A DNA stretch of 52,875 nt from a virus. Its lineage: Duplodnaviria > Caudoviricetes. The notes below the pieces were generated by a model. It did no database searches, was not told where the DNA came from, and saw only the letters and a list, made by a program, of their open reading frames with translations. Location: IMG/VR virus record IMGVR_UViG_3300025093_000027, positions 1-52,875 of that record; one strand, 5' to 3'. Positions 1 to 52,875 of the stretch are shown here, piece after piece (position 1 is the stretch's first letter; each line of letters opens with the position of its first letter). The translations under genes were made by a program, and so were the position numbers.

Positions 1-2
1 CT

Positions 3-3000
3 GCTGATGTTGGCAAAAATCCAGCGGTTAGTGAAGCATTAGCTAGACAAGGTGGTGGTAAAAAAGGTAAAAGTAGAGCTACAGGAAGAGGTTTTGGCTC
101 TTTAACATTTGCTAGTGGTGGAGAAGTACCAGTTAGAATCTCTAATGGTGAGATGGTTGTTACTGATCCTAAAGAAGTTGCGGCTAATAGGGGTAAACTA
201 CAATCTATTAATAAGCTTGCAACTGGAGGTTTTGCTTCTGGAACTATTGCAAGAGGACCGGGAACTGGAACATCTGATAGTATCCTTACTACTTTACCAG
301 AAGGTGCATTTGTTGTCAATGCTGCTTCCACTAAGAAGTACTTAGGATTGAGAAGAGGCGGTGGAGTTGGAAGAATAAAATCTTTCAGAGATGGTGGAAC
401 AAATATTAGTGATTTGACAGCGGCAAGAAGAGGTGCTGCTGCTGATTTAAGATTTGCACAATCTACGGGCGACTCAGCAGCTATTGTTAAAGCAGAACAG
501 CAAATTAAAAATTTAGATAAGGCACTTCAAAAGGCTAATAAGAATTTAAATCAAAATGCCATAGCTAATCAAAAAGCTTCTGTTGCATCCACAATTTCTG
601 GTAAAGCTGATTTAAACGAGGCTAAAGCAAGTAAAACTGCTGCAACAGCAAATCTACAAGCTGCCCAAGCTGCTGCCAAACAAGTTGCTGCTGGTAACAT
701 AGGTCCATTTGGTGCCAATGCTAGAACTGTTAATACATTAGCCCCTACTACTCAAACTCGGGGTCCAAATCTTGGTAATCCTCAAAATGTTCTTCCTCCC
801 GGCACTGATAACTCTAAGCTTGCCAATTTTGGGCAAAATCTATTAGGCGTGACATTCGCACTGCAAACCTTAACAAGTAGTGTATTTGAAGCGGATTCTG
901 CCGCTGCTGAATTGGTTCAATCTTTATCTAATACTATTTTAACTTTTAGTTTGTTAGGGTCTATTATTCCGCTAGGAAAAATTGGAGAGTTGATTGGTTT
1001 TCAAAGCAAATTTGCCGGTGTTCTTCCACAATTTGCTGGTGCTAGTGTTGGTAGTTTTGCTGCTGGTGGATTAGGGGTTGCAGGTGCTGGTCTCGCTGGT
1101 GGTTTAGTTGGTAGGCAGGTTGGTGATCAAGTTGCTAATCTTGTCATTGGTAAACAGCAAGAAGTTGCTGGATTGAAAGGAGACTCATCTCTTGCTGATG
1201 CACAAGAAAGAGAAGCATTTGGTTTCGGAGGTGCTGTATTGGGTGGTGCTGTTGCCGGTGCTGCGATTGGAAGTTTTGTGCCCGTTATTGGTACTGCCCT
1301 TGGTGCTGCTATAGGTGCGGGTTCTGGAGCTATTGTTGCTGCTGTTACGACACCATTAGACATAGCGGCTAAACAGGCAGCATTTGAGACAGCATCTAAA
1401 CTTAAAGCTTCTGGAACAGCTTTGTCTAAATCTTTAGCAGATATTCAAAAGGGCTTCACAACATTTAAATTTGATAAAGTAACTACAGCACTTGATAGGC
1501 AAACTACTAATGTGTTAGGCTCCTTGAATACTTTTGCAGATGGTATTCGTGGAGAAAGAGGGTTCTGGAAAAGAGCATTTACTAATAGTGCTACATTAGC
1601 CGGTGAAGACTTTACTAAAGCTTTTGAGACTGCTGGTAAGCTTCTCAGTGAGGACGCTGCTAAATTTGAAGAACAATATCAAAAAGCTCTTGAAAGATTT
1701 GTGAAGACCTTAAATCCAGATGTCTTAAAAGACACTGATAATTTTTCAAAAGCCTTACAAAAAGCTGCTGATAGCGGTAATTCGTTTGCTAGAGATATTA
1801 TAGAAGCTGGAGAAGCAGTTGTAAAATCAAGATTAGTAGCAGGATCTCAAACAGATGTGTTACGAGAAAGTATTTTATCTCAAATCAATGAAGGTGGTCC
1901 TACGGGATTAGATTCAAGAGTAATTAATGGATTAATTACAGGAACTCAGGCATTAATAGCATTTGCTTCTGCTGAAGCACAAAGAACTGGTGGTCAAATA
2001 GCAGATGTTGAAATAGATGCGGCACAATTAAGGCGTATTTTCGAGGCAAGAGGTGTTACTGCAACTACTTTAGGGATCAGTGAGGAGGAATTCGCTAATC
2101 TCTTAGACGCATCAATAGCTGCCTACAACGTACAAATTGAAACTCAGCAACAATATATAAAAGAACAACAAAAAGCAGTTTTAACACAACAGAATCTAAA
2201 TACTATTATAAGTGATGTATCTAGAGAGTTAAAAAGTTTTGTCTCAGAACTTCAACAAATCACTATAGGGCTTAATTTTGCATTAGATCGTACCAGTACA
2301 ACATTGGCTGAATTTGAATCAAACGTAAGTAATGTATTTAGTGGTTCTGGTGTTGCGAATCTTGGACAAATTACAAATCCATTTTCCGTCGATAGTGATC
2401 AAGGTCAAGCTAGTCAAGAGAACTTCTTTAGAAGAATAGAAACTCTGGGTGTGGATAGTACACAACTTAGACAATTTCAACAGCTTGCCGCACAGGGTCC
2501 ACAAATTATTAAAGATACTATCAGTGACTTATCTGCTCGCGGTTTAACCGCTGACGAGCTTATTTTCAAACTTCAACAAGCTTTTCAAGCACAGGGACTG
2601 AGACTGCCTCCGGGTATAGAGAGAGCTTTATTAGAAGGTGTTTCTAGACAAGGAGTAGAAGAGGGTGGAGTTATTCCAGCAGATGTACTAGAGAAATTAT
2701 TTGCATCTGGAGAACTTCAAAATGCCTTTGGAGAAATTTTTCAGCAAGCAGCAGCTACAGCAGATAATTTTGTAGAGGCATATAATAGAGCTATTAAAAT
2801 TACTGAACAAAGAACTAAGATAGAAGCTCAACTTTTACAAGAGCAAGTTAAATTTACTCAAGCAATCACTGAATCTATTATCGCTCAAGAAAAAAGAACT
2901 AAGCAAATTTTAGCTGGCAATCTTGGTACTGGAGTTGGAGATGGCATTAGTGCTGCTGAAAGAAATGTGAGACTCAGAGCAGAAGCACAGGCAGGTAGTG

Positions 3001-6000
3001 CAGATTCAGGAGTCCTATTAGCTAGAAGACAAGCAGCACTTGATAGACAGTTTGAGTTGCAGCGAGGAGTTAGAGAAGGTACTGTTGATCCATTTAGTGA
3101 TGCCTTTGTTAATGAAAGTGCTCAGTTACAAACAGAGATTAATAACACCACAAAAGCTTTAGAGGGATTAGCTAACGAAAGTGAGGTATTCCAAGCTATT
3201 TTAGAAAAAGCTGCCAAGATAGGTCAAAATATTAATGCTCTAGAGACTGGCCTAGATGATCTTATAGGAAAGGTTGCTTCTGGAGATGCTAGAGGAGTAC
3301 TACAAATTGCACAACAGCAGAGTGCTATTGGGGCAGCATTTAGTGGCACAGCGAATATACCACAAGCATTAACAGCTTTGACAGCCTTACAAAATGAAGG
3401 CAATCAGGCACTTGTAGATGTAGCCGCTGGTCAAGAGGGTGCAGGTAAGGAACTTAGAAGAGTATTGCTTAGACAGCTTGGTGGCAGATTAGCTGCTGGT
3501 GGTGGTATTGCTGGTCAATCTGCTAATAGATTTTTACAAGCAATTGCTTTCTCTGAGGAAAAGAAAGATCAGCTTGCCAAACTTGCAGAAGCTAGAGCCG
3601 CAAGACAAAGACAGATCAGAGAAGAGTTGTTACAACAAAACCAAAATCAAACACAACTTCTTAGAAAATTCTTAGAGTTAGGATTTGCTAAAACTTTTGA
3701 AGAGTCAGTAAGAGAATTTTCTGAGGCTGTAAAATTATTTGCTGGTGCTCCAGCAGAAGCTACAGATCCTTTTCCTCAAGAACGCCCAGATCTTTTTGAT
3801 CCTTTTGGTAGACCTAGAGGTTTTGATCCTCTTGATCCAGCAGGTCTTCTTGCCCCACCACAGGGGACAGATCCTGAAACTGGTCGTCCTGCTAGTGGTC
3901 CGTCAGGTCGATTTTTTGATCCAGCACTGGAGGAAAGTGTAAGTGATAATACGGAGTCTAATGAAAAACTCGATCAAAGTATAAGAGACTTAAATAAATC
4001 TATTGATAAACTTTCTACCGCAATTAATAATAGAAGAAGGGAAGAAAATGAAAGGCAGGAGCCGAATCCTGCCACATTTGATGATGGTTCACCAATTCAG
4101 GGGCTTAATTATCGTGGAGGTCTAATTAATTCCACTGGACCAGCTACATATAGAAATGCTGGAGGCACCATATTTGAACCTCGCGGAACTGATACCGTCC
4201 CAGCTATGCTTACTCCCGGTGAATTTGTCATTAAGAAATCTTCTGTTGATCAATACGGTCCCGGTGTAATGCAAGCTGTTAATCAAGGGAACGCTCAAAT
4301 TTTTGCAGCAAGCGGTGGAAGAGTTGGCAAGGGAGTGCTTTATAGAGCAGATGGTGGTGGTAGTGATGATAAACTTTTCGACGAAAGCAAATTCGGTGCT
4401 AAACCTCTTAATGATTTTGCTGAGTTTGTTGCGAAGCAAGGTGAAAGAATTGATCAAAACGCATCAGAGGTTGGATTTGGTGGAATCGGTCAGAAAGAAA
4501 CAGTTGATTTTGCTCGGCGTGCAGGTCTTGGATTCAAACAGGAAACATTAGAAGGTATTATTAATGAAACTCAAAATCCACTTGGCGGGGTGAGATCAGC
4601 AACAGGTAGACTTGCTGAGACTTCTGGATCTAGCAGCATATTTAGAGATGATCCTATAAGTAGTGATTTAAAAAATGCTGGAGTCCTTCCCGGCAGAAGA
4701 AAGTATCAAGCTCTTTATGAAGATACAGCACAATTGGGAAAAAGAGATCCTAATGCATCTAATCCTAATAATGTTACAAGATTTAACATAGATGACGCTA
4801 GACGATACGAAAGAGCATTAACAAATCCTTTAGCTGTAGCAAAAGAAATTTATGGTGAAGAGTTTTTAGAGGCAGCTAAAAGTAGAAAAAGTGTTAGCTT
4901 TAGAAGTAGAATCGCACGACCCGGAGAAGATAAACTTGTAGGTGCAAACAACTTTGGTGAATCTAGTATAGCTGAAGATGCTATTAATGCAGTTATCACA
5001 CAGGCACAGTCTATTGCTTTGGATAGTCCTCTTGTTCAAGAGTTAACTGATAGACCTGTTAGTCTTTATGATAGCAGATATGATGAGATTATAGCAGAGA
5101 TTAGAAATAATGCTGCTGGAAAACTTGGTTTTGATAGTGCTGAAGAAGCATTAAAAGCAGAATCTAAAGTTCAACAGTTTTTAGATACTAAAGGACGATT
5201 AGATGATTCAGCAGACCAGCTTGTTAAAAATGCAACTGGTGGGAAAGCTGATTTAAATGCTTTAGCTGGACAGCCCGGAATTGGAAATAGAACTGATTTT
5301 ATCAAAAGAGTTGACGATATTAATAAGCTTGAGGGAGATGCTCAAGAAGCAGCATTCCAACAACTTGATCAAGACATTGAGAAAGCACAAAGAATTTCTC
5401 AGAGAAGAGGTGGAGGCCGTCCAAGCGTTTTATCTGGTGGTTTACCTGCTAGTGTATTTGGCTCTGTCCCTACATTGGCGGCTGAACAAGAGCCGTTAGT
5501 AGACAGAAATGTCCCAGTTTTTGGTGGCGAAGGGCAGGGATCGCTGAATCTTAAACCATCTCTGCCAGCAGATGCCTTTACAAGTGATTTAACTATAGAG
5601 GAAATAAAAGCTAAGAATGCACAGCGAGAGGCAGAATTAAGACCTCTTGAATTTGAGTTTGGTCCAACTCCTTTAGAGCAAGCTCAGTTGGCAAACGAAG
5701 AAGCTGCGGCTAGAGTAGAGAGACTCAAAGCAGAAGGTGCAGAGTTAGAAGCGAGAGGGCAACAGTTAAGACAACAGCAAGCTGCTCAAACAGCCGCAAC
5801 TGACACATCTTCTGCTGTTAATGCCACTGCTCAACAACAAGAAACCGCAGCACAAAAAGCTAGAAGGAAACGTAATGAAGAATTAGAAGAAATAAGAAAG
5901 CTTAATCAAGCAAGAAGAAAAGCGGCAGATAAAGAGGCAGCGGATAGAAGAGCGGCAACTGGCGGTTTAAATCAACGAGCCGCAAGGGAAGCGGCAGATA

Positions 6001-7046
6001 AAGAGGCAGCGAAAAGAAGAGCGGCAACTGGTGGTTTAAATCAACGAGCCGCAAGGGAAGCGGCAGATGAAAAGGCAGCGAAAGAGAGACAGGCTAGAGA
6101 TCAAGAGCGTGCAAATCGTTTAGATGACATTAATAGTACTTCTGATCCTCTTGAAAGATCAGCAAAAAGAAGAAAGTATGATCAAGAGAGAAGGTCCAGA
6201 AATCAGGCAAGGGGCTTGCGTAGTTCATTAGCATTTTCATCTGATGGAACAAGTGGATTTGTATCTACTACAACTGAAGCACCAAGAGACAGAGGAGTAG
6301 AAGCACAAAAAAGAAAAGAAGATAGAGTTGTTGCACAGTTTAGGGCACAATATAACCAAGCTGTATTATCTAGAAACTTTGATGCGGCAAGAAGAATTGC
6401 ACAGAGATACTTTAGCTCTGGAGATATTTCTCCCGCAACTCAATCCATTATTAAGGGGCAAATTGAGGCTGGACGCAGAACTCTTGGTGTCGCTCAAAAC
6501 GTAGCCCTCTATGGCAGAGGCGGTAAGGTTAAAGGATTCTCCAATGGCGGTGATGTTCCAATTATGGCTCAAGACGGTGAGTTTGTAATGAACAGAAATG
6601 CCGTTAGTAGATTAGGAGTTGGAGCTTTAACTAGAATGAATAATGGTCTACCAAGTTTCCATAATGGTGGTCCGGTGTATAGACAATTAGGTGGAGGTAT
6701 AGCTCGTCGTCGTGGAGCTAATGGTCCTCAAACAGCAGTAGTTATTAATGGATCAGATGCAGCAAAAGAGTTAAATAACGCTATAATAACAGGAGGAGAG
6801 ACTGTTAAACAATCATGGCAAACATTGTTTGATACAGTTGCAGAAGGATTGAACACAGCATTGAGCCAAGTCAGTACTATACCAAATCAAATCAATGCGA
6901 CAATCGCTCCAGTTCAGATTGAAGGTGTTGGTAGCTTTACTGAAGCATTGGCAGCACAAATCGTTCCTAAGATTGTGGAGCAAATCGCACCACTTATCGG
7001 AGACAATACTAACGGTGGTACAACAGAACAAGGTGCAGGAGTATAA
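3..7046 (+). CDS. Tail tape-measure protein, 5'-truncated by the window edge
   Basis: The frame is open from position 3 (ADVGKNPAVSEAL...FASGGEVPVRISNGEMVV), so the start at 153 is internal. More than 2300 aa, Ala/Gln/Glu-rich and helical, with Gly-rich hydrophobic segments (GAAIGSFVPVIGTALGAAIGAG). Recurrent tape-measure-type motifs GTSDSI..LPEGAFVV, GTDTVPAMLTPGEFVI and GGDVPIMAQDGEFVM. Followed by tail-like genes. Confidence 0.85.
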   Translation, partial: ADVGKNPAVSEALARQGGGKKGKSRATGRGFGSLTFASGGEVPVRISNGEMVVTDPKEVAANRGKLQSINKLATGGFASGTIARGPGTGTSDSILTTLPEGAFVVNAASTKKYLGLRRGGGVGRIKSFRDGGTNISDLTAARRGAAADLRFAQSTGDSAAIVKAEQQIKNLDKALQKANKNLNQNAIANQKASVASTISGKADLNEAKASKTAATANLQAAQAAAKQVAAGNIGPFGANARTVNTLAPTTQTRGPNLGNPQNVLPPGTDNSKLANFGQNLLGVTFALQTLTSSVFEADSAAAELVQSLSNTILTFSLLGSIIPLGKIGELIGFQSKFAGVLPQFAGASVGSFAAGGLGVAGAGLAGGLVGRQVGDQVANLVIGKQQEVAGLKGDSSLADAQEREAFGFGGAVLGGAVAGAAIGSFVPVIGTALGAAIGAGSGAIVAAVTTPLDIAAKQAAFETASKLKASGTALSKSLADIQKGFTTFKFDKVTTALDRQTTNVLGSLNTFADGIRGERGFWKRAFTNSATLAGEDFTKAFETAGKLLSEDAAKFEEQYQKALERFVKTLNPDVLKDTDNFSKALQKAADSGNSFARDIIEAGEAVVKSRLVAGSQTDVLRESILSQINEGGPTGLDSRVINGLITGTQALIAFASAEAQRTGGQIADVEIDAAQLRRIFEARGVTATTLGISEEEFANLLDASIAAYNVQIETQQQYIKEQQKAVLTQQNLNTIISDVSRELKSFVSELQQITIGLNFALDRTSTTLAEFESNVSNVFSGSGVANLGQITNPFSVDSDQGQASQENFFRRIETLGVDSTQLRQFQQLAAQGPQIIKDTISDLSARGLTADELIFKLQQAFQAQGLRLPPGIERALLEGVSRQGVEEGGVIPADVLEKLFASGELQNAFGEIFQQAAATADNFVEAYNRAIKITEQRTKIEAQLLQEQVKFTQAITESIIAQEKRTKQILAGNLGTGVGDGISAAERNVRLRAEAQAGSADSGVLLARRQAALDRQFELQRGVREGTVDPFSDAFVNESAQLQTEINNTTKALEGLANESEVFQAILEKAAKIGQNINALETGLDDLIGKVASGDARGVLQIAQQQSAIGAAFSGTANIPQALTALTALQNEGNQALVDVAAGQEGAGKELRRVLLRQLGGRLAAGGGIAGQSANRFLQAIAFSEEKKDQLAKLAEARAARQRQIREELLQQNQNQTQLLRKFLELGFAKTFEESVREFSEAVKLFAGAPAEATDPFPQERPDLFDPFGRPRGFDPLDPAGLLAPPQGTDPETGRPASGPSGRFFDPALEESVSDNTESNEKLDQSIRDLNKSIDKLSTAINNRRREENERQEPNPATFDDGSPIQGLNYRGGLINSTGPATYRNAGGTIFEPRGTDTVPAMLTPGEFVIKKSSVDQYGPGVMQAVNQGNAQIFAASGGRVGKGVLYRADGGGSDDKLFDESKFGAKPLNDFAEFVAKQGERIDQNASEVGFGGIGQKETVDFARRAGLGFKQETLEGIINETQNPLGGVRSATGRLAETSGSSSIFRDDPISSDLKNAGVLPGRRKYQALYEDTAQLGKRDPNASNPNNVTRFNIDDARRYERALTNPLAVAKEIYGEEFLEAAKSRKSVSFRSRIARPGEDKLVGANNFGESSIAEDAINAVITQAQSIALDSPLVQELTDRPVSLYDSRYDEIIAEIRNNAAGKLGFDSAEEALKAESKVQQFLDTKGRLDDSADQLVKNATGGKADLNALAGQPGIGNRTDFIKRVDDINKLEGDAQEAAFQQLDQDIEKAQRISQRRGGGRPSVLSGGLPASVFGSVPTLAAEQEPLVDRNVPVFGGEGQGSLNLKPSLPADAFTSDLTIEEIKAKNAQREAELRPLEFEFGPTPLEQAQLANEEAAARVERLKAEGAELEARGQQLRQQQAAQTAATDTSSAVNATAQQQETAAQKARRKRNEELEEIRKLNQARRKAADKEAADRRAATGGLNQRAAREAADKEAAKRRAATGGLNQRAAREAADEKAAKERQARDQERANRLDDINSTSDPLERSAKRRKYDQERRSRNQARGLRSSLAFSSDGTSGFVSTTTEAPRDRGVEAQKRKEDRVVAQFRAQYNQAVLSRNFDAARRIAQRYFSSGDISPATQSIIKGQIEAGRRTLGVAQNVALYGRGGKVKGFSNGGDVPIMAQDGEFVMNRNAVSRLGVGALTRMNNGLPSFHNGGPVYRQLGGGIARRRGANGPQTAVVINGSDAAKELNNAIITGGETVKQSWQTLFDTVAEGLNTALSQVSTIPNQINATIAPVQIEGVGSFTEALAAQIVPKIVEQIAPLIGDNTNGGTTEQGAGV
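5922..6085 (+). repeat. 69-bp tandem repeat (~2.4 copies) inside the tape-measure gene, encoding AADKEAA(D/K)RRAATGGLNQRAARE
   Basis: Units start at 5922, 5991 and 6060 and are near-identical at DNA level. Confidence 0.95.
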
Positions 7047-7049
7047 TAA

Positions 7050-8444
7050 ATGGCTGGTAGCATTTTAGTAACATATGGCAGTTTTACTTTTTCTGGTATA
7101 AATCAGCCTAATCCCGGTGTTTCTATTTCCAGAAGAGGAGAAAGAAGTCCCGGTAATTATGATACGTTATTTACTCCTTTAGAGGTTACTCTAGAAGGTA
7201 ACATTATCACTAGTGGTTTTCAACCAGTTGTTAGTGGCATTCGTGCTATTGAAAATGCTTTTTCGCCAGAGCTTGGTTGCCAAACTTTTAAAATTCAATG
7301 TGATAGTAATACTCCACTTATTGATAGCTCTGGTGTTGTTACCAATATTAGTTTTCAGCCTAGAAATGATGGTGATTTATTTGCACAAAATGCTGCTTAT
7401 AACATTACCCTAGAAATACCTTCTTTATCTGGTGATGCTCCTATTGCAAGTGGTATTACTGCCATCTCAGAAGAATGGTCTATTCAACACTTAGATGAAA
7501 AGGCTGGTGGAACTGCTTTTGGTGGTGCATTGATGGATACTGCTTTTACAGTTTCTCATAATGTTTCTTTACAGGTTGATGGCTGTGCTACTAATGGTTT
7601 ATCAACCGCAGAAACTTATTTAAATACATTGTATGGTTCATCAACTCCATCTGATGCAGATGTTGCTAACATTTTTGACATCTCTTCTGTTAGTTATTAT
7701 AACCATTTTAGAATTGTCAATAAAAATGTTCAAGAGGGTTCAATCTCTATGAATGAATCTTGGGTTGCATCTACTGGTGCTGCCCTTGAAGACTTTGAAG
7801 TTACAAGAGAAAAGAATTTAGATTCAGATCAAACTACTGTTACTGCTAATGGAACAATCCAAGGATTGGCAAGTATCGGTTATCCTGCCGCAACTGCATC
7901 AACAAGTAAAATGGAAAATGCCATTACACATTGGACAGGTGTTGTTTCTGGCAATTTATACTCTAGAGCAAATGCACTTTATGATGGAGATTATACTTTA
8001 AATCCAACAGGGTTTGCTAGTAGTCTTGGATACAATGGTGGTGCTGGAACTGTAAGTTATAACTTTGTTTATAATGATAGACCAGCAAACTGTGTTGCTT
8101 CTGCTAAGAGCGAGATTATAAATATTAATGAAACAAATCCCAATGATGTATTTGCATCTCTTACAGTACTTGGAAGATTAGCAGGTCCATTATTCCAAGA
8201 GGTAGGAACTAGTGGGGCTAGAACAAGAGAGATTTCTATTGAAGCCATTTTGCCTAGAAGCGGTGCATGTGATTTTGCTGATTTTACAGCACCTTCAGAC
8301 TATAATAGTTTAGTAAATACTTATGAGGCAGGATTGATTGCTGCTTATAGTCAAGTGTTTGTTAATAATGATACAAAAACTTGGAGTCCAAAGGATGGAA
8401 GATTCACATGGACGAAGGGTTGGACAGTAGGTAACTGTTCATAA
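7050..8444 (+). CDS. Putative tail structural protein (distal-tail/hub-like position), 464 aa
   Basis: Directly follows the tape-measure gene. Ser/Thr/Gly/Asn-rich, beta-prone composition typical of virion proteins. Function inferred from position only. Confidence 0.6.
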   Translation: MAGSILVTYGSFTFSGINQPNPGVSISRRGERSPGNYDTLFTPLEVTLEGNIITSGFQPVVSGIRAIENAFSPELGCQTFKIQCDSNTPLIDSSGVVTNISFQPRNDGDLFAQNAAYNITLEIPSLSGDAPIASGITAISEEWSIQHLDEKAGGTAFGGALMDTAFTVSHNVSLQVDGCATNGLSTAETYLNTLYGSSTPSDADVANIFDISSVSYYNHFRIVNKNVQEGSISMNESWVASTGAALEDFEVTREKNLDSDQTTVTANGTIQGLASIGYPAATASTSKMENAITHWTGVVSGNLYSRANALYDGDYTLNPTGFASSLGYNGGAGTVSYNFVYNDRPANCVASAKSEIININETNPNDVFASLTVLGRLAGPLFQEVGTSGARTREISIEAILPRSGACDFADFTAPSDYNSLVNTYEAGLIAAYSQVFVNNDTKTWSPKDGRFTWTKGWTVGNCS

Positions 8445-8458
8445 AATAGGAGATAAGA

Positions 8459-11400
8459 ATGCCACCTAAGAATAGCTGCACTCCACAATCTGTATTCGGG
8501 GGTTATACTCAAACATTGTTTTTGGGTATGTCAGTCCTTGATTTCAGTGCTACTGCTGGTTGGAATGAACAGGCATCTACAGTTACAATTAAGTTAGTCA
8601 AAGATGAATGTGCTGGTCCCAGAGATTATTTTGACGATAATTTTAATTGGCAAACTTCTGTAAACTTTCCTGCTGGTGATCCCGGCTTCAATAATGCACC
8701 TATTGGTTCTGCTGCATTTTTTAAAGTAGAAGACTTTGAGTTCGCTGGTATCATTCAGTCTTTTAACATAACAGAAGATCCCGGTGGATTTCCTATCCTG
8801 ATTGTCAATCTTATTAGCCCAAACATTTTGTTAGATGGTGCTCAAGTCATTACCGATGAATATCAAGGTAGTGTTTTGAGTATGCCTAATGTTTTTAATG
8901 TTTATGGATGGTTAGAATCTAGAACTAATAATTGTCCCCAGATTGGGGGATTTGGTGCTCCTGCCGGTGGATTTGGAAATGCCAGAAGAAACGAACGTGG
9001 TATTCCATGGTATTTTGCTAAAGGTGCTTTACAGGTTTTACTTGGTGGTGCCGAAACTAGTGATTATAGTTGGCATGGAGGAATCACCTATAAACAAGGT
9101 TTAACTGCTGGTAAATATGGTAGCATTAGAAGTGAAGGCTATGTAGTTGACATTACTGATTTACCAACTACAACAGACATCTATTATAGATTAACAAATG
9201 GAAACTATACCCTATCTGAGCTTATCTCAGAGATATGTAAAGATGGTGGTTATGAGTACTATGTAGATTTAGTTCCTTGTAAAGGTGGTGTAACTCCACC
9301 TATTACTAATGTTATTAAAATCAGGACTGTATCTAGAAGGTCACAACCTGCACTGGGAGAAATCTCTACTTTTATTACAGATCAAAATACTGGTCCTGCT
9401 GGTAAGATTATTACACAAGATTCAATAGGTGAAGAGCTTAGAAATGATTCTCCAAACTCTGCATTTATTGTTGGTGCTAAAAAGAAACAAACATACGAGC
9501 AAACAAGTGCTAGTTTTATAACTCCTTTCTGGGGCTTCAATGATAGTGGTGGATTTAATACTGCTTCATTTACTGCTGGTCAATGGCAGATTACTGTAGA
9601 TGTTAGAGCACTTAACTTATCATTAAATACAACTACTGGTAGTAATACAATTACATTTTCAGAGAGTGCATTGCTTGCAGCTATGGGCTATTCTCAAGAT
9701 GCATTCTTATCTTGGCTACAGGCAAATGAACCATCCAGTAATTTGAGTACATATTTCTTTACTAACTTGTCTCTTAATGCACCATTTGACATAAAACTTG
9801 GTGCTGCTCTTGGCAAGCCTGCTATTGATGCAGCAAGACCTGCTGGTCAAGGTAGTAGAGATCCACAAACTACACAAGCTAAAGATGCACAAACATTTTT
9901 TAGTTGGTTAAAATCTTATGGTGATCAGGTATACGGTAAGCAATGGCTTGTTGCAGTGCCATGGGTATGTTATACAAATGATCCTGAAACAAATCAGTTA
10001 TTATTAAGTGATGAGCCATCTACTGATGGTGCTTGGCCTAATACTCTTACTGCTGTATTGGGAATGACTTTCCCATCTAGTTATACAGATTTCTTTGCTG
10101 ATGAGCAAGGTAAACTGCAAACTATTATGAGATTCAATGGTGCTATTAATACTTCTTTATTATCAGATGAAGACTATGTAACTGATGGCACAAATGTTTG
10201 GGTTAAAGGTGAAATTAATGAAAAGTGGGCATTGTTACCATCAACTTTCTTTGGTGCTCAATACGCTGCTGCTTTAGTTACTATTCCTAACAGAGTTACT
10301 ATCTCTCCGACACTTGCTCTGTCTCAAACTATGTATGGTGGTGCTAATTTTAGAGTACCTAGTGTTGGTGCAGATTTTAATCCAAATGCAAATCCGGGTG
10401 CTGTTGCTGGTCCTGCTGCTCTTCCATTTTTTGCTCCAGTATCCGCTGCACTTCCAGTAAAAAGTAATACAACTACTTACGGTCCTTGGTTGGCTACGGC
10501 ATCAAGCCTTATTGTTAATGGTCATCCTTTTGGTGGTAAGGTTTATTATGAGCAAGATGACGGTCTAGCACCATGGGAATATGGTGGATTTACATTTATG
10601 AATCTTGGTGCAGCAGCTAAGATTGATAACTCTATTACAAATGAAACAGTATCTGAAAGAGGTTCTGTAACTTTAGCTGGTTATCCAGAAAAAACTCTAG
10701 GTTTAGCTATTACAGATAGTCCCTCTTTAGTTGCTAGTAGAGTACTACAAAATGGTCTTTATCAAGGTTCAAATTATTACTATGTAAATACAGGTGGAGT
10801 TTCCACCAAAGCTGCACAGATTACTAACATTCAAGTAACTGTTAATGGTTCTGCTATTACAACTCAGTATCAGATTTCAAGCTTCACTCCAGTATTTGGT
10901 AGATTTACTAAAGATAATGCGGAGAGAGTTAAACAGATTGGTCAGCAAAGACTTGAGTTTGGTAGAAAAGTCCGAGCAGCATTAGCAAGAGAGGCTAGAC
11001 TTGCTGCTGGTCAAAGGAAAGCTGCATTACAACAATTTGCAAGTATGCTTAATCAGTCAGATTCAGATTCTGGTGCTTCAGCATATTTAACTGGTAAAAG
11101 ACTTACAAATAGAAGTAAAAATAATTATGTAGTAAGTAATACCTTACAAGGCACATCTAACACTGATGACTATGATAATAGTGCTAATGTTAGTATGGAT
11201 GGAATGCAATCACCAGTTCAAAAAAGAGCCGGTTCATCAAACTTATCTAAAGAGGTTGCAGATCCTAATAATCCAACTACATCAGATCAACCTAACTTTA
11301 GCGAAGCTGCACCTCCTCCCTTAAATGAGTACACTCCTATTAGGGTTAGCACTGATTATTTAGATTTTCTAGCTACTCCTGCTAGTGATGTTGCACAAAG

Positions 11401-13417
11401 ATCTAATGCTCCTTATTCGGGACATAATGTTATTGATGTAGCAAGAGGCACCTCAAGTGATTTTGATACTTATACAGGAACAACATCTCTACCCGCCATT
11501 GATGATGCTGGTGGAGATCCTTATGCTCAAACTGATTATAGATACATAGCACATAGAGGTCCATTAGTAGTCCATGGATGGGGTTATGACTTAGCTGGAA
11601 AACCAGTTCCAAACTCTGGTGGTGCAGACGTTGAAGATAGCTGGCAAGATAATTATGACGGGCTTGCCGATGGGTTTAAAGAGGGTTGGTTGCAAAATGA
11701 TAAATTGTGGCCTACTGCTCCAGTAGATTTAAGATATGATAGAAGAAGGGGTGTATGGACTACTCCACCTAGCTTTAGAATGTATAAGGTGACTGGTAGC
11801 CCCATATCTGCTGGTGCTAGCGGTCCAGTTGTAGTTTTAAATGCTAATGATGTGTATGATGCTAATGGTGATGTGATCAACACTAAAACTGTTAATGTTA
11901 CTAACATCACTGATAGTACGACACCATCTGGTCAGGATTACATGGCTTATTATGATAATGTTAATAATCAATATTGGCCTATCTTCCCCGGAAGTGGAGG
12001 AGGTGGTGGTGGATTAAGTGGTATCTGTATTGAGTTTGATGCACAGTATGAATGTGGTAATGTATCTAGTATTTCAGATATTCAACAAATTAAAATTGGT
12101 AATGGTATAGCTGCAATCGGTTATGAATCTGCTGCTTGTAATGGAACTAATCAATCTGGTGTGCAATTATCAACAATACATAAAGTATCAGCCCTAAATC
12201 TTTGTCTTCCTAGTGATACTACTAGTGCAGCGGCTACTCCACTAGATAGAAAAACTTTTGGAAACTTAGAATTTGGTAATGGTCTTGTTGTTTTAGAATA
12301 CAATGGAGAAGATGATGGTTCTCCTTCTGCTCCTGACGGTGCTGGTGCCGGTGGTAGTTTATGTGAGTATAAAATAGAAGCACCTTTATTGGTTACTGGT
12401 AGAAGAACTAGTGCATCACAGAGTGATCCAGCGTTTGGTCAGGGTTGCGTGCCTGCATCAGCATCAGATCAACCTAATTCTTTTTCTAAAGCAAAGACTT
12501 TTCACTTAGAGTTTGCTGGTGCTATAGCATTGTATAAAAAGCCTGTTGGAACCGCAGGCAATCTTGGTCCTAATTTAGATTTATGTGAAACTTTTGTAGC
12601 CAAAGTTTGCACTCCTACTATGTTTTATAAGAGTTGTGGTTTATCTTCAACAGTACTCGCTGCATCGACATATACTTCTGGACTAGCGGTTCATCAATAT
12701 GATGGTTTATTTTTTGAAGGTTTTCGTGCAGAGCCATTTCAGTCTTTAGCAGGTAGAAGCTTACTGATTCAGCATAGTCATCGAATTGAAGGCGGTTGTT
12801 CAACACATCCAGATGGCATTGGTCCTGTAGATCCGTCTATAAATCAAACTAATGGACGAAGGTTTCAAGACATACGGCTTAGTGAGGCATTTTTTGTAAA
12901 AGAGAGTTCATCACAAGGCTATCCTCCTCAACCGGGAAATTTTGGAACTTGCTTATTAGATCTACACATATGTGGAAAAACTGCCGATGTTGAGCTAGTA
13001 TGTGATGTCTCATGTAATAATAATGTTTTGACCAAGTTTACTCAGACTTTGAAATTTGAAGAAGGTGTTCTTCAAGACCCCGGAGAATGTGCTGGCAATA
13101 ATGTAACTCAAACAACCAGTATGAGTATGACTTATGCTAATAACGTAGACGCTGTTAGCAACTATACTTCTCCTGATAACATGTCAAGTGTAATTAGAGT
13201 TAATGCTTCTACATCTTCGTATACAGTAACATTGCCAGATGCTAGTACTATGATTGCCTATACAAATACAGTTATGAAAGTAGATAATACAGTCAATACA
13301 GTTACAGTTCAAGGTGCTGGTGGTGCAACTATTAATGGTGCTGCAAGTCAGACACTGACAAATCAGTATGAATCAATAACCGTTCATACAGATGGCACTA
13401 ACTGGTTTATAAACTAA
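8459..13417 (+). CDS. Large tail/baseplate/adsorption protein, 1652 aa, with Cys-rich distal region and C-terminal fibre-type beta domain
   Basis: AGGAG RBS at ~8448. GSGGGGG linker at ~11990. C-terminal YTVTLPDA...KVDNTVNTVTVQG...TING..SQTLTNQYESITVHTDGTNWFI resembles a common phage fibre-tip module. Confidence 0.7.
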   Translation: MPPKNSCTPQSVFGGYTQTLFLGMSVLDFSATAGWNEQASTVTIKLVKDECAGPRDYFDDNFNWQTSVNFPAGDPGFNNAPIGSAAFFKVEDFEFAGIIQSFNITEDPGGFPILIVNLISPNILLDGAQVITDEYQGSVLSMPNVFNVYGWLESRTNNCPQIGGFGAPAGGFGNARRNERGIPWYFAKGALQVLLGGAETSDYSWHGGITYKQGLTAGKYGSIRSEGYVVDITDLPTTTDIYYRLTNGNYTLSELISEICKDGGYEYYVDLVPCKGGVTPPITNVIKIRTVSRRSQPALGEISTFITDQNTGPAGKIITQDSIGEELRNDSPNSAFIVGAKKKQTYEQTSASFITPFWGFNDSGGFNTASFTAGQWQITVDVRALNLSLNTTTGSNTITFSESALLAAMGYSQDAFLSWLQANEPSSNLSTYFFTNLSLNAPFDIKLGAALGKPAIDAARPAGQGSRDPQTTQAKDAQTFFSWLKSYGDQVYGKQWLVAVPWVCYTNDPETNQLLLSDEPSTDGAWPNTLTAVLGMTFPSSYTDFFADEQGKLQTIMRFNGAINTSLLSDEDYVTDGTNVWVKGEINEKWALLPSTFFGAQYAAALVTIPNRVTISPTLALSQTMYGGANFRVPSVGADFNPNANPGAVAGPAALPFFAPVSAALPVKSNTTTYGPWLATASSLIVNGHPFGGKVYYEQDDGLAPWEYGGFTFMNLGAAAKIDNSITNETVSERGSVTLAGYPEKTLGLAITDSPSLVASRVLQNGLYQGSNYYYVNTGGVSTKAAQITNIQVTVNGSAITTQYQISSFTPVFGRFTKDNAERVKQIGQQRLEFGRKVRAALAREARLAAGQRKAALQQFASMLNQSDSDSGASAYLTGKRLTNRSKNNYVVSNTLQGTSNTDDYDNSANVSMDGMQSPVQKRAGSSNLSKEVADPNNPTTSDQPNFSEAAPPPLNEYTPIRVSTDYLDFLATPASDVAQRSNAPYSGHNVIDVARGTSSDFDTYTGTTSLPAIDDAGGDPYAQTDYRYIAHRGPLVVHGWGYDLAGKPVPNSGGADVEDSWQDNYDGLADGFKEGWLQNDKLWPTAPVDLRYDRRRGVWTTPPSFRMYKVTGSPISAGASGPVVVLNANDVYDANGDVINTKTVNVTNITDSTTPSGQDYMAYYDNVNNQYWPIFPGSGGGGGGLSGICIEFDAQYECGNVSSISDIQQIKIGNGIAAIGYESAACNGTNQSGVQLSTIHKVSALNLCLPSDTTSAAATPLDRKTFGNLEFGNGLVVLEYNGEDDGSPSAPDGAGAGGSLCEYKIEAPLLVTGRRTSASQSDPAFGQGCVPASASDQPNSFSKAKTFHLEFAGAIALYKKPVGTAGNLGPNLDLCETFVAKVCTPTMFYKSCGLSSTVLAASTYTSGLAVHQYDGLFFEGFRAEPFQSLAGRSLLIQHSHRIEGGCSTHPDGIGPVDPSINQTNGRRFQDIRLSEAFFVKESSSQGYPPQPGNFGTCLLDLHICGKTADVELVCDVSCNNNVLTKFTQTLKFEEGVLQDPGECAGNNVTQTTSMSMTYANNVDAVSNYTSPDNMSSVIRVNASTSSYTVTLPDASTMIAYTNTVMKVDNTVNTVTVQGAGGATINGAASQTLTNQYESITVHTDGTNWFIN

Positions 13418-14166
13418 CATCCAGCAGCATTTCCTACTGCTGTTTTAGCTGTTGGGCAAGCTGTTTGATCAAATGTAATCTTGATAACCATCTCATCCCC
13501 TTGGGCACAGCAGTTACATCCACCGGGAAAACTTGGATTTTGTCTAGGAGAATCTACTAAAAAGTAAATCTCTAATGTGCCTTTGTTTGGGCATGAACTA
13601 CCTGTATCTTCTTCGCATGTAGTTGGCCCATATTCAGTGCCGCAATAATCAAATGTTCCAACTTGATTAATGTAGAAAAAAGTATCGTATCTTTCTTTAT
13701 TATCAGAATTGCTATCACAAGCTGAATTACTGTATTGCATTTGCAAGACCCACCTAGCACCATCACAGTTATTTAATGTGCTTTCGGCTGTGGTGCCGCC
13801 CGGATCTGCGGCACACCTTAATATAAGCCTTAGATTAACATTAGCACACTGTCCAGTGCTACCATTAATTCTAGGACTATTTGGGCTTGCCCACTCTAAA
13901 GCGTCTATACAATAATCTGAATCAGGTCCAAAAGATCCGGGGGACATGCATCCAGTTTTTGCATCAAACTCTCCAGCACTACTGCATGGGGTGGATGCTA
14001 AACATTGTTTATCAATAATCTCATATTTTAGACTATGTTCAGCGGACCAATAGATTTTGTCAGTGGGATAAAGCCAGTCACAACAACAAGTTTGTTCTCC
14101 ACATCCACAACACTCACAATATTCTGTTGTCGCATTTGGAATTTCATGCCCATCAACAATACCCAT
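13414..14166 (-). CDS. Cys-rich protein (23 Cys in 250 aa), possible tail-tip accessory
   Basis: TAATG coupling to the upstream gene. CECCGC, CCC and CNCC clusters. Its stop overlaps the stop of the convergent tail gene. Confidence 0.75.
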   Translation of the reverse strand: MGIVDGHEIPNATTEYCECCGCGEQTCCCDWLYPTDKIYWSAEHSLKYEIIDKQCLASTPCSSAGEFDAKTGCMSPGSFGPDSDYCIDALEWASPNSPRINGSTGQCANVNLRLILRCAADPGGTTAESTLNNCDGARWVLQMQYSNSACDSNSDNKERYDTFFYINQVGTFDYCGTEYGPTTCEEDTGSSCPNKGTLEIYFLVDSPRQNPSFPGGCNCCAQGDEMVIKITFDQTACPTAKTAVGNAAGC

Positions 14167-14402
14167 TATTCACCCTTTTGCTCATCTGGATTTGGTTGTG
14201 ATGCTTGAGCTATTTCATTTAATAACTCCACACAAGACCTATTATGTTCCATCGCTTCAACGTGCTTGATGCCTTCCTCTACAAGATCACCATGCTCACC
14301 AACACCAACAGCATTAGTAAGATAAATATTCAAATTTGCCCTAGCTCTAAGAAACTTAGCATGGAAGTGTGCTTGTAGTGTGTTCAATAGATCTTCATTC
14401 AT
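14166..14402 (-). CDS. Conserved small phage hypothetical protein (ANLNIYLTNAVGVGEH motif)
   Basis: The motif resembles a small protein common in aquatic phages. ATGA and TAATG overlaps on its two sides. Confidence 0.75.
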   Translation of the reverse strand: MNEDLLNTLQAHFHAKFLRARANLNIYLTNAVGVGEHGDLVEEGIKHVEAMEHNRSCVELLNEIAQASQPNPDEQKGE

Positions 14403-14638
14403 TCCTTATTCTCCTTGTTAGAACTTAAAACCCCATTAAGAAACTTCTGTCTCTTTTTACATCCACATTCATCAATACCTAGCCATTTCTGTACTGTATC
14501 AGGTGTGATACCAAAAAGACCAAATACTTTAGAAACCTTATCGCCAATACCTTGGCTTTCTACAGAATCTGTAGCAGAGACACCTTCCTGTTCTAGTGCC
14601 TCCACTACTTCATCTAGTTTTTCCTCTTCATTAGACAT
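14399..14638 (-). CDS. Small phage protein with GIGD...ECGCKKRQKFLN motif (start revised to 14638)
   Basis: ATG at 14638 (MSNEEEK) overlaps the stop of the preceding ORF. GxGD...CGCxxRxxxLN is a recurring small phage-protein pattern. Confidence 0.75.
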   Translation of the reverse strand: MSNEEEKLDEVVEALEQEGVSATDSVESQGIGDKVSKVFGLFGITPDTVQKWLGIDECGCKKRQKFLNGVLSSNKENKE

Positions 14639-14912
14639 GCGATACCTTGCAATGATGTTTAAACTGTTTTTGCTTAATCCTTCTTGACTTATCATCAAGA
14701 GGTAAGTATTCTCCCTTATTCCACATTTTAAATCTATCTGATTTATCGTCTACTTGAGAGATACTCATACAACGACATGGAAACTCAACTTGAACTGTTT
14801 CATCAGTGTCAACATGGACAACCTGCCCAAAAGCAAACTGATGTCAGTCAAAGGCTGGGAATCCGGGTAGTGGTTCTCTAGTTCTATGAACCCAATCGCC
14901 AAGCTTTACCAT
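14631..14912 (-). CDS. 93-codon SH3/KOW-like protein with one in-frame UGA at codon 23 (candidate selenoprotein/readthrough, or recent nonsense allele)
   Basis: MVKLGDWVHRTREPLPGFPAFD*HQFAFGQVVHVDTDETVQVEFPCRCMSISQVDDKSDRFKMWNKGEYLPLDDKSRRIKQKQFKHHCKVSHV. The ATG lies 1 nt after the upstream TAA with a GGGAG RBS. The terminal TAA overlaps the next start (ATGTCTAA). UGA at 14844-14846. Confidence 0.7.
14801..14843 (-). promoter_or_regulatory. SECIS-like stem-loop immediately 3' of the in-frame UGA
   Basis: CAUCAGU (+1..+7) pairs with ACUGAUG (+37..+43). Upper stem UGGGCA/UGUCCA closes a GGU apical loop starting at +21. Confidence 0.5.
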
Positions 14913-14913
14913 A

Positions 14914-15294
14914 TTAACTCTCCCGTTGAAAATTAAACCATCCATTATGAGGAAGATAACCGTAATGCTTTTCAGCATAAGCCTGCTCATTAGCACGCTG
15001 TTCTTGTTGCTTCTCAGAAAGCTGATCCCATCTAATCTTAGGATAGATAACACCACCTTTTTTAGCCCTACCAAAGATAACTTTAGCACGACATTCCTGA
15101 CAAACAACTTCTAACCAATCGTTTTCATCTTTGTCTAGTCTGCACACATACTTTGTATGCTCGCTACCACATTTGCCACACTTATTATGGTCAAAAACTT
15201 CTTGGACTCTAGCGATCTGTTTAAAGATTTCATACTCGCTATCGCCCTCTACTTCAAACGATACCTTACCGTCTGGACCTACAACTGCTTTCAT
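14914..15294 (-). CDS. Hypothetical zinc-ribbon protein
   Basis: CGKC...CQEC. AGGAG RBS. Confidence 0.75.
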   Translation of the reverse strand: MKAVVGPDGKVSFEVEGDSEYEIFKQIARVQEVFDHNKCGKCGSEHTKYVCRLDKDENDWLEVVCQECRAKVIFGRAKKGGVIYPKIRWDQLSEKQQEQRANEQAYAEKHYGYLPHNGWFNFQRES

Positions 15295-15306
15295 AATAAT
15301 GCTCCT

Positions 15307-16035
15307 TTAGAAAGAACTTTGCCAACTCGCATCATAACCTAAAAGTTCTTCTGGGATTGACTTTTCCCTTTGATAAGAAGTGATCTTATCCATCAGAACA
15401 GATGCTTCCAAGTTAGTCAATTGCTTTAAAGTCTTTGCATTATTATATACACTTTTGGTAACTTTTTCGACATTTAAATCATGTTTTCTGCAAACTGCAT
15501 TAATAGCCATAATTTGCTGATCATTAATGTGATCTTGTGCCGTAAGGACTTCTTCTTCACCAACCTGTGTCTGTGCTTCTTCAGCAGTAACAACACGAAG
15601 TTTCAATGCACGACGAAGAGCCTTTCCTTCTGCTCTGGTATCAGCGGTAGCAACAACGTGACGATTAAATGGATGAGGAACACCACGATAATCCACATCA
15701 ATACAAGCATCGCACTCTGCTAAAGTCCCTGTTTTGTATTTGCGAATCAATAATGTATGTCTTACAGTACATCTCAAGCCATTACCATCATGCTCTGTAT
15801 CAATGACATCGCTTTTAGATTTTACAATCTCACCATAGAACCTTTCGGTAAGTCTTCTTAAACCATCAGTGGTTGGATTACCTTGAACAAGTTCATTTTC
15901 GTATAGATTGTCAATCAGGAAATCATACCAACCTTCATCAGTTGGTTCTGGTGCTGCCATAGCTTCTTCAGAAATACCATACTCTTCTGCTTCACTAATC
16001 TCATCAATCATGCCTACAAAATCATCATTCTTCAT
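15307..16035 (-). CDS. Rad52/Sak-like ssDNA-annealing protein
   Basis: VATADTRAEGKALRRAL helix, typical of Rad52/Erf-like annealases, preceded by a beta-rich core and followed by a small C-terminal helical domain. Confidence 0.6.
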   Translation of the reverse strand: MKNDDFVGMIDEISEAEEYGISEEAMAAPEPTDEGWYDFLIDNLYENELVQGNPTTDGLRRLTERFYGEIVKSKSDVIDTEHDGNGLRCTVRHTLLIRKYKTGTLAECDACIDVDYRGVPHPFNRHVVATADTRAEGKALRRALKLRVVTAEEAQTQVGEEEVLTAQDHINDQQIMAINAVCRKHDLNVEKVTKSVYNNAKTLKQLTNLEASVLMDKITSYQREKSIPEELLGYDASWQSSF

Positions 16036-16790
16036 AGTTCAAAGTACCTTTCATTTTCAGGTGGATAACTTTTCTCAATCCTATTTAACAAGTCTAATAA
16101 ACTATCTAGGGTATCTCTCATAACCTTTTGTGATAGTCTTTTAGTCTGTTTTACTCTAACCATAACCATTCCTTGTCGTAATACTAGACCATCCTTTTGC
16201 ATATCAGATAGTTGATTACGAGCGAGATTCTCATGACCCCATACTGGCTCAAAATGTGAAGGTCCATCAACTTCAATAACAGTTTTTAAATCTGGAACAT
16301 ACAAGTCGATTTCCAACTCTGAGTTTTGCAACCAATGGGTCTTATGAAATTCTACCCTGAAACCCTCACTAATCAAGGCTTCAAGTAAAAATTTTTCCAT
16401 CTTTGAACCAGTTTTAGCAGCATGACGAATAGCATCGCCTGCCTTTTGTAGAAACACAGATTTCTCTTCTAGTGTTTTTTTATTCCATGACTCCTTACCA
16501 ATCAAAGACCTTTGTAATCTTTCCTCATTAGATAGATTATCCCATACCTTTGCTTGTGACTCGCTAATCTTGAGTTTAGTTTTCTCAGACCTTTTCTTAC
16601 CTTTAGTAGGATGTGCTGCTATACCTTGCTTTAATGCATTCTTTTGTGCTGCACTTTTATCCTTCATCTCGCACCCATTCTTTATAAGGATACGACGAAT
16701 CTTATTAGGATAAGTATCAAACTCTTTAGCTATTTCGTATGTACTTTTATTCTGATTCTTGTACATATCTATAATCTGATTTTCATTCAT
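16032..16790 (-). CDS. Free-standing homing-type endonuclease (HTH, NUMOD3-like basic segment, Vsr/DUF559-like nuclease)
   Basis: N-terminal STYEIAKEF HTH. HPTKGKKRSEKTKLKISES NUMOD3-like motif. EIDLYVP...IEVDGPSH nuclease motif. Confidence 0.7.
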   Translation of the reverse strand: MNENQIIDMYKNQNKSTYEIAKEFDTYPNKIRRILIKNGCEMKDKSAAQKNALKQGIAAHPTKGKKRSEKTKLKISESQAKVWDNLSNEERLQRSLIGKESWNKKTLEEKSVFLQKAGDAIRHAAKTGSKMEKFLLEALISEGFRVEFHKTHWLQNSELEIDLYVPDLKTVIEVDGPSHFEPVWGHENLARNQLSDMQKDGLVLRQGMVMVRVKQTKRLSQKVMRDTLDSLLDLLNRIEKSYPPENERYFEL

Positions 16791-17214
16791 CTGCTATTTG
16801 CCTCAAAACATTTACATCCCAATTGCTCATGATGTAGTTGACTTTCTTGTTACTAATTTCTTCTATAAGTTTCACTTGATTTGGATTCTCTACAATAATT
16901 TCAGTATTAGGATGAAGTAGCGTATTCTTCATAATTCTGTAGGTCATCCTTTGAGCATTATTCCACTCATAGTTTCTCACATAATAAAATCTCTTTTTAC
17001 AATACCCTAGATGGGGTAGTTGTTGAGACAATCTAAAACTAGAGGTAATAATTTTTCCATTAAAGTGAAATGCCTCGTATCTTTGCAATACGTTTGTTTT
17101 GACATCAGGAATCAAAGCTCCAGCGAATATGTGACATAGATGATCTTTCGCAAGTTCTTCAACGCTCGCCAGCATCTGCCTGTCTTTACCACCATCTGTT
17201 AAAAATCCTATCAT
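16783..17214 (-). CDS. Hypothetical protein, possibly a glycosyltransferase-related domain
   Basis: Coupled ORF inside the transferase cassette. Only weak motif support. Confidence 0.55.
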   Translation of the reverse strand: MIGFLTDGGKDRQMLASVEELAKDHLCHIFAGALIPDVKTNVLQRYEAFHFNGKIITSSFRLSQQLPHLGYCKKRFYYVRNYEWNNAQRMTYRIMKNTLLHPNTEIIVENPNQVKLIEEISNKKVNYIMSNWDVNVLRQIADE

Positions 17215-17993
17215 TGTACTATCTCCTGAATAATGCTATTTATCATTGCAGCTTGCTGACTGAATCCTAGCTGTGTTAGCATGTCTGCCACATAAGTAAA
17301 GTTGTTCTTCTGTTTAAATTCATCAATCACTATTTGTAGATCATTTTTCATCTTATCAGTTACGCCAGATGCTAGTAAATCATCCATACATTCCATTAGA
17401 GATGTTATACCAGTAAAGGTCTGTAATACTAAGTTATCTTTGCAATAACTGATAGGGTATGTACCCAGAGCAGCACTTCTTTGTGCATCTTCAACATTAA
17501 ATACTATAGATACTTTAGATTTGTTTAGGATCTCAAACATGTCTACATCTGAAATCATACCAAGATATCTAGGCGAATTAATTTTGACTGGCCCATAGGC
17601 TTTTACATTATAGTTTTCACATAAGAATGATGCCAAGAATACATGATCGGGATTCTCACAAAAAACTGAGATGTCTGTTTTTTCAACATCTTCTTTAAAT
17701 CCAAAAGTTTCAAGACTAGCTCTAGGAACATCTGTCTCCACAGGAATACTAATGTCTGCTTTATCGCTCTCACCTAAAGAGATAATCTTTAAGCCGTTTT
17801 GATCACGGTAAGCTTCGACGATACCATTGATATACTGTTTCTCCACAATTAATAAGTCTGGGCCATAATCGTTTAAAGCCTTAGCTATTTGGCTCATGTC
17901 TTGGACAGATGCGATTGGTCCAAGTCTACTGATTACCTTAGTTAAATCACTAGATGCATTGTATTGCATCCCGCCTTGTATTAGTACTTTCAT
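17211..17993 (-). CDS. Degenerate GT-B/CgeB-like glycosyltransferase-related protein
   Basis: MKVLI start, PDLLIV, and VKAYG...YLG..SDVDMFEILNKSKVSI resemble CgeB/Glyco_trans_1_2 segments. Confidence 0.5.
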   Translation of the reverse strand: MKVLIQGGMQYNASSDLTKVISRLGPIASVQDMSQIAKALNDYGPDLLIVEKQYINGIVEAYRDQNGLKIISLGESDKADISIPVETDVPRASLETFGFKEDVEKTDISVFCENPDHVFLASFLCENYNVKAYGPVKINSPRYLGMISDVDMFEILNKSKVSIVFNVEDAQRSAALGTYPISYCKDNLVLQTFTGITSLMECMDDLLASGVTDKMKNDLQIVIDEFKQKNNFTYVADMLTQLGFSQQAAMINSIIQEIVQ

Positions 17994-18703
17994 TAAATAA
18001 ACTCCTGTGCTTTTTGTAAATCCTTAGATGTATCTATGTCCATTATTTTTATGTCATCATTTTTGATACATTTAAATTTTCCACCACTATTTATTACATC
18101 GTTAATTACTTCAAAACAAAATTTCTTATCGGTCTGCTTAGACCAAACAAATTTTTTAAAAAGTGTCAATTCTCTGCTTGTTAGATACATTACATGTCCC
18201 CATTTATTAGGGAGGTCAAACATCATATACTCTAAATTCCCAGCATTGTTTATGTTGCACCCGACTTCATTATCTGACATGTGATCTGAAATAAGTACAC
18301 AAGAATGGTTATAGTCTATAGACTCTAATGCTTTTTCATTTAATAATAAATCGCCAAAGATAATCAATACATGATCGTTTTCTTTTATAGCTCTCAAGCC
18401 CATTCCAATACTTCTAACTACATTACTTTCATAGTATCTTTCATTTTCTATTTTAATTATATTATCTGGAGAATTGTTCATTAGGCGATCTGAATCGAAT
18501 CCAGTAACAAGAACAATCTCTTTGTTTGGTATAGAATCATTTATAAGATTAAGTTGTAGACTTATCAATGAATTATTTTTTATGTTTAATAAAGATTTGC
18601 AACCATAAGACTTCATCCTTCTTCCTATACCGGCAGACGGTATAATGACATGCACTAACATTTCATTGAGATTTTGACGGATTGGTTTTATGTGCTTCTT
18701 CAT
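17993..18703 (-). CDS. Nucleotidyltransferase (LicC/MobA/sugar-phosphate NTP-transferase family)
   Basis: IIPSAGIGRRM...KSLL signature, IFGDLL, and C-terminal MDIDTSKDL. Confidence 0.85.
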   Translation of the reverse strand: MKKHIKPIRQNLNEMLVHVIIPSAGIGRRMKSYGCKSLLNIKNNSLISLQLNLINDSIPNKEIVLVTGFDSDRLMNNSPDNIIKIENERYYESNVVRSIGMGLRAIKENDHVLIIFGDLLLNEKALESIDYNHSCVLISDHMSDNEVGCNINNAGNLEYMMFDLPNKWGHVMYLTSRELTLFKKFVWSKQTDKKFCFEVINDVINSGGKFKCIKNDDIKIMDIDTSKDLQKAQEFI

Positions 18704-19473
18704 TGTAAATCTTCATGATTAAGTAAGAGAGCAATACTACTTTCCTTTTTAATTTTTGTCTCTAACGCCTCATTCTTATTACCCTCATACTTTATATGTG
18801 CAACCTTACTAACTATCATACCATGTAGTAAGTCTTCATCTTTTATAACAGAGTATTGCATCATGTTATCAATCACATTGTTATACAACTTATCATACAA
18901 ATCATTAGGAACATCTTTATTAGATTCAAACACGGCATAGAAGACAAACCTATCCTTCTTAAATTTATTAAACAGGTAGTCTATGTAATACCTTGTATTT
19001 TCTGTCCCAGACTCAATGCTCCACCTAACACCTTTTTCATTGAGATAATCAATAATCCAATAGACATCTAGGTCAGTATTTTGATTAATAATACCAATCC
19101 ATTTAGGAGGATTACTTTGACTAAGGATTTCTTCTAGTCTTTTTTGAACCCTAGACATGTCATTAAGAGGTTCATCTTTTAGTACTAGAATAGCACCCCA
19201 ACTCATCTTAATCTCTTCTCTGACTAGGTTCTTCATGTTTTCAAGTGTTTCATTATCATGAACCCAACCAGCTACCCTTTGTTGTAAGCATAGATGATAG
19301 TTTAAAACATAAAAGTTTTTTACATTATCCGTTGCCTCTACAAGTTCATAGACAGGATGATTAGATATCTTTTCAATCTTACCCAATTCGCAATCTACCT
19401 GAGTATCTCCAACATACTTTGCAAACAAACAATCTTTACATGTAGTAGATACAACACTAACTTTATTTTCCAT
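18700..19473 (-). CDS. Hypothetical protein with N-terminal Cys cluster (start revised to 19473)
   Basis: CKDC...C...C motif. Overlaps neighbours on both sides. Confidence 0.65.
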   Translation of the reverse strand: MENKVSVVSTTCKDCLFAKYVGDTQVDCELGKIEKISNHPVYELVEATDNVKNFYVLNYHLCLQQRVAGWVHDNETLENMKNLVREEIKMSWGAILVLKDEPLNDMSRVQKRLEEILSQSNPPKWIGIINQNTDLDVYWIIDYLNEKGVRWSIESGTENTRYYIDYLFNKFKKDRFVFYAVFESNKDVPNDLYDKLYNNVIDNMMQYSVIKDEDLLHGMIVSKVAHIKYEGNKNEALETKIKKESSIALLLNHEDLQ

Positions 19474-21103
19474 TTGCAACCTCAATAAATTTATCTGGAG
19501 ATAAAGAAGCCATACCAGTTCTAAGTTGTTCAGTTAACAATTTATTCTCACCTCTATTTTTAAATTGCTGAAAAATCTTTTCCCGGTCAATAGGATCAAC
19601 AATACCATGTTCAACGACTGCACCAATGTTCAAGTCTCTTACAAGCTTCGTAGCCTCATAGCCAAACGCACTATCTGGCTCATTAATAACACTGTAGAAT
19701 AAAAATTCAACAAATGATTCATTATCCAAATTGGGAGGCATCTCTTTAGGGATCTCGAAAAGATTAGGAGAAGCATTCCATTTTCCTTGAAATAGCTTTG
19801 GTTTGTATGTGTCAATGTAGTCCATCCACACTTTAGCACAATCATCCCAATCATATCTCGCCACAGTAGCTTCACGAACTTCTTGACTCTTTGCTGCCTT
19901 TTCTTCTGGCGAAAGCATCAAGTGTTTAATCATGATTTCTACTAGATGATCGTTATCAGGAAATACTCTTTCTGCATTTGTCTCTAGTTCGCGATACATT
20001 TTTTGAATCTTGACAGGATAACCCTTAGTCCATTCTAGAACATCTTCCATAGCACTATAGTTTGTAGATGCAATAGGAACACCACATGCAGTTGCTTCTA
20101 CTTGAGGCATACCAAAACCTTCACAGATAGCATACTGAACATACAAGTCCATAGCATTATAAATCTTAACAAGATCTGGCACTTCCAGCCCAAAAGCTAC
20201 AGATGGCATTACACATGAAAGACTTTTGCAAGAATCACAATAGTTTAAAGTGTCTCTGAACAAATCAACTTTAAATTTCTTACAACTTCGACAGACATAG
20301 GTTGTCAAAACCTTACCCCCAACCTCTTCTTCAGCAATGTGATAGCCGAGATTCCAACCTTGTTTTTCTGGGTAGGAAGTATGAAGAAGCAAGTAAGTGT
20401 TATCTTTAATTTCTGGAGGTGCAGTTTTTAGAAACTTAGAGAAAGACTTGATAAGTTCTGGAAATAGCTTTCTCTTTTGATTTCTCATCACAGTTCCAAC
20501 AATATTTGCATTAGGATCTAATCCTAACTCTTGTCGAATCTGTTTCTTGTCGTATGGCTTATAAATCTTAGGGTCAATGCCCGGAGAGGCACAGCCAATT
20601 ACATTCAATAAATGACCTGCATCTTTTTCTAAAGTTTTTTCGCCAAACTCTGAATAACAAAGAATAGCATCTGTTTTAGCGAATCCTTCAATCCAAGATT
20701 GCTTCTGAGGATCAGAGTCAACTGTGGGCATCCATACCCAATGAAAGAATGGTAGCAGAGGACTTTTAGAGATAAACATGTCCATCCAAGGATCACGATA
20801 AGACAAAACAATATCTGGTTTAAAGTCAAGAACTACCTTATCGAATCTCCAAGCACCGAATTGATTATTAGGATTGGCATTATACATATCCTTAAAATTT
20901 TGAGGATCATCCTCATCTGGTGCATTTGCGTAGAACTTCCAAGGAACTTCCTTAGCCATTGATGTATTGGCATAGATACCAAACTCGGCTAGTTCATATT
21001 TATCACTAGCATGTAATCTTTCTAAAAGGTTCTTTGCATAAGTACCAAATCCAGATGCCAACTTATGATTCTCTGCTACTACCAGAACTTTCTTTTTACT
21101 CAT
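19463..21103 (-). CDS. GT-B (GT4-like) glycosyltransferase with zinc-ribbon insertion
   Basis: SGFG N-terminal loop, RNQKRK, and EGFGMPQVEATACGVP (EX7E) motif. Inserted CRSC...CDSC. Confidence 0.9.
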   Translation of the reverse strand: MSKKKVLVVAENHKLASGFGTYAKNLLERLHASDKYELAEFGIYANTSMAKEVPWKFYANAPDEDDPQNFKDMYNANPNNQFGAWRFDKVVLDFKPDIVLSYRDPWMDMFISKSPLLPFFHWVWMPTVDSDPQKQSWIEGFAKTDAILCYSEFGEKTLEKDAGHLLNVIGCASPGIDPKIYKPYDKKQIRQELGLDPNANIVGTVMRNQKRKLFPELIKSFSKFLKTAPPEIKDNTYLLLHTSYPEKQGWNLGYHIAEEEVGGKVLTTYVCRSCKKFKVDLFRDTLNYCDSCKSLSCVMPSVAFGLEVPDLVKIYNAMDLYVQYAICEGFGMPQVEATACGVPIASTNYSAMEDVLEWTKGYPVKIQKMYRELETNAERVFPDNDHLVEIMIKHLMLSPEEKAAKSQEVREATVARYDWDDCAKVWMDYIDTYKPKLFQGKWNASPNLFEIPKEMPPNLDNESFVEFLFYSVINEPDSAFGYEATKLVRDLNIGAVVEHGIVDPIDREKIFQQFKNRGENKLLTEQLRTGMASLSPDKFIEVANGK

Positions 21104-21554
21104 TAGTGTCCCTCAATTTTTCTACAGCACTCATAAAGAGTTTCTTGGTATAATGTCTTCCTCTGCCTATTTCTTTACAAATCTCTGTAAAGTTGTGGCC
21201 CATACATCTCAATTCTATAACTTTTCTTTCTTCATTGGTTAGGATGTCTGGAATATATTCCCAGAAATCGTCATCGCTACAGACCTCTAAAAAACCTACA
21301 ATAACATTGTTAAGGTCTGCTTGATTGTTGTATTTTTTAGCACTATTTATTGTTTTAATGATTTCCCAACGGATAGGATTCCTAGCAAATGGACTAAACT
21401 TACAGCCCCTATCAGGGTCATACTTTTGTATCGCCTTCCATAAACCTATCCTACCCGCTTGAATGTATTCATCTCTTTCCTCATCGCTTTTAGGATTGAA
21501 TGTATTGACAACCGATACAACCAATCCCATATTCGCCTCTATTTTATCTTCCAT
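21096..21554 (-). CDS. Phage sigma-70-family factor (regions 2 and 4; start revised to 21554)
   Basis: NMGLVVSVV...DEYIQAGRIGLWKAIQKYDPDRGCKFS (region 2). LTNEERKVIELR..GHNFTEICKEIG (region 4 HTH). Confidence 0.9.
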   Translation of the reverse strand: MEDKIEANMGLVVSVVNTFNPKSDEERDEYIQAGRIGLWKAIQKYDPDRGCKFSPFARNPIRWEIIKTINSAKKYNNQADLNNVIVGFLEVCSDDDFWEYIPDILTNEERKVIELRCMGHNFTEICKEIGRGRHYTKKLFMSAVEKLRDTNE

Positions 21555-21585
21555 AAGTATCCTTATTATAGCTATAGTATCCAAA

Positions 21586-23208
21586 CTAACTTCTTAGGGG
21601 TAAGACATTTTTTACTAAAAATCCCTTCTTTTCTTTTTGTCTCATTCCCCTAAACAACATCACCGCTTTTTCCTGTAATTTATTTTTATGCTTCTCATAA
21701 TCTTCAGAGAACATAACTACATTATCCAAATTGCAAGTAGAGTCACTAAGAGTAATAAACGCCATCTTCTTACCCTTAGATTCTCCTCGTTTAATAGTCC
21801 ATTCCCTAATACTTTTGAGTTCTGCGGCAATAGCGATACCATTAGTAGATTGGAATCCATCTAGGAACTCTTTACAAGTGCAGTTCGCGTGACTTGTATC
21901 ATATTCATCTACTTTAGAACATGTAAGAGCGACCCCTAAGTATTCCTGTTCATTTTTAGCTCTCCATGCAGGACTATCTTCTAAATTATACCCCGGATTT
22001 TCTAAACTATCTATCAGTCCATCAATAATCTCTACCCTGTCTCTTTTAAAGATAGGACGTTTTTTATCTGACCAGTCATTAGTAAGCAACATTTTATTTA
22101 GTGTTTCAAGTAATGTTTCCTCCATGTTCTTTTGGACCCATTCTATTTCTCTCTTGCTCAACTCTTTGTACTGTTCATAGATGTGCTTCATTTCTAATCT
22201 ATTAATGTAAAAGCAATCACAAGCACCAGACAGAATAAGTGCAAGCATAGAATCCTTTTTGATACAATGACCATACATCATCAAGCATTGATCAAAGTTC
22301 ATGTCATCTACATTTTTATTACCATTCTCTTTGATGCAACTAATAAGTTTATCATAAACAGAACTACCAACTTTCTTTACATTTGTCATGCCGAAGGTTG
22401 GACAATCCCCTACAAGTTGAAAGTCTTTTTGTAACTTCTTAATGTTTGGAGGTTGAACATGGATGTTCATTAGGCGAGCATTGTTCACCAGTTCATTAAT
22501 CTCTTCAAATGTATCTGGCTTGCCAATAGCATGTTTCAAATAAGAAGTAAAGAACTCATGAGGGAAATGTGCTTTAGCATAAGCAGTAAGATAACCATTA
22601 GTAGCATAAGCATAAGAGTGAGATTTGTTGAACGAGTATCTTTGTGATGCCTCAATCCACGAGAAGATTTCTGATGCTTCTTCTTCATTCACGATACCAT
22701 GCTCAATGGCTTTACTGATAAACTCGCCTTTGATTTTACCCATCAACTCTACATTCTTTTTACCAATAGCTTTACGAAGAACATCTGCTTCCTGCAAAGA
22801 GAAACCAGCAAGTTCTTTAGCAATTGCCATCGCTTGCTCTTGATAAACAAGGATACCTTGAGTAGGGGCAAGAATAGGTTCAAGGGCGGGATGCAGATAC
22901 TCCACATCCTCACGCCCATGCTTCCTATCAATATAATGGTTGGTAAGATTTTTACCTTTGATAAAACTCTCTGTACAACCGGGACGAATAATAGCAATCA
23001 AGTCAGATAGTTCATCAATGCTACGAGGTTGTACTTTCTCTGCATTAGACCCTTGGATTTCCAACTGGAACACACCTTTAGTATTACCCTCACAAATCAA
23101 GTCCCAAGTAGCAGAGCAGTCTTTTGGCAACTTCTCTACATCAGGATCAAAGATAATACGACCATTACTATCAGTTTCAAATGTACATCCACAGGGAAAA
23201 GTTCTCAT
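21586..23208 (-). CDS. dnaE: DNA polymerase III alpha, C-terminal half (fingers, HhH, OB fold)
   Basis: TKGVFQLE, IIRPG, ILVYQEQ, LRKAIGKK, YSFNKSHS, KAHFPHEF, and KMAFITLSD (OB fold). Confidence 0.95.
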   Translation of the reverse strand: MRTFPCGCTFETDSNGRIIFDPDVEKLPKDCSATWDLICEGNTKGVFQLEIQGSNAEKVQPRSIDELSDLIAIIRPGCTESFIKGKNLTNHYIDRKHGREDVEYLHPALEPILAPTQGILVYQEQAMAIAKELAGFSLQEADVLRKAIGKKNVELMGKIKGEFISKAIEHGIVNEEEASEIFSWIEASQRYSFNKSHSYAYATNGYLTAYAKAHFPHEFFTSYLKHAIGKPDTFEEINELVNNARLMNIHVQPPNIKKLQKDFQLVGDCPTFGMTNVKKVGSSVYDKLISCIKENGNKNVDDMNFDQCLMMYGHCIKKDSMLALILSGACDCFYINRLEMKHIYEQYKELSKREIEWVQKNMEETLLETLNKMLLTNDWSDKKRPIFKRDRVEIIDGLIDSLENPGYNLEDSPAWRAKNEQEYLGVALTCSKVDEYDTSHANCTCKEFLDGFQSTNGIAIAAELKSIREWTIKRGESKGKKMAFITLSDSTCNLDNVVMFSEDYEKHKNKLQEKAVMLFRGMRQKEKKGFLVKNVLPLRS

Positions 23209-23882
23209 GCAAAACTTCCTTTAAACTTATCAACACTAACTTGACGACGAGCAAACTTCAAAAACCTAACCAAGATTTTAGCAGTATCAACAACATCAGA
23301 AATAGCACTATGGGCTTGACCATGAGATTGTAATCCAAAGAACTCTTTCAATGTATCCATCTTATAGTTTTCTGGTTCTGGCATATTCTCAAACCAGTAG
23401 GTAATGTAATGAAGTAAATCCATGTTGCCCATCTTGGCGAATGGATAATCCAACTTATGCTTATCACACATGTTACGAATAATGATGTCATCAAATCCAT
23501 CTACATTATAACCACTGTATGCTGGTTCTGTAAAGTAGATTCTTCTCATTGGATCTTTCTCAATGTGATACTTCTGCAAATAAGAACAGAAGTTTTTCAT
23601 AGCAACCTTTTGTGATTTACCTTTCTTCCAAGTACTTACAATGTCTTCAGAAGAACATCCTCTTGTTGAAGCGTGCCAATCAATAGTCTTCTGCACACCT
23701 GTTGTAAAATACTCATCCTTATCAATACCCGGAGGTTTAACTGTAACCTCAAAGGTATCATCCATTTTAATTTCCAAAGTTCTAGGATTAACTGGGACCG
23801 CTGCAATCTCTACTGGATTAGCAGTAGTAGGGTCAGGTCCATCAGTTTCCAAATCATAAACAATAATCCAACGATGATTCAT
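23205..23882 (-). CDS. DEDDh 3'-5' exonuclease (DnaQ/epsilon-like)
   Basis: YDLETDG (ExoI), GYNVDGFD (ExoII), AHSAISD (ExoIII). Confidence 0.92.
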   Translation of the reverse strand: MNHRWIIVYDLETDGPDPTTANPVEIAAVPVNPRTLEIKMDDTFEVTVKPPGIDKDEYFTTGVQKTIDWHASTRGCSSEDIVSTWKKGKSQKVAMKNFCSYLQKYHIEKDPMRRIYFTEPAYSGYNVDGFDDIIIRNMCDKHKLDYPFAKMGNMDLLHYITYWFENMPEPENYKMDTLKEFFGLQSHGQAHSAISDVVDTAKILVRFLKFARRQVSVDKFKGSFA

Positions 23883-25777
23883 TATTCAACTCCTGCTAAA
23901 ATGTCTGCAACGGACATAACTTTGTCCAACATTGTAATACCCAAAACGTCAATTTTCAATAGTCCAACTTCCTCACAACTTGGTCCTTCAAATCCAGCGA
24001 TGTAACCTTTATCATTTGCATCAGTAGATCTAACCATAGGACAGGTTTGTGAAATCTTGTATGGTGAAACAACAACACCAGCAGCATGTTTAGATTGGAT
24101 AATCTTAGTTCCTTCTAAACGAATCGCTTGTTTGAAGATCTCTGCTTTATCGCCAACCATCTCTCCTTCTTCATTAATTTGAACCCAATCTTTAAACCTA
24201 TTAGGATTGTTCTCAATGCACCATCTAATGATAGAAGAGGTTCCAAGTTCCTCTTTCATCTCTTGGAGTTCATCAGCAATCTTTGCTTCATCCAAGATGT
24301 GTTTAGTCATAGCATTTTGTTCTGCAAAAGAAATACCACCTACGGCGTGCATAACCCTTTTCAATGCAGAACGACCTTTTAGAGTTGTATAAGTAACGAT
24401 TTGAGCAACATTCTCTTCACCATACTTATTTCTAATGTATTCAATAACTTTAGGTCTTGCTTCCTTTGGAACATCAATATCAATATCCGGCCAACTAATT
24501 TTACCCGGAGAGTTACGACCTGCGTTATAAAATCTTTCAAAGAGTAGGTCTGATGGAATAGGATCAATCTGCGTGATATCAATCAGATAAGATACCATAC
24601 AACCAGCAGCACTACCACGACCGGGACCAGTAATGTATCCGTTCTCATGACAGAACTTAATAATGTCACGAACGATAAGAAAGTAACTGCTCAATCCACA
24701 AGACGTAAAAACTTCCAACTCATGATTGACTCTTTCACCATAAACTTGAAATTGTTCAGGGTCATTGTCCATACTAATATGAGCCATCTTCTTTTTCCAT
24801 CCATCACGGCACAACTTACGAAGATAATCTTCATCGCTCATGCCGCCGGGACATGGAAACTGTGGAGGATTAGGAGCAGATAGAATACTATAATCATCAC
24901 ACATGTCTGCAATTTTATTAGTATTCTCAATCTCCTCTGCTGTATGCCATTGTTTCATTTCTTCAAAAGAAGGAATATGAAAGTTGTCTGATTCAAAGAA
25001 ACATTGTAATCCAACACTATTACCTTGCTTGATGTCCATTTGGATTTGACCCAGAGTTTTCTTCAATGAAGTACATAAAAGAACTCTTTGATCAATCGCA
25101 TCTTCTCTACGAGCATAATGTGCATCTGGAGTAGCAACACATGGGATACCAGTAACTTTAGATACTTGACGCAAACAGTTAGCAATAGTTTTAGCTAGAG
25201 GGTTTCTCTGACTATCAATCATTTGAATCTCAATAAAGAAGTTACCTTCTCCATAAAGCTGTTGTAGATAGTTTGCCCATTCACAACCTTTCTGTAACCA
25301 ATCAGGATCAAGCCTTTCCTCGCTTTCATCCATCATTTTGTATTGAAGGATAGAGCCAAGATGACCACTAAATGTCACTAAGTTTTTACCACTAATAGCA
25401 AAACCAACATCTTGCATAGAAATTCTAGGTTTATGATAAAATCTATCTGGGTGATTTGAAAGAGCAACTAATCTTAAAATCTCTTTCCAACCTTCTAGAT
25501 TCTTTGCTAGAATAACTTGATGGAGAAGTTTCCTGTTGTCAGGATTCTTATCAGTTGACTCGCCAAAGCAGAAATAAAACTCGCAACCTAAGATAGGTTT
25601 GAGTCCATTGTTTTTCATTGTTTTAACAAAATCAACAGCACCACTAACTGTGCCATGATCTGTCAAGGCACAAGCTGTAGAACCAATCTCTTTGATGCGA
25701 GATGCAATCTGTGAAGTCTTTGAAAGTCCATCGAGCAAACTATATTCAGAATGGACATGTAGTGGCGTATAACTCAT
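23882..25777 (-). CDS. dnaE: DNA polymerase III alpha, N-terminal half (PHP domain and palm/thumb)
   Basis: LHVHSEYSLLDG, LTDHG, TPDAHY, GPGRGSAAG, LLFERF, PDIDID, HAAGVV and GLLKIDVLG. Confidence 0.95.
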   Translation of the reverse strand: MSYTPLHVHSEYSLLDGLSKTSQIASRIKEIGSTACALTDHGTVSGAVDFVKTMKNNGLKPILGCEFYFCFGESTDKNPDNRKLLHQVILAKNLEGWKEILRLVALSNHPDRFYHKPRISMQDVGFAISGKNLVTFSGHLGSILQYKMMDESEERLDPDWLQKGCEWANYLQQLYGEGNFFIEIQMIDSQRNPLAKTIANCLRQVSKVTGIPCVATPDAHYARREDAIDQRVLLCTSLKKTLGQIQMDIKQGNSVGLQCFFESDNFHIPSFEEMKQWHTAEEIENTNKIADMCDDYSILSAPNPPQFPCPGGMSDEDYLRKLCRDGWKKKMAHISMDNDPEQFQVYGERVNHELEVFTSCGLSSYFLIVRDIIKFCHENGYITGPGRGSAAGCMVSYLIDITQIDPIPSDLLFERFYNAGRNSPGKISWPDIDIDVPKEARPKVIEYIRNKYGEENVAQIVTYTTLKGRSALKRVMHAVGGISFAEQNAMTKHILDEAKIADELQEMKEELGTSSIIRWCIENNPNRFKDWVQINEEGEMVGDKAEIFKQAIRLEGTKIIQSKHAAGVVVSPYKISQTCPMVRSTDANDKGYIAGFEGPSCEEVGLLKIDVLGITMLDKVMSVADILAGVE

Positions 25778-26835
25778 TCAACACTCCCCGGTGCTTTATA
25801 AGAAGCGAAATTAAACTCTGGTGCATTGTAGTTTTGGACAACCCATTCAACACCCTTTTTCTTGATCATGTATTTGATCTGTTCACACTTTGTCATATCT
25901 CTATTATACCTTACGTTTTTAATAGGTTCAATGTGTGTCCCTTCAAAACTTGTCATTCCAGCATGACACAACTTCCTACACTTCCAAGATTGAGATGGAT
26001 CTGTCTCTTTAATAAGTGTCGGCTGTTGAGTTGCCTTAATGAACTCAAACTTCTTTTGTATCATCTCTTTTGTCTTTGGCAAGTCTTTATCTTGAAAATG
26101 GACAGTAAAAGGACCACCATCATTAATAAAGTAAATAGTAATTAAAAATGTTTTAGCTTCAGGAAATCTATTAGCCATAGCAAGGTGATACATGCGTAGT
26201 TGTGCATCTCTCCAAAGTTTTCTTTGGTCCTTAGTCTCTCCTGTGGCCCAATCTAACCGCTTCCCAGTCTTCCAGTCAATAATCTCATACACACCGTCTC
26301 CGAGGTCTGTAACGAGGTCTACGGTGCCTTTCATGGACAAATAACCGTCTAGTTTAGTTCCATCTGGAAGTTCGTGCTCATACTTAGCCCAATCTTCTTT
26401 TATTTCAAAATCAAAGTGAGGTTCAGCAGCAACAACATTCATATTTCTAGGATCAAACATACCTCCGTTGATCTCTAGTGCCTTCCATGTCCACTTTTTA
26501 CAATCTTTTAAATCTTTATCAGTCCATTCATGATGACTAAATGCTTTTGTATAGTAGTTATAAACTTTTTCAATAAGCTCTTCTAGATACGCTTCTCTAT
26601 AATCAGCAGTTTTAGTTTCACCTACTACATCATCAACAAAGGTTTTATGTCCATCCTGTGCTGCTTTTTTAGCAAGTGCTGCTACTTCTAGTACTTTATG
26701 AACAATAGTTCCCTTATCTGCCTTCTTATTACTTGGACCTCTCCATCCAAGAAAGTATTCTACCAAGTATTGTTGTGGGCAGAATCTATGACAGTTAAAA
26801 GAACTACTTCTAAAATAAACGATTGGAATACCCAT
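25774..26835 (-). CDS. Cas4/RecB-like PD-(D/E)XK exonuclease with probable Fe-S cysteines
   Basis: GTIVH, AEPHF, GTVDLV...IIDWKTG and QLRMY. N-terminal CPQ and C-terminal CRKLC...C. Confidence 0.85.
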   Translation of the reverse strand: MGIPIVYFRSSSFNCHRFCPQQYLVEYFLGWRGPSNKKADKGTIVHKVLEVAALAKKAAQDGHKTFVDDVVGETKTADYREAYLEELIEKVYNYYTKAFSHHEWTDKDLKDCKKWTWKALEINGGMFDPRNMNVVAAEPHFDFEIKEDWAKYEHELPDGTKLDGYLSMKGTVDLVTDLGDGVYEIIDWKTGKRLDWATGETKDQRKLWRDAQLRMYHLAMANRFPEAKTFLITIYFINDGGPFTVHFQDKDLPKTKEMIQKKFEFIKATQQPTLIKETDPSQSWKCRKLCHAGMTSFEGTHIEPIKNVRYNRDMTKCEQIKYMIKKKGVEWVVQNYNAPEFNFASYKAPGSVE

Positions 26836-27638
26836 TAACTCACCTTTGATCTAAAGGGATGAATGTTATTTTTTATAATAGTTTTATACAACTCTTTAGT
26901 TGTGGTATCAATATCTCCTTCTGGTAATACATAATCACATAGGGGCAAATCTACTTGTTCGCTTTTATGTGAATCATTAAATAGGTCTCTTGGTAGTCCA
27001 AATACAACACCACCTTCATCCTGTACTCCCTTGATCTCATTAGAGAATCTTACATCAGAAATAAGTGCAAGCTCTGGCTTATCTTTTCTGATCCTACGAA
27101 TACAAGCATCAAACCATACATTCTCATACATCTTTCTACAGATGTCAGAACCAAAGTATTGTAAAACTTCTCTACCAGTCATTGGTCCGGGTTCATGGTA
27201 TGTAATACCAGTTATTTCATCTTCATAACCAAAATAACTTTTTTGTGTGAAAACTTTCTTTGTTACAATTCCGGGCATGTTCTCCCATCGTAAATGAGTA
27301 GGAGAATTCTTTTCCTCATTAGTTCCATAGACTTGATTATGCTCAAGTCCTAACACATCAATCGCAAACTCTTTCAATACATCTGCAAAAGCATAAATCT
27401 TACAAGGTCCAAAATTTGCTAGAAGTTGAGAAATATCAACATAGTCTTCAGTCAATGGTATCCAATCAACACCAGATACAGTTTCTCCAAAAAGATCTGA
27501 AACAATAATCTGCCCTTGCTCATTTAAGCTTGCATGTTTACAAACTCCATGCTCATGGAACTTTAAAGCAAGTAAAAAGTTACAGCATGTATTTTTACCG
27601 CTCTGTTTCTTTCCAGCGAATCCTATAATCTTTGTCAT
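26835..27638 (-). CDS. Deoxynucleoside monophosphate kinase (T4 gp1-like)
   Basis: IIGFAGKKQSGKNT P-loop, FADVLKE, REVLQYFGSD and ISDVRFSNE. Confidence 0.9.
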   Translation of the reverse strand: MTKIIGFAGKKQSGKNTCCNFLLALKFHEHGVCKHASLNEQGQIIVSDLFGETVSGVDWIPLTEDYVDISQLLANFGPCKIYAFADVLKEFAIDVLGLEHNQVYGTNEEKNSPTHLRWENMPGIVTKKVFTQKSYFGYEDEITGITYHEPGPMTGREVLQYFGSDICRKMYENVWFDACIRRIRKDKPELALISDVRFSNEIKGVQDEGGVVFGLPRDLFNDSHKSEQVDLPLCDYVLPEGDIDTTTKELYKTIIKNNIHPFRSKVS

Positions 27639-28780
27639 TTATAATAATCCTTCGCTTCTAATACATAAGGTAAGATTAAACTACGAATGTCACTAAGATC
27701 CATTTCACCAATGTCATTTGTATTGATAACTGGCTTATAAATCCTGTATTGACTTGAACATGTTTCAATGATTTTATTAGCAGCATTTTCTCCTGCTTCA
27801 TCATTGTCCATGAGAATAATTAAAGACATAGCACCAAGACCATCTAATAAATCCTTTTGAGATTGATTGAGTGCTGTTCCAAATATCGCAACTGAGTTAT
27901 GAATGCCTGCTTCTTCTAATCTCCAAACATTTCCCGGCGACTCCACAATTACAGCAACGCCGTTTTTGGAGATATGTTCTTTTGCATACCAGTAATTATA
28001 CAACCATTTTTCTTTTTGGAAACCTTTTGAGTGTCGCCATTTAGGAAAAAACTTACACCTTTCCTCTGGATCGTGATAAAACTTACATTTTTTACATTGT
28101 CCAAAAATACTCCTACCACTGAATCCAACGATGTAATCCATATTGTGAGAATAAATAGGGACAATGCAGCGGTTATACATCTGCTTGCCCCTAGTTGAAC
28201 AGAAACCAACATCATACTTATCTAAGATCTCGGCAGAATATCCTCTATTTAAATAGTATTGTGCAGGGATTTCTGTCTTGGACCTATAGAAGTCTCTAGT
28301 GATGATAGTTTCTGGTTTATCTTCTTCCTCTCCAAACATAGTCCAAACCATAGTGTTGAACTGTTTCATCTCTAATACAGCATTACTTTTCTGTTTGATT
28401 TCACCAAACTTCTGTCCAGTAATCTCTAGCAGAAAATCAACTGTTTCTTTGAATGTTGCCTCTCTATCGCCAGACTTTTCCCAATCGTATCTAGCTCTGG
28501 ATAAGCAACCCTTGATAAAACCAATCATGGTCTTACCAAAGTGGTCTTCACAACTGTGAGTCCTGCACTTCCAGTGAACTACATGATCTCCAGCAGGATA
28601 AAAGTTACAAGCAACTGGATTATCACCACCATGAACTGGACAAGAAGATTTAATTAACTGATCATTTCTGTACTTGATGTCAATACCAAAATGCTCATAG
28701 ATGTTATCTATGTAATCTACTGCGTCCCAACATAGTTGCTCTAGTTTTGCTTGATCATTGTAATCATTAGAATGGGACAT
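27635..28780 (-). CDS. dnaG: DnaG-type primase (start revised to 28780)
   Basis: CPVH...C...C zinc finger, YYLNRG, VGFSGR, and Toprim VIVES...MDNDEAG. Adjacent to DnaB. Confidence 0.9.
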   Translation of the reverse strand: MSHSNDYNDQAKLEQLCWDAVDYIDNIYEHFGIDIKYRNDQLIKSSCPVHGGDNPVACNFYPAGDHVVHWKCRTHSCEDHFGKTMIGFIKGCLSRARYDWEKSGDREATFKETVDFLLEITGQKFGEIKQKSNAVLEMKQFNTMVWTMFGEEEDKPETIITRDFYRSKTEIPAQYYLNRGYSAEILDKYDVGFCSTRGKQMYNRCIVPIYSHNMDYIVGFSGRSIFGQCKKCKFYHDPEERCKFFPKWRHSKGFQKEKWLYNYWYAKEHISKNGVAVIVESPGNVWRLEEAGIHNSVAIFGTALNQSQKDLLDGLGAMSLIILMDNDEAGENAANKIIETCSSQYRIYKPVINTNDIGEMDLSDIRSLILPYVLEAKDYYK

Positions 28781-30212
28781 CTTCTTTGTCACCTTGGAAT
28801 TCTTCATCGTCATCGACATAGTTACCACCGTCCTCTAGTTCTTTAGCAGTAAGACCTTCTTCTAAGTGGGCAAAGTGCCCTTTCATTTTTACGTTAATGT
28901 AATCTTTATCTTCTAGACCCTGACCATGACGGGCGATAATCGGAACCAACTTACGATTCCCATGCTCTTCGCCATCCTGTGCGATTTCTTCATCTGACTT
29001 AACCTTATAGATAGTAAAGTTAGAGCATAGCCAAATGATTCTATCTGATCCCGAAGCTGCATCCGTACTCTCCTTTGTAATACCATCACGATTCAACTGA
29101 ATAAATGATAGTATAGGAACAGAATATTTCAAGGCAAAATTGTGAAGTGCTGTCATCATAAATCCAAGAGCTTGAAACTCTGCAACATCTTTAATGTCTG
29201 CACTATTCATTAACTTCAAGTAGTCATAAATAATAACGCATTGCTTTGCAGTGCCATCAGGATTAAGACCTACATGTCTAGCCAACCATCTTCTCATGAT
29301 TGCTAACTGATCCTCAAATGGTTTACCACCAATGTTGATGTGATAATAAGGGACACCTTTTACTGCTTGTGTTTTATTATAAACTCTATTCTTACATACT
29401 GCATCACTATCAAACTGACCTGATTCAATAGCATTGATAGCGACTTGTGACTCAGAAGCAATAGCACGATTGCGGAAGTCATTGAACATCATTTCTGTAT
29501 CAAGGTCCAACACAGGAACGCCTTGCTTGGCGATATTCATTCCCATGTTTTGAGCCAAGAGTGTTTTTCCAGTCTTTGGCCTTGCACCAATGACATTAAC
29601 AGTGCCACGGCGAAGCCCACCACCAATAGCAAAATCATAGCGTGCAAAACCAGTTGGGACTCCCACTTGTTCGACTTTGTTTTCTGCAAGCTCATCTAAG
29701 TACTCATCAATGTCTTCAAATAGTTGTTTAGGATTCTCATCGCCACCGTTTAGCAATGACATAAAATCAAAGATAGACTCTTCAGCAATACCTAAGATGT
29801 GAGATAGTGGCTCATGACCTTTTAGATGTAAATACTTTTCTCTTGTAATCTCTAACTGATCATAAATCTTCTTAGCAACTTCTAGCTTACCAACGATCTG
29901 TGCAAAACTTCTTAAGTTTGTTTGATCTACAGGAAACTTGATGATACTTGCTAAGTGTTGCTGCTCTGACTTGCTAGACAGAAACTCAGAAACACCAATA
30001 GCTTTGGCAGCAGAAAGAATAGATGCTAAGTCTACAGTGGTCTTTTCTTCTACTGTAAAAATATGTTGAAGACATGAGTAGATAATCTGATTAGAATCTA
30101 ACGAGAAACTATTAGGTTCAACCAAATCTGCTACATCATAATATGCATCAATACCATACCTACAAACACCAGCAAGGATTGCTCTCTCTGCTGCTACATC
30201 TTGAAACGGCAT
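28767..30212 (-). CDS. dnaB: DnaB-type replicative helicase
   Basis: AERAILAG, GVPTGF, Walker A GARPKTGKT, IIYDYL, QLNR and ARHG. Confidence 0.95.
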   Translation of the reverse strand: MPFQDVAAERAILAGVCRYGIDAYYDVADLVEPNSFSLDSNQIIYSCLQHIFTVEEKTTVDLASILSAAKAIGVSEFLSSKSEQQHLASIIKFPVDQTNLRSFAQIVGKLEVAKKIYDQLEITREKYLHLKGHEPLSHILGIAEESIFDFMSLLNGGDENPKQLFEDIDEYLDELAENKVEQVGVPTGFARYDFAIGGGLRRGTVNVIGARPKTGKTLLAQNMGMNIAKQGVPVLDLDTEMMFNDFRNRAIASESQVAINAIESGQFDSDAVCKNRVYNKTQAVKGVPYYHINIGGKPFEDQLAIMRRWLARHVGLNPDGTAKQCVIIYDYLKLMNSADIKDVAEFQALGFMMTALHNFALKYSVPILSFIQLNRDGITKESTDAASGSDRIIWLCSNFTIYKVKSDEEIAQDGEEHGNRKLVPIIARHGQGLEDKDYINVKMKGHFAHLEEGLTAKELEDGGNYVDDDEEFQGDKEDVPF

Positions 30213-30221
30213 AACCTACCT

Positions 30222-30515
30222 CTACCAAAGTTTGACTTTAAACAATAAGATGTCTCGAAACATCATCCAATCAGAAATCTTAGCGTACAACGGATTCTTA
30301 AATGCTGCTGGTTCATTCTTCTCAAAGAAATAGTGACCTGACCATGCGAATGGATAAACCACAAATGGAATCAATGGAATCAAATACCACAGCCAAAAGT
30401 ATAAAACACAAAACGTAAATCCTATTGTAGCAAGCTGACCAACAAAATGCAATAGCCTACATGTTGGATTTTGATGTAAAGTCAAATAATATTGATAATA
30501 CTCTTTAATGTTCAT
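30222..30515 (-). CDS. DUF962/Mpo1-like small membrane protein
   Basis: YLTLHQNPTCRLLHFVG and FAWSGHYFFEKNEPAAFKNPLY...DWMMF family motifs. Confidence 0.85.
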   Translation of the reverse strand: MNIKEYYQYYLTLHQNPTCRLLHFVGQLATIGFTFCVLYFWLWYLIPLIPFVVYPFAWSGHYFFEKNEPAAFKNPLYAKISDWMMFRDILLFKVKLW

Positions 30516-30517
30516 TT

Positions 30518-30934
30518 CTACCCCGGACTACAAGAACATTTATTACACTTATAACGAAAACCATCTTCATCTTTAACAATTAGTGCTGGCGAAACCTTTT
30601 CAGTTTTACCACAACTTCTGCATCTCACTTCAATTCTACCAGAAGGTCTGCGTCTTGTCAACCTATCTCTTTGAACATGTACATTATTTTGCTGATCTGA
30701 CTTTGATGCTTGAGACAACTCTTTTCTCTCAGCAGCAGTTAAGTCTAATGCACCAACATCAAATCCATTAGCTTCTTTCTCTTTTTGTTTTCTACGACGA
30801 TACTTTTGTTTCTTCTCTGTCTTTTGTTCACTCTTAGTAGTAATCTTATCTAGTTTCTCATCTACCTTTGCCATGATAGAAGCTTCTAGTCCACTCAGCA
30901 TGTTTTTTAGTTCATTTAAATCTGATTTATCCAT
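30518..30934 (-). CDS. Hypothetical basic protein with C-terminal zinc ribbon
   Basis: CRSCG...YKCNKC. Confidence 0.7.
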   Translation of the reverse strand: MDKSDLNELKNMLSGLEASIMAKVDEKLDKITTKSEQKTEKKQKYRRRKQKEKEANGFDVGALDLTAAERKELSQASKSDQQNNVHVQRDRLTRRRPSGRIEVRCRSCGKTEKVSPALIVKDEDGFRYKCNKCSCSPG

Positions 30935-31424
30935 TGTTAGCCACCTTTGCTCGTTGAAGGTTAATGAACAGATCGGACATATTTTTAGTTGAAGTTGCTA
31001 AATATGTTAATCTATCAATTCTTTGTTGACAATACTTTTGTATCTCATGCAGTTTTCTACTTGCATCATTATCCAAAGTTGCTTGCATGTCTTGATTGCC
31101 CCAAGCACCACTATACTGTGCTGACTTCTTACAAATAATCTCCTTTATAGTTGATTTTGCCCAGTTCAACCTTGCGGTTTCTCTGTTGATTGACCTTTGC
31201 AGATGAAAAGATAGACTGCCAAGAATGTAGGCCGCTTCAGCACAGCCCTCAATATCCATCTTCTCAATCTGATCCCTAGACATATTCATGTATGCATAAG
31301 CAGTATTAGAGTTGGGGAAGTCTCTATTATAGGCAGACAGGCCAATACTGCTCTCGTATTCATCAAGAATAGTATCAATCCTGTCCATCTTATCTACTAA
31401 CGCATGTTTATTTTGTTGATCCAT
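30927..31424 (-). CDS. Helical hypothetical protein, possibly a UvsY-like recombination mediator
   Basis: Coiled-coil composition and position near recA. Function is inference only. Confidence 0.5.
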   Translation of the reverse strand: MDQQNKHALVDKMDRIDTILDEYESSIGLSAYNRDFPNSNTAYAYMNMSRDQIEKMDIEGCAEAAYILGSLSFHLQRSINRETARLNWAKSTIKEIICKKSAQYSGAWGNQDMQATLDNDASRKLHEIQKYCQQRIDRLTYLATSTKNMSDLFINLQRAKVANNG

Positions 31425-31807
31425 TCTTCTGGTTTCTCATCATAACGTAGTTCAATGTAAGTAAAGTTATTCAACTCACACCATTCTTTTAGATCGGCAT
31501 CTCTCTTCTTCTGCTTGATAAAATCTTGAGCAGAAGCATGAAACATTGGAGTAAATTTATAGTGTTGTTGACCATGCACCTCAATAACTATTCTAAACTG
31601 ACTAATGAAAAAGTCAAGCGAAATATTCTTACCTCTTCTCAAAGTTACTGGCACTTCTTCCAATACCTGAACAGTAGGAAACAGTTGCTTTATAATACCT
31701 CTAGCATTTAGATGATAAGTAGAACGAGGTCTAGTATCACCTGCTTTAACAACTCTATTTCTTAGATTGAGAGTACATTCATTAAAATCTAAATCTCTTA
31801 CTTTCAT
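31397..31807 (-). CDS. DUF559/Vsr-like endonuclease
   Basis: LDFFI...IEVHGQQH...KKRDADLKEWC. Confidence 0.8.
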   Translation of the reverse strand: MKVRDLDFNECTLNLRNRVVKAGDTRPRSTYHLNARGIIKQLFPTVQVLEEVPVTLRRGKNISLDFFISQFRIVIEVHGQQHYKFTPMFHASAQDFIKQKKRDADLKEWCELNNFTYIELRYDEKPEEWINKINMR

Positions 31808-32802
31808 CGTTCCATGCCTACAGTGTCAAAAATTTCTTTTTCTAATTCAATACATCGCTCAGGGTTTTCTTCTAGATACTGTGCAAAGTTAGGCATTCCT
31901 TGGAACTTCTCTGTATCAGACACAGTAATCCAAGCACCTTTCTTTGAAGCAATACCAAAATCACATGCTAGTTCTGCGATTTCAAACTCTCGCCAAACCC
32001 CTCTTCCGTATTTAATTATACTCTGAACTTTCTGACCCGGAGGACCAATAGCAGAAGTCACAACTTTCCAGTTAATCTTCTGACCGATTTGAGTATCACC
32101 TTGCATTACTGGTTCTGAATGGCTCGCTTCAAGTTTTACATCTACTTGATACTTTAAAGATGTGCCACTCTTTTCAGTTTTAGTTTTTCTACTTCCAAAA
32201 GATGATACATTCGCCATCATGTGAGTAATACCAACAACGGTAACATTATTGATTGGTAGAACATTGCCAATACGACGACACCATTTTGCCTGTGTCTTTT
32301 GAATACTCATAACTTGAATATCTTTAAGTTCACCAGCAAGTTCTGCTTCAGCGGCAAGTGCAGAGAAAGAATCTACGACTGCAACTGCTTTAGGATGACC
32401 ATGAACTACCTTATCAAAGATCCCAAGATAGTCTTCTCCAGACAGGATATGTCCTTCAGAGCTACCAACCATCTGGAACTCTTCAGGTCCAAGTTGTAGC
32501 TCTCGAATACCTTCTAGATCTCTCTTTTTCAATCGACCTTCAATGTTGCCGTAATAAACAAATCTTTCCTGTGCCTGTGCATTAGCACAAAAAGACAATG
32601 CTGTAACGGTCTTACCAATCTTTTCAGGCCCAGTCATAATGAATAATGAACCTTCAGGAACACCACCACCAAGAGCAAGGTCAATCTTTGGTGACACAGA
32701 AATAATCTGCTTTGGTTTCTCTGTAATAAATGCAGCATCATGCAATGCATCGCCAAACTGTTTTACTAAATCTTTATATAACGGATTCTCTGCCACTGTC
32801 AT
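31804..32802 (-). CDS. recA: RecA/UvsX-family recombinase
   Basis: DLALGGGVPEG, Walker A GPEKIGKT, IEGRL, VVDSFSAL, SGTSLKY and KKGAWI. Confidence 0.9.
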   Translation of the reverse strand: MTVAENPLYKDLVKQFGDALHDAAFITEKPKQIISVSPKIDLALGGGVPEGSLFIMTGPEKIGKTVTALSFCANAQAQERFVYYGNIEGRLKKRDLEGIRELQLGPEEFQMVGSSEGHILSGEDYLGIFDKVVHGHPKAVAVVDSFSALAAEAELAGELKDIQVMSIQKTQAKWCRRIGNVLPINNVTVVGITHMMANVSSFGSRKTKTEKSGTSLKYQVDVKLEASHSEPVMQGDTQIGQKINWKVVTSAIGPPGQKVQSIIKYGRGVWREFEIAELACDFGIASKKGAWITVSDTEKFQGMPNFAQYLEENPERCIELEKEIFDTVGMER

Positions 32803-32810
32803 ACAATCTC

Positions 32811-33251
32811 CTAATCAAATTTGTCATATAAGCTTTTCTTCTTAACTCTGTCAGTACTCCAAGTAGGATTCTCTTTGTACTTAACAGGAGTATCATCTGT
32901 ATCAGGTTTAATAACTTTAGGAATCTGATACTGGTCCAACTTATCTTTTACCCACTTGGGAGTTAAAGAATAAATGTTTCTATTGTTTCTTACAAACTGC
33001 AATACTTTATCATCGCCGTATTGATCAATAAGTCTATAAGCAGTATACACTTGGCGTTTGAGATAAGGTTGCCACTTTTTATAAGACTCTTTATCTTTAT
33101 GCTTTTCGATCCAGAATCTGCGTGGCAGTTCCTTATTCTCATCTGCCTGTGCTTTTCTCTCGCACATCAACTCAGCCATCCATTGTCCAAGCGTAACTTT
33201 TTTGCCCGGATTATGTCTTGACTGGTATTTGCTTTCGTATTTTTTACTCAT
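32811..33251 (-). CDS. Hypothetical protein (start revised to 33251)
   Basis: ATG MSKKY overlaps the upstream stop. Confidence 0.7.
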   Translation of the reverse strand: MSKKYESKYQSRHNPGKKVTLGQWMAELMCERKAQADENKELPRRFWIEKHKDKESYKKWQPYLKRQVYTAYRLIDQYGDDKVLQFVRNNRNIYSLTPKWVKDKLDQYQIPKVIKPDTDDTPVKYKENPTWSTDRVKKKSLYDKFD

Positions 33252-33597
33252 GGATTTTATGCGTATAACCTGCATTTTTAGCGGTGTGAATGCCCCTGCC
33301 TTTTCTGTTAGCATCAGATCTTTCTGACATAACAGGAGTCATAGCAACAATACCCTTATTCCCCTTTGCAGTTTTATTAATAACATGTGTAGTTTTTGGG
33401 GCTTCTTGTACTGGTGCCTCCTGTGTCTCTACAGACTCCTCTTCAGGTTTGAGATCTTCCATAAAGCCTTGTACCAATTCTGGTTCTCTATCGAGATACT
33501 TTGCAATATCTTCTACAGAGTTACTTTCAGCAACCATACCCTGAATAATAAACTTCTCTTGCTTACTCAGTCCTTTTGTATTTGCAAACTTCGCCAT
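33244..33597 (-). CDS. Hypothetical protein with N-terminal HTH
   Basis: LSKQEKFII...SVEDIAKYLDR. Confidence 0.7.
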   Translation of the reverse strand: MAKFANTKGLSKQEKFIIQGMVAESNSVEDIAKYLDREPELVQGFMEDLKPEEESVETQEAPVQEAPKTTHVINKTAKGNKGIVAMTPVMSERSDANRKGRGIHTAKNAGYTHKIHE

Positions 33598-34004
33598 TAG
33601 ATAATCTCCCTTTCCGCATTCTTTAAGAATACTTCGTTCTTAGTTGTTAAGAACTTTACATAGTTCCTAAAATTGCTTTCGTTAGTAGTAATAAATTTCC
33701 AAGTAGGTCTACCAACTCTTTGTTTAGTTTCCATACCCTCACTATAAAGTCCATAAGGATTAAACAATCTACCATTCTGCCCAACCTTTACCATAAATCT
33801 ATTAGCAGTTTTAATAGCATGAACGTATGGATGTTCTTTTGCTTTTTGCAAATCCATAGGTGCTATTCTAAAGTTTCCTTCCTGATCCTTATAATCCTCT
33901 CTACTACTGATGGTATACAGAAAGATAGTATCAGAATGTACTATTTCCACATCTTCTGGTTTTGGCATGACATGTTTGTCTTGCCTAATTACATGCTCAC
34001 TCAT
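33597..34004 (-). CDS. Hypothetical protein (start revised to 34004)
   Basis: ATGA overlap with the upstream gene at 34001-34004. Confidence 0.7.
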   Translation of the reverse strand: MSEHVIRQDKHVMPKPEDVEIVHSDTIFLYTISSREDYKDQEGNFRIAPMDLQKAKEHPYVHAIKTANRFMVKVGQNGRLFNPYGLYSEGMETKQRVGRPTWKFITTNESNFRNYVKFLTTKNEVFLKNAEREII

Positions 34005-34372
34005 TTGGCTTTCCCTTTCTTTTTCCAATCTGCTTTTGTATAGTTATCTGTCATGTCACTGGCAGAATTAATTCTACTCATACCTTTAGGTAGTTGTTTC
34101 ATACCCTCTTTACGTTTGGTCTTATGCTCCTCTCTCATTTTAGCCGTAAGCTCTTTACCATACTTCTTTTCATTAGCTTCAGCAAGCTGCATCATTGTCT
34201 TAATTTCTTTTACAGAACAATAAGTATTGTCATCCTCGTAAGACCTCACAACTTTTTTACTTTTACAATGTGGGCATTTATACGCAGCAAGTGACTTATC
34301 ATATTCTGAAATAGAGGAAACCATCTCAGAATACTCTCCACAATCTTCACATACAAATGTATATCTAGGCAT
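34001..34372 (-). CDS. FmdB-family zinc-ribbon protein
   Basis: MPRYTFVCEDCG...CPHCKS. Confidence 0.85.
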   Translation of the reverse strand: MPRYTFVCEDCGEYSEMVSSISEYDKSLAAYKCPHCKSKKVVRSYEDDNTYCSVKEIKTMMQLAEANEKKYGKELTAKMREEHKTKRKEGMKQLPKGMSRINSASDMTDNYTKADWKKKGKAK

Positions 34373-34583
34373 CTTCGTCTCCTACATAATCCTTTGGATT
34401 TAAACATTTAGAACAATAGACTTTCATTGCTCTAGTAGTCAAAGAGTATTTAGATAACTTCAAATGCATGGTATCTTCTTCTGCTATTTTAGTAGATGCC
34501 TCTACATTTGGAATGATGACAGTAACTTTATCTTTGTTACTTATTTTTCTTTGACAGTTATCACAAACGTCTTTTCGCTTCAT
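34365..34583 (-). CDS. Small zinc-finger protein
   Basis: CDNC...YCSKC. Confidence 0.7.
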   Translation of the reverse strand: MKRKDVCDNCQRKISNKDKVTVIIPNVEASTKIAEEDTMHLKLSKYSLTTRAMKVYCSKCLNPKDYVGDEDA

Positions 34584-35113
34584 TAATTATACCCTAAAAA
34601 CTCTTCCCATTCTGGTAGTTTCTTAAAACCCCAGAAGTTGTAAGCGTTTGGTTCGTATGGTTTATTTATTAAAGGCATCCCTGCCTGACTCGGAGTTCTG
34701 CCACCTTTCCTAATATTGCAAGATTTACAAGCAATAACTACATTTTCCCAGATGTGACAGTCCGCTTTCCTATTATACATCCTCTTAGGGATAACATGGT
34801 CGATAGTAGAGATACTCTCAGGTAACTTCTCATAGCAATACTGACATCGACCCTTATCTCTTACCATAAGATTATGTTTAGTAAGTGGTATTTTTTTATT
34901 AACATTTATATATCTATTAGTCATACCAACTGCTGGGACTTGTATAGTTAAGCCACCAGCAGATTGCACATAATCATCATAGTACTTTATAACTGTAATA
35001 CCTTCCTCTGGTATCTCTTTTCCTAGAATATCTAAACAAATCGCCCTTTTCCAACTAATAACCCTTAATGGAAGCCCGTCTGTATTCAAAACCAGTGCGG
35101 GTTGGTGATTCAT
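34583..35113 (-). CDS. HNH endonuclease
   Basis: ALVLN, RDKGRCQYC, TIDHVIP and WENVVIACKSCNIRKG. Confidence 0.92.
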   Translation of the reverse strand: MNHQPALVLNTDGLPLRVISWKRAICLDILGKEIPEEGITVIKYYDDYVQSAGGLTIQVPAVGMTNRYINVNKKIPLTKHNLMVRDKGRCQYCYEKLPESISTIDHVIPKRMYNRKADCHIWENVVIACKSCNIRKGGRTPSQAGMPLINKPYEPNAYNFWGFKKLPEWEEFLGYN

Positions 35114-35114
35114 A

Positions 35115-35423
35115 TTAAACTCCCAAGAATCGTGCCACCAATGCTGTGACTAAACCGACAGTAACAAGGCCACTATAAATAGCCCACCAAAGATTACAGG
35201 TTGGAACCTCTTTATCAGCAGGAATCTGACGTTCAATATCATCATGATTCTTTTGAACTCTATACATTGCTTTTTCTAAATCTTTGTCAGTAAACAACAA
35301 ATGCACTTTTTGCTTTTTATAAAAAACCCTAATGTGATTGTAGGTTTTCTCTGCATTAAAATGTGCCTTTCCATTTTCTATGGTAGTTACATGCCCAACT
35401 TCTGGGACTTCTCTCATGAACAT
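35115..35423 (-). CDS. Hypothetical protein with C-terminal transmembrane helix
   Basis: Hydrophobic C-terminus LWWAIYSGLVTVGLVTALVA. Confidence 0.7.
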   Translation of the reverse strand: MFMREVPEVGHVTTIENGKAHFNAEKTYNHIRVFYKKQKVHLLFTDKDLEKAMYRVQKNHDDIERQIPADKEVPTCNLWWAIYSGLVTVGLVTALVARFLGV

Positions 35424-35431
35424 ACTTCACC

Positions 35432-36493
35432 TCACAGACTCATATCATCAAAACTTAAATCATCTAAATCATTTTTAGATGCACCAATTTTATAAGATGT
35501 AATCTCGCTCTCTTGAGGAGCAACTTGGACTGCTTCACTATTCATAAATGCATCTGACCAACCCTTGATAGGATTCTTCTTTGCATTATAAATCTTGTCA
35601 AATCCAAGTGCGTCAAGACGAGAGTCAACTAACCACTCAATGTAACCATGTAGAGTAGTTTCATTCAAACCAATCAATGATCCATCCTTAAATAGGTAAG
35701 ATGCCCATTCCTTTTCCTCATTTGCTGCTCTCTCAAACATACCAATAACATCATCGTGACACTTCTTAATAACTTCTTGGAACCCTTCAGATTTTTCTTC
35801 TTTTAGGATGTTCAAGATAGTTTGAGTGTTGTAAAGATGCACTGCCTCATCCCTCTTGATTAGACGAATGATGTCCGCATTACCAATCATCTTTTTATTC
35901 TTTGCAAAAGAGAAAGAACAAATAAATGAAACATAAAAGCGAACCGCTTCTAGGATATTGATACTAATCAAGGTCATATAAAGTTGCTCTTTTACATCCT
36001 TATATGTGCCATATCCTAGCTTATTGTAATCTTCAATAGCACTTTCGGCTCTCTTGAGGATCTCTTTATCTTCTAATGTAGAATCAAATACAGCACTTGG
36101 GTCTGCATATACATTTTTAATGATGTAACTGTATGATGTGCTATGAATTTGCTCAAAGAAACCCCATACATTTAGACATGCTTCCAGTTCAGGATTACTA
36201 ACGTATTCAAGCAGTGTAGGAACACCACGGCAGATAACACTGTCAAGCATCGTTTGATACTTTAAGTTAGAAGTAAAAATAAACTTCTCATTATCTGTTA
36301 GTGTTTGGAAATCTGCTCTATCTTTTTTAAGCTCAATCTCTTCTGGTCGCCAAAAGAATTCTACTTGTTTATTGTATAGATCCCAGAAAATTGGATATTT
36401 AAACCTATCATATCTTTGCAAACCTAAAGGCTCACCTAGAAACAAAGGTTGAGTTGTAGTATCTACGTTTTTTTTATTTAATACAGTCATCAT
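35432..36493 (-). CDS. nrdB: Ribonucleotide reductase class Ia beta subunit
   Basis: FWRPEEI, QTMLDS, EQIHSTSY (radical Tyr), LEAVRFYVSF and RDEAVH. ATGA overlap with nrdA. Confidence 0.97.
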   Translation of the reverse strand: MMTVLNKKNVDTTTQPLFLGEPLGLQRYDRFKYPIFWDLYNKQVEFFWRPEEIELKKDRADFQTLTDNEKFIFTSNLKYQTMLDSVICRGVPTLLEYVSNPELEACLNVWGFFEQIHSTSYSYIIKNVYADPSAVFDSTLEDKEILKRAESAIEDYNKLGYGTYKDVKEQLYMTLISINILEAVRFYVSFICSFSFAKNKKMIGNADIIRLIKRDEAVHLYNTQTILNILKEEKSEGFQEVIKKCHDDVIGMFERAANEEKEWASYLFKDGSLIGLNETTLHGYIEWLVDSRLDALGFDKIYNAKKNPIKGWSDAFMNSEAVQVAPQESEITSYKIGASKNDLDDLSFDDMSL

Positions 36494-38727
36494 ACCGAGC
36501 AACCTCCACCATCACAACCACTAGTAGCATCAACATCACCATCTGGACTATTTGCGTAATACAAAGTTTTTACTCCCACCTTGTAAGCATAAACTAAATC
36601 TTTAATAATAACACTCAATGGAATACTACCACCCTCATGATGAGCATAGTTATAATAACTATTAGTTGAAATAGACATGTCTAACCATTTCTGTAAAGTT
36701 GCAATCATGTCCATCAAAGGTTTATTGGTCTGGAAATCAAATGCCAGATCGTAGTATTTTCTATTTTTATGGAAAGAAGGAACTAACTGCTTTAACATTC
36801 CATTCTTTGCTTTTTTGTATGTCAATAATCTTCTAACTGGTTCAACTCCATTAGTACTATTCTGAATGACACTTGATGATTCACAAGGCATTATAGCACT
36901 AACAGTAGAGTTTTTCAACCCATGCTCCTTGATTCTTTTCTTTAAACCCTTCCAATCCATAGAGGGTTTTCTTTTTACAATCTTTTTTGCATTATCGTTT
37001 GCCCAATCATAAGGACATAATCCTTTGGCATATTTTGTCTCATCAAACTTTGGACAAGCACCACTTTCTTCTGCCATCTTACAAGAAGCATCAAGTAAAT
37101 AATACTGTATCTTCTCCATCCATTCATCAACAACTTCTAAACTTTCTGGAGCATAGTAAGACAGTTTATTCTTCGCCAAGAATCCTGCAAGATTAGTAAT
37201 ACCAACTCCTAATGATCGACGATTGAGAGTAAAAGTTTCTCCTGCCTTAATAGGATAATCCTGATAATCAATCAGTGCATTGAGCAATCTAATAGTAATC
37301 TCACAAGCCTTTTGCAACTCATCATCATTATTAATCTCAATCAAGTTAATAGCAGATAAGATACAAATACCAATCTCTGCTTCTGGGTCATCAATGTGAT
37401 TTAATGGCTTAGTTGGATGCGTAATCTCTACACAAAGATTTGTCATCTTTACATCTACATCCCAGCTACCATTTTGATTGCAATGGTCTACATTCATCGC
37501 ATAGATACGACCAGTCTCTAATCTTTCTCTAGCGAACAGTTCTGCGAGCTTCCTCGCTTTGATTTTCTTACTAAACTGTAGATTGCTACGAGACTCGTAT
37601 TCCAAATATAAATCATCAAACTCTTCATGACCGAAAGCATCATACAAACCTTCACATTCTGCCGGAGACAGCAAAGTAATCTCTTCATCCTTAATCAATC
37701 GTTCATAAAATACCTTGGAAAACTGAATGCAATAATCAAGCTTCCTAACCCTGTTATCATCAGTCCCACCATTATTTTTCAACACCATTACATCTTCGAT
37801 TTCATAGTGCCAAAAGGGGATATTCACAGTAGCACTACCACCACGAATACCATTCTGACTTGTAGCCTTTACTGCCGACTCAAACAGTTTTAAGTATGGA
37901 ATCACTCCAGTGTGAATAACCTCACCCCCTCGAATAGGGGAGTTGAGAGGTCTAATCCTACCAAAGTTCAAACCAATACCAGCACGACGAGCAGTATACT
38001 TAGCAACACTAGCAACAGAAGAAGTGATACTGTCTAAACTATCTCCTACATCAACAAGAACGCAAGATGCAAACTGACGAATCTTAGTTCTAACTCCTGC
38101 CATAACTGGAGTTGGCAAGTTGATTTTAAATGTAGAGAAGTAATCATAAGCCTCTTTTACTCTTCTAATCCTGTCATCACCATAATCCATAAACAAGACC
38201 ATAGCGATTAGCATATAAGCGAATTGAGGACTCTCATAAAGTACTCCAGTATTCCTATTCTTCAAGAGATACTTATCAACCATCTGCTGCAAACCAGAAT
38301 AAGTAAATAAATAATCTCTATCATGTTTAATGTATTCGCCAAGCTTATTAATCTCTTCTTTAGTATAAGCTGACTTTACAGATGGATCATACAAGTCTAA
38401 CTTTACTAAATCTTTAATGTGATCAAACAAACGAGGAGGATTATAACCGCCCCATACATCTTTACGAAGTTTAAAGTTAAGAAGTTTCGCCGCAACGAAC
38501 TGATAGTTAGGTTCCTCTTCAGAGATCAAATCATTTGCAGAGTCGATAAGGATATCATGAATCTCTGTAGACGGGATCTTGTCATGTAGGGCGAGTTCAG
38601 CGTTCAGTTCAATGTCAGATAAACTAACTCCATTTACTCCCTTACATGCCCAATCCACAACCTGATGGATTTTTTCAACATTAAACTCTTCTAATCTTCC
38701 ATTACGCTTCTTAACTCTTATATTCAT
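36490..38727 (-). CDS. nrdA: Ribonucleotide reductase class Ia alpha subunit with ATP cone
   Basis: VKKRNG ATP cone, PTPVM, QFASC, TNLCVEI, TLYY and C-terminal CDGGGC. Confidence 0.97.
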   Translation of the reverse strand: MNIRVKKRNGRLEEFNVEKIHQVVDWACKGVNGVSLSDIELNAELALHDKIPSTEIHDILIDSANDLISEEEPNYQFVAAKLLNFKLRKDVWGGYNPPRLFDHIKDLVKLDLYDPSVKSAYTKEEINKLGEYIKHDRDYLFTYSGLQQMVDKYLLKNRNTGVLYESPQFAYMLIAMVLFMDYGDDRIRRVKEAYDYFSTFKINLPTPVMAGVRTKIRQFASCVLVDVGDSLDSITSSVASVAKYTARRAGIGLNFGRIRPLNSPIRGGEVIHTGVIPYLKLFESAVKATSQNGIRGGSATVNIPFWHYEIEDVMVLKNNGGTDDNRVRKLDYCIQFSKVFYERLIKDEEITLLSPAECEGLYDAFGHEEFDDLYLEYESRSNLQFSKKIKARKLAELFARERLETGRIYAMNVDHCNQNGSWDVDVKMTNLCVEITHPTKPLNHIDDPEAEIGICILSAINLIEINNDDELQKACEITIRLLNALIDYQDYPIKAGETFTLNRRSLGVGITNLAGFLAKNKLSYYAPESLEVVDEWMEKIQYYLLDASCKMAEESGACPKFDETKYAKGLCPYDWANDNAKKIVKRKPSMDWKGLKKRIKEHGLKNSTVSAIMPCESSSVIQNSTNGVEPVRRLLTYKKAKNGMLKQLVPSFHKNRKYYDLAFDFQTNKPLMDMIATLQKWLDMSISTNSYYNYAHHEGGSIPLSVIIKDLVYAYKVGVKTLYYANSPDGDVDATSGCDGGGCSV

Positions 38728-38747
38728 TCTGTTTCCTCATAGTAGAT

Positions 38748-38781
38748 AAAAAAACCCGTCAAAGATAAAACTTCAACGGGT
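38748..38781 (-). terminator. Intrinsic terminator ~20 nt upstream of the nrdA start
   Basis: ACCCGUUGAAG-UUUUAU-CUUUGACGGGU followed by a U-run. Confidence 0.8.
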
Positions 38782-38949
38782 GTAATTTTCATAAGCGACA
38801 CAGGGTATGTTGTTAGTGTTGAACATATGTCAATTACTTTACTTTAAAATATACAACAAGGTTAAATTGTATGTTCTAAACTAACATCGAGTATTTACTG
38901 GAAAGTGTCGCTTTAGCTCATAAATAGCGTCTTTATGCTCCAGTAAATA
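38748..38949 (-). ncRNA. Candidate structured RNA (riboswitch/attenuator or sRNA) upstream of nrdA
   Basis: Perfect helices: 38892-38902/38939-38949 (11 bp), 38793-38801/38905-38913 (9 bp), 38811-38816/38881-38886, 38821-38827/38870-38876 and 38919-38924/38932-38937. Bounded by TATAAT and a terminator. Confidence 0.65.
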
Positions 38950-38977
38950 ATTATACACCCAGAAATTACACTTCAAA
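38950..38977 (-). promoter_or_regulatory. Promoter candidate (TTTGAA-16-TATAAT, containing GGTGTATAA)
   Basis: TATAAT at 38955-38950, directly before the structured RNA. Confidence 0.55.
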
Positions 38978-38981
38978 TTTT

Positions 38982-39188
38982 TTACGAGTATTTTTTCATT
39001 TTTTTATAGACACAACTACAGAATTGCAGATACTTATCAGTTGGTCTTTGCTTATCAATCATATCTAATAAATAGTATCCTCTTCCATTACAGTCCTTGC
39101 ATTTTTTCTTTGCATAAATCTTAGCAGTTTCTATTTGATTTTCCATCTCTGCTTGACGAGCGATTTCATCTCTTTCAATTTGATCCAT
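38982..39188 (-). CDS. Small zinc-finger protein (CxxCxGxG)
   Basis: CKDCNGRG...CSC. GGAG RBS. Confidence 0.75.
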   Translation of the reverse strand: MDQIERDEIARQAEMENQIETAKIYAKKKCKDCNGRGYYLLDMIDKQRPTDKYLQFCSCVYKKMKKYS

Positions 39189-39201
39189 AAGATAACTCCA
39201 T

Positions 39202-39248
39202 AAAAAAACCGTGAACCCAATGATAAATTATACCACCGAGTCCACGGT
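39202..39248 (-). terminator. Intrinsic terminator with 18-bp stem
   Basis: ACCGUGGACUCGGUGGUA-UAAUU-UAUCAUUGGGUUCACGGU plus U-run. All five DNA mismatches are G.U pairs on the minus strand. Confidence 0.85.
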
Positions 39249-39266
39249 ATTCTACACAAAACTATG

Positions 39267-39590
39267 CTATTTTTCTGACATTTTCTTAACTTGTTCTAAG
39301 ATAGAATCAAGCTTTTGATCTCTGTCATGTAATACCATTTTGCAACTGTTGACATTCGTGGCGATGTCATTAATGAGCTTATGATTCTCATCAACTTTAT
39401 TATTGACATCATCCATTCTTTCTTCAAGGTTGCTCAATCTGGTTGTAATAGTCTCGTTCACACGCTCCTCCAAAAGAATAATCTTTTTAGAGTGATTGTT
39501 CAAAGTAAATAACATCCATCCCAAAATCGGCAAAAATATCATCCCTAAAACTTCGGCTACATGTCGTATCATTTCCCATGATTCTAGCAT
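39267..39590 (-). CDS. Single-TM coiled-coil protein (holin/XhlA-like architecture)
   Basis: VLGMIFLPILGWMLF TM segment followed by heptad repeats. GGAGG RBS before ATG 39590. Confidence 0.6.
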   Translation of the reverse strand: MLESWEMIRHVAEVLGMIFLPILGWMLFTLNNHSKKIILLEERVNETITTRLSNLEERMDDVNNKVDENHKLINDIATNVNSCKMVLHDRDQKLDSILEQVKKMSEK

Positions 39591-39619
39591 CAAATGCACC
39601 TCCGCTTAGGAAATTAAGT

Positions 39620-40222
39620 TTACCAGAGATAACGTGGCTTGTATTCATCTTGGGTAGGCTCTGCACCTGATCCGTAATGGTAAACAAGCTCACCGGGAGC
39701 ATCTTGAGTTGGATTGGCAGCATTATCTGTACCAGAAGCAACGAGTGTTGTAGAGTTATCAACACCTGCACTAAGATTCCAACCACCAGATTGTGCAACT
39801 GTAACAGCAGGATCGAAGACACCACTAACAGCATTCCACTGATTGTTTCTAAACGCTGTTTTATAGAGTTTAGTTTCAATAACAGCGGCTTGATTGATAG
39901 CAGGATCTTCTGCACTGTTAGAATCACCACCAAGGAGTACAGTGTTAGAAAGAGCAGCAATTTCATCTGTTACTCTCACAATAACTTGTGTACCACCGTT
40001 GAATCTAGAAGATAATCCATTAGCTGGGTCAATGTAATCCACACCAGAAACGATAGTGATTACAGGATTTCCTTCACCCAAAGCAACATTTGTAAACTTT
40101 GTAGTTTCTGCAATGTTACCAGCATAACGGATTGAGCCTTGGTCAACATCTGTACCAGTAGCAAAACCATTACTATCAAAGGAGGTATTTTCAAAACCTC
40201 CTACAATGTTCCAAAATGCCAT
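39620..40222 (-). CDS. Probable virion structural protein, 200 aa
   Basis: Gly/Ala/Thr/Asn/Ser-rich with no Cys. GAGGTG RBS. Preceded by GGTGTATAAATA. Confidence 0.55.
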   Translation of the reverse strand: MAFWNIVGGFENTSFDSNGFATGTDVDQGSIRYAGNIAETTKFTNVALGEGNPVITIVSGVDYIDPANGLSSRFNGGTQVIVRVTDEIAALSNTVLLGGDSNSAEDPAINQAAVIETKLYKTAFRNNQWNAVSGVFDPAVTVAQSGGWNLSAGVDNSTTLVASGTDNAANPTQDAPGELVYHYGSGAEPTQDEYKPRYLW

Positions 40223-40295
40223 AATATCACCTCATAAGTTAGCATTTGGACAAAAGTTCCAAAAAAAATCCAACAATGTAAATCCTAATCCTAAT

Positions 40296-40309
40296 CTATT
40301 TATACACCA
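40296..40309 (-). promoter_or_regulatory. Candidate phage late-promoter motif GGTGTATAAATAG
   Basis: Contains TATAAATA. Same 9-mer core as the sites at 38951 and 45150. Confidence 0.45.
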
Positions 40310-40940
40310 TCTTATAGTTAGATGGATATAATCTCATACCAAATACCTCTGCCTTACCAAGAGCATCTAAATGTTTTTCTAAATGTAAATATCCATTACA
40401 AATAGTAGGAACTTTAGCATCTTCTTGAGTAACATGAGAGATAACTAGATTATCTATAAAGTCATCATTATAATAGCCAAGAGAGGGGATAAAAATGTCA
40501 GCACCATACTCTTGTAATAACTTTGCTATCTGAACAATAATCTCACCACTCTTGTCATCTTGCCAGTTGATCATAATCCTTAATGTAGCATTGTAATCTT
40601 TACAGATTTCTGCCATACATTCTACGTCAACTTTAAGTGGTATCCAATCACTATTTAGCAGATAATGCCTGTGACATACTAAATCAAGGGCATTAGCACC
40701 AGATTTAAGCAATGTTAGTGCTTCGTGCTGACGAACCTTTCTATCAGACTTTCCAAGAGGATAATCTACAGGTCCAGAAAGAACAAATCCTTCTGGCAAA
40801 AACTTTGCAATCTCTCTCATTTGGAAAATGTCTGTGCAAAATCCATTCAAACCCATGTCAAGCATCTTGAATACTTTTTTCATTTCATCTTTAGTATTCA
40901 ATACATCTTGGGTATTATAGTTACAATATTCGTAGTACAT
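40296..40940 (-). CDS. DeoC/DERA-fold protein lacking the catalytic lysines
   Basis: VDYPLG...KVRQHEA...GANALDLV match DeoC. GADIFIPSLG replaces GADFVKTSTG. Confidence 0.75.
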   Translation of the reverse strand: MYYEYCNYNTQDVLNTKDEMKKVFKMLDMGLNGFCTDIFQMREIAKFLPEGFVLSGPVDYPLGKSDRKVRQHEALTLLKSGANALDLVCHRHYLLNSDWIPLKVDVECMAEICKDYNATLRIMINWQDDKSGEIIVQIAKLLQEYGADIFIPSLGYYNDDFIDNLVISHVTQEDAKVPTICNGYLHLEKHLDALGKAEVFGMRLYPSNYKMVYK

Positions 40941-41556
40941 CTTGGTATCCTTCATCACCTAGAACTCCATCCGCAAATCCATACCATACAGCATCTCTTC
41001 CATTAAATATCCAATCTTCTTTGGTGTTTAGTTGGTATTGGATGTGTTTCTTTACTTGAGATTTATTTTTATCGCTAAAGAACTCACCATCATTACAAGC
41101 ATCTGTATAAATATCATACATTGTTTTAAGTGCTATTTTACTATGATTAATACCAGAAATAACCTGCTTGTGAGTTCCAGAAACATTACTGCTTCCATCA
41201 TGTATCAACCATTCACAGTTCTCTGATGTTACCCTCAAACCTTTACCTAATACTGCTTGTGGAATAATACTTCCCATAGAAGCAGCAATACCATAGCATA
41301 CATAAACAAATTGACATGGACTATTACGAATAGCATCATACATAGCCATACCAGCATTCCAGTCTCCACCAATGCTATACTGGTGAATAATAATGGGGTC
41401 TTTAGACTTATTCTCTAAAATGCGTAAGTTCTTCAAGAACCCCATTGTAAGTTTTTCGTCAACCTCTCCATCGTTACCACACAAATAGATTTCTCTAGTA
41501 CTAACAGAAAGGTTATTATCAAAAATATCATTCAGATCCTGATTCTTGTTCGTCAT
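40921..41556 (-). CDS. clpP: ClpP-family serine protease (start revised to 41556)
   Basis: REIYLCG, SIGGD, GIAASMGS (Ser), LIHD (His) and EDWIF...AVWYGFAD (Asp). Confidence 0.9.
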   Translation of the reverse strand: MTNKNQDLNDIFDNNLSVSTREIYLCGNDGEVDEKLTMGFLKNLRILENKSKDPIIIHQYSIGGDWNAGMAMYDAIRNSPCQFVYVCYGIAASMGSIIPQAVLGKGLRVTSENCEWLIHDGSSNVSGTHKQVISGINHSKIALKTMYDIYTDACNDGEFFSDKNKSQVKKHIQYQLNTKEDWIFNGRDAVWYGFADGVLGDEGYQDVLRIL

Positions 41557-42028
41557 TCTCATTACCCTTGACAAAGGCAACTAATCGCTTCTTAACATTA
41601 TCCATTACATCTCTATCCTTAAACATCTTACCAATAGCGATTCTAAATCTATAAGATGTCAATACATCAACTGTCTCTACACCTAGAACACTACCGATAA
41701 GTTTCTCAAACTCTTCAGTTCCAGTTTTATTTCCATCTCCCAACATAAAGTTAGTGTGTCCAACCCAGAACTTAAAATGCCTACTGGCAAGAGACTGTTC
41801 TGTAAGAGGTAGTATTCCAAATGGAGTCATAATGGACCTAATCATAGGTTGCATCTGACCAAAACCTTCGTTGAGTCCGAGTGCTTCTAAATCTTCCGGG
41901 TCAAGCTCTTCATCATCAAAATCATCTGAATCCAATATATCATCTTCTTCTAATGTCTGATCATAAGCATCAACCCACTTTTCCCATCCAATATCATAAT
42001 CATCAGAGTATTTCATGTCATCACTCAT
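41528..42028 (-). CDS. Hypothetical protein with acidic N-terminus
   Basis: Coupled ORF. Core FKFWVGHTNF...GVETVDVLTSYRFRIAIGKMF. Confidence 0.7.
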   Translation of the reverse strand: MSDDMKYSDDYDIGWEKWVDAYDQTLEEDDILDSDDFDDEELDPEDLEALGLNEGFGQMQPMIRSIMTPFGILPLTEQSLASRHFKFWVGHTNFMLGDGNKTGTEEFEKLIGSVLGVETVDVLTSYRFRIAIGKMFKDRDVMDNVKKRLVAFVKGNENDEQESGSE

Positions 42029-42467
42029 TTTTTTCACCTCTTATATTAAATATTTTGGTGGGGTCTATTTTACGTTTCTTTTCTTTTTCTAGAACTCTAA
42101 CTTGCTGTTGTAATGACTCAAGTATTTGTTCTTCGTATCCCTTCCAGAATTCAAGAGTTGCTGCTACAAATGTTGTTTCTGCTATCTTGTCTGGATCTGG
42201 GAAGTTTTGAATAGCATCAATGAGTACTGTATTAAGCTCACCATGCACAAGATTGCATAGCAAGGTCGCTGCCATTTCTGCACTTTCTATACTTTTATCA
42301 TTAGCATCTATCGCAAAAACATATTCTCCCGTCTCTTGATTAAGTTGTAGTAATAAAGAAAACGAAGGGTCATCCATTAACGCCTTCTCTTGTCTAAAAT
42401 TTACTGACTTTGGAACTTCTACTTTATTCTCTTCAAGTTTTTCTTTTTTTCTAAAAAAGTTGAACAT
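42021..42467 (-). CDS. Hypothetical protein
   Basis: AGGAG RBS. Overlaps the next gene. Confidence 0.7.
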   Translation of the reverse strand: MFNFFRKKEKLEENKVEVPKSVNFRQEKALMDDPSFSLLLQLNQETGEYVFAIDANDKSIESAEMAATLLCNLVHGELNTVLIDAIQNFPDPDKIAETTFVAATLEFWKGYEEQILESLQQQVRVLEKEKKRKIDPTKIFNIRGEKNE

Positions 42468-42480
42468 ATATACTCCTAAT

Positions 42481-42509
42481 AAAAAAGGGGATATACAATT
42501 ATACCCCCT
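42481..42509 (-). terminator. Intrinsic terminator
   Basis: AGGGGGUAUA-AUUG-UAUAUCCCCU plus U-run. Confidence 0.8.
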
Positions 42510-42538
42510 AAAGTAGTTCCTATTGCTGTTTTTTTGAC

Positions 42539-42566
42539 ATTATACGGCTTATCCTATGTCTGTCAA
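42539..42566 (-). promoter_or_regulatory. Consensus sigma70 promoter TTGACA-16-TATAAT
   Basis: TTGACA at 42566-42561 and TATAAT at 42544-42539. Confidence 0.75.
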
Positions 42567-43781
42567 GATGTTCTTTGCCTCCTCTTTTACTATATACATT
42601 GGACGACCTTCTATTGACGACCATGACATTTTTTTATCAATACCAAGATGATCAAAGATAGTCCATTTCAAGTCTTCTGGTTCACACAAACCATCATCTG
42701 GTGCTTCAGCATTCTTATCAGAAGTCCCAACAACTCTACCCATATCATAACTACCACAACTAATCATGAGCGGAGCAAGTCTTGCCCAGTGGTCACGACC
42801 ACCATTAGCATTGACTTTAGGAGTTCTACCAAACTCTGATGTAACAACCAGCATAACCCTTTCATATAGTCCACGTTTCTCTAACGTATCAATAAGTTTA
42901 GCAAGATAAGCATCAAGTTGGACTTGTCTATTATTTAGACTAGCCTCAATGTTCTGATGCATGTCCCAGCCACCATAATTGATAGTAATAAACTTTGATC
43001 CAGTTTCTATCAATCTCACAGCAGTTAATAGATCTTTGCCAAAACTTGTCTCTTTATAATCTTCGTATTCAGCATCCTGCTCTACCTTGAAAGCTTTAGA
43101 TGCTTCACCCAAGATTACTTCTACTGCTTGACCTCTTAACTCTTTCCATGATTTAGCGAGCAAATCATTGTTATGAAAATTAGATTCGACTTTATTTAGC
43201 ATAGCAATACGAGCAGCAAACCTTTTATCGGGTACTCCAAGTTGTAGGTCTTTTCTGCCTTCTCTAGTAGCATCATATCCAGTGTATCTACCACCCATCC
43301 AAGCAGCATCATCATGTTGAATACTGTTTACTTTAATGTAAGTTGGTAAACCATTAGGAGCATTTGTACCATGAGCACCAGAGATAACACTTCCATAACT
43401 GGGCCATTTTTGCGTAGTTCCAGCACCAAAGTTTGGTTCTCCGGTCATGACCCAATGCGTAGCACTTGCGTGATTAGCATCCCTATGATGGAAGGCACGA
43501 AAGAGCGATACTTTGTCTCCCCTTTTTGCAAGATCCTTAAATAAACCACCGAACTCCATACCAGCAATGTTACTACGAACAGCACCAGTAACAGACCGAT
43601 AATTAGATGGAGCCAAAGGGATTGGATTAAAAGTTTCAATATGAGTTGCACCACCACCAAGAAAAACATAAATAACTGCATTTTTATCTTTATCTTTTGT
43701 ATCTTGTGCAAACGAAACATTCCCTTGTGTCAACATGCCACCCATGGCACCAGTAGTCAATAAAAAGTTTCTTCTGTCCAT
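42549..43781 (-). CDS. DUF1501-family protein with twin-arginine signal peptide
   Basis: MDRRNFL Tat motif, IYVFLGGGATHIETFNP, GGWDMH, SEFGRTPKVNANGGRDHW. Confidence 0.92.
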   Translation of the reverse strand: MDRRNFLLTTGAMGGMLTQGNVSFAQDTKDKDKNAVIYVFLGGGATHIETFNPIPLAPSNYRSVTGAVRSNIAGMEFGGLFKDLAKRGDKVSLFRAFHHRDANHASATHWVMTGEPNFGAGTTQKWPSYGSVISGAHGTNAPNGLPTYIKVNSIQHDDAAWMGGRYTGYDATREGRKDLQLGVPDKRFAARIAMLNKVESNFHNNDLLAKSWKELRGQAVEVILGEASKAFKVEQDAEYEDYKETSFGKDLLTAVRLIETGSKFITINYGGWDMHQNIEASLNNRQVQLDAYLAKLIDTLEKRGLYERVMLVVTSEFGRTPKVNANGGRDHWARLAPLMISCGSYDMGRVVGTSDKNAEAPDDGLCEPEDLKWTIFDHLGIDKKMSWSSIEGRPMYIVKEEAKNILTDIG

Positions 43782-43790
43782 AATAATCTC

Positions 43791-45110
43791 CTACCAAGCT
43801 CTACAAGACCAATAACGTGCTTTCCATTTTGGACCGGGATTGTCACAATTATGTCTTGCTCTAAAGCTTTTTCTGCGTTCAGGAATATTCTTTTTGATCT
43901 TCATGTTAGGATCACCAAATCGAACAATAACTACATTACCACTCTCATTTTTAGTATAAACAGCAAACTTTTTAGGTCCACCGGGAGTTCTGAAAGGTTT
44001 ATTGAGAGTAACTTTTCTACCTTTGTATTCAGCAGCAAATGTAGATGCTTTAGCTCTTGGATGACCCTTTGGCAAAAGATCATTATCTGTAGTATAGGCA
44101 GAGTTAGATGGTCTTCCAGTTCTCAATAGAGTAAGAAATGCATTTACTCTAGCCATAGCCCATCCGTCTCTAGACATTTTAGGAGCATGACTTGATGAAT
44201 AAGCTCCTGCACCACGACGATAAACAGCTTTAAGCATACCTAAAGTTGCTTTTGAACCCTTACCTTTTGCATTATGCTCTGCTACTTTCTTTGACAATTT
44301 TGCAGTAGTTTCTTTGCTAAAAGTAATCTTACCTGACTTATCTTTAGCACTATCAGGTTTGTTCTTTTTAGATCCTTTCTTTTGATCTTTTTTAGGAGCA
44401 GGAGTTCTTCTAGGGTCTTTTGGTCCCGGTTTATCTGCCTCTGCATAATCTGCCTTACCCTTAATTGCTTTCATGTACTCTGCATGATCTTTACCGGGCA
44501 TGAAGACATTTTTACCATCTTCACTTTTATGAGAATGAACATCATCTAATCCAAGTTCTTTTGCTCTTTCCATAGCTTCACCGGGATTATCAAATACATC
44601 TTTAGAAAGTTCTTCTGCTGTAGCACCTTGCCAAGTCATAGTTGGAGGAGCAGTTACCTGATGTTTGCCTACAAAAGAAGTATCTTTCTTTTTAGGATCT
44701 TTCTCTTCATAGATTGGATCTGGCTCATCCAAATCTGCTTTAGAAACAAAAGACAACATTCTACCATTCTTCTTGTAGTTGCCCATCCTTTCAAAGTAGA
44801 ATAGCTCTCCGGTCACAGGATCTCTATACTTAAATGCTCCCTGTGCCCTTTTTAAAGCCTCTTGAGAGGGTCTATCTTTATCTCCCGGTTTAGCAGGACG
44901 ATAGTTTTTACCTTCTCTTTCCTTCTTTTTACGAATATTTTCCCAAAGGCCAGCAACATCGACCTCTTCTGTTTCTTCTCCAAAATCAACATAATCTGAC
45001 TCTTCAGGAATAACAAAGTTTGCCTCTGTCAATTCTTCAGTATCACCTAAATCTGCTGCCTTGGACTCAAAATGTTCTGATAAGCTATTAAATAAATCTT
45101 CTTGTTTCAT
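43791..45110 (-). CDS. Mosaic basic protein made of concatenated small phage modules
   Basis: Modules GLWENIRKKK.., EAMERAKELG..HSH...FMPG, LKAVYRRGAGAY...WAMARVNAFL and AEYKGRKVTLNKP...VRFGDP...FRARHNC...YWSC. Confidence 0.75.
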   Translation of the reverse strand: MKQEDLFNSLSEHFESKAADLGDTEELTEANFVIPEESDYVDFGEETEEVDVAGLWENIRKKKEREGKNYRPAKPGDKDRPSQEALKRAQGAFKYRDPVTGELFYFERMGNYKKNGRMLSFVSKADLDEPDPIYEEKDPKKKDTSFVGKHQVTAPPTMTWQGATAEELSKDVFDNPGEAMERAKELGLDDVHSHKSEDGKNVFMPGKDHAEYMKAIKGKADYAEADKPGPKDPRRTPAPKKDQKKGSKKNKPDSAKDKSGKITFSKETTAKLSKKVAEHNAKGKGSKATLGMLKAVYRRGAGAYSSSHAPKMSRDGWAMARVNAFLTLLRTGRPSNSAYTTDNDLLPKGHPRAKASTFAAEYKGRKVTLNKPFRTPGGPKKFAVYTKNESGNVVIVRFGDPNMKIKKNIPERRKSFRARHNCDNPGPKWKARYWSCRAW

Positions 45111-45145
45111 TAGTAGAACTCCTAATAAATGTAGTAGAAATACTA

Positions 45146-45158
45146 TCTATTATACACC
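45146..45158 (-). promoter_or_regulatory. Candidate phage promoter motif GGTGTATAATAGA
   Basis: Overlaps the thyX stop. Same core as the sites at 38951 and 40300. Confidence 0.45.
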
Positions 45159-45782
45159 ACTTATTCGTTTCCAAATAGTATCTAATGTGTGCTTGAAAGG
45201 CTCACCATCAATAGTAGCGACTAAATCCCACATTTGCTGGGCGATCTCTCTAATCTCTACCTGTGCATGTTCAGAGTTACGAAGTTTGATAAAGTTTGCA
45301 AAACTTCTCATGTTTAACATAATATCTGCTTGGATTTGACTATTATAAGTTTTGAAGAATCGTGCTGACTCTTTTGCTCGTTTTCTACCTAATACTGGTT
45401 CAAGGTCTGCAATACATTCATGATACAGTTGATTACCTTCTTGAGTATAAAGAGAAAGTTTCCTTGCCCACTCATCAGACCAATCTTCTGGAATATAATA
45501 CTTATCTTCTTTTAACTCTTTATAACGAGCGGATTCGGCATTAAGGCTTGATACACGATGCTTGAGAAGATGTATATGAGAAGCGATATCAGTATCAACC
45601 AAGAAATGAACAACGCCCTTTTCAAAAGGGGTTTCATGGCCGTTGGACCAGAGCATGTCAATGAGTGCCCCAACTCTTTTACGTTTTTCATCTGTCAAGT
45701 CCCTAGATGTAGATGTCCAAGCAGAACATGCAATAACCTCATCGCTACCATAGTAGCCCAATAGTTCTACACTATTTTTCAT
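45150..45782 (-). CDS. thyX: Flavin-dependent thymidylate synthase
   Basis: GHETPFE, KHRVSSLNAESARY (ThyX motif with R to K), KESAR, NMRSF and HAQVEIR. Confidence 0.93.
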   Translation of the reverse strand: MKNSVELLGYYGSDEVIACSAWTSTSRDLTDEKRKRVGALIDMLWSNGHETPFEKGVVHFLVDTDIASHIHLLKHRVSSLNAESARYKELKEDKYYIPEDWSDEWARKLSLYTQEGNQLYHECIADLEPVLGRKRAKESARFFKTYNSQIQADIMLNMRSFANFIKLRNSEHAQVEIREIAQQMWDLVATIDGEPFKHTLDTIWKRISGV

Positions 45783-46147
45783 ACATCCACCTCATAAATG
45801 CCTACATTTCTTTCTAAATTAATACCTTCAGCAGTTAGAGTTCCATCTGGTTTAATATCATTAATAAGAACCCTTGGACCTGCTGGAAGTCCCATAACTA
45901 ATTGGTCATAAAAAACACCAGCATTACGAAGTTGGTCTATTGTTGCGGCACGACAACCTTCTGGTCTTGCCGTTGTAAGTACAATGTGATATTCCTTCAT
46001 TCTCCACTCAAGGAGTTTTTCAATAGTTCCATCAAGTAGAATAGGCACATCCTTTGCCATGTGATATAGATTATCTTTATGATGAAAAATAGTTCCATCA
46101 ATATCCATCAAAATAGTTTTTCTTCTAGCAGGCATCTCTTGTTTCAT
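45779..46147 (-). CDS. HAD-superfamily phosphatase
   Basis: MDIDGT, LTTARP, YDQLVMG and LIND. Confidence 0.85.
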   Translation of the reverse strand: MKQEMPARRKTILMDIDGTIFHHKDNLYHMAKDVPILLDGTIEKLLEWRMKEYHIVLTTARPEGCRAATIDQLRNAGVFYDQLVMGLPAGPRVLINDIKPDGTLTAEGINLERNVGIYEVDV

Positions 46148-46614
46148 TATAACTCCTTCTGGTAAACTCTAGCAATACATTGACAATCTTTATCACAATG
46201 AGGACAACTATGTTTAAAACGACTATAGTATCCGTTTAGTTCATCTATTACTTCAAAACCATTCTTTTCTAAAATACCACAACTTGGGCAACTACCATCT
46301 GGTCTAACCCAAGCATATGATTTAACAAACTTACAACCCTGATCTTTTAGGTATGCCAATCTAATTTTTGTCAGTTCTTTAGCAATACCTTCTCCTCTAT
46401 ACTGTGGATGAACAACAACACATTTAAGTATACCCACATAACCATCAACTACAACAGATGCCCAAGCAACTAATTCACCACTAAATGACATCCATGCATG
46501 ATCAATAACTTCTAGATGCTCACTAAAATAACCTTCTCCAAGTTCTGCATCAACTAGCTCTCTGGCATTATTGTATCTATGAAGAAACTTACAATTGATG
46601 TAGTCTAAATGCAT
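46147..46614 (-). CDS. GNAT acetyltransferase with C-terminal Cys cluster
   Basis: VVHPQYRGEGIA acetyl-CoA motif, LEKNGF and CPHC..DCQC. Confidence 0.88.
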   Translation of the reverse strand: MHLDYINCKFLHRYNNARELVDAELGEGYFSEHLEVIDHAWMSFSGELVAWASVVVDGYVGILKCVVVHPQYRGEGIAKELTKIRLAYLKDQGCKFVKSYAWVRPDGSCPSCGILEKNGFEVIDELNGYYSRFKHSCPHCDKDCQCIARVYQKEL

Positions 46615-46616
46615 CT

Positions 46617-47684
46617 TTAAACACTCCTGTCATGATGCGTTCTATTTACTCTTACAAACATAGCAGTTTTAGGTAAATCTTTTAGTGTTGTAGCACCAGT
46701 ATAAGTGCAACCACTTCTAATGCCACCATCAATGTCTCTAAGAACATCAGCAACTGCACCCTTATAAGGTACTTTCATGACTCTTCCTTCACTACTTCTG
46801 TAATCCTTCAATCCAGTCCCATGCTTCTCTTGTGCTTTTTTAGATGACATACCATAGAAGACAAGGTTTTTCTTTTCCTTTGTTTCTTGACTGTATTCCC
46901 ACTCGCCATCACATTCATCTGTTCCAGCAAGCATACCACCAAGCATCATAAAGTCAGCACCAGCGGCGAAACCTTTTACTATGTCAGCAGGTAATCGACA
47001 TCCACCATCACCACATACAAGACCATGCCTCTTGTCTTCTGACTTCAATCCATGTGCAGCATGAACACATTCATCAATAGCAGAAAGCTGTGGATAACCA
47101 ACACCAGTTTTAAGTCGAGTTGTACAGGCAGAACCGGGACCAATTCCAACCTTTACAATGTCAACTCCACCATGAAGAATAAGTTCTTGAACCATTTCTG
47201 GAGTAGCAACATTACCTGCCATAATAATAGACTTTCTAAAGTCCTTCCTGACCATTCTACAGAAGTCTACAAATCCTTCGCTATAACCATTTGCTACATC
47301 AATACAAATGTTTGGTTGAAGACCACTGTCAGTATGAAACTGTTTTAGTTTGATAAACTCAGTAGGCTTCATGCCCATAGAATACCAAATGTATTGTAGA
47401 GCAGCGAGATTATGTTGATCATAAAATCCAACAAGATCTCTAACATCATAATGTTTATGCAGACAACAGATGTGTCCGATTCTCGCCATTGCTTCTGCCA
47501 TAGCGAAAGTTCCAGTAGTATCCATGTTCGCCGCCATGATAGGAACACCATTCCATTCACGATGAGAATGATAGAATAGATACTTCTTTTGAATATCTAC
47601 TTGTTTTCTACTCGCCGTTCTTGATCTTTGAGGCACAAGTAGAACATCATCAAAGTCAAGCTTCGTCTCGTTTTGTATTTTCAT
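46617..47684 (-). CDS. guaC: GMP reductase
   Basis: LDFDDVLLVP, PIMAANMDT, CIDVANGYS, KVGIGPGSACTTR, GYPQLSA, FYGMSS and YRSSEG. No CBS domains. Confidence 0.95.
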   Translation of the reverse strand: MKIQNETKLDFDDVLLVPQRSRTASRKQVDIQKKYLFYHSHREWNGVPIMAANMDTTGTFAMAEAMARIGHICCLHKHYDVRDLVGFYDQHNLAALQYIWYSMGMKPTEFIKLKQFHTDSGLQPNICIDVANGYSEGFVDFCRMVRKDFRKSIIMAGNVATPEMVQELILHGGVDIVKVGIGPGSACTTRLKTGVGYPQLSAIDECVHAAHGLKSEDKRHGLVCGDGGCRLPADIVKGFAAGADFMMLGGMLAGTDECDGEWEYSQETKEKKNLVFYGMSSKKAQEKHGTGLKDYRSSEGRVMKVPYKGAVADVLRDIDGGIRSGCTYTGATTLKDLPKTAMFVRVNRTHHDRSV

Positions 47685-47847
47685 TTTTTACAAACTTATA
47701 ATTTCTGAGTAAGTGAGGAGGGATTAGCCAAGTTATTTTTCCCTCTGCCCTGCTAAACAAATGTTCTCCCTCATCGGTTCCATGATATGTCCACAAAAAA
47801 TAATCGGGAGGGTAAATTCTATACTGTTCTCCAAGTTCAAAAATCAT
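47656..47847 (-). CDS. Hypothetical protein
   Basis: Fills the gap between the MazG-like gene and guaC, with an ATGA overlap. Confidence 0.6.
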   Translation of the reverse strand: MIFELGEQYRIYPPDYFLWTYHGTDEGEHLFSRAEGKITWLIPPHLLRNYKFVKNENTKRDEA

Positions 47848-48260
47848 AGATCTTCTTCTTTCACAAAAATACCATCAACCATTTTACCCTTACGGTCTTT
47901 GATGTCATCCCATGCCCTTGCTAGACATTCAGACAAGGTAATTCCATTGCGAGTAGTTATGTTGAGCATTACCACTAGCATGTCACCAATGTCATCCTTA
48001 ATATCTTTACCCTTACAAACGCTATCAGATAACTCGCCAAGTTCTTGCAGTAGTTTCAAAGTCTGATCTTTATCAGTACTTCCATCAATAAGATTCCTAT
48101 CATGATGCCACTGAACAACATTATCAATAAATAAAGACAATGTGGGTTCTGGCTTCTCTTCTTCGTTTATGTAAATAATATCATCCTCAACAAAAGCTCG
48201 TAATACAGTATCTTTTTCCAACATTTGCATTCTCGCATTATGATCATCTAATCCACTCAT
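47844..48260 (-). CDS. MazG-like nucleotide pyrophosphohydrolase
   Basis: WHHDRNL, KLLQELGEL, DDIGDMLV and IKDRKG. Confidence 0.9.
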   Translation of the reverse strand: MSGLDDHNARMQMLEKDTVLRAFVEDDIIYINEEEKPEPTLSLFIDNVVQWHHDRNLIDGSTDKDQTLKLLQELGELSDSVCKGKDIKDDIGDMLVVMLNITTRNGITLSECLARAWDDIKDRKGKMVDGIFVKEEDL

Positions 48261-48781
48261 TTATTAATCTCCCTTATACACTCGTTCAGAAAAGAAATGT
48301 CTAAATGTGACTTATCAACAAACACAAGCTCTGGACCACCAAAATCCAAAGCCTCTCTTATTGTATCAAACGCTTCACAGTTGTCAATCATTTTTGGTTT
48401 AGAAACATTAGTATAAACTATTTCATCAATACCGCACTGATGCATCATCTGATAACAAGAGGCACAAGGTCTACCAGTAACGTAGACCCTCATGCCTTGT
48501 GTAGATTTACCTTGACGAACAGCATTATAAATAGCATTCGCTTCAGCATGAATCATAAATGGATACTTATCAGGTCTAGTATTGGGAAGTTTACCATCAT
48601 CAATACCTCTAACAAATCCATTATACCCATGAGAAATAGGAGTGTTATCCATAGGGTTTACGATAACACACCCACACTGAGTTTCAGGATCGTGACTTCT
48701 TCTAGACCAATAAACTGCATCTACAAGATAAGTATTATCCCAACGTCTCGCTCTCAAAGGTCTTACCTCTTGCCAACTCAT
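48257..48781 (-). CDS. dCMP deaminase (ComEB-like; start revised to 48781)
   Basis: RSHDPETQCGC, GYNG, HAEANAI and PCASC. Confidence 0.93.
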   Translation of the reverse strand: MSWQEVRPLRARRWDNTYLVDAVYWSRRSHDPETQCGCVIVNPMDNTPISHGYNGFVRGIDDGKLPNTRPDKYPFMIHAEANAIYNAVRQGKSTQGMRVYVTGRPCASCYQMMHQCGIDEIVYTNVSKPKMIDNCEAFDTIREALDFGGPELVFVDKSHLDISFLNECIREINK

Positions 48782-49851
48782 ACAACACCCAATAGTTTTT
48801 CTGCCGAATGTGCCCAAGTAAACTTTTTACCAGTTTCAATACCTGCTGGATTTACAACTTTTCCATTGGCTTTCCACATCTCATAAACATTTCTCATATG
48901 TTTTGCAAGTTGTTTAACTTGGTCTTGACCTAAACTTGCCCATTCGCCAACCTTACCATCAAACCAAACACCATCAAATGCTGCCTCTGTATTTTCAACA
49001 TTAACTAAGGCACAGTTTTCAGAATTACAAAATTGTGTATGACCAGAATAATTTGTAGCAATAACTGGCTTACCCATACTCATCATTTCAAGTAGTTCTA
49101 AATTCCAACCTTCACCTCTCGCCGGAAATACACCACAATCAACCTGCCCCATAATCTGTGCTACCTCTTCAGAAGTATTTACTCTTGGGATCAGTTTAAC
49201 CCTAATGTCAGACGCATACATGTTCTTGAACTGTTCAGATTGCTGCTGTGCTTGAGGAAAAGGATTTTCGCACATCATAAAAAGTTTTACATCTCGGATG
49301 TCATCTGGGAAAGCCATTTTAAATGCTCTAAGCAAAACATCATGACCTTTGCGAACTTCCCATTTTCCGCAATTAAAAAATACAAACTGATTATCAGAAA
49401 CATTATTTTTATCTTCACTGAAAATAGCTCTGTCTACCCCAAGTGGAACTGTATGAACTTCATTCTCTGGTCTTCCAGTTTGCTCTAAAACCACATCTCT
49501 TGCCCAGTTGCTACACACAAGAATTTCATCGCAGCATTCTAGATTCTTCAATCTACGCACATCAAACTTATTGAGTTCAAAAATTGGGAATCCATAATAC
49601 TTTCCTCTACCAATTCTTTCAGCAAGACTATGCTCATGCCAAATCTTGACACATGGAGCAGTAGGATCAAAATCACTTTGCTTATTATGAAGTTTACCTA
49701 CAAGATCTGCATCTTCCTGCGTAGTTGGTTGTGGTTGACCAATAGGAAACAATGCTACATCAGCAATCTTATCTAGTTCCTTTAAGATATTCAATCCGGC
49801 AACACCGTAACCTAAAGGATTCACTGCTGCCATAACATTAATCTTTTTCAT
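48778..49851 (-). CDS. GT-B (GT4-like) glycosyltransferase (start revised to 49851)
   Basis: LGYG, VPLGVD, GKWEVRKG and EGWNLELLEMMSMGKPVIAT. Confidence 0.9.
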   Translation of the reverse strand: MKKINVMAAVNPLGYGVAGLNILKELDKIADVALFPIGQPQPTTQEDADLVGKLHNKQSDFDPTAPCVKIWHEHSLAERIGRGKYYGFPIFELNKFDVRRLKNLECCDEILVCSNWARDVVLEQTGRPENEVHTVPLGVDRAIFSEDKNNVSDNQFVFFNCGKWEVRKGHDVLLRAFKMAFPDDIRDVKLFMMCENPFPQAQQQSEQFKNMYASDIRVKLIPRVNTSEEVAQIMGQVDCGVFPARGEGWNLELLEMMSMGKPVIATNYSGHTQFCNSENCALVNVENTEAAFDGVWFDGKVGEWASLGQDQVKQLAKHMRNVYEMWKANGKVVNPAGIETGKKFTWAHSAEKLLGVV

Positions 49852-50299
49852 ACCATCCATCCTCTCTCTTTTCATAAAGTTCACACATCGACATGTGTAT
49901 TTCGTAACAAGGTTTATTATAATAAGTCTTACCTTCACTTTCCTGATTGCGGAAGATAAGATTATCCTTTTGTACTAAATCTTCTCTCTTACAAATAAAT
50001 GCTTGGTCACATTTCTTATTTAGAAAAACGAAGTAATCAACTTCAGTGTTTATGTCATAGTTAATATAGTCATCATGAGCAGAAGTAATGATGGTGCTAT
50101 ATCTAATTTTACCACCTCTTTTCCAAAGTTCGTCTTTTATTTCTGCTCTTACAGCAAATTCATTATCTTCAAAGTCTTTTAGGAAAAGAAACTCATCTAG
50201 AAAAATAGATTTTTGGTCTTCGTCAGTTGTCCAACCAAATTGATTTTGAAACAAATCTAGGGTATTTAGGACAACCTTTTTATTTATAACTTTATCCAT
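49838..50299 (-). CDS. Hypothetical protein
   Basis: Coupled ORF with no confident motif. Confidence 0.65.
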   Translation of the reverse strand: MDKVINKKVVLNTLDLFQNQFGWTTDEDQKSIFLDEFLFLKDFEDNEFAVRAEIKDELWKRGGKIRYSTIITSAHDDYINYDINTEVDYFVFLNKKCDQAFICKREDLVQKDNLIFRNQESEGKTYYNKPCYEIHMSMCELYEKREDGWYEKD

Positions 50300-50309
50300 A
50301 ATAATACCT

Positions 50310-50346
50310 AAAAAAACCCACCAGCGAACGGCATCACTGATGGGTT
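50310..50346 (-). terminator. Intrinsic terminator after ssb
   Basis: ACCCAUCAGUGA-UGCCGU-UCGCUGGUGGGU plus U-run. Confidence 0.85.
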
Positions 50347-50365
50347 TCTATAAAAAAGAAATCAA

Positions 50366-50761
50366 CTAAAATGGAGTGGAACCTACAGGTTCATCGAAGT
50401 TCACTTCTGGTTCCTTTGCAGGAGTAGTATTTACAACCTTTGGAGGAAGGTCAATCTTGTCTGCACGAAGAGAAAGCTTTGATCGTTTCTGACCATCAGT
50501 TTCCCAACTCTCACGACGAAGGCGACCAGTCACCATAACATAATCTCCCTTCTTTAGATTGTTACCAAAATACTCTGCCTGCTTACCCCATAGATCAACG
50601 TCTACAAAAACAGTCTCTTCCTTCTTTTCACCATTACGATCATTCCAGATTCGATTAGATGCGACAGAAAGTTCTGCAACACTAGATCCAGAAGAAAGAG
50701 TCTTCAAAGAAGCATCCCTAGTCAAGCGACCACTAATAATAACTTGATTCAAATCACTCAT
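50366..50761 (-). CDS. ssb: Single-stranded DNA-binding protein
   Basis: LNQVIISGRLTRD, WGKQAE, LKKG..V.VTGRL..ESWE and C-terminal PF. Confidence 0.97.
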   Translation of the reverse strand: MSDLNQVIISGRLTRDASLKTLSSGSSVAELSVASNRIWNDRNGEKKEETVFVDVDLWGKQAEYFGNNLKKGDYVMVTGRLRRESWETDGQKRSKLSLRADKIDLPPKVVNTTPAKEPEVNFDEPVGSTPF

Positions 50762-50773
50762 ACAAAAAATCTC

Positions 50774-51004
50774 CTAAACAACATCATAACCACGATAACG
50801 TAAAGCCTTACGAGCAAGGCGACGAGCGTACTGTGCTCCATTGGAGCGAAGCAAATTGCGGAACTGACCAGCAGCATCAGTAAATGACAGTGCTTCAGTA
50901 GTTGCATTTGCAGAAACGTCGTTAAAGGCGAAATCTGCTACTGCCTGCAAAGTGGTATCGCTACCCAACAAAACATTCCAATCTGTAGTTTCACTAGTTC
51001 TCAT
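50774..51004 (-). CDS. Small hypothetical protein, probably early and highly expressed
   Basis: GAGGA RBS. First gene after a consensus promoter. CGT/CGC-rich Arg codons. Confidence 0.75.
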   Translation of the reverse strand: MRTSETTDWNVLLGSDTTLQAVADFAFNDVSANATTEALSFTDAAGQFRNLLRSNGAQYARRLARKALRYRGYDVV

Positions 51005-51052
51005 GAAACAGTCCTCTATAAAAAGTGAAGAAACACTAAAAACGCATGTTTA

Positions 51053-51080
51053 ATTATACGTCAAATTCACTAACTGTCAA
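51053..51080 (-). promoter_or_regulatory. Consensus sigma70 promoter TTGACA-16-TATAAT
   Basis: TTGACA at 51080-51075 and TATAAT at 51058-51053. Confidence 0.85.
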
Positions 51081-51261
51081 CTATAATCTTGATCTTTTTG
51101 AGATTAATTTCTATGACTGTAGAGTTTCCGACTTCGCTAACTTCAACTTTATCTACAATCGACTTTACTTTGTCAATATCTTTAGGCGTAATATTATACT
51201 TCGCCAAAATATTATTGACTACATTTTCTACAATACTACCACCAAACTTTTTCTTACTCAT
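51070..51261 (-). CDS. Small hypothetical protein (start revised to 51261)
   Basis: MSKKKF start overlaps the upstream stop. Confidence 0.65.
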   Translation of the reverse strand: MSKKKFGGSIVENVVNNILAKYNITPKDIDKVKSIVDKVEVSEVGNSTVIEINLKKIKIIVDS

Positions 51262-51775
51262 GCCAGAGTTCCCATGAAATAGCTGCAAGTATTTTAGCAA
51301 GATCATCTCGATTGTCAACATCTAGTTCGACATTTTCTAAACCAATCTGATCTGAGATAGCTTGATCAATAGCTTGACCAAGGCCCGGATACTTACCTTT
51401 CAGAGATAATCCAGCATAGTTAATCTGTCCAGCAGTAGAATTATACTCTCTAAACTGACCTGTTGTTTGTATAAATCCCGGTTCATTTCTAACAACATGT
51501 GATAACTGTGCATAGAACTGTGCTAATCTGATTCTGTCATCATCAGCTTCGCGAATAGTTTCCGCAGTATCACCAATAACAAAATCACGAATACCAGCAA
51601 CTTCTTCTTTCAAGGCATCAGATGGTTCATCAACCTTTTCAAAAATCACATTTACTGTAGAAGAACCGAAAGTATCATCAGGTAAGTTTTTTAGAACCTC
51701 TTCTTTGATTTTAGGCCAAAATAAACCAAGAGCTACAATAAGTAACCCAATACTTAGTTTAGTAGAATCTTTCAT
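51254..51775 (-). CDS. Membrane-anchored hypothetical protein
   Basis: N-terminal TM LSIGLLIVALGLFW. GAGG RBS. Confidence 0.75.
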   Translation of the reverse strand: MKDSTKLSIGLLIVALGLFWPKIKEEVLKNLPDDTFGSSTVNVIFEKVDEPSDALKEEVAGIRDFVIGDTAETIREADDDRIRLAQFYAQLSHVVRNEPGFIQTTGQFREYNSTAGQINYAGLSLKGKYPGLGQAIDQAISDQIGLENVELDVDNRDDLAKILAAISWELWHE

Positions 51776-51778
51776 GAT

Positions 51779-52159
51779 TTAACCTCTTGGGTAATTATAA
51801 TGAACTCCTGTAATAGCAATAGGCTCTCCTCCTGTAGGAGTTCCATCAGATAAAACTCCAGAATGTTTTTCTGGCTGATTCAACAAAGGAAATACATCTG
51901 TATCAAGCACTTTACATACCTCATGCAATCCCTGTTCATGAGCACATGCTTTTAGATCATGCCATTTTTGCACTAAACACATAAAGTCATGACCATTATC
52001 TACAGGCTCAACCGGAAGTGGTTCAACAGTTGGCGGCACAACTGGAGGAGGAACTACAGGATCAGGTTTCTTTTCATCAGACTTCAAGAATACAGAAGCG
52101 ACAATAACAATTCCTAATCCAATCAAGATTACCTGAACAATATCTAGATTTTCAAACAT
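51779..52159 (-). CDS. Membrane-anchored protein with Pro-rich linker (start revised to 52159)
   Basis: TM IVQVILIGLGIVIVASVFL, then PVVPPPVVPP. GGAG RBS. Confidence 0.75.
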   Translation of the reverse strand: MFENLDIVQVILIGLGIVIVASVFLKSDEKKPDPVVPPPVVPPTVEPLPVEPVDNGHDFMCLVQKWHDLKACAHEQGLHEVCKVLDTDVFPLLNQPEKHSGVLSDGTPTGGEPIAITGVHYNYPRG

Positions 52160-52163
52160 TATA

Positions 52164-52337
52164 CTACTCCGTCTTTCGTAGTGAGTCACCAACGATCCAA
52201 GAAGCTGCTAAAAGAACAACATACTGAACAGTCTCTGGATCAACTTCAACTCCAAGGCTATTTGCACATGCTACAGCAACACCAGCAACTGCAACCCAAA
52301 CACGACGACTTTTCCAAATACTTTGCAATTTATCCAT
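52164..52337 (-). CDS. 57-aa two-TM holin-like protein (not in the ORF track)
   Basis: MDKLQSIWKSRRVWVAVAGVAVACANSLGVEVDPETVQYVVLLAASWIVGDSLRKTE. GGGAG RBS. Fills the 52192-52351 gap. Confidence 0.75.
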   Translation of the reverse strand: MDKLQSIWKSRRVWVAVAGVAVACANSLGVEVDPETVQYVVLLAASWIVGDSLRKTE

Positions 52338-52350
52338 AACTTTTCTCCCA

Positions 52351-52698
52351 TTATCTAATTGAGGAAACTAAATCTTTAAATTCGCTTTCTCCATAGTCAC
52401 GAACTACATTACCAATAGAAGAGATAACAGCATCTCTTTCATCATCAGTATATTCTTGTAATTCTTTTCTAGCCTCTCTTCTCATTAATATCCTCATCAT
52501 CAAACCACGTTTTCTCATGAATTTATGAATGCTTGTAGGAGACCTAGAAAAGTAAATAACATTTATCGCTTTGATAAGATTAATAATAATGTTAGCGATT
52601 GCAACAATCAATAATGGATCAAATCCATACTTATCATTATCAATGTCATCAAATACTTTATTAGTAAAATCTATAACTTGTTTAGATGGCTCGCTCAT
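52351..52698 (-). CDS. Hypothetical protein
   Basis: AGGAG RBS. Hydrophobic GFDPLLIVAIANIII segment. Confidence 0.7.
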   Translation of the reverse strand: MSEPSKQVIDFTNKVFDDIDNDKYGFDPLLIVAIANIIINLIKAINVIYFSRSPTSIHKFMRKRGLMMRILMRREARKELQEYTDDERDAVISSIGNVVRDYGESEFKDLVSSIR

Positions 52699-52699
52699 T

Positions 52700-52873
52700 T
52701 TATCTCCTAAAAATTCTTTTTAACAATCCCGGTCTGGACGAACTTGATTTAGACTTTGTTTTGCATGAACCGTCTGGGCAATCATCATCTGGTTGCGGTG
52801 GTTCTGGTTCTGCTGGTTTATTTACACAGCCACACTCACCATTATCACATGGACATTGAGTTTTATGACCATC
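52700..52873 (-). CDS. C-terminal fragment of a Cys/Pro-rich protein (truncated by the window edge)
   Basis: ...DGHKTQCPCDNGECGCVNKPAEPEPPQPDDDCPDGSCKTKSKSSSSRPGLLKRIFRR*. Confidence 0.7.
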   Translation of the reverse strand, partial: DGHKTQCPCDNGECGCVNKPAEPEPPQPDDDCPDGSCKTKSKSSSSRPGLLKRIFRR

Positions 52874-52875
52874 AC

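Follow-up and report, generated by a model that had tools for sequence, protein, structure and literature searches.

A small phage gene carries an in-frame TGA codon that is most likely read as selenocysteine (Sec), with the help of a conserved RNA hairpin that resembles bacterial SECIS elements. The gene lies on the minus strand of the window, the whole stretch of 52,875 nucleotides that was analyzed (virus record IMGVR_UViG_3300025093_000027). In related phages, the hairpin matches the Sec insertion hairpin in selD of marine Pirellulales, a likely host lineage, and no phage-specific selenoprotein family turned up in the literature searched. That search did not extend to supplements S8 and S9 of PMC4807772 or Dataset S2 of PMC2398784, which might list relevant Planctomycete or GOS selenoproteins. 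A sequence-only reading had proposed that a 93-codon frame interrupted by one UGA and followed by a SECIS-like hairpin encodes a phage selenoprotein, or else is subject to programmed readthrough. The observation is confirmed. The selenocysteine interpretation is supported, in that each of the checks proposed with it that could be made on sequence favored selenocysteine, although three details of the original picture are not upheld: the basal stem of the hairpin is not part of the conserved element, the CxC motif is not invariant, and infection of a Sec-competent host by the window's own phage, rather than by its relatives, is inferred and not shown.

Features of the candidate selenoprotein locus (positions in the window)
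Coordinates	Strand	Feature	Observations
14631..14912	-	Complete coding frame of the candidate selenoprotein, 93 codons plus TAA (14633-14631), with Sec at codon 23	ATG at 14912-14910, 1 nt after the upstream TAA (14916-14914)
14918..14924	-	Shine-Dalgarno-like GGGAGAG	5 nt upstream of the ATG
14844..14846	-	In-frame UGA, the proposed Sec codon (codon 23)	Context GAC UGA CA; the preceding GAC is invariant in 49 of 49 distinct sequences
14815..14829	-	Conserved SECIS-like hairpin, 6-bp stem UGGGCA/UGUCCA and loop GGU	Stem pairs 14829-14824 with 14820-14815; loop 14823-14821; stem starts 14 nt after the UGA, and 20 nt separate the UGA from the loop
14801..14843	-	Extent of the 43-nt hairpin of the sequence-only reading	Basal stem pairs 14843-14837 with 14807-14801; specific to the window and its closest relatives
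14649..14651	-	Codon of Cys88, the only Cys invariant in the family	Possible partner of Sec23 (inference)
14769..14777	-	CRC motif (Cys46, Cys48)	Common in the family but not invariant
14914..15294	-	Upstream neighbor, 126-aa protein with CxxC...CxxC	Only sub-threshold Pfam hits
14399..14638	-	Downstream neighbor, 79 aa counted from ATG 14638	Overlaps the end of the frame by 8 nt; itself ends in TGA

The TGA is invariant among homologs. Of 72 loci that cover codon 23, 70 have TGA there, and the two others (L080 and L081) are unrelated bacterial ORFs that match only the first residues. Eight of the 76 metagenome loci do not reach the codon and were left out. No TGC/TGT, TGG, TAA or TAG occurs at this column in the 70 true homologs, which come from many assemblies, although protein identity falls to about 39%. 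Sequencing error had been named in advance as a result that would overturn the proposal, but contigs of two independent DNA runs cover the TGA and no differing letter is listed there. A contig from an RNA library also spans 14650-14888 without a difference, although DNA carry-over cannot be excluded and transcription is therefore not shown. These data make it very improbable that the TGA is a true stop, whether it ends a 22-codon micro-ORF upstream of a separate or decaying gene or reflects an assembly error or nonsense allele. Standard table-11 gene calls do stop here, and public sets hold stumps of 53-63 aa that start after the TGA. However, no conserved start codon follows the TGA (the first in-frame ATG in the window is codon 49), and codons 24-48 are conserved at the protein level.

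Homologs with Trp, Arg or variable residues and no conserved hairpin had likewise been named as evidence against Sec. Fifteen database proteins of the close family (motif FDW) do show Trp at this position. We read these entries as table-4 gene calls on contigs of 1419 nt or less, although only 1 of the 15, an exact table-4 reading, could be matched letter for letter to a TGA-bearing locus. Alternation with Cys, which had been put forward as support for Sec, is seen only once: a distant singleton homolog from a 1031-nt contig (P0018) has Cys at the aligned column. Scans of viral contigs for P0018 and two other distant homologs (P0014 and P0027) found nothing, so their codons were not seen.

RNAfold reproduces the 43-nt structure in the window (-19.3 kcal/mol), but on its own this stability is not unusual (z = -1.35; 19 of 200 shuffled sequences fold as well). 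The comparison with relatives is more informative. RNAalifold predicts only the 6-bp upper stem, which is kept in 49 of 49 distinct sequences at one fixed distance from the TGA and without any indel. In this stem 99.3% of 294 cells pair, 3 of 6 pairs have compensatory changes on both sides, and 0 of 500 shuffles reach this. Alternative versions with the 3' partner slid by 1-3 columns pair in 7-61% of cells. One compensatory change comes at the cost of an amino acid change, from Val to Ala in two of the homologous loci (L048 and L064). In contrast, only 45.5% of cells pair in the 7-bp basal stem across the 49 sequences. A covariance model built only from the phage elements scores the window site at 56.1 bits, which is the only site in the window with E below 0.5. 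It finds no second element in the window, none in the phage loci apart from one weak hit in locus L022 (16.4 bits, E = 0.16), and none beside DUF1501 genes in 7 bacterial loci. No Rfam family matches, with only two chance hits above E = 1.

The element satisfies the published constraints for bacterial SECIS elements (PMC13188914), a comparison with the bSECIS model having been suggested beforehand. It lies inside a coding sequence immediately 3' of an in-frame UGA. The loop is 3 nt (5 nt in locus L075) and the stem is 6 bp in 49 of 49 distinct sequences, compared with permitted ranges of 3-9 nt and 4-16 bp. The model calls for G in one of the first two loop positions, usually followed by G or U; the loop here is GGU, and CAGGT is invariant in 49 of 49. 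The spacing of 20 nt between UGA and loop fits in every sequence. The free energy limit of -7.5 kcal/mol is reached by the window's 48-nt region (-15.0) and by 41 of 46 distinct regions, while 5 fall short (range -19.2 to -5.9); the 15-nt core alone gives only -5.1 to -7.0. Binding of SelB to the element was not assayed; identity of the hairpin in related phages with the selD SECIS of candidate hosts supports it indirectly. The claimed resemblance to Escherichia coli fdhF is real, since the K-12 sequence reads UGA CAC and has a GCAGGU apex, and the window element shares UGA CA and this apex. However, the apex is 2 nt further from the UGA than in fdhF (+21..26 against +19..24), there is no bulged U in the stem, and the loop has 3 nt rather than 4. 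The phage-derived model does not find the fdhF SECIS and gives only a 2.9-bit hit on its UGACAC.

Both sides of the UGA appear to encode one polypeptide. The pN/pS ratio is 0.16-0.26 on both sides in the same frame. Synonymous diversity in codons 24-34 is halved or lower compared with the flanks (pS of 0.21 against 0.45-0.46, 0.29 against 0.66-0.80, and 0.09 against 0.41-0.45), which suggests an additional constraint at the RNA level. In an alignment of 53 sequences, 16 positions besides the Sec column are invariant, including Cys88, which is still invariant when distant members are added. The CRC motif, which the sequence-only reading had pointed out downstream of the UGA, is replaced by SRL in several members (L008, L011, L018, L025-L028 and P0003/P0005). 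The AF2 model of the read-through protein is a single, probably SH3-like domain (pLDDT 87.9, above 90 across residues 1-50) with strands at residues 7-10, 28-34, 40-43, 61-64 and 69-71 and a helix at 74-87; residues 7-10, upstream of the UGA, are needed as a strand of the barrel. The best structural matches are small barrels of the PWWP, ribosomal KOW-type, SH3 and DUF4314 classes, the last known from phages, but all are weak (best E-values of 0.0017 in BFVD and 0.022 in PDB, TM 0.45-0.63). With no Pfam hit for the protein, these matches do not settle whether it belongs among the SH3-like or KOW-like barrels. None of the matched proteins is described as a selenoprotein in its listed title.

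Recoding of the TGA is local. As the sequence-only reading stated, UGA is an ordinary stop elsewhere: it ends 18 of 54 tiled ORFs in the window, including a full-length RNR large subunit, and 7 of 54 distinct homolog CDSs, 5 of them just before a terminator-like hairpin and T-run. Some phages do recode stop codons, and the database proteins with Trp would fit such a code, but this stop codon usage already contradicts a genome-wide reassignment of TGA (table 4 or 25, or a suppressor tRNA), which we consider the least likely explanation. ARAGORN finds no tRNA in the window, and the related records yielded only a tRNA-Arg(TCT).

A link to a host comes from related phages. Of 49 distinct phage sequences, 22 carry the 15-mer CGCACAGGTTGTGCG, and the same 15-mer follows the Sec UGA of selD in 5 of the 12 Pirellulales selD genes listed. 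With locus L172 the identity runs over 18 nt in the same reading frame, encoding IAQVVR. The phage-derived covariance model hits exactly this hairpin in 5 of the 7 selD loci given to it (17.4-19.2 bits). The proteins themselves are unrelated, and the loop lies 12 nt closer to the UGA in the phage gene than in selD (+24 against +36). This lineage also supplied a neighboring phage gene: the adjacent DUF1501 gene is 63-86% identical to its 80 best relatives in bacterial genomes, and 77 of those 80 carry Planctomycetota names. The window phage is related to these phages, with DnaE 60-63% identical. Absence of Sec machinery from the host lineage, together with no detected readthrough product, had been specified as a refuting outcome. 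In five candidate host genomes of the related phages, tRNA-Sec scores over the cut-off in 4 of 5 and SelB in 3 of 5; selD was found in all 4 genomes searched, 3 of which have one in-frame TGA, and SelW-like genes carry a TGA in 4 of 4. The SelW-like SECIS has a G-first triloop at +26, close to the +24 of the phage. The same apex and geometry as at the window site occur in the selD and SelW-like SECIS of Pirellulales. Because selA was not searched and the host of the window's phage was not identified, these counts leave open whether that host has the complete selA, selB, selC and selD set. Formate dehydrogenase alpha in 4 host genomes has no in-frame stop and gave no further SECIS example. A degenerate hairpin motif occurs in the 5 host genomes at the control rate, and only the 3 selD sites lie behind an in-frame TGA; a fourth candidate (L195) lies out of frame in another gene.

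The hairpin of the window's own clade differs from the selD hairpin in the lower four pairs. As an exact motif it gave 33 matches in 401 Planctomycetota genomes, compared with 1 for the reversed control, but none of the 20 loci fetched has an in-frame TGA with a credible ORF. This excess looks like a coding sequence effect and gives no host evidence for the clade. Searches of 50,697 phage records by blastn and tblastn found nothing for the locus or the protein, and DnaE finds only relatives of 34% identity or less there, so no cultured relative and no host came from this route. A scan of 185,579 bacterial species genomes with the family alignment found no relative, although one of its two patterns held Cys at the Sec column and could not match a TGA.

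The selD match also bears on two alternatives. Programmed UGA read-through without selenium, in which a near-cognate tRNA such as tRNA-Trp reads a leaky UGA-C with help from the hairpin, would yield a 22-residue peptide plus a minor full-length protein at a set ratio, as in the Qbeta A1 protein. UGA followed by C or U is kept in all 49 distinct sequences, UGA-C is a weak terminator in E. coli, public gene sets show Trp at this position, and purifying selection on both sides of the UGA would also be explained. However, we consider this unlikely. It gives no reason for the hairpin to equal the selD SECIS of a candidate host over 18 nt in frame or for a G-first triloop at SECIS distance, and a single-residue leak needs no invariant TGA, yet TGG never replaces it in 70 loci. 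The Qbeta A1 gene is likewise a phage gene with an in-frame UGA that must be passed to make the full product. In Qbeta the UGA ends a complete coat protein and is read by tRNA-Trp at a low rate, whereas here it sits inside a single small domain and is followed by a SECIS-type hairpin. A second possibility, which we regard as still less likely, is that the hairpin acts mainly as a SelB decoy or selenium sensor that titrates host SelB or gates translation of this and the overlapping downstream gene on host selenium status, with the protein being secondary. Identity with the host selD SECIS and the tight coupling of the frame to its neighbors would fit, and excess SECIS RNA lowers selenoprotein synthesis in E. 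coli. Against this, purifying selection on the downstream 70 codons and the invariant positions argue that the protein itself matters, and a pure decoy would not need a fixed distance between UGA and hairpin. The decoy reading is compatible with real Sec insertion rather than opposed to it.

We therefore favor, with good but not complete confidence, a phage-specific selenoprotein of 93 residues made with host machinery. The analysis itself demonstrates that the UGA and hairpin are conserved, that both sides of the UGA are translated in one frame, that recoding is local, that the hairpin matches authentic host SECIS elements and that the candidate host genomes have Sec machinery. The remainder is inference: SelB binding, actual Sec insertion (selenium in the protein was not measured, and there is no direct evidence of its incorporation), the host of the window's phage, and the role of the protein. 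In this model, host SelB loaded with GTP and Sec-tRNA(Sec) would bind the hairpin during infection and deliver Sec in competition with release factor 2. The phage appears to supply only the mRNA signal, as no tRNA-Sec and no selD were found in the five phage records searched; these are all incomplete, so this fits host dependence but proves nothing. Pirellulales, a lineage of Planctomycetota, is the probable host of the related phages, and the hairpin was either copied from selD or converged on it. The FD-U-H context is not a known redox motif; the sequence-only reading had cautioned that it is not a classic UxxC redox motif. Our guess is that Sec23 forms a redox-active or metal-binding center with Cys88, although the distance between the two residues was not measured.

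A more far-reaching reading is possible but doubtful. This would be a lineage of large marine and estuarine phages, probably infecting Planctomycetota, with an orphan selenoprotein that exists only in the Sec form (70 of 70 loci, with no Cys version among the phages) and a SECIS that is a copy of the host's selD SECIS. The phage would then both make its own selenoprotein and compete with selD mRNA for SelB, tying phage gene expression to the host's selenium status and perhaps throttling the host's selenium pathway during infection. It would be the first selenoprotein family native to bacteriophages.

Selenocysteine recoding is treated as a cellular trait. The viral cases named in one review are the glutathione peroxidases of molluscum contagiosum virus and fowlpox virus (PMC8310308), which also depend on host Sec machinery and, in fowlpox, have the SECIS in the coding region. 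Those are captured cellular GPx genes with eukaryotic SECIS elements, whereas the family here has a bacterial-type SECIS and no cellular homolog in the genomes searched. tRNA-SeC genes are reported in Basilisk-like Bacillus phages (PMC6145125), which likewise links phages to the Sec system, but that report names no selenoprotein gene, whereas here there is a selenoprotein gene and no tRNA-Sec in the phage records searched. A 2026 review of the prokaryotic selenoproteome does not contain the words phage, virus or viral (PMC13188914), and a survey of marine trace-element proteins states that the families it examined, other than RNR II, plastocyanin and Cu-Zn SOD, lack or have very few viral sequences (PMC9402790). 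A phage-specific family that is always Sec would show that phages can exploit the host SelB system with nothing more than a 15-nt hairpin. It offers a very small natural UGA-plus-SECIS cassette for study, and the match between phage and host SECIS gives a signal for host prediction. Selenoprotein searches that rely on Cys homologs (PMC4807772, PMC2398784) would be expected to miss the gene. It also exposes a blind spot in annotation, since standard gene callers split this gene or call it with table 4.

The window is a linear virus record of 52,875 bases that is estimated to be 35% complete. The frame of interest lies on its minus strand, where a start codon preceded by GGGAGAG follows the TAA of the upstream gene by 1 nt, and it is interrupted only once, by a TGA at codon 23. 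RNAfold reproduces the two-storey hairpin that had been described from the sequence alone, with an energy of -19.3 kcal/mol. For this one sequence such stability is unremarkable (z = -1.35; 19 of 200 shuffles fold as well). The single sequence therefore confirms the description, and the observation made in the sequence-only reading holds, but everything about its significance comes from comparison with relatives. In the window the gene overlaps the next ORF, and a 250-aa, very Cys-rich ORF (with runs such as CECCGCGEQTCCC) that has no Pfam hit lies two genes downstream.

Coordinates of the selenoprotein candidate and of other features in the window and in related records
Location	Strand	Feature
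window 14912-14910	minus	ATG of the candidate gene
window 14846-14844	minus	in-frame TGA, codon 23
window 14633-14631	minus	TAA that ends the frame
window 14823		start of several metagenome contigs, inside the hairpin loop
window 13414-14166	minus	very Cys-rich ORF
window 16032-16790	minus	ORF with borderline NUMOD3 hit
window 21586-25777	minus	DnaE-type DNA polymerase region: polymerase ORFs 23882-25777 and 21586-23208, exonuclease-domain ORF 23205-23882
window 3-13417	plus	two giant ORFs
L001 735-1202		gene upstream of the selenoprotein gene, ending in CGCGSSF
L038 3-3992 (also L004 and L005 downstream of the gene)		DUF1501 paralogues and Cys-rich ORF
L082 1080-1526 and L085 1184-1526 (records G001, G002); L084 1500-1572		tmRNA-like genes in two related phage records, and a tRNA-Arg(TCT) in one of them
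G005:C5, G007:C42, G009:C41 (loci L167-L169, L248-L250)		SelW-like gene and tRNA-Sec on one contig in three Pirellulales genomes

The TGA is invariant in a sizeable family. Scans of viral and metagenome contigs returned 4 and 76 loci, respectively, of which 72 cover codon 23; the other 8 metagenome loci start after it. The aligned column had been named beforehand as the place where the hypothesis could fail, and 70 of the 72 loci have TGA there. The two exceptions (L080 and L081) are long ORFs in contigs of about 1 Mb that resemble the query only over the first dozen residues, and we do not count them as homologues. No locus has TGC/TGT, TGG, TAA or TAG at this column, although identity to the window protein falls to about 39%. 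A check of the TGA against raw reads had also been proposed in advance; contigs from two further DNA runs cover the site, and no difference is listed there. Several metagenome contigs from independent runs begin at exactly the same position inside the hairpin loop, which probably reflects assembly breaks at strain variation rather than biology. The invariance of the TGA excludes a sequencing error or a private nonsense allele.

Both sides of the TGA belong to one protein. Within each of three clades, pN/pS is 0.17-0.20 for codons 2-22 and 0.16-0.26 for codons 35-88 in the same frame, and no conserved start codon follows the TGA (in the window the first in-frame ATG is codon 49). An AlphaFold2 model built on 53 family members (mean pLDDT 87.9, pTM 0.77) is a single small barrel (strands 7-10, 28-34, 40-43, 61-64 and 69-71) followed by a helix at 74-87, and the stretch before the TGA supplies the first strand. 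Structural matches are all weak and of the SH3/KOW/PWWP/DUF4314 kind, and there is no Pfam hit. The invariant residues are M1, W7, R10, T11, P14, F21, D22, residue 23, Q30, V31, V42, F44, M49, W64, E68, Y69 and C88. The CRC motif that the sequence-only reading pointed out downstream is not among them, since it is SRL in several members. We consider it very unlikely that the TGA is a true stop or an artefact.

The recoding is local. TGA terminates 18 of 54 tiled ORFs in the window, among them a full-length RNR large subunit, and it is the terminator of 7 of 54 distinct homologue CDSs. Five of these seven, in the close relatives L006, L014, L020, L022 and L023, are followed at once by a G+C-rich hairpin and a T-run that looks like an intrinsic terminator. 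The window has no tRNA gene. Two related phage records carry tmRNA-like genes according to ARAGORN, with tag peptides AEPSFAIAA and AEKEILALAA, although no tmRNA model was applied to them, and one of these records also carries a tRNA-Arg(TCT). Genome-wide reassignment of TGA is the least likely of the readings that we considered.

The conserved RNA element is smaller than the hairpin first described. In 49 distinct 66-nt sequences there is no indel between the TGA and the hairpin, and RNAalifold predicts only a 6-bp stem (+18..+23 with +27..+32) closed by the loop GGU at +24..+26. Covariation of the hairpin was another test set out at the start, and 99.3% of 294 cells pair, with three of the 6 pairs changing on both sides (U-A/C-G, C-G/G-C, and A-U/G-U/G-C). 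None of 500 shuffles reaches the observed pairing or covariation, and registers in which the 3' partner is slid by 1-3 columns pair in only 7-61% of cells. In two of the homologous loci (L048 and L064) the pair is kept by a change that turns Val into Ala. Synonymous diversity in codons 24-34 is half or less of that in the flanks, which shows selection on the RNA itself. The basal stem proposed in the sequence-only reading pairs in only 45.5% of cells, so it is not part of the conserved element.

This element can be compared with the four constraints on bacterial SECIS elements given in the Fig. 2 legend of a 2026 review (PMC13188914). The loop should be 3-9 nt with a stem of 4-16 bp, and here they are 3 nt and 6 bp. 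A G is expected in the first two loop positions, and the phage loop is GGU. The distance from the UGA to the loop should be 16-37 nt, and it is 20 nt. The MFE should be at or below -7.5 kcal/mol, a value reached by 41 of 46 distinct 48-nt regions, with -15.0 kcal/mol for the window. E. coli K-12 fdhF, read from the genome record, has UGA CAC and the apex GCAGGU located 2 nt nearer the UGA, so the resemblance to fdhF that had been suggested from the sequence alone is real. However, a covariance model made from the phage elements is too sequence-specific to find fdhF, and no Rfam family matches the element.

A link to a host comes from the more distant clade of the family, in which the gene sits among DUF1501 genes (Pfam E = 1e-83 to 1e-104). 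Phages of this clade carry two to three DUF1501 paralogues with twin-arginine-like leaders plus a 65-aa Cys-rich ORF, which looks like a host-derived auxiliary gene cluster of unknown role. One paralogue has 315 relatives in bacterial genomes. Of the 80 best, which are 63-86% identical, 77 bear Planctomycetota names, mostly Pirellulaceae, Rhodopirellula and Mariniblastus. The presence of Sec machinery in the predicted host had likewise been specified as a test, and we examined five such genomes. A tRNA-Sec scores over the Rfam cut-off in 4 of 5 and SelB over its cut-off in 3 of 5. A selD gene is present in 4 of 4 genomes searched, with one in-frame TGA in 3 of those 4, and a SelW-like gene with a TGA occurs in 4 of 4. 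In three Pirellulales genomes (G005, G007 and G009) the SelW-like selenoprotein gene lies within about 10 kb of tRNA-Sec on the same contig; SelB shares that contig in G005 and G009, whereas no SelB scored over the cut-off in G007. Published work also reports full Sec machinery and selenoproteins in Rhodopirellula-type planctomycetes (PMC4807772).

In one of the selD loci (L172), the hairpin after the Sec codon reads exactly like the phage hairpin of the DUF1501-bearing clade. The identity covers 18 nt in the same reading frame and encodes IAQVVR. Across the order, selD was found in 25 of 61 genomes, and 14 of 30 matched places have one TGA. The exact 15-mer follows the Sec codon in 5 of the 12 selD genes listed, and four more selD genes have a different stem with the same CAGGU apex. 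This same 15-mer is carried by 22 of the 49 distinct phage sequences, and the phage-derived model hits precisely this hairpin in 5 of the 7 selD loci given to it, at 17.4-19.2 bits. The loop is at +36 in selD, at +26 in the SelW-like genes (a triloop starting with G) and at +24 in the phage gene. These bacteria therefore accept a range of spacings that nearly includes that of the phage.

The phage of the window belongs to the same broad lineage. Its DnaE is 60-63% identical to those of the DUF1501-bearing records, and a 1652-aa protein is 33-35% identical to giant ORFs there. This protein is the second of two giant ORFs, the first encoding more than 2297 aa, that have almost no family hits. 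The hairpin in the window keeps the same apex (CAGGUUG), loop and position, but its lower stem differs (UGGGCA/UGUCCA), and we found no host SECIS with that exact stem. The motif has 33 matches in 401 Planctomycetota genomes, and these are not behind in-frame TGAs in the 20 loci that we inspected. The host of the window's clade is therefore inferred rather than shown. No tRNA-Sec or selD was found in the five phage records, which are 4-52% complete.

Public protein sets hold the family in two forms: full-length proteins with W at the column, all from contigs of 1419 nt or less, and stumps of 53-63 aa from longer contigs. One of the W proteins (P0037) is letter for letter the table-4 reading of a homologous locus (L007) that has TGA. 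The other 14 of the 15 close-family proteins with the motif FDW could not be matched to DNA, and we read the W as a gene-calling artefact, although this remains an inference. A profile search of 1.84 billion representatives gave 20 hits, of which one is a distant singleton (P0018, 29% identity) with Cys at the aligned column. No relative was found in 185,579 bacterial and archaeal species genomes.

The best-supported reading, which we hold with good confidence, is a phage-encoded selenoprotein made with host SelB and tRNA-Sec and directed by a minimal SECIS that matches the selD SECIS of the host. The interpretation offered in the sequence-only reading, that the phage may use host machinery to make a selenoprotein of an unfamiliar family, is thus supported. 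Read-through without selenocysteine seems unlikely, and a SECIS decoy or sensor as the main function seems less likely still. The invariance of the TGA, the translation of both sides as one protein and the selection on the RNA rest directly on the comparisons, whereas SelB binding, actual Sec insertion, the host of the window's clade and the role of the protein are inferred. The function of the protein is unknown; it might form a redox or metal centre from Sec23 and the invariant Cys88 on an SH3-like scaffold, but this is a guess.

The mechanism itself is known, and what is new is the setting: a phage, an orphan family that is always Sec, and a SECIS shared with host selD. Our literature searches, which covered listings and passages of papers but no supplements, turned up no phage selenoprotein gene. 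Poxvirus GPx genes are the only viral selenoproteins named in the review text that we read (PMC8310308), and one report describes a tRNA-SeC gene in Bacillus phages (PMC6145125). A marine survey states that the families it examined, other than three metalloprotein families, lack or have very few viral sequences (PMC9402790). The GOS selenoproteome paper does not mention phage, and its figure legend shows the new families aligned with their Cys homologues (PMC2398784).

In one related locus (L001), the gene upstream of the selenoprotein gene ends in a CGCGSSF motif that resembles IscA/HesB-type iron-sulfur assembly proteins, although this gene was not compared with Pfam. In the window, the DnaE-type DNA polymerase is encoded in two ORFs, between which lies a 225-aa ORF with an RNase_T/DnaQ-like exonuclease domain. 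A 252-aa ORF with a borderline NUMOD3 hit and a weak DUF559-like hit is probably a homing endonuclease inside the replication module.
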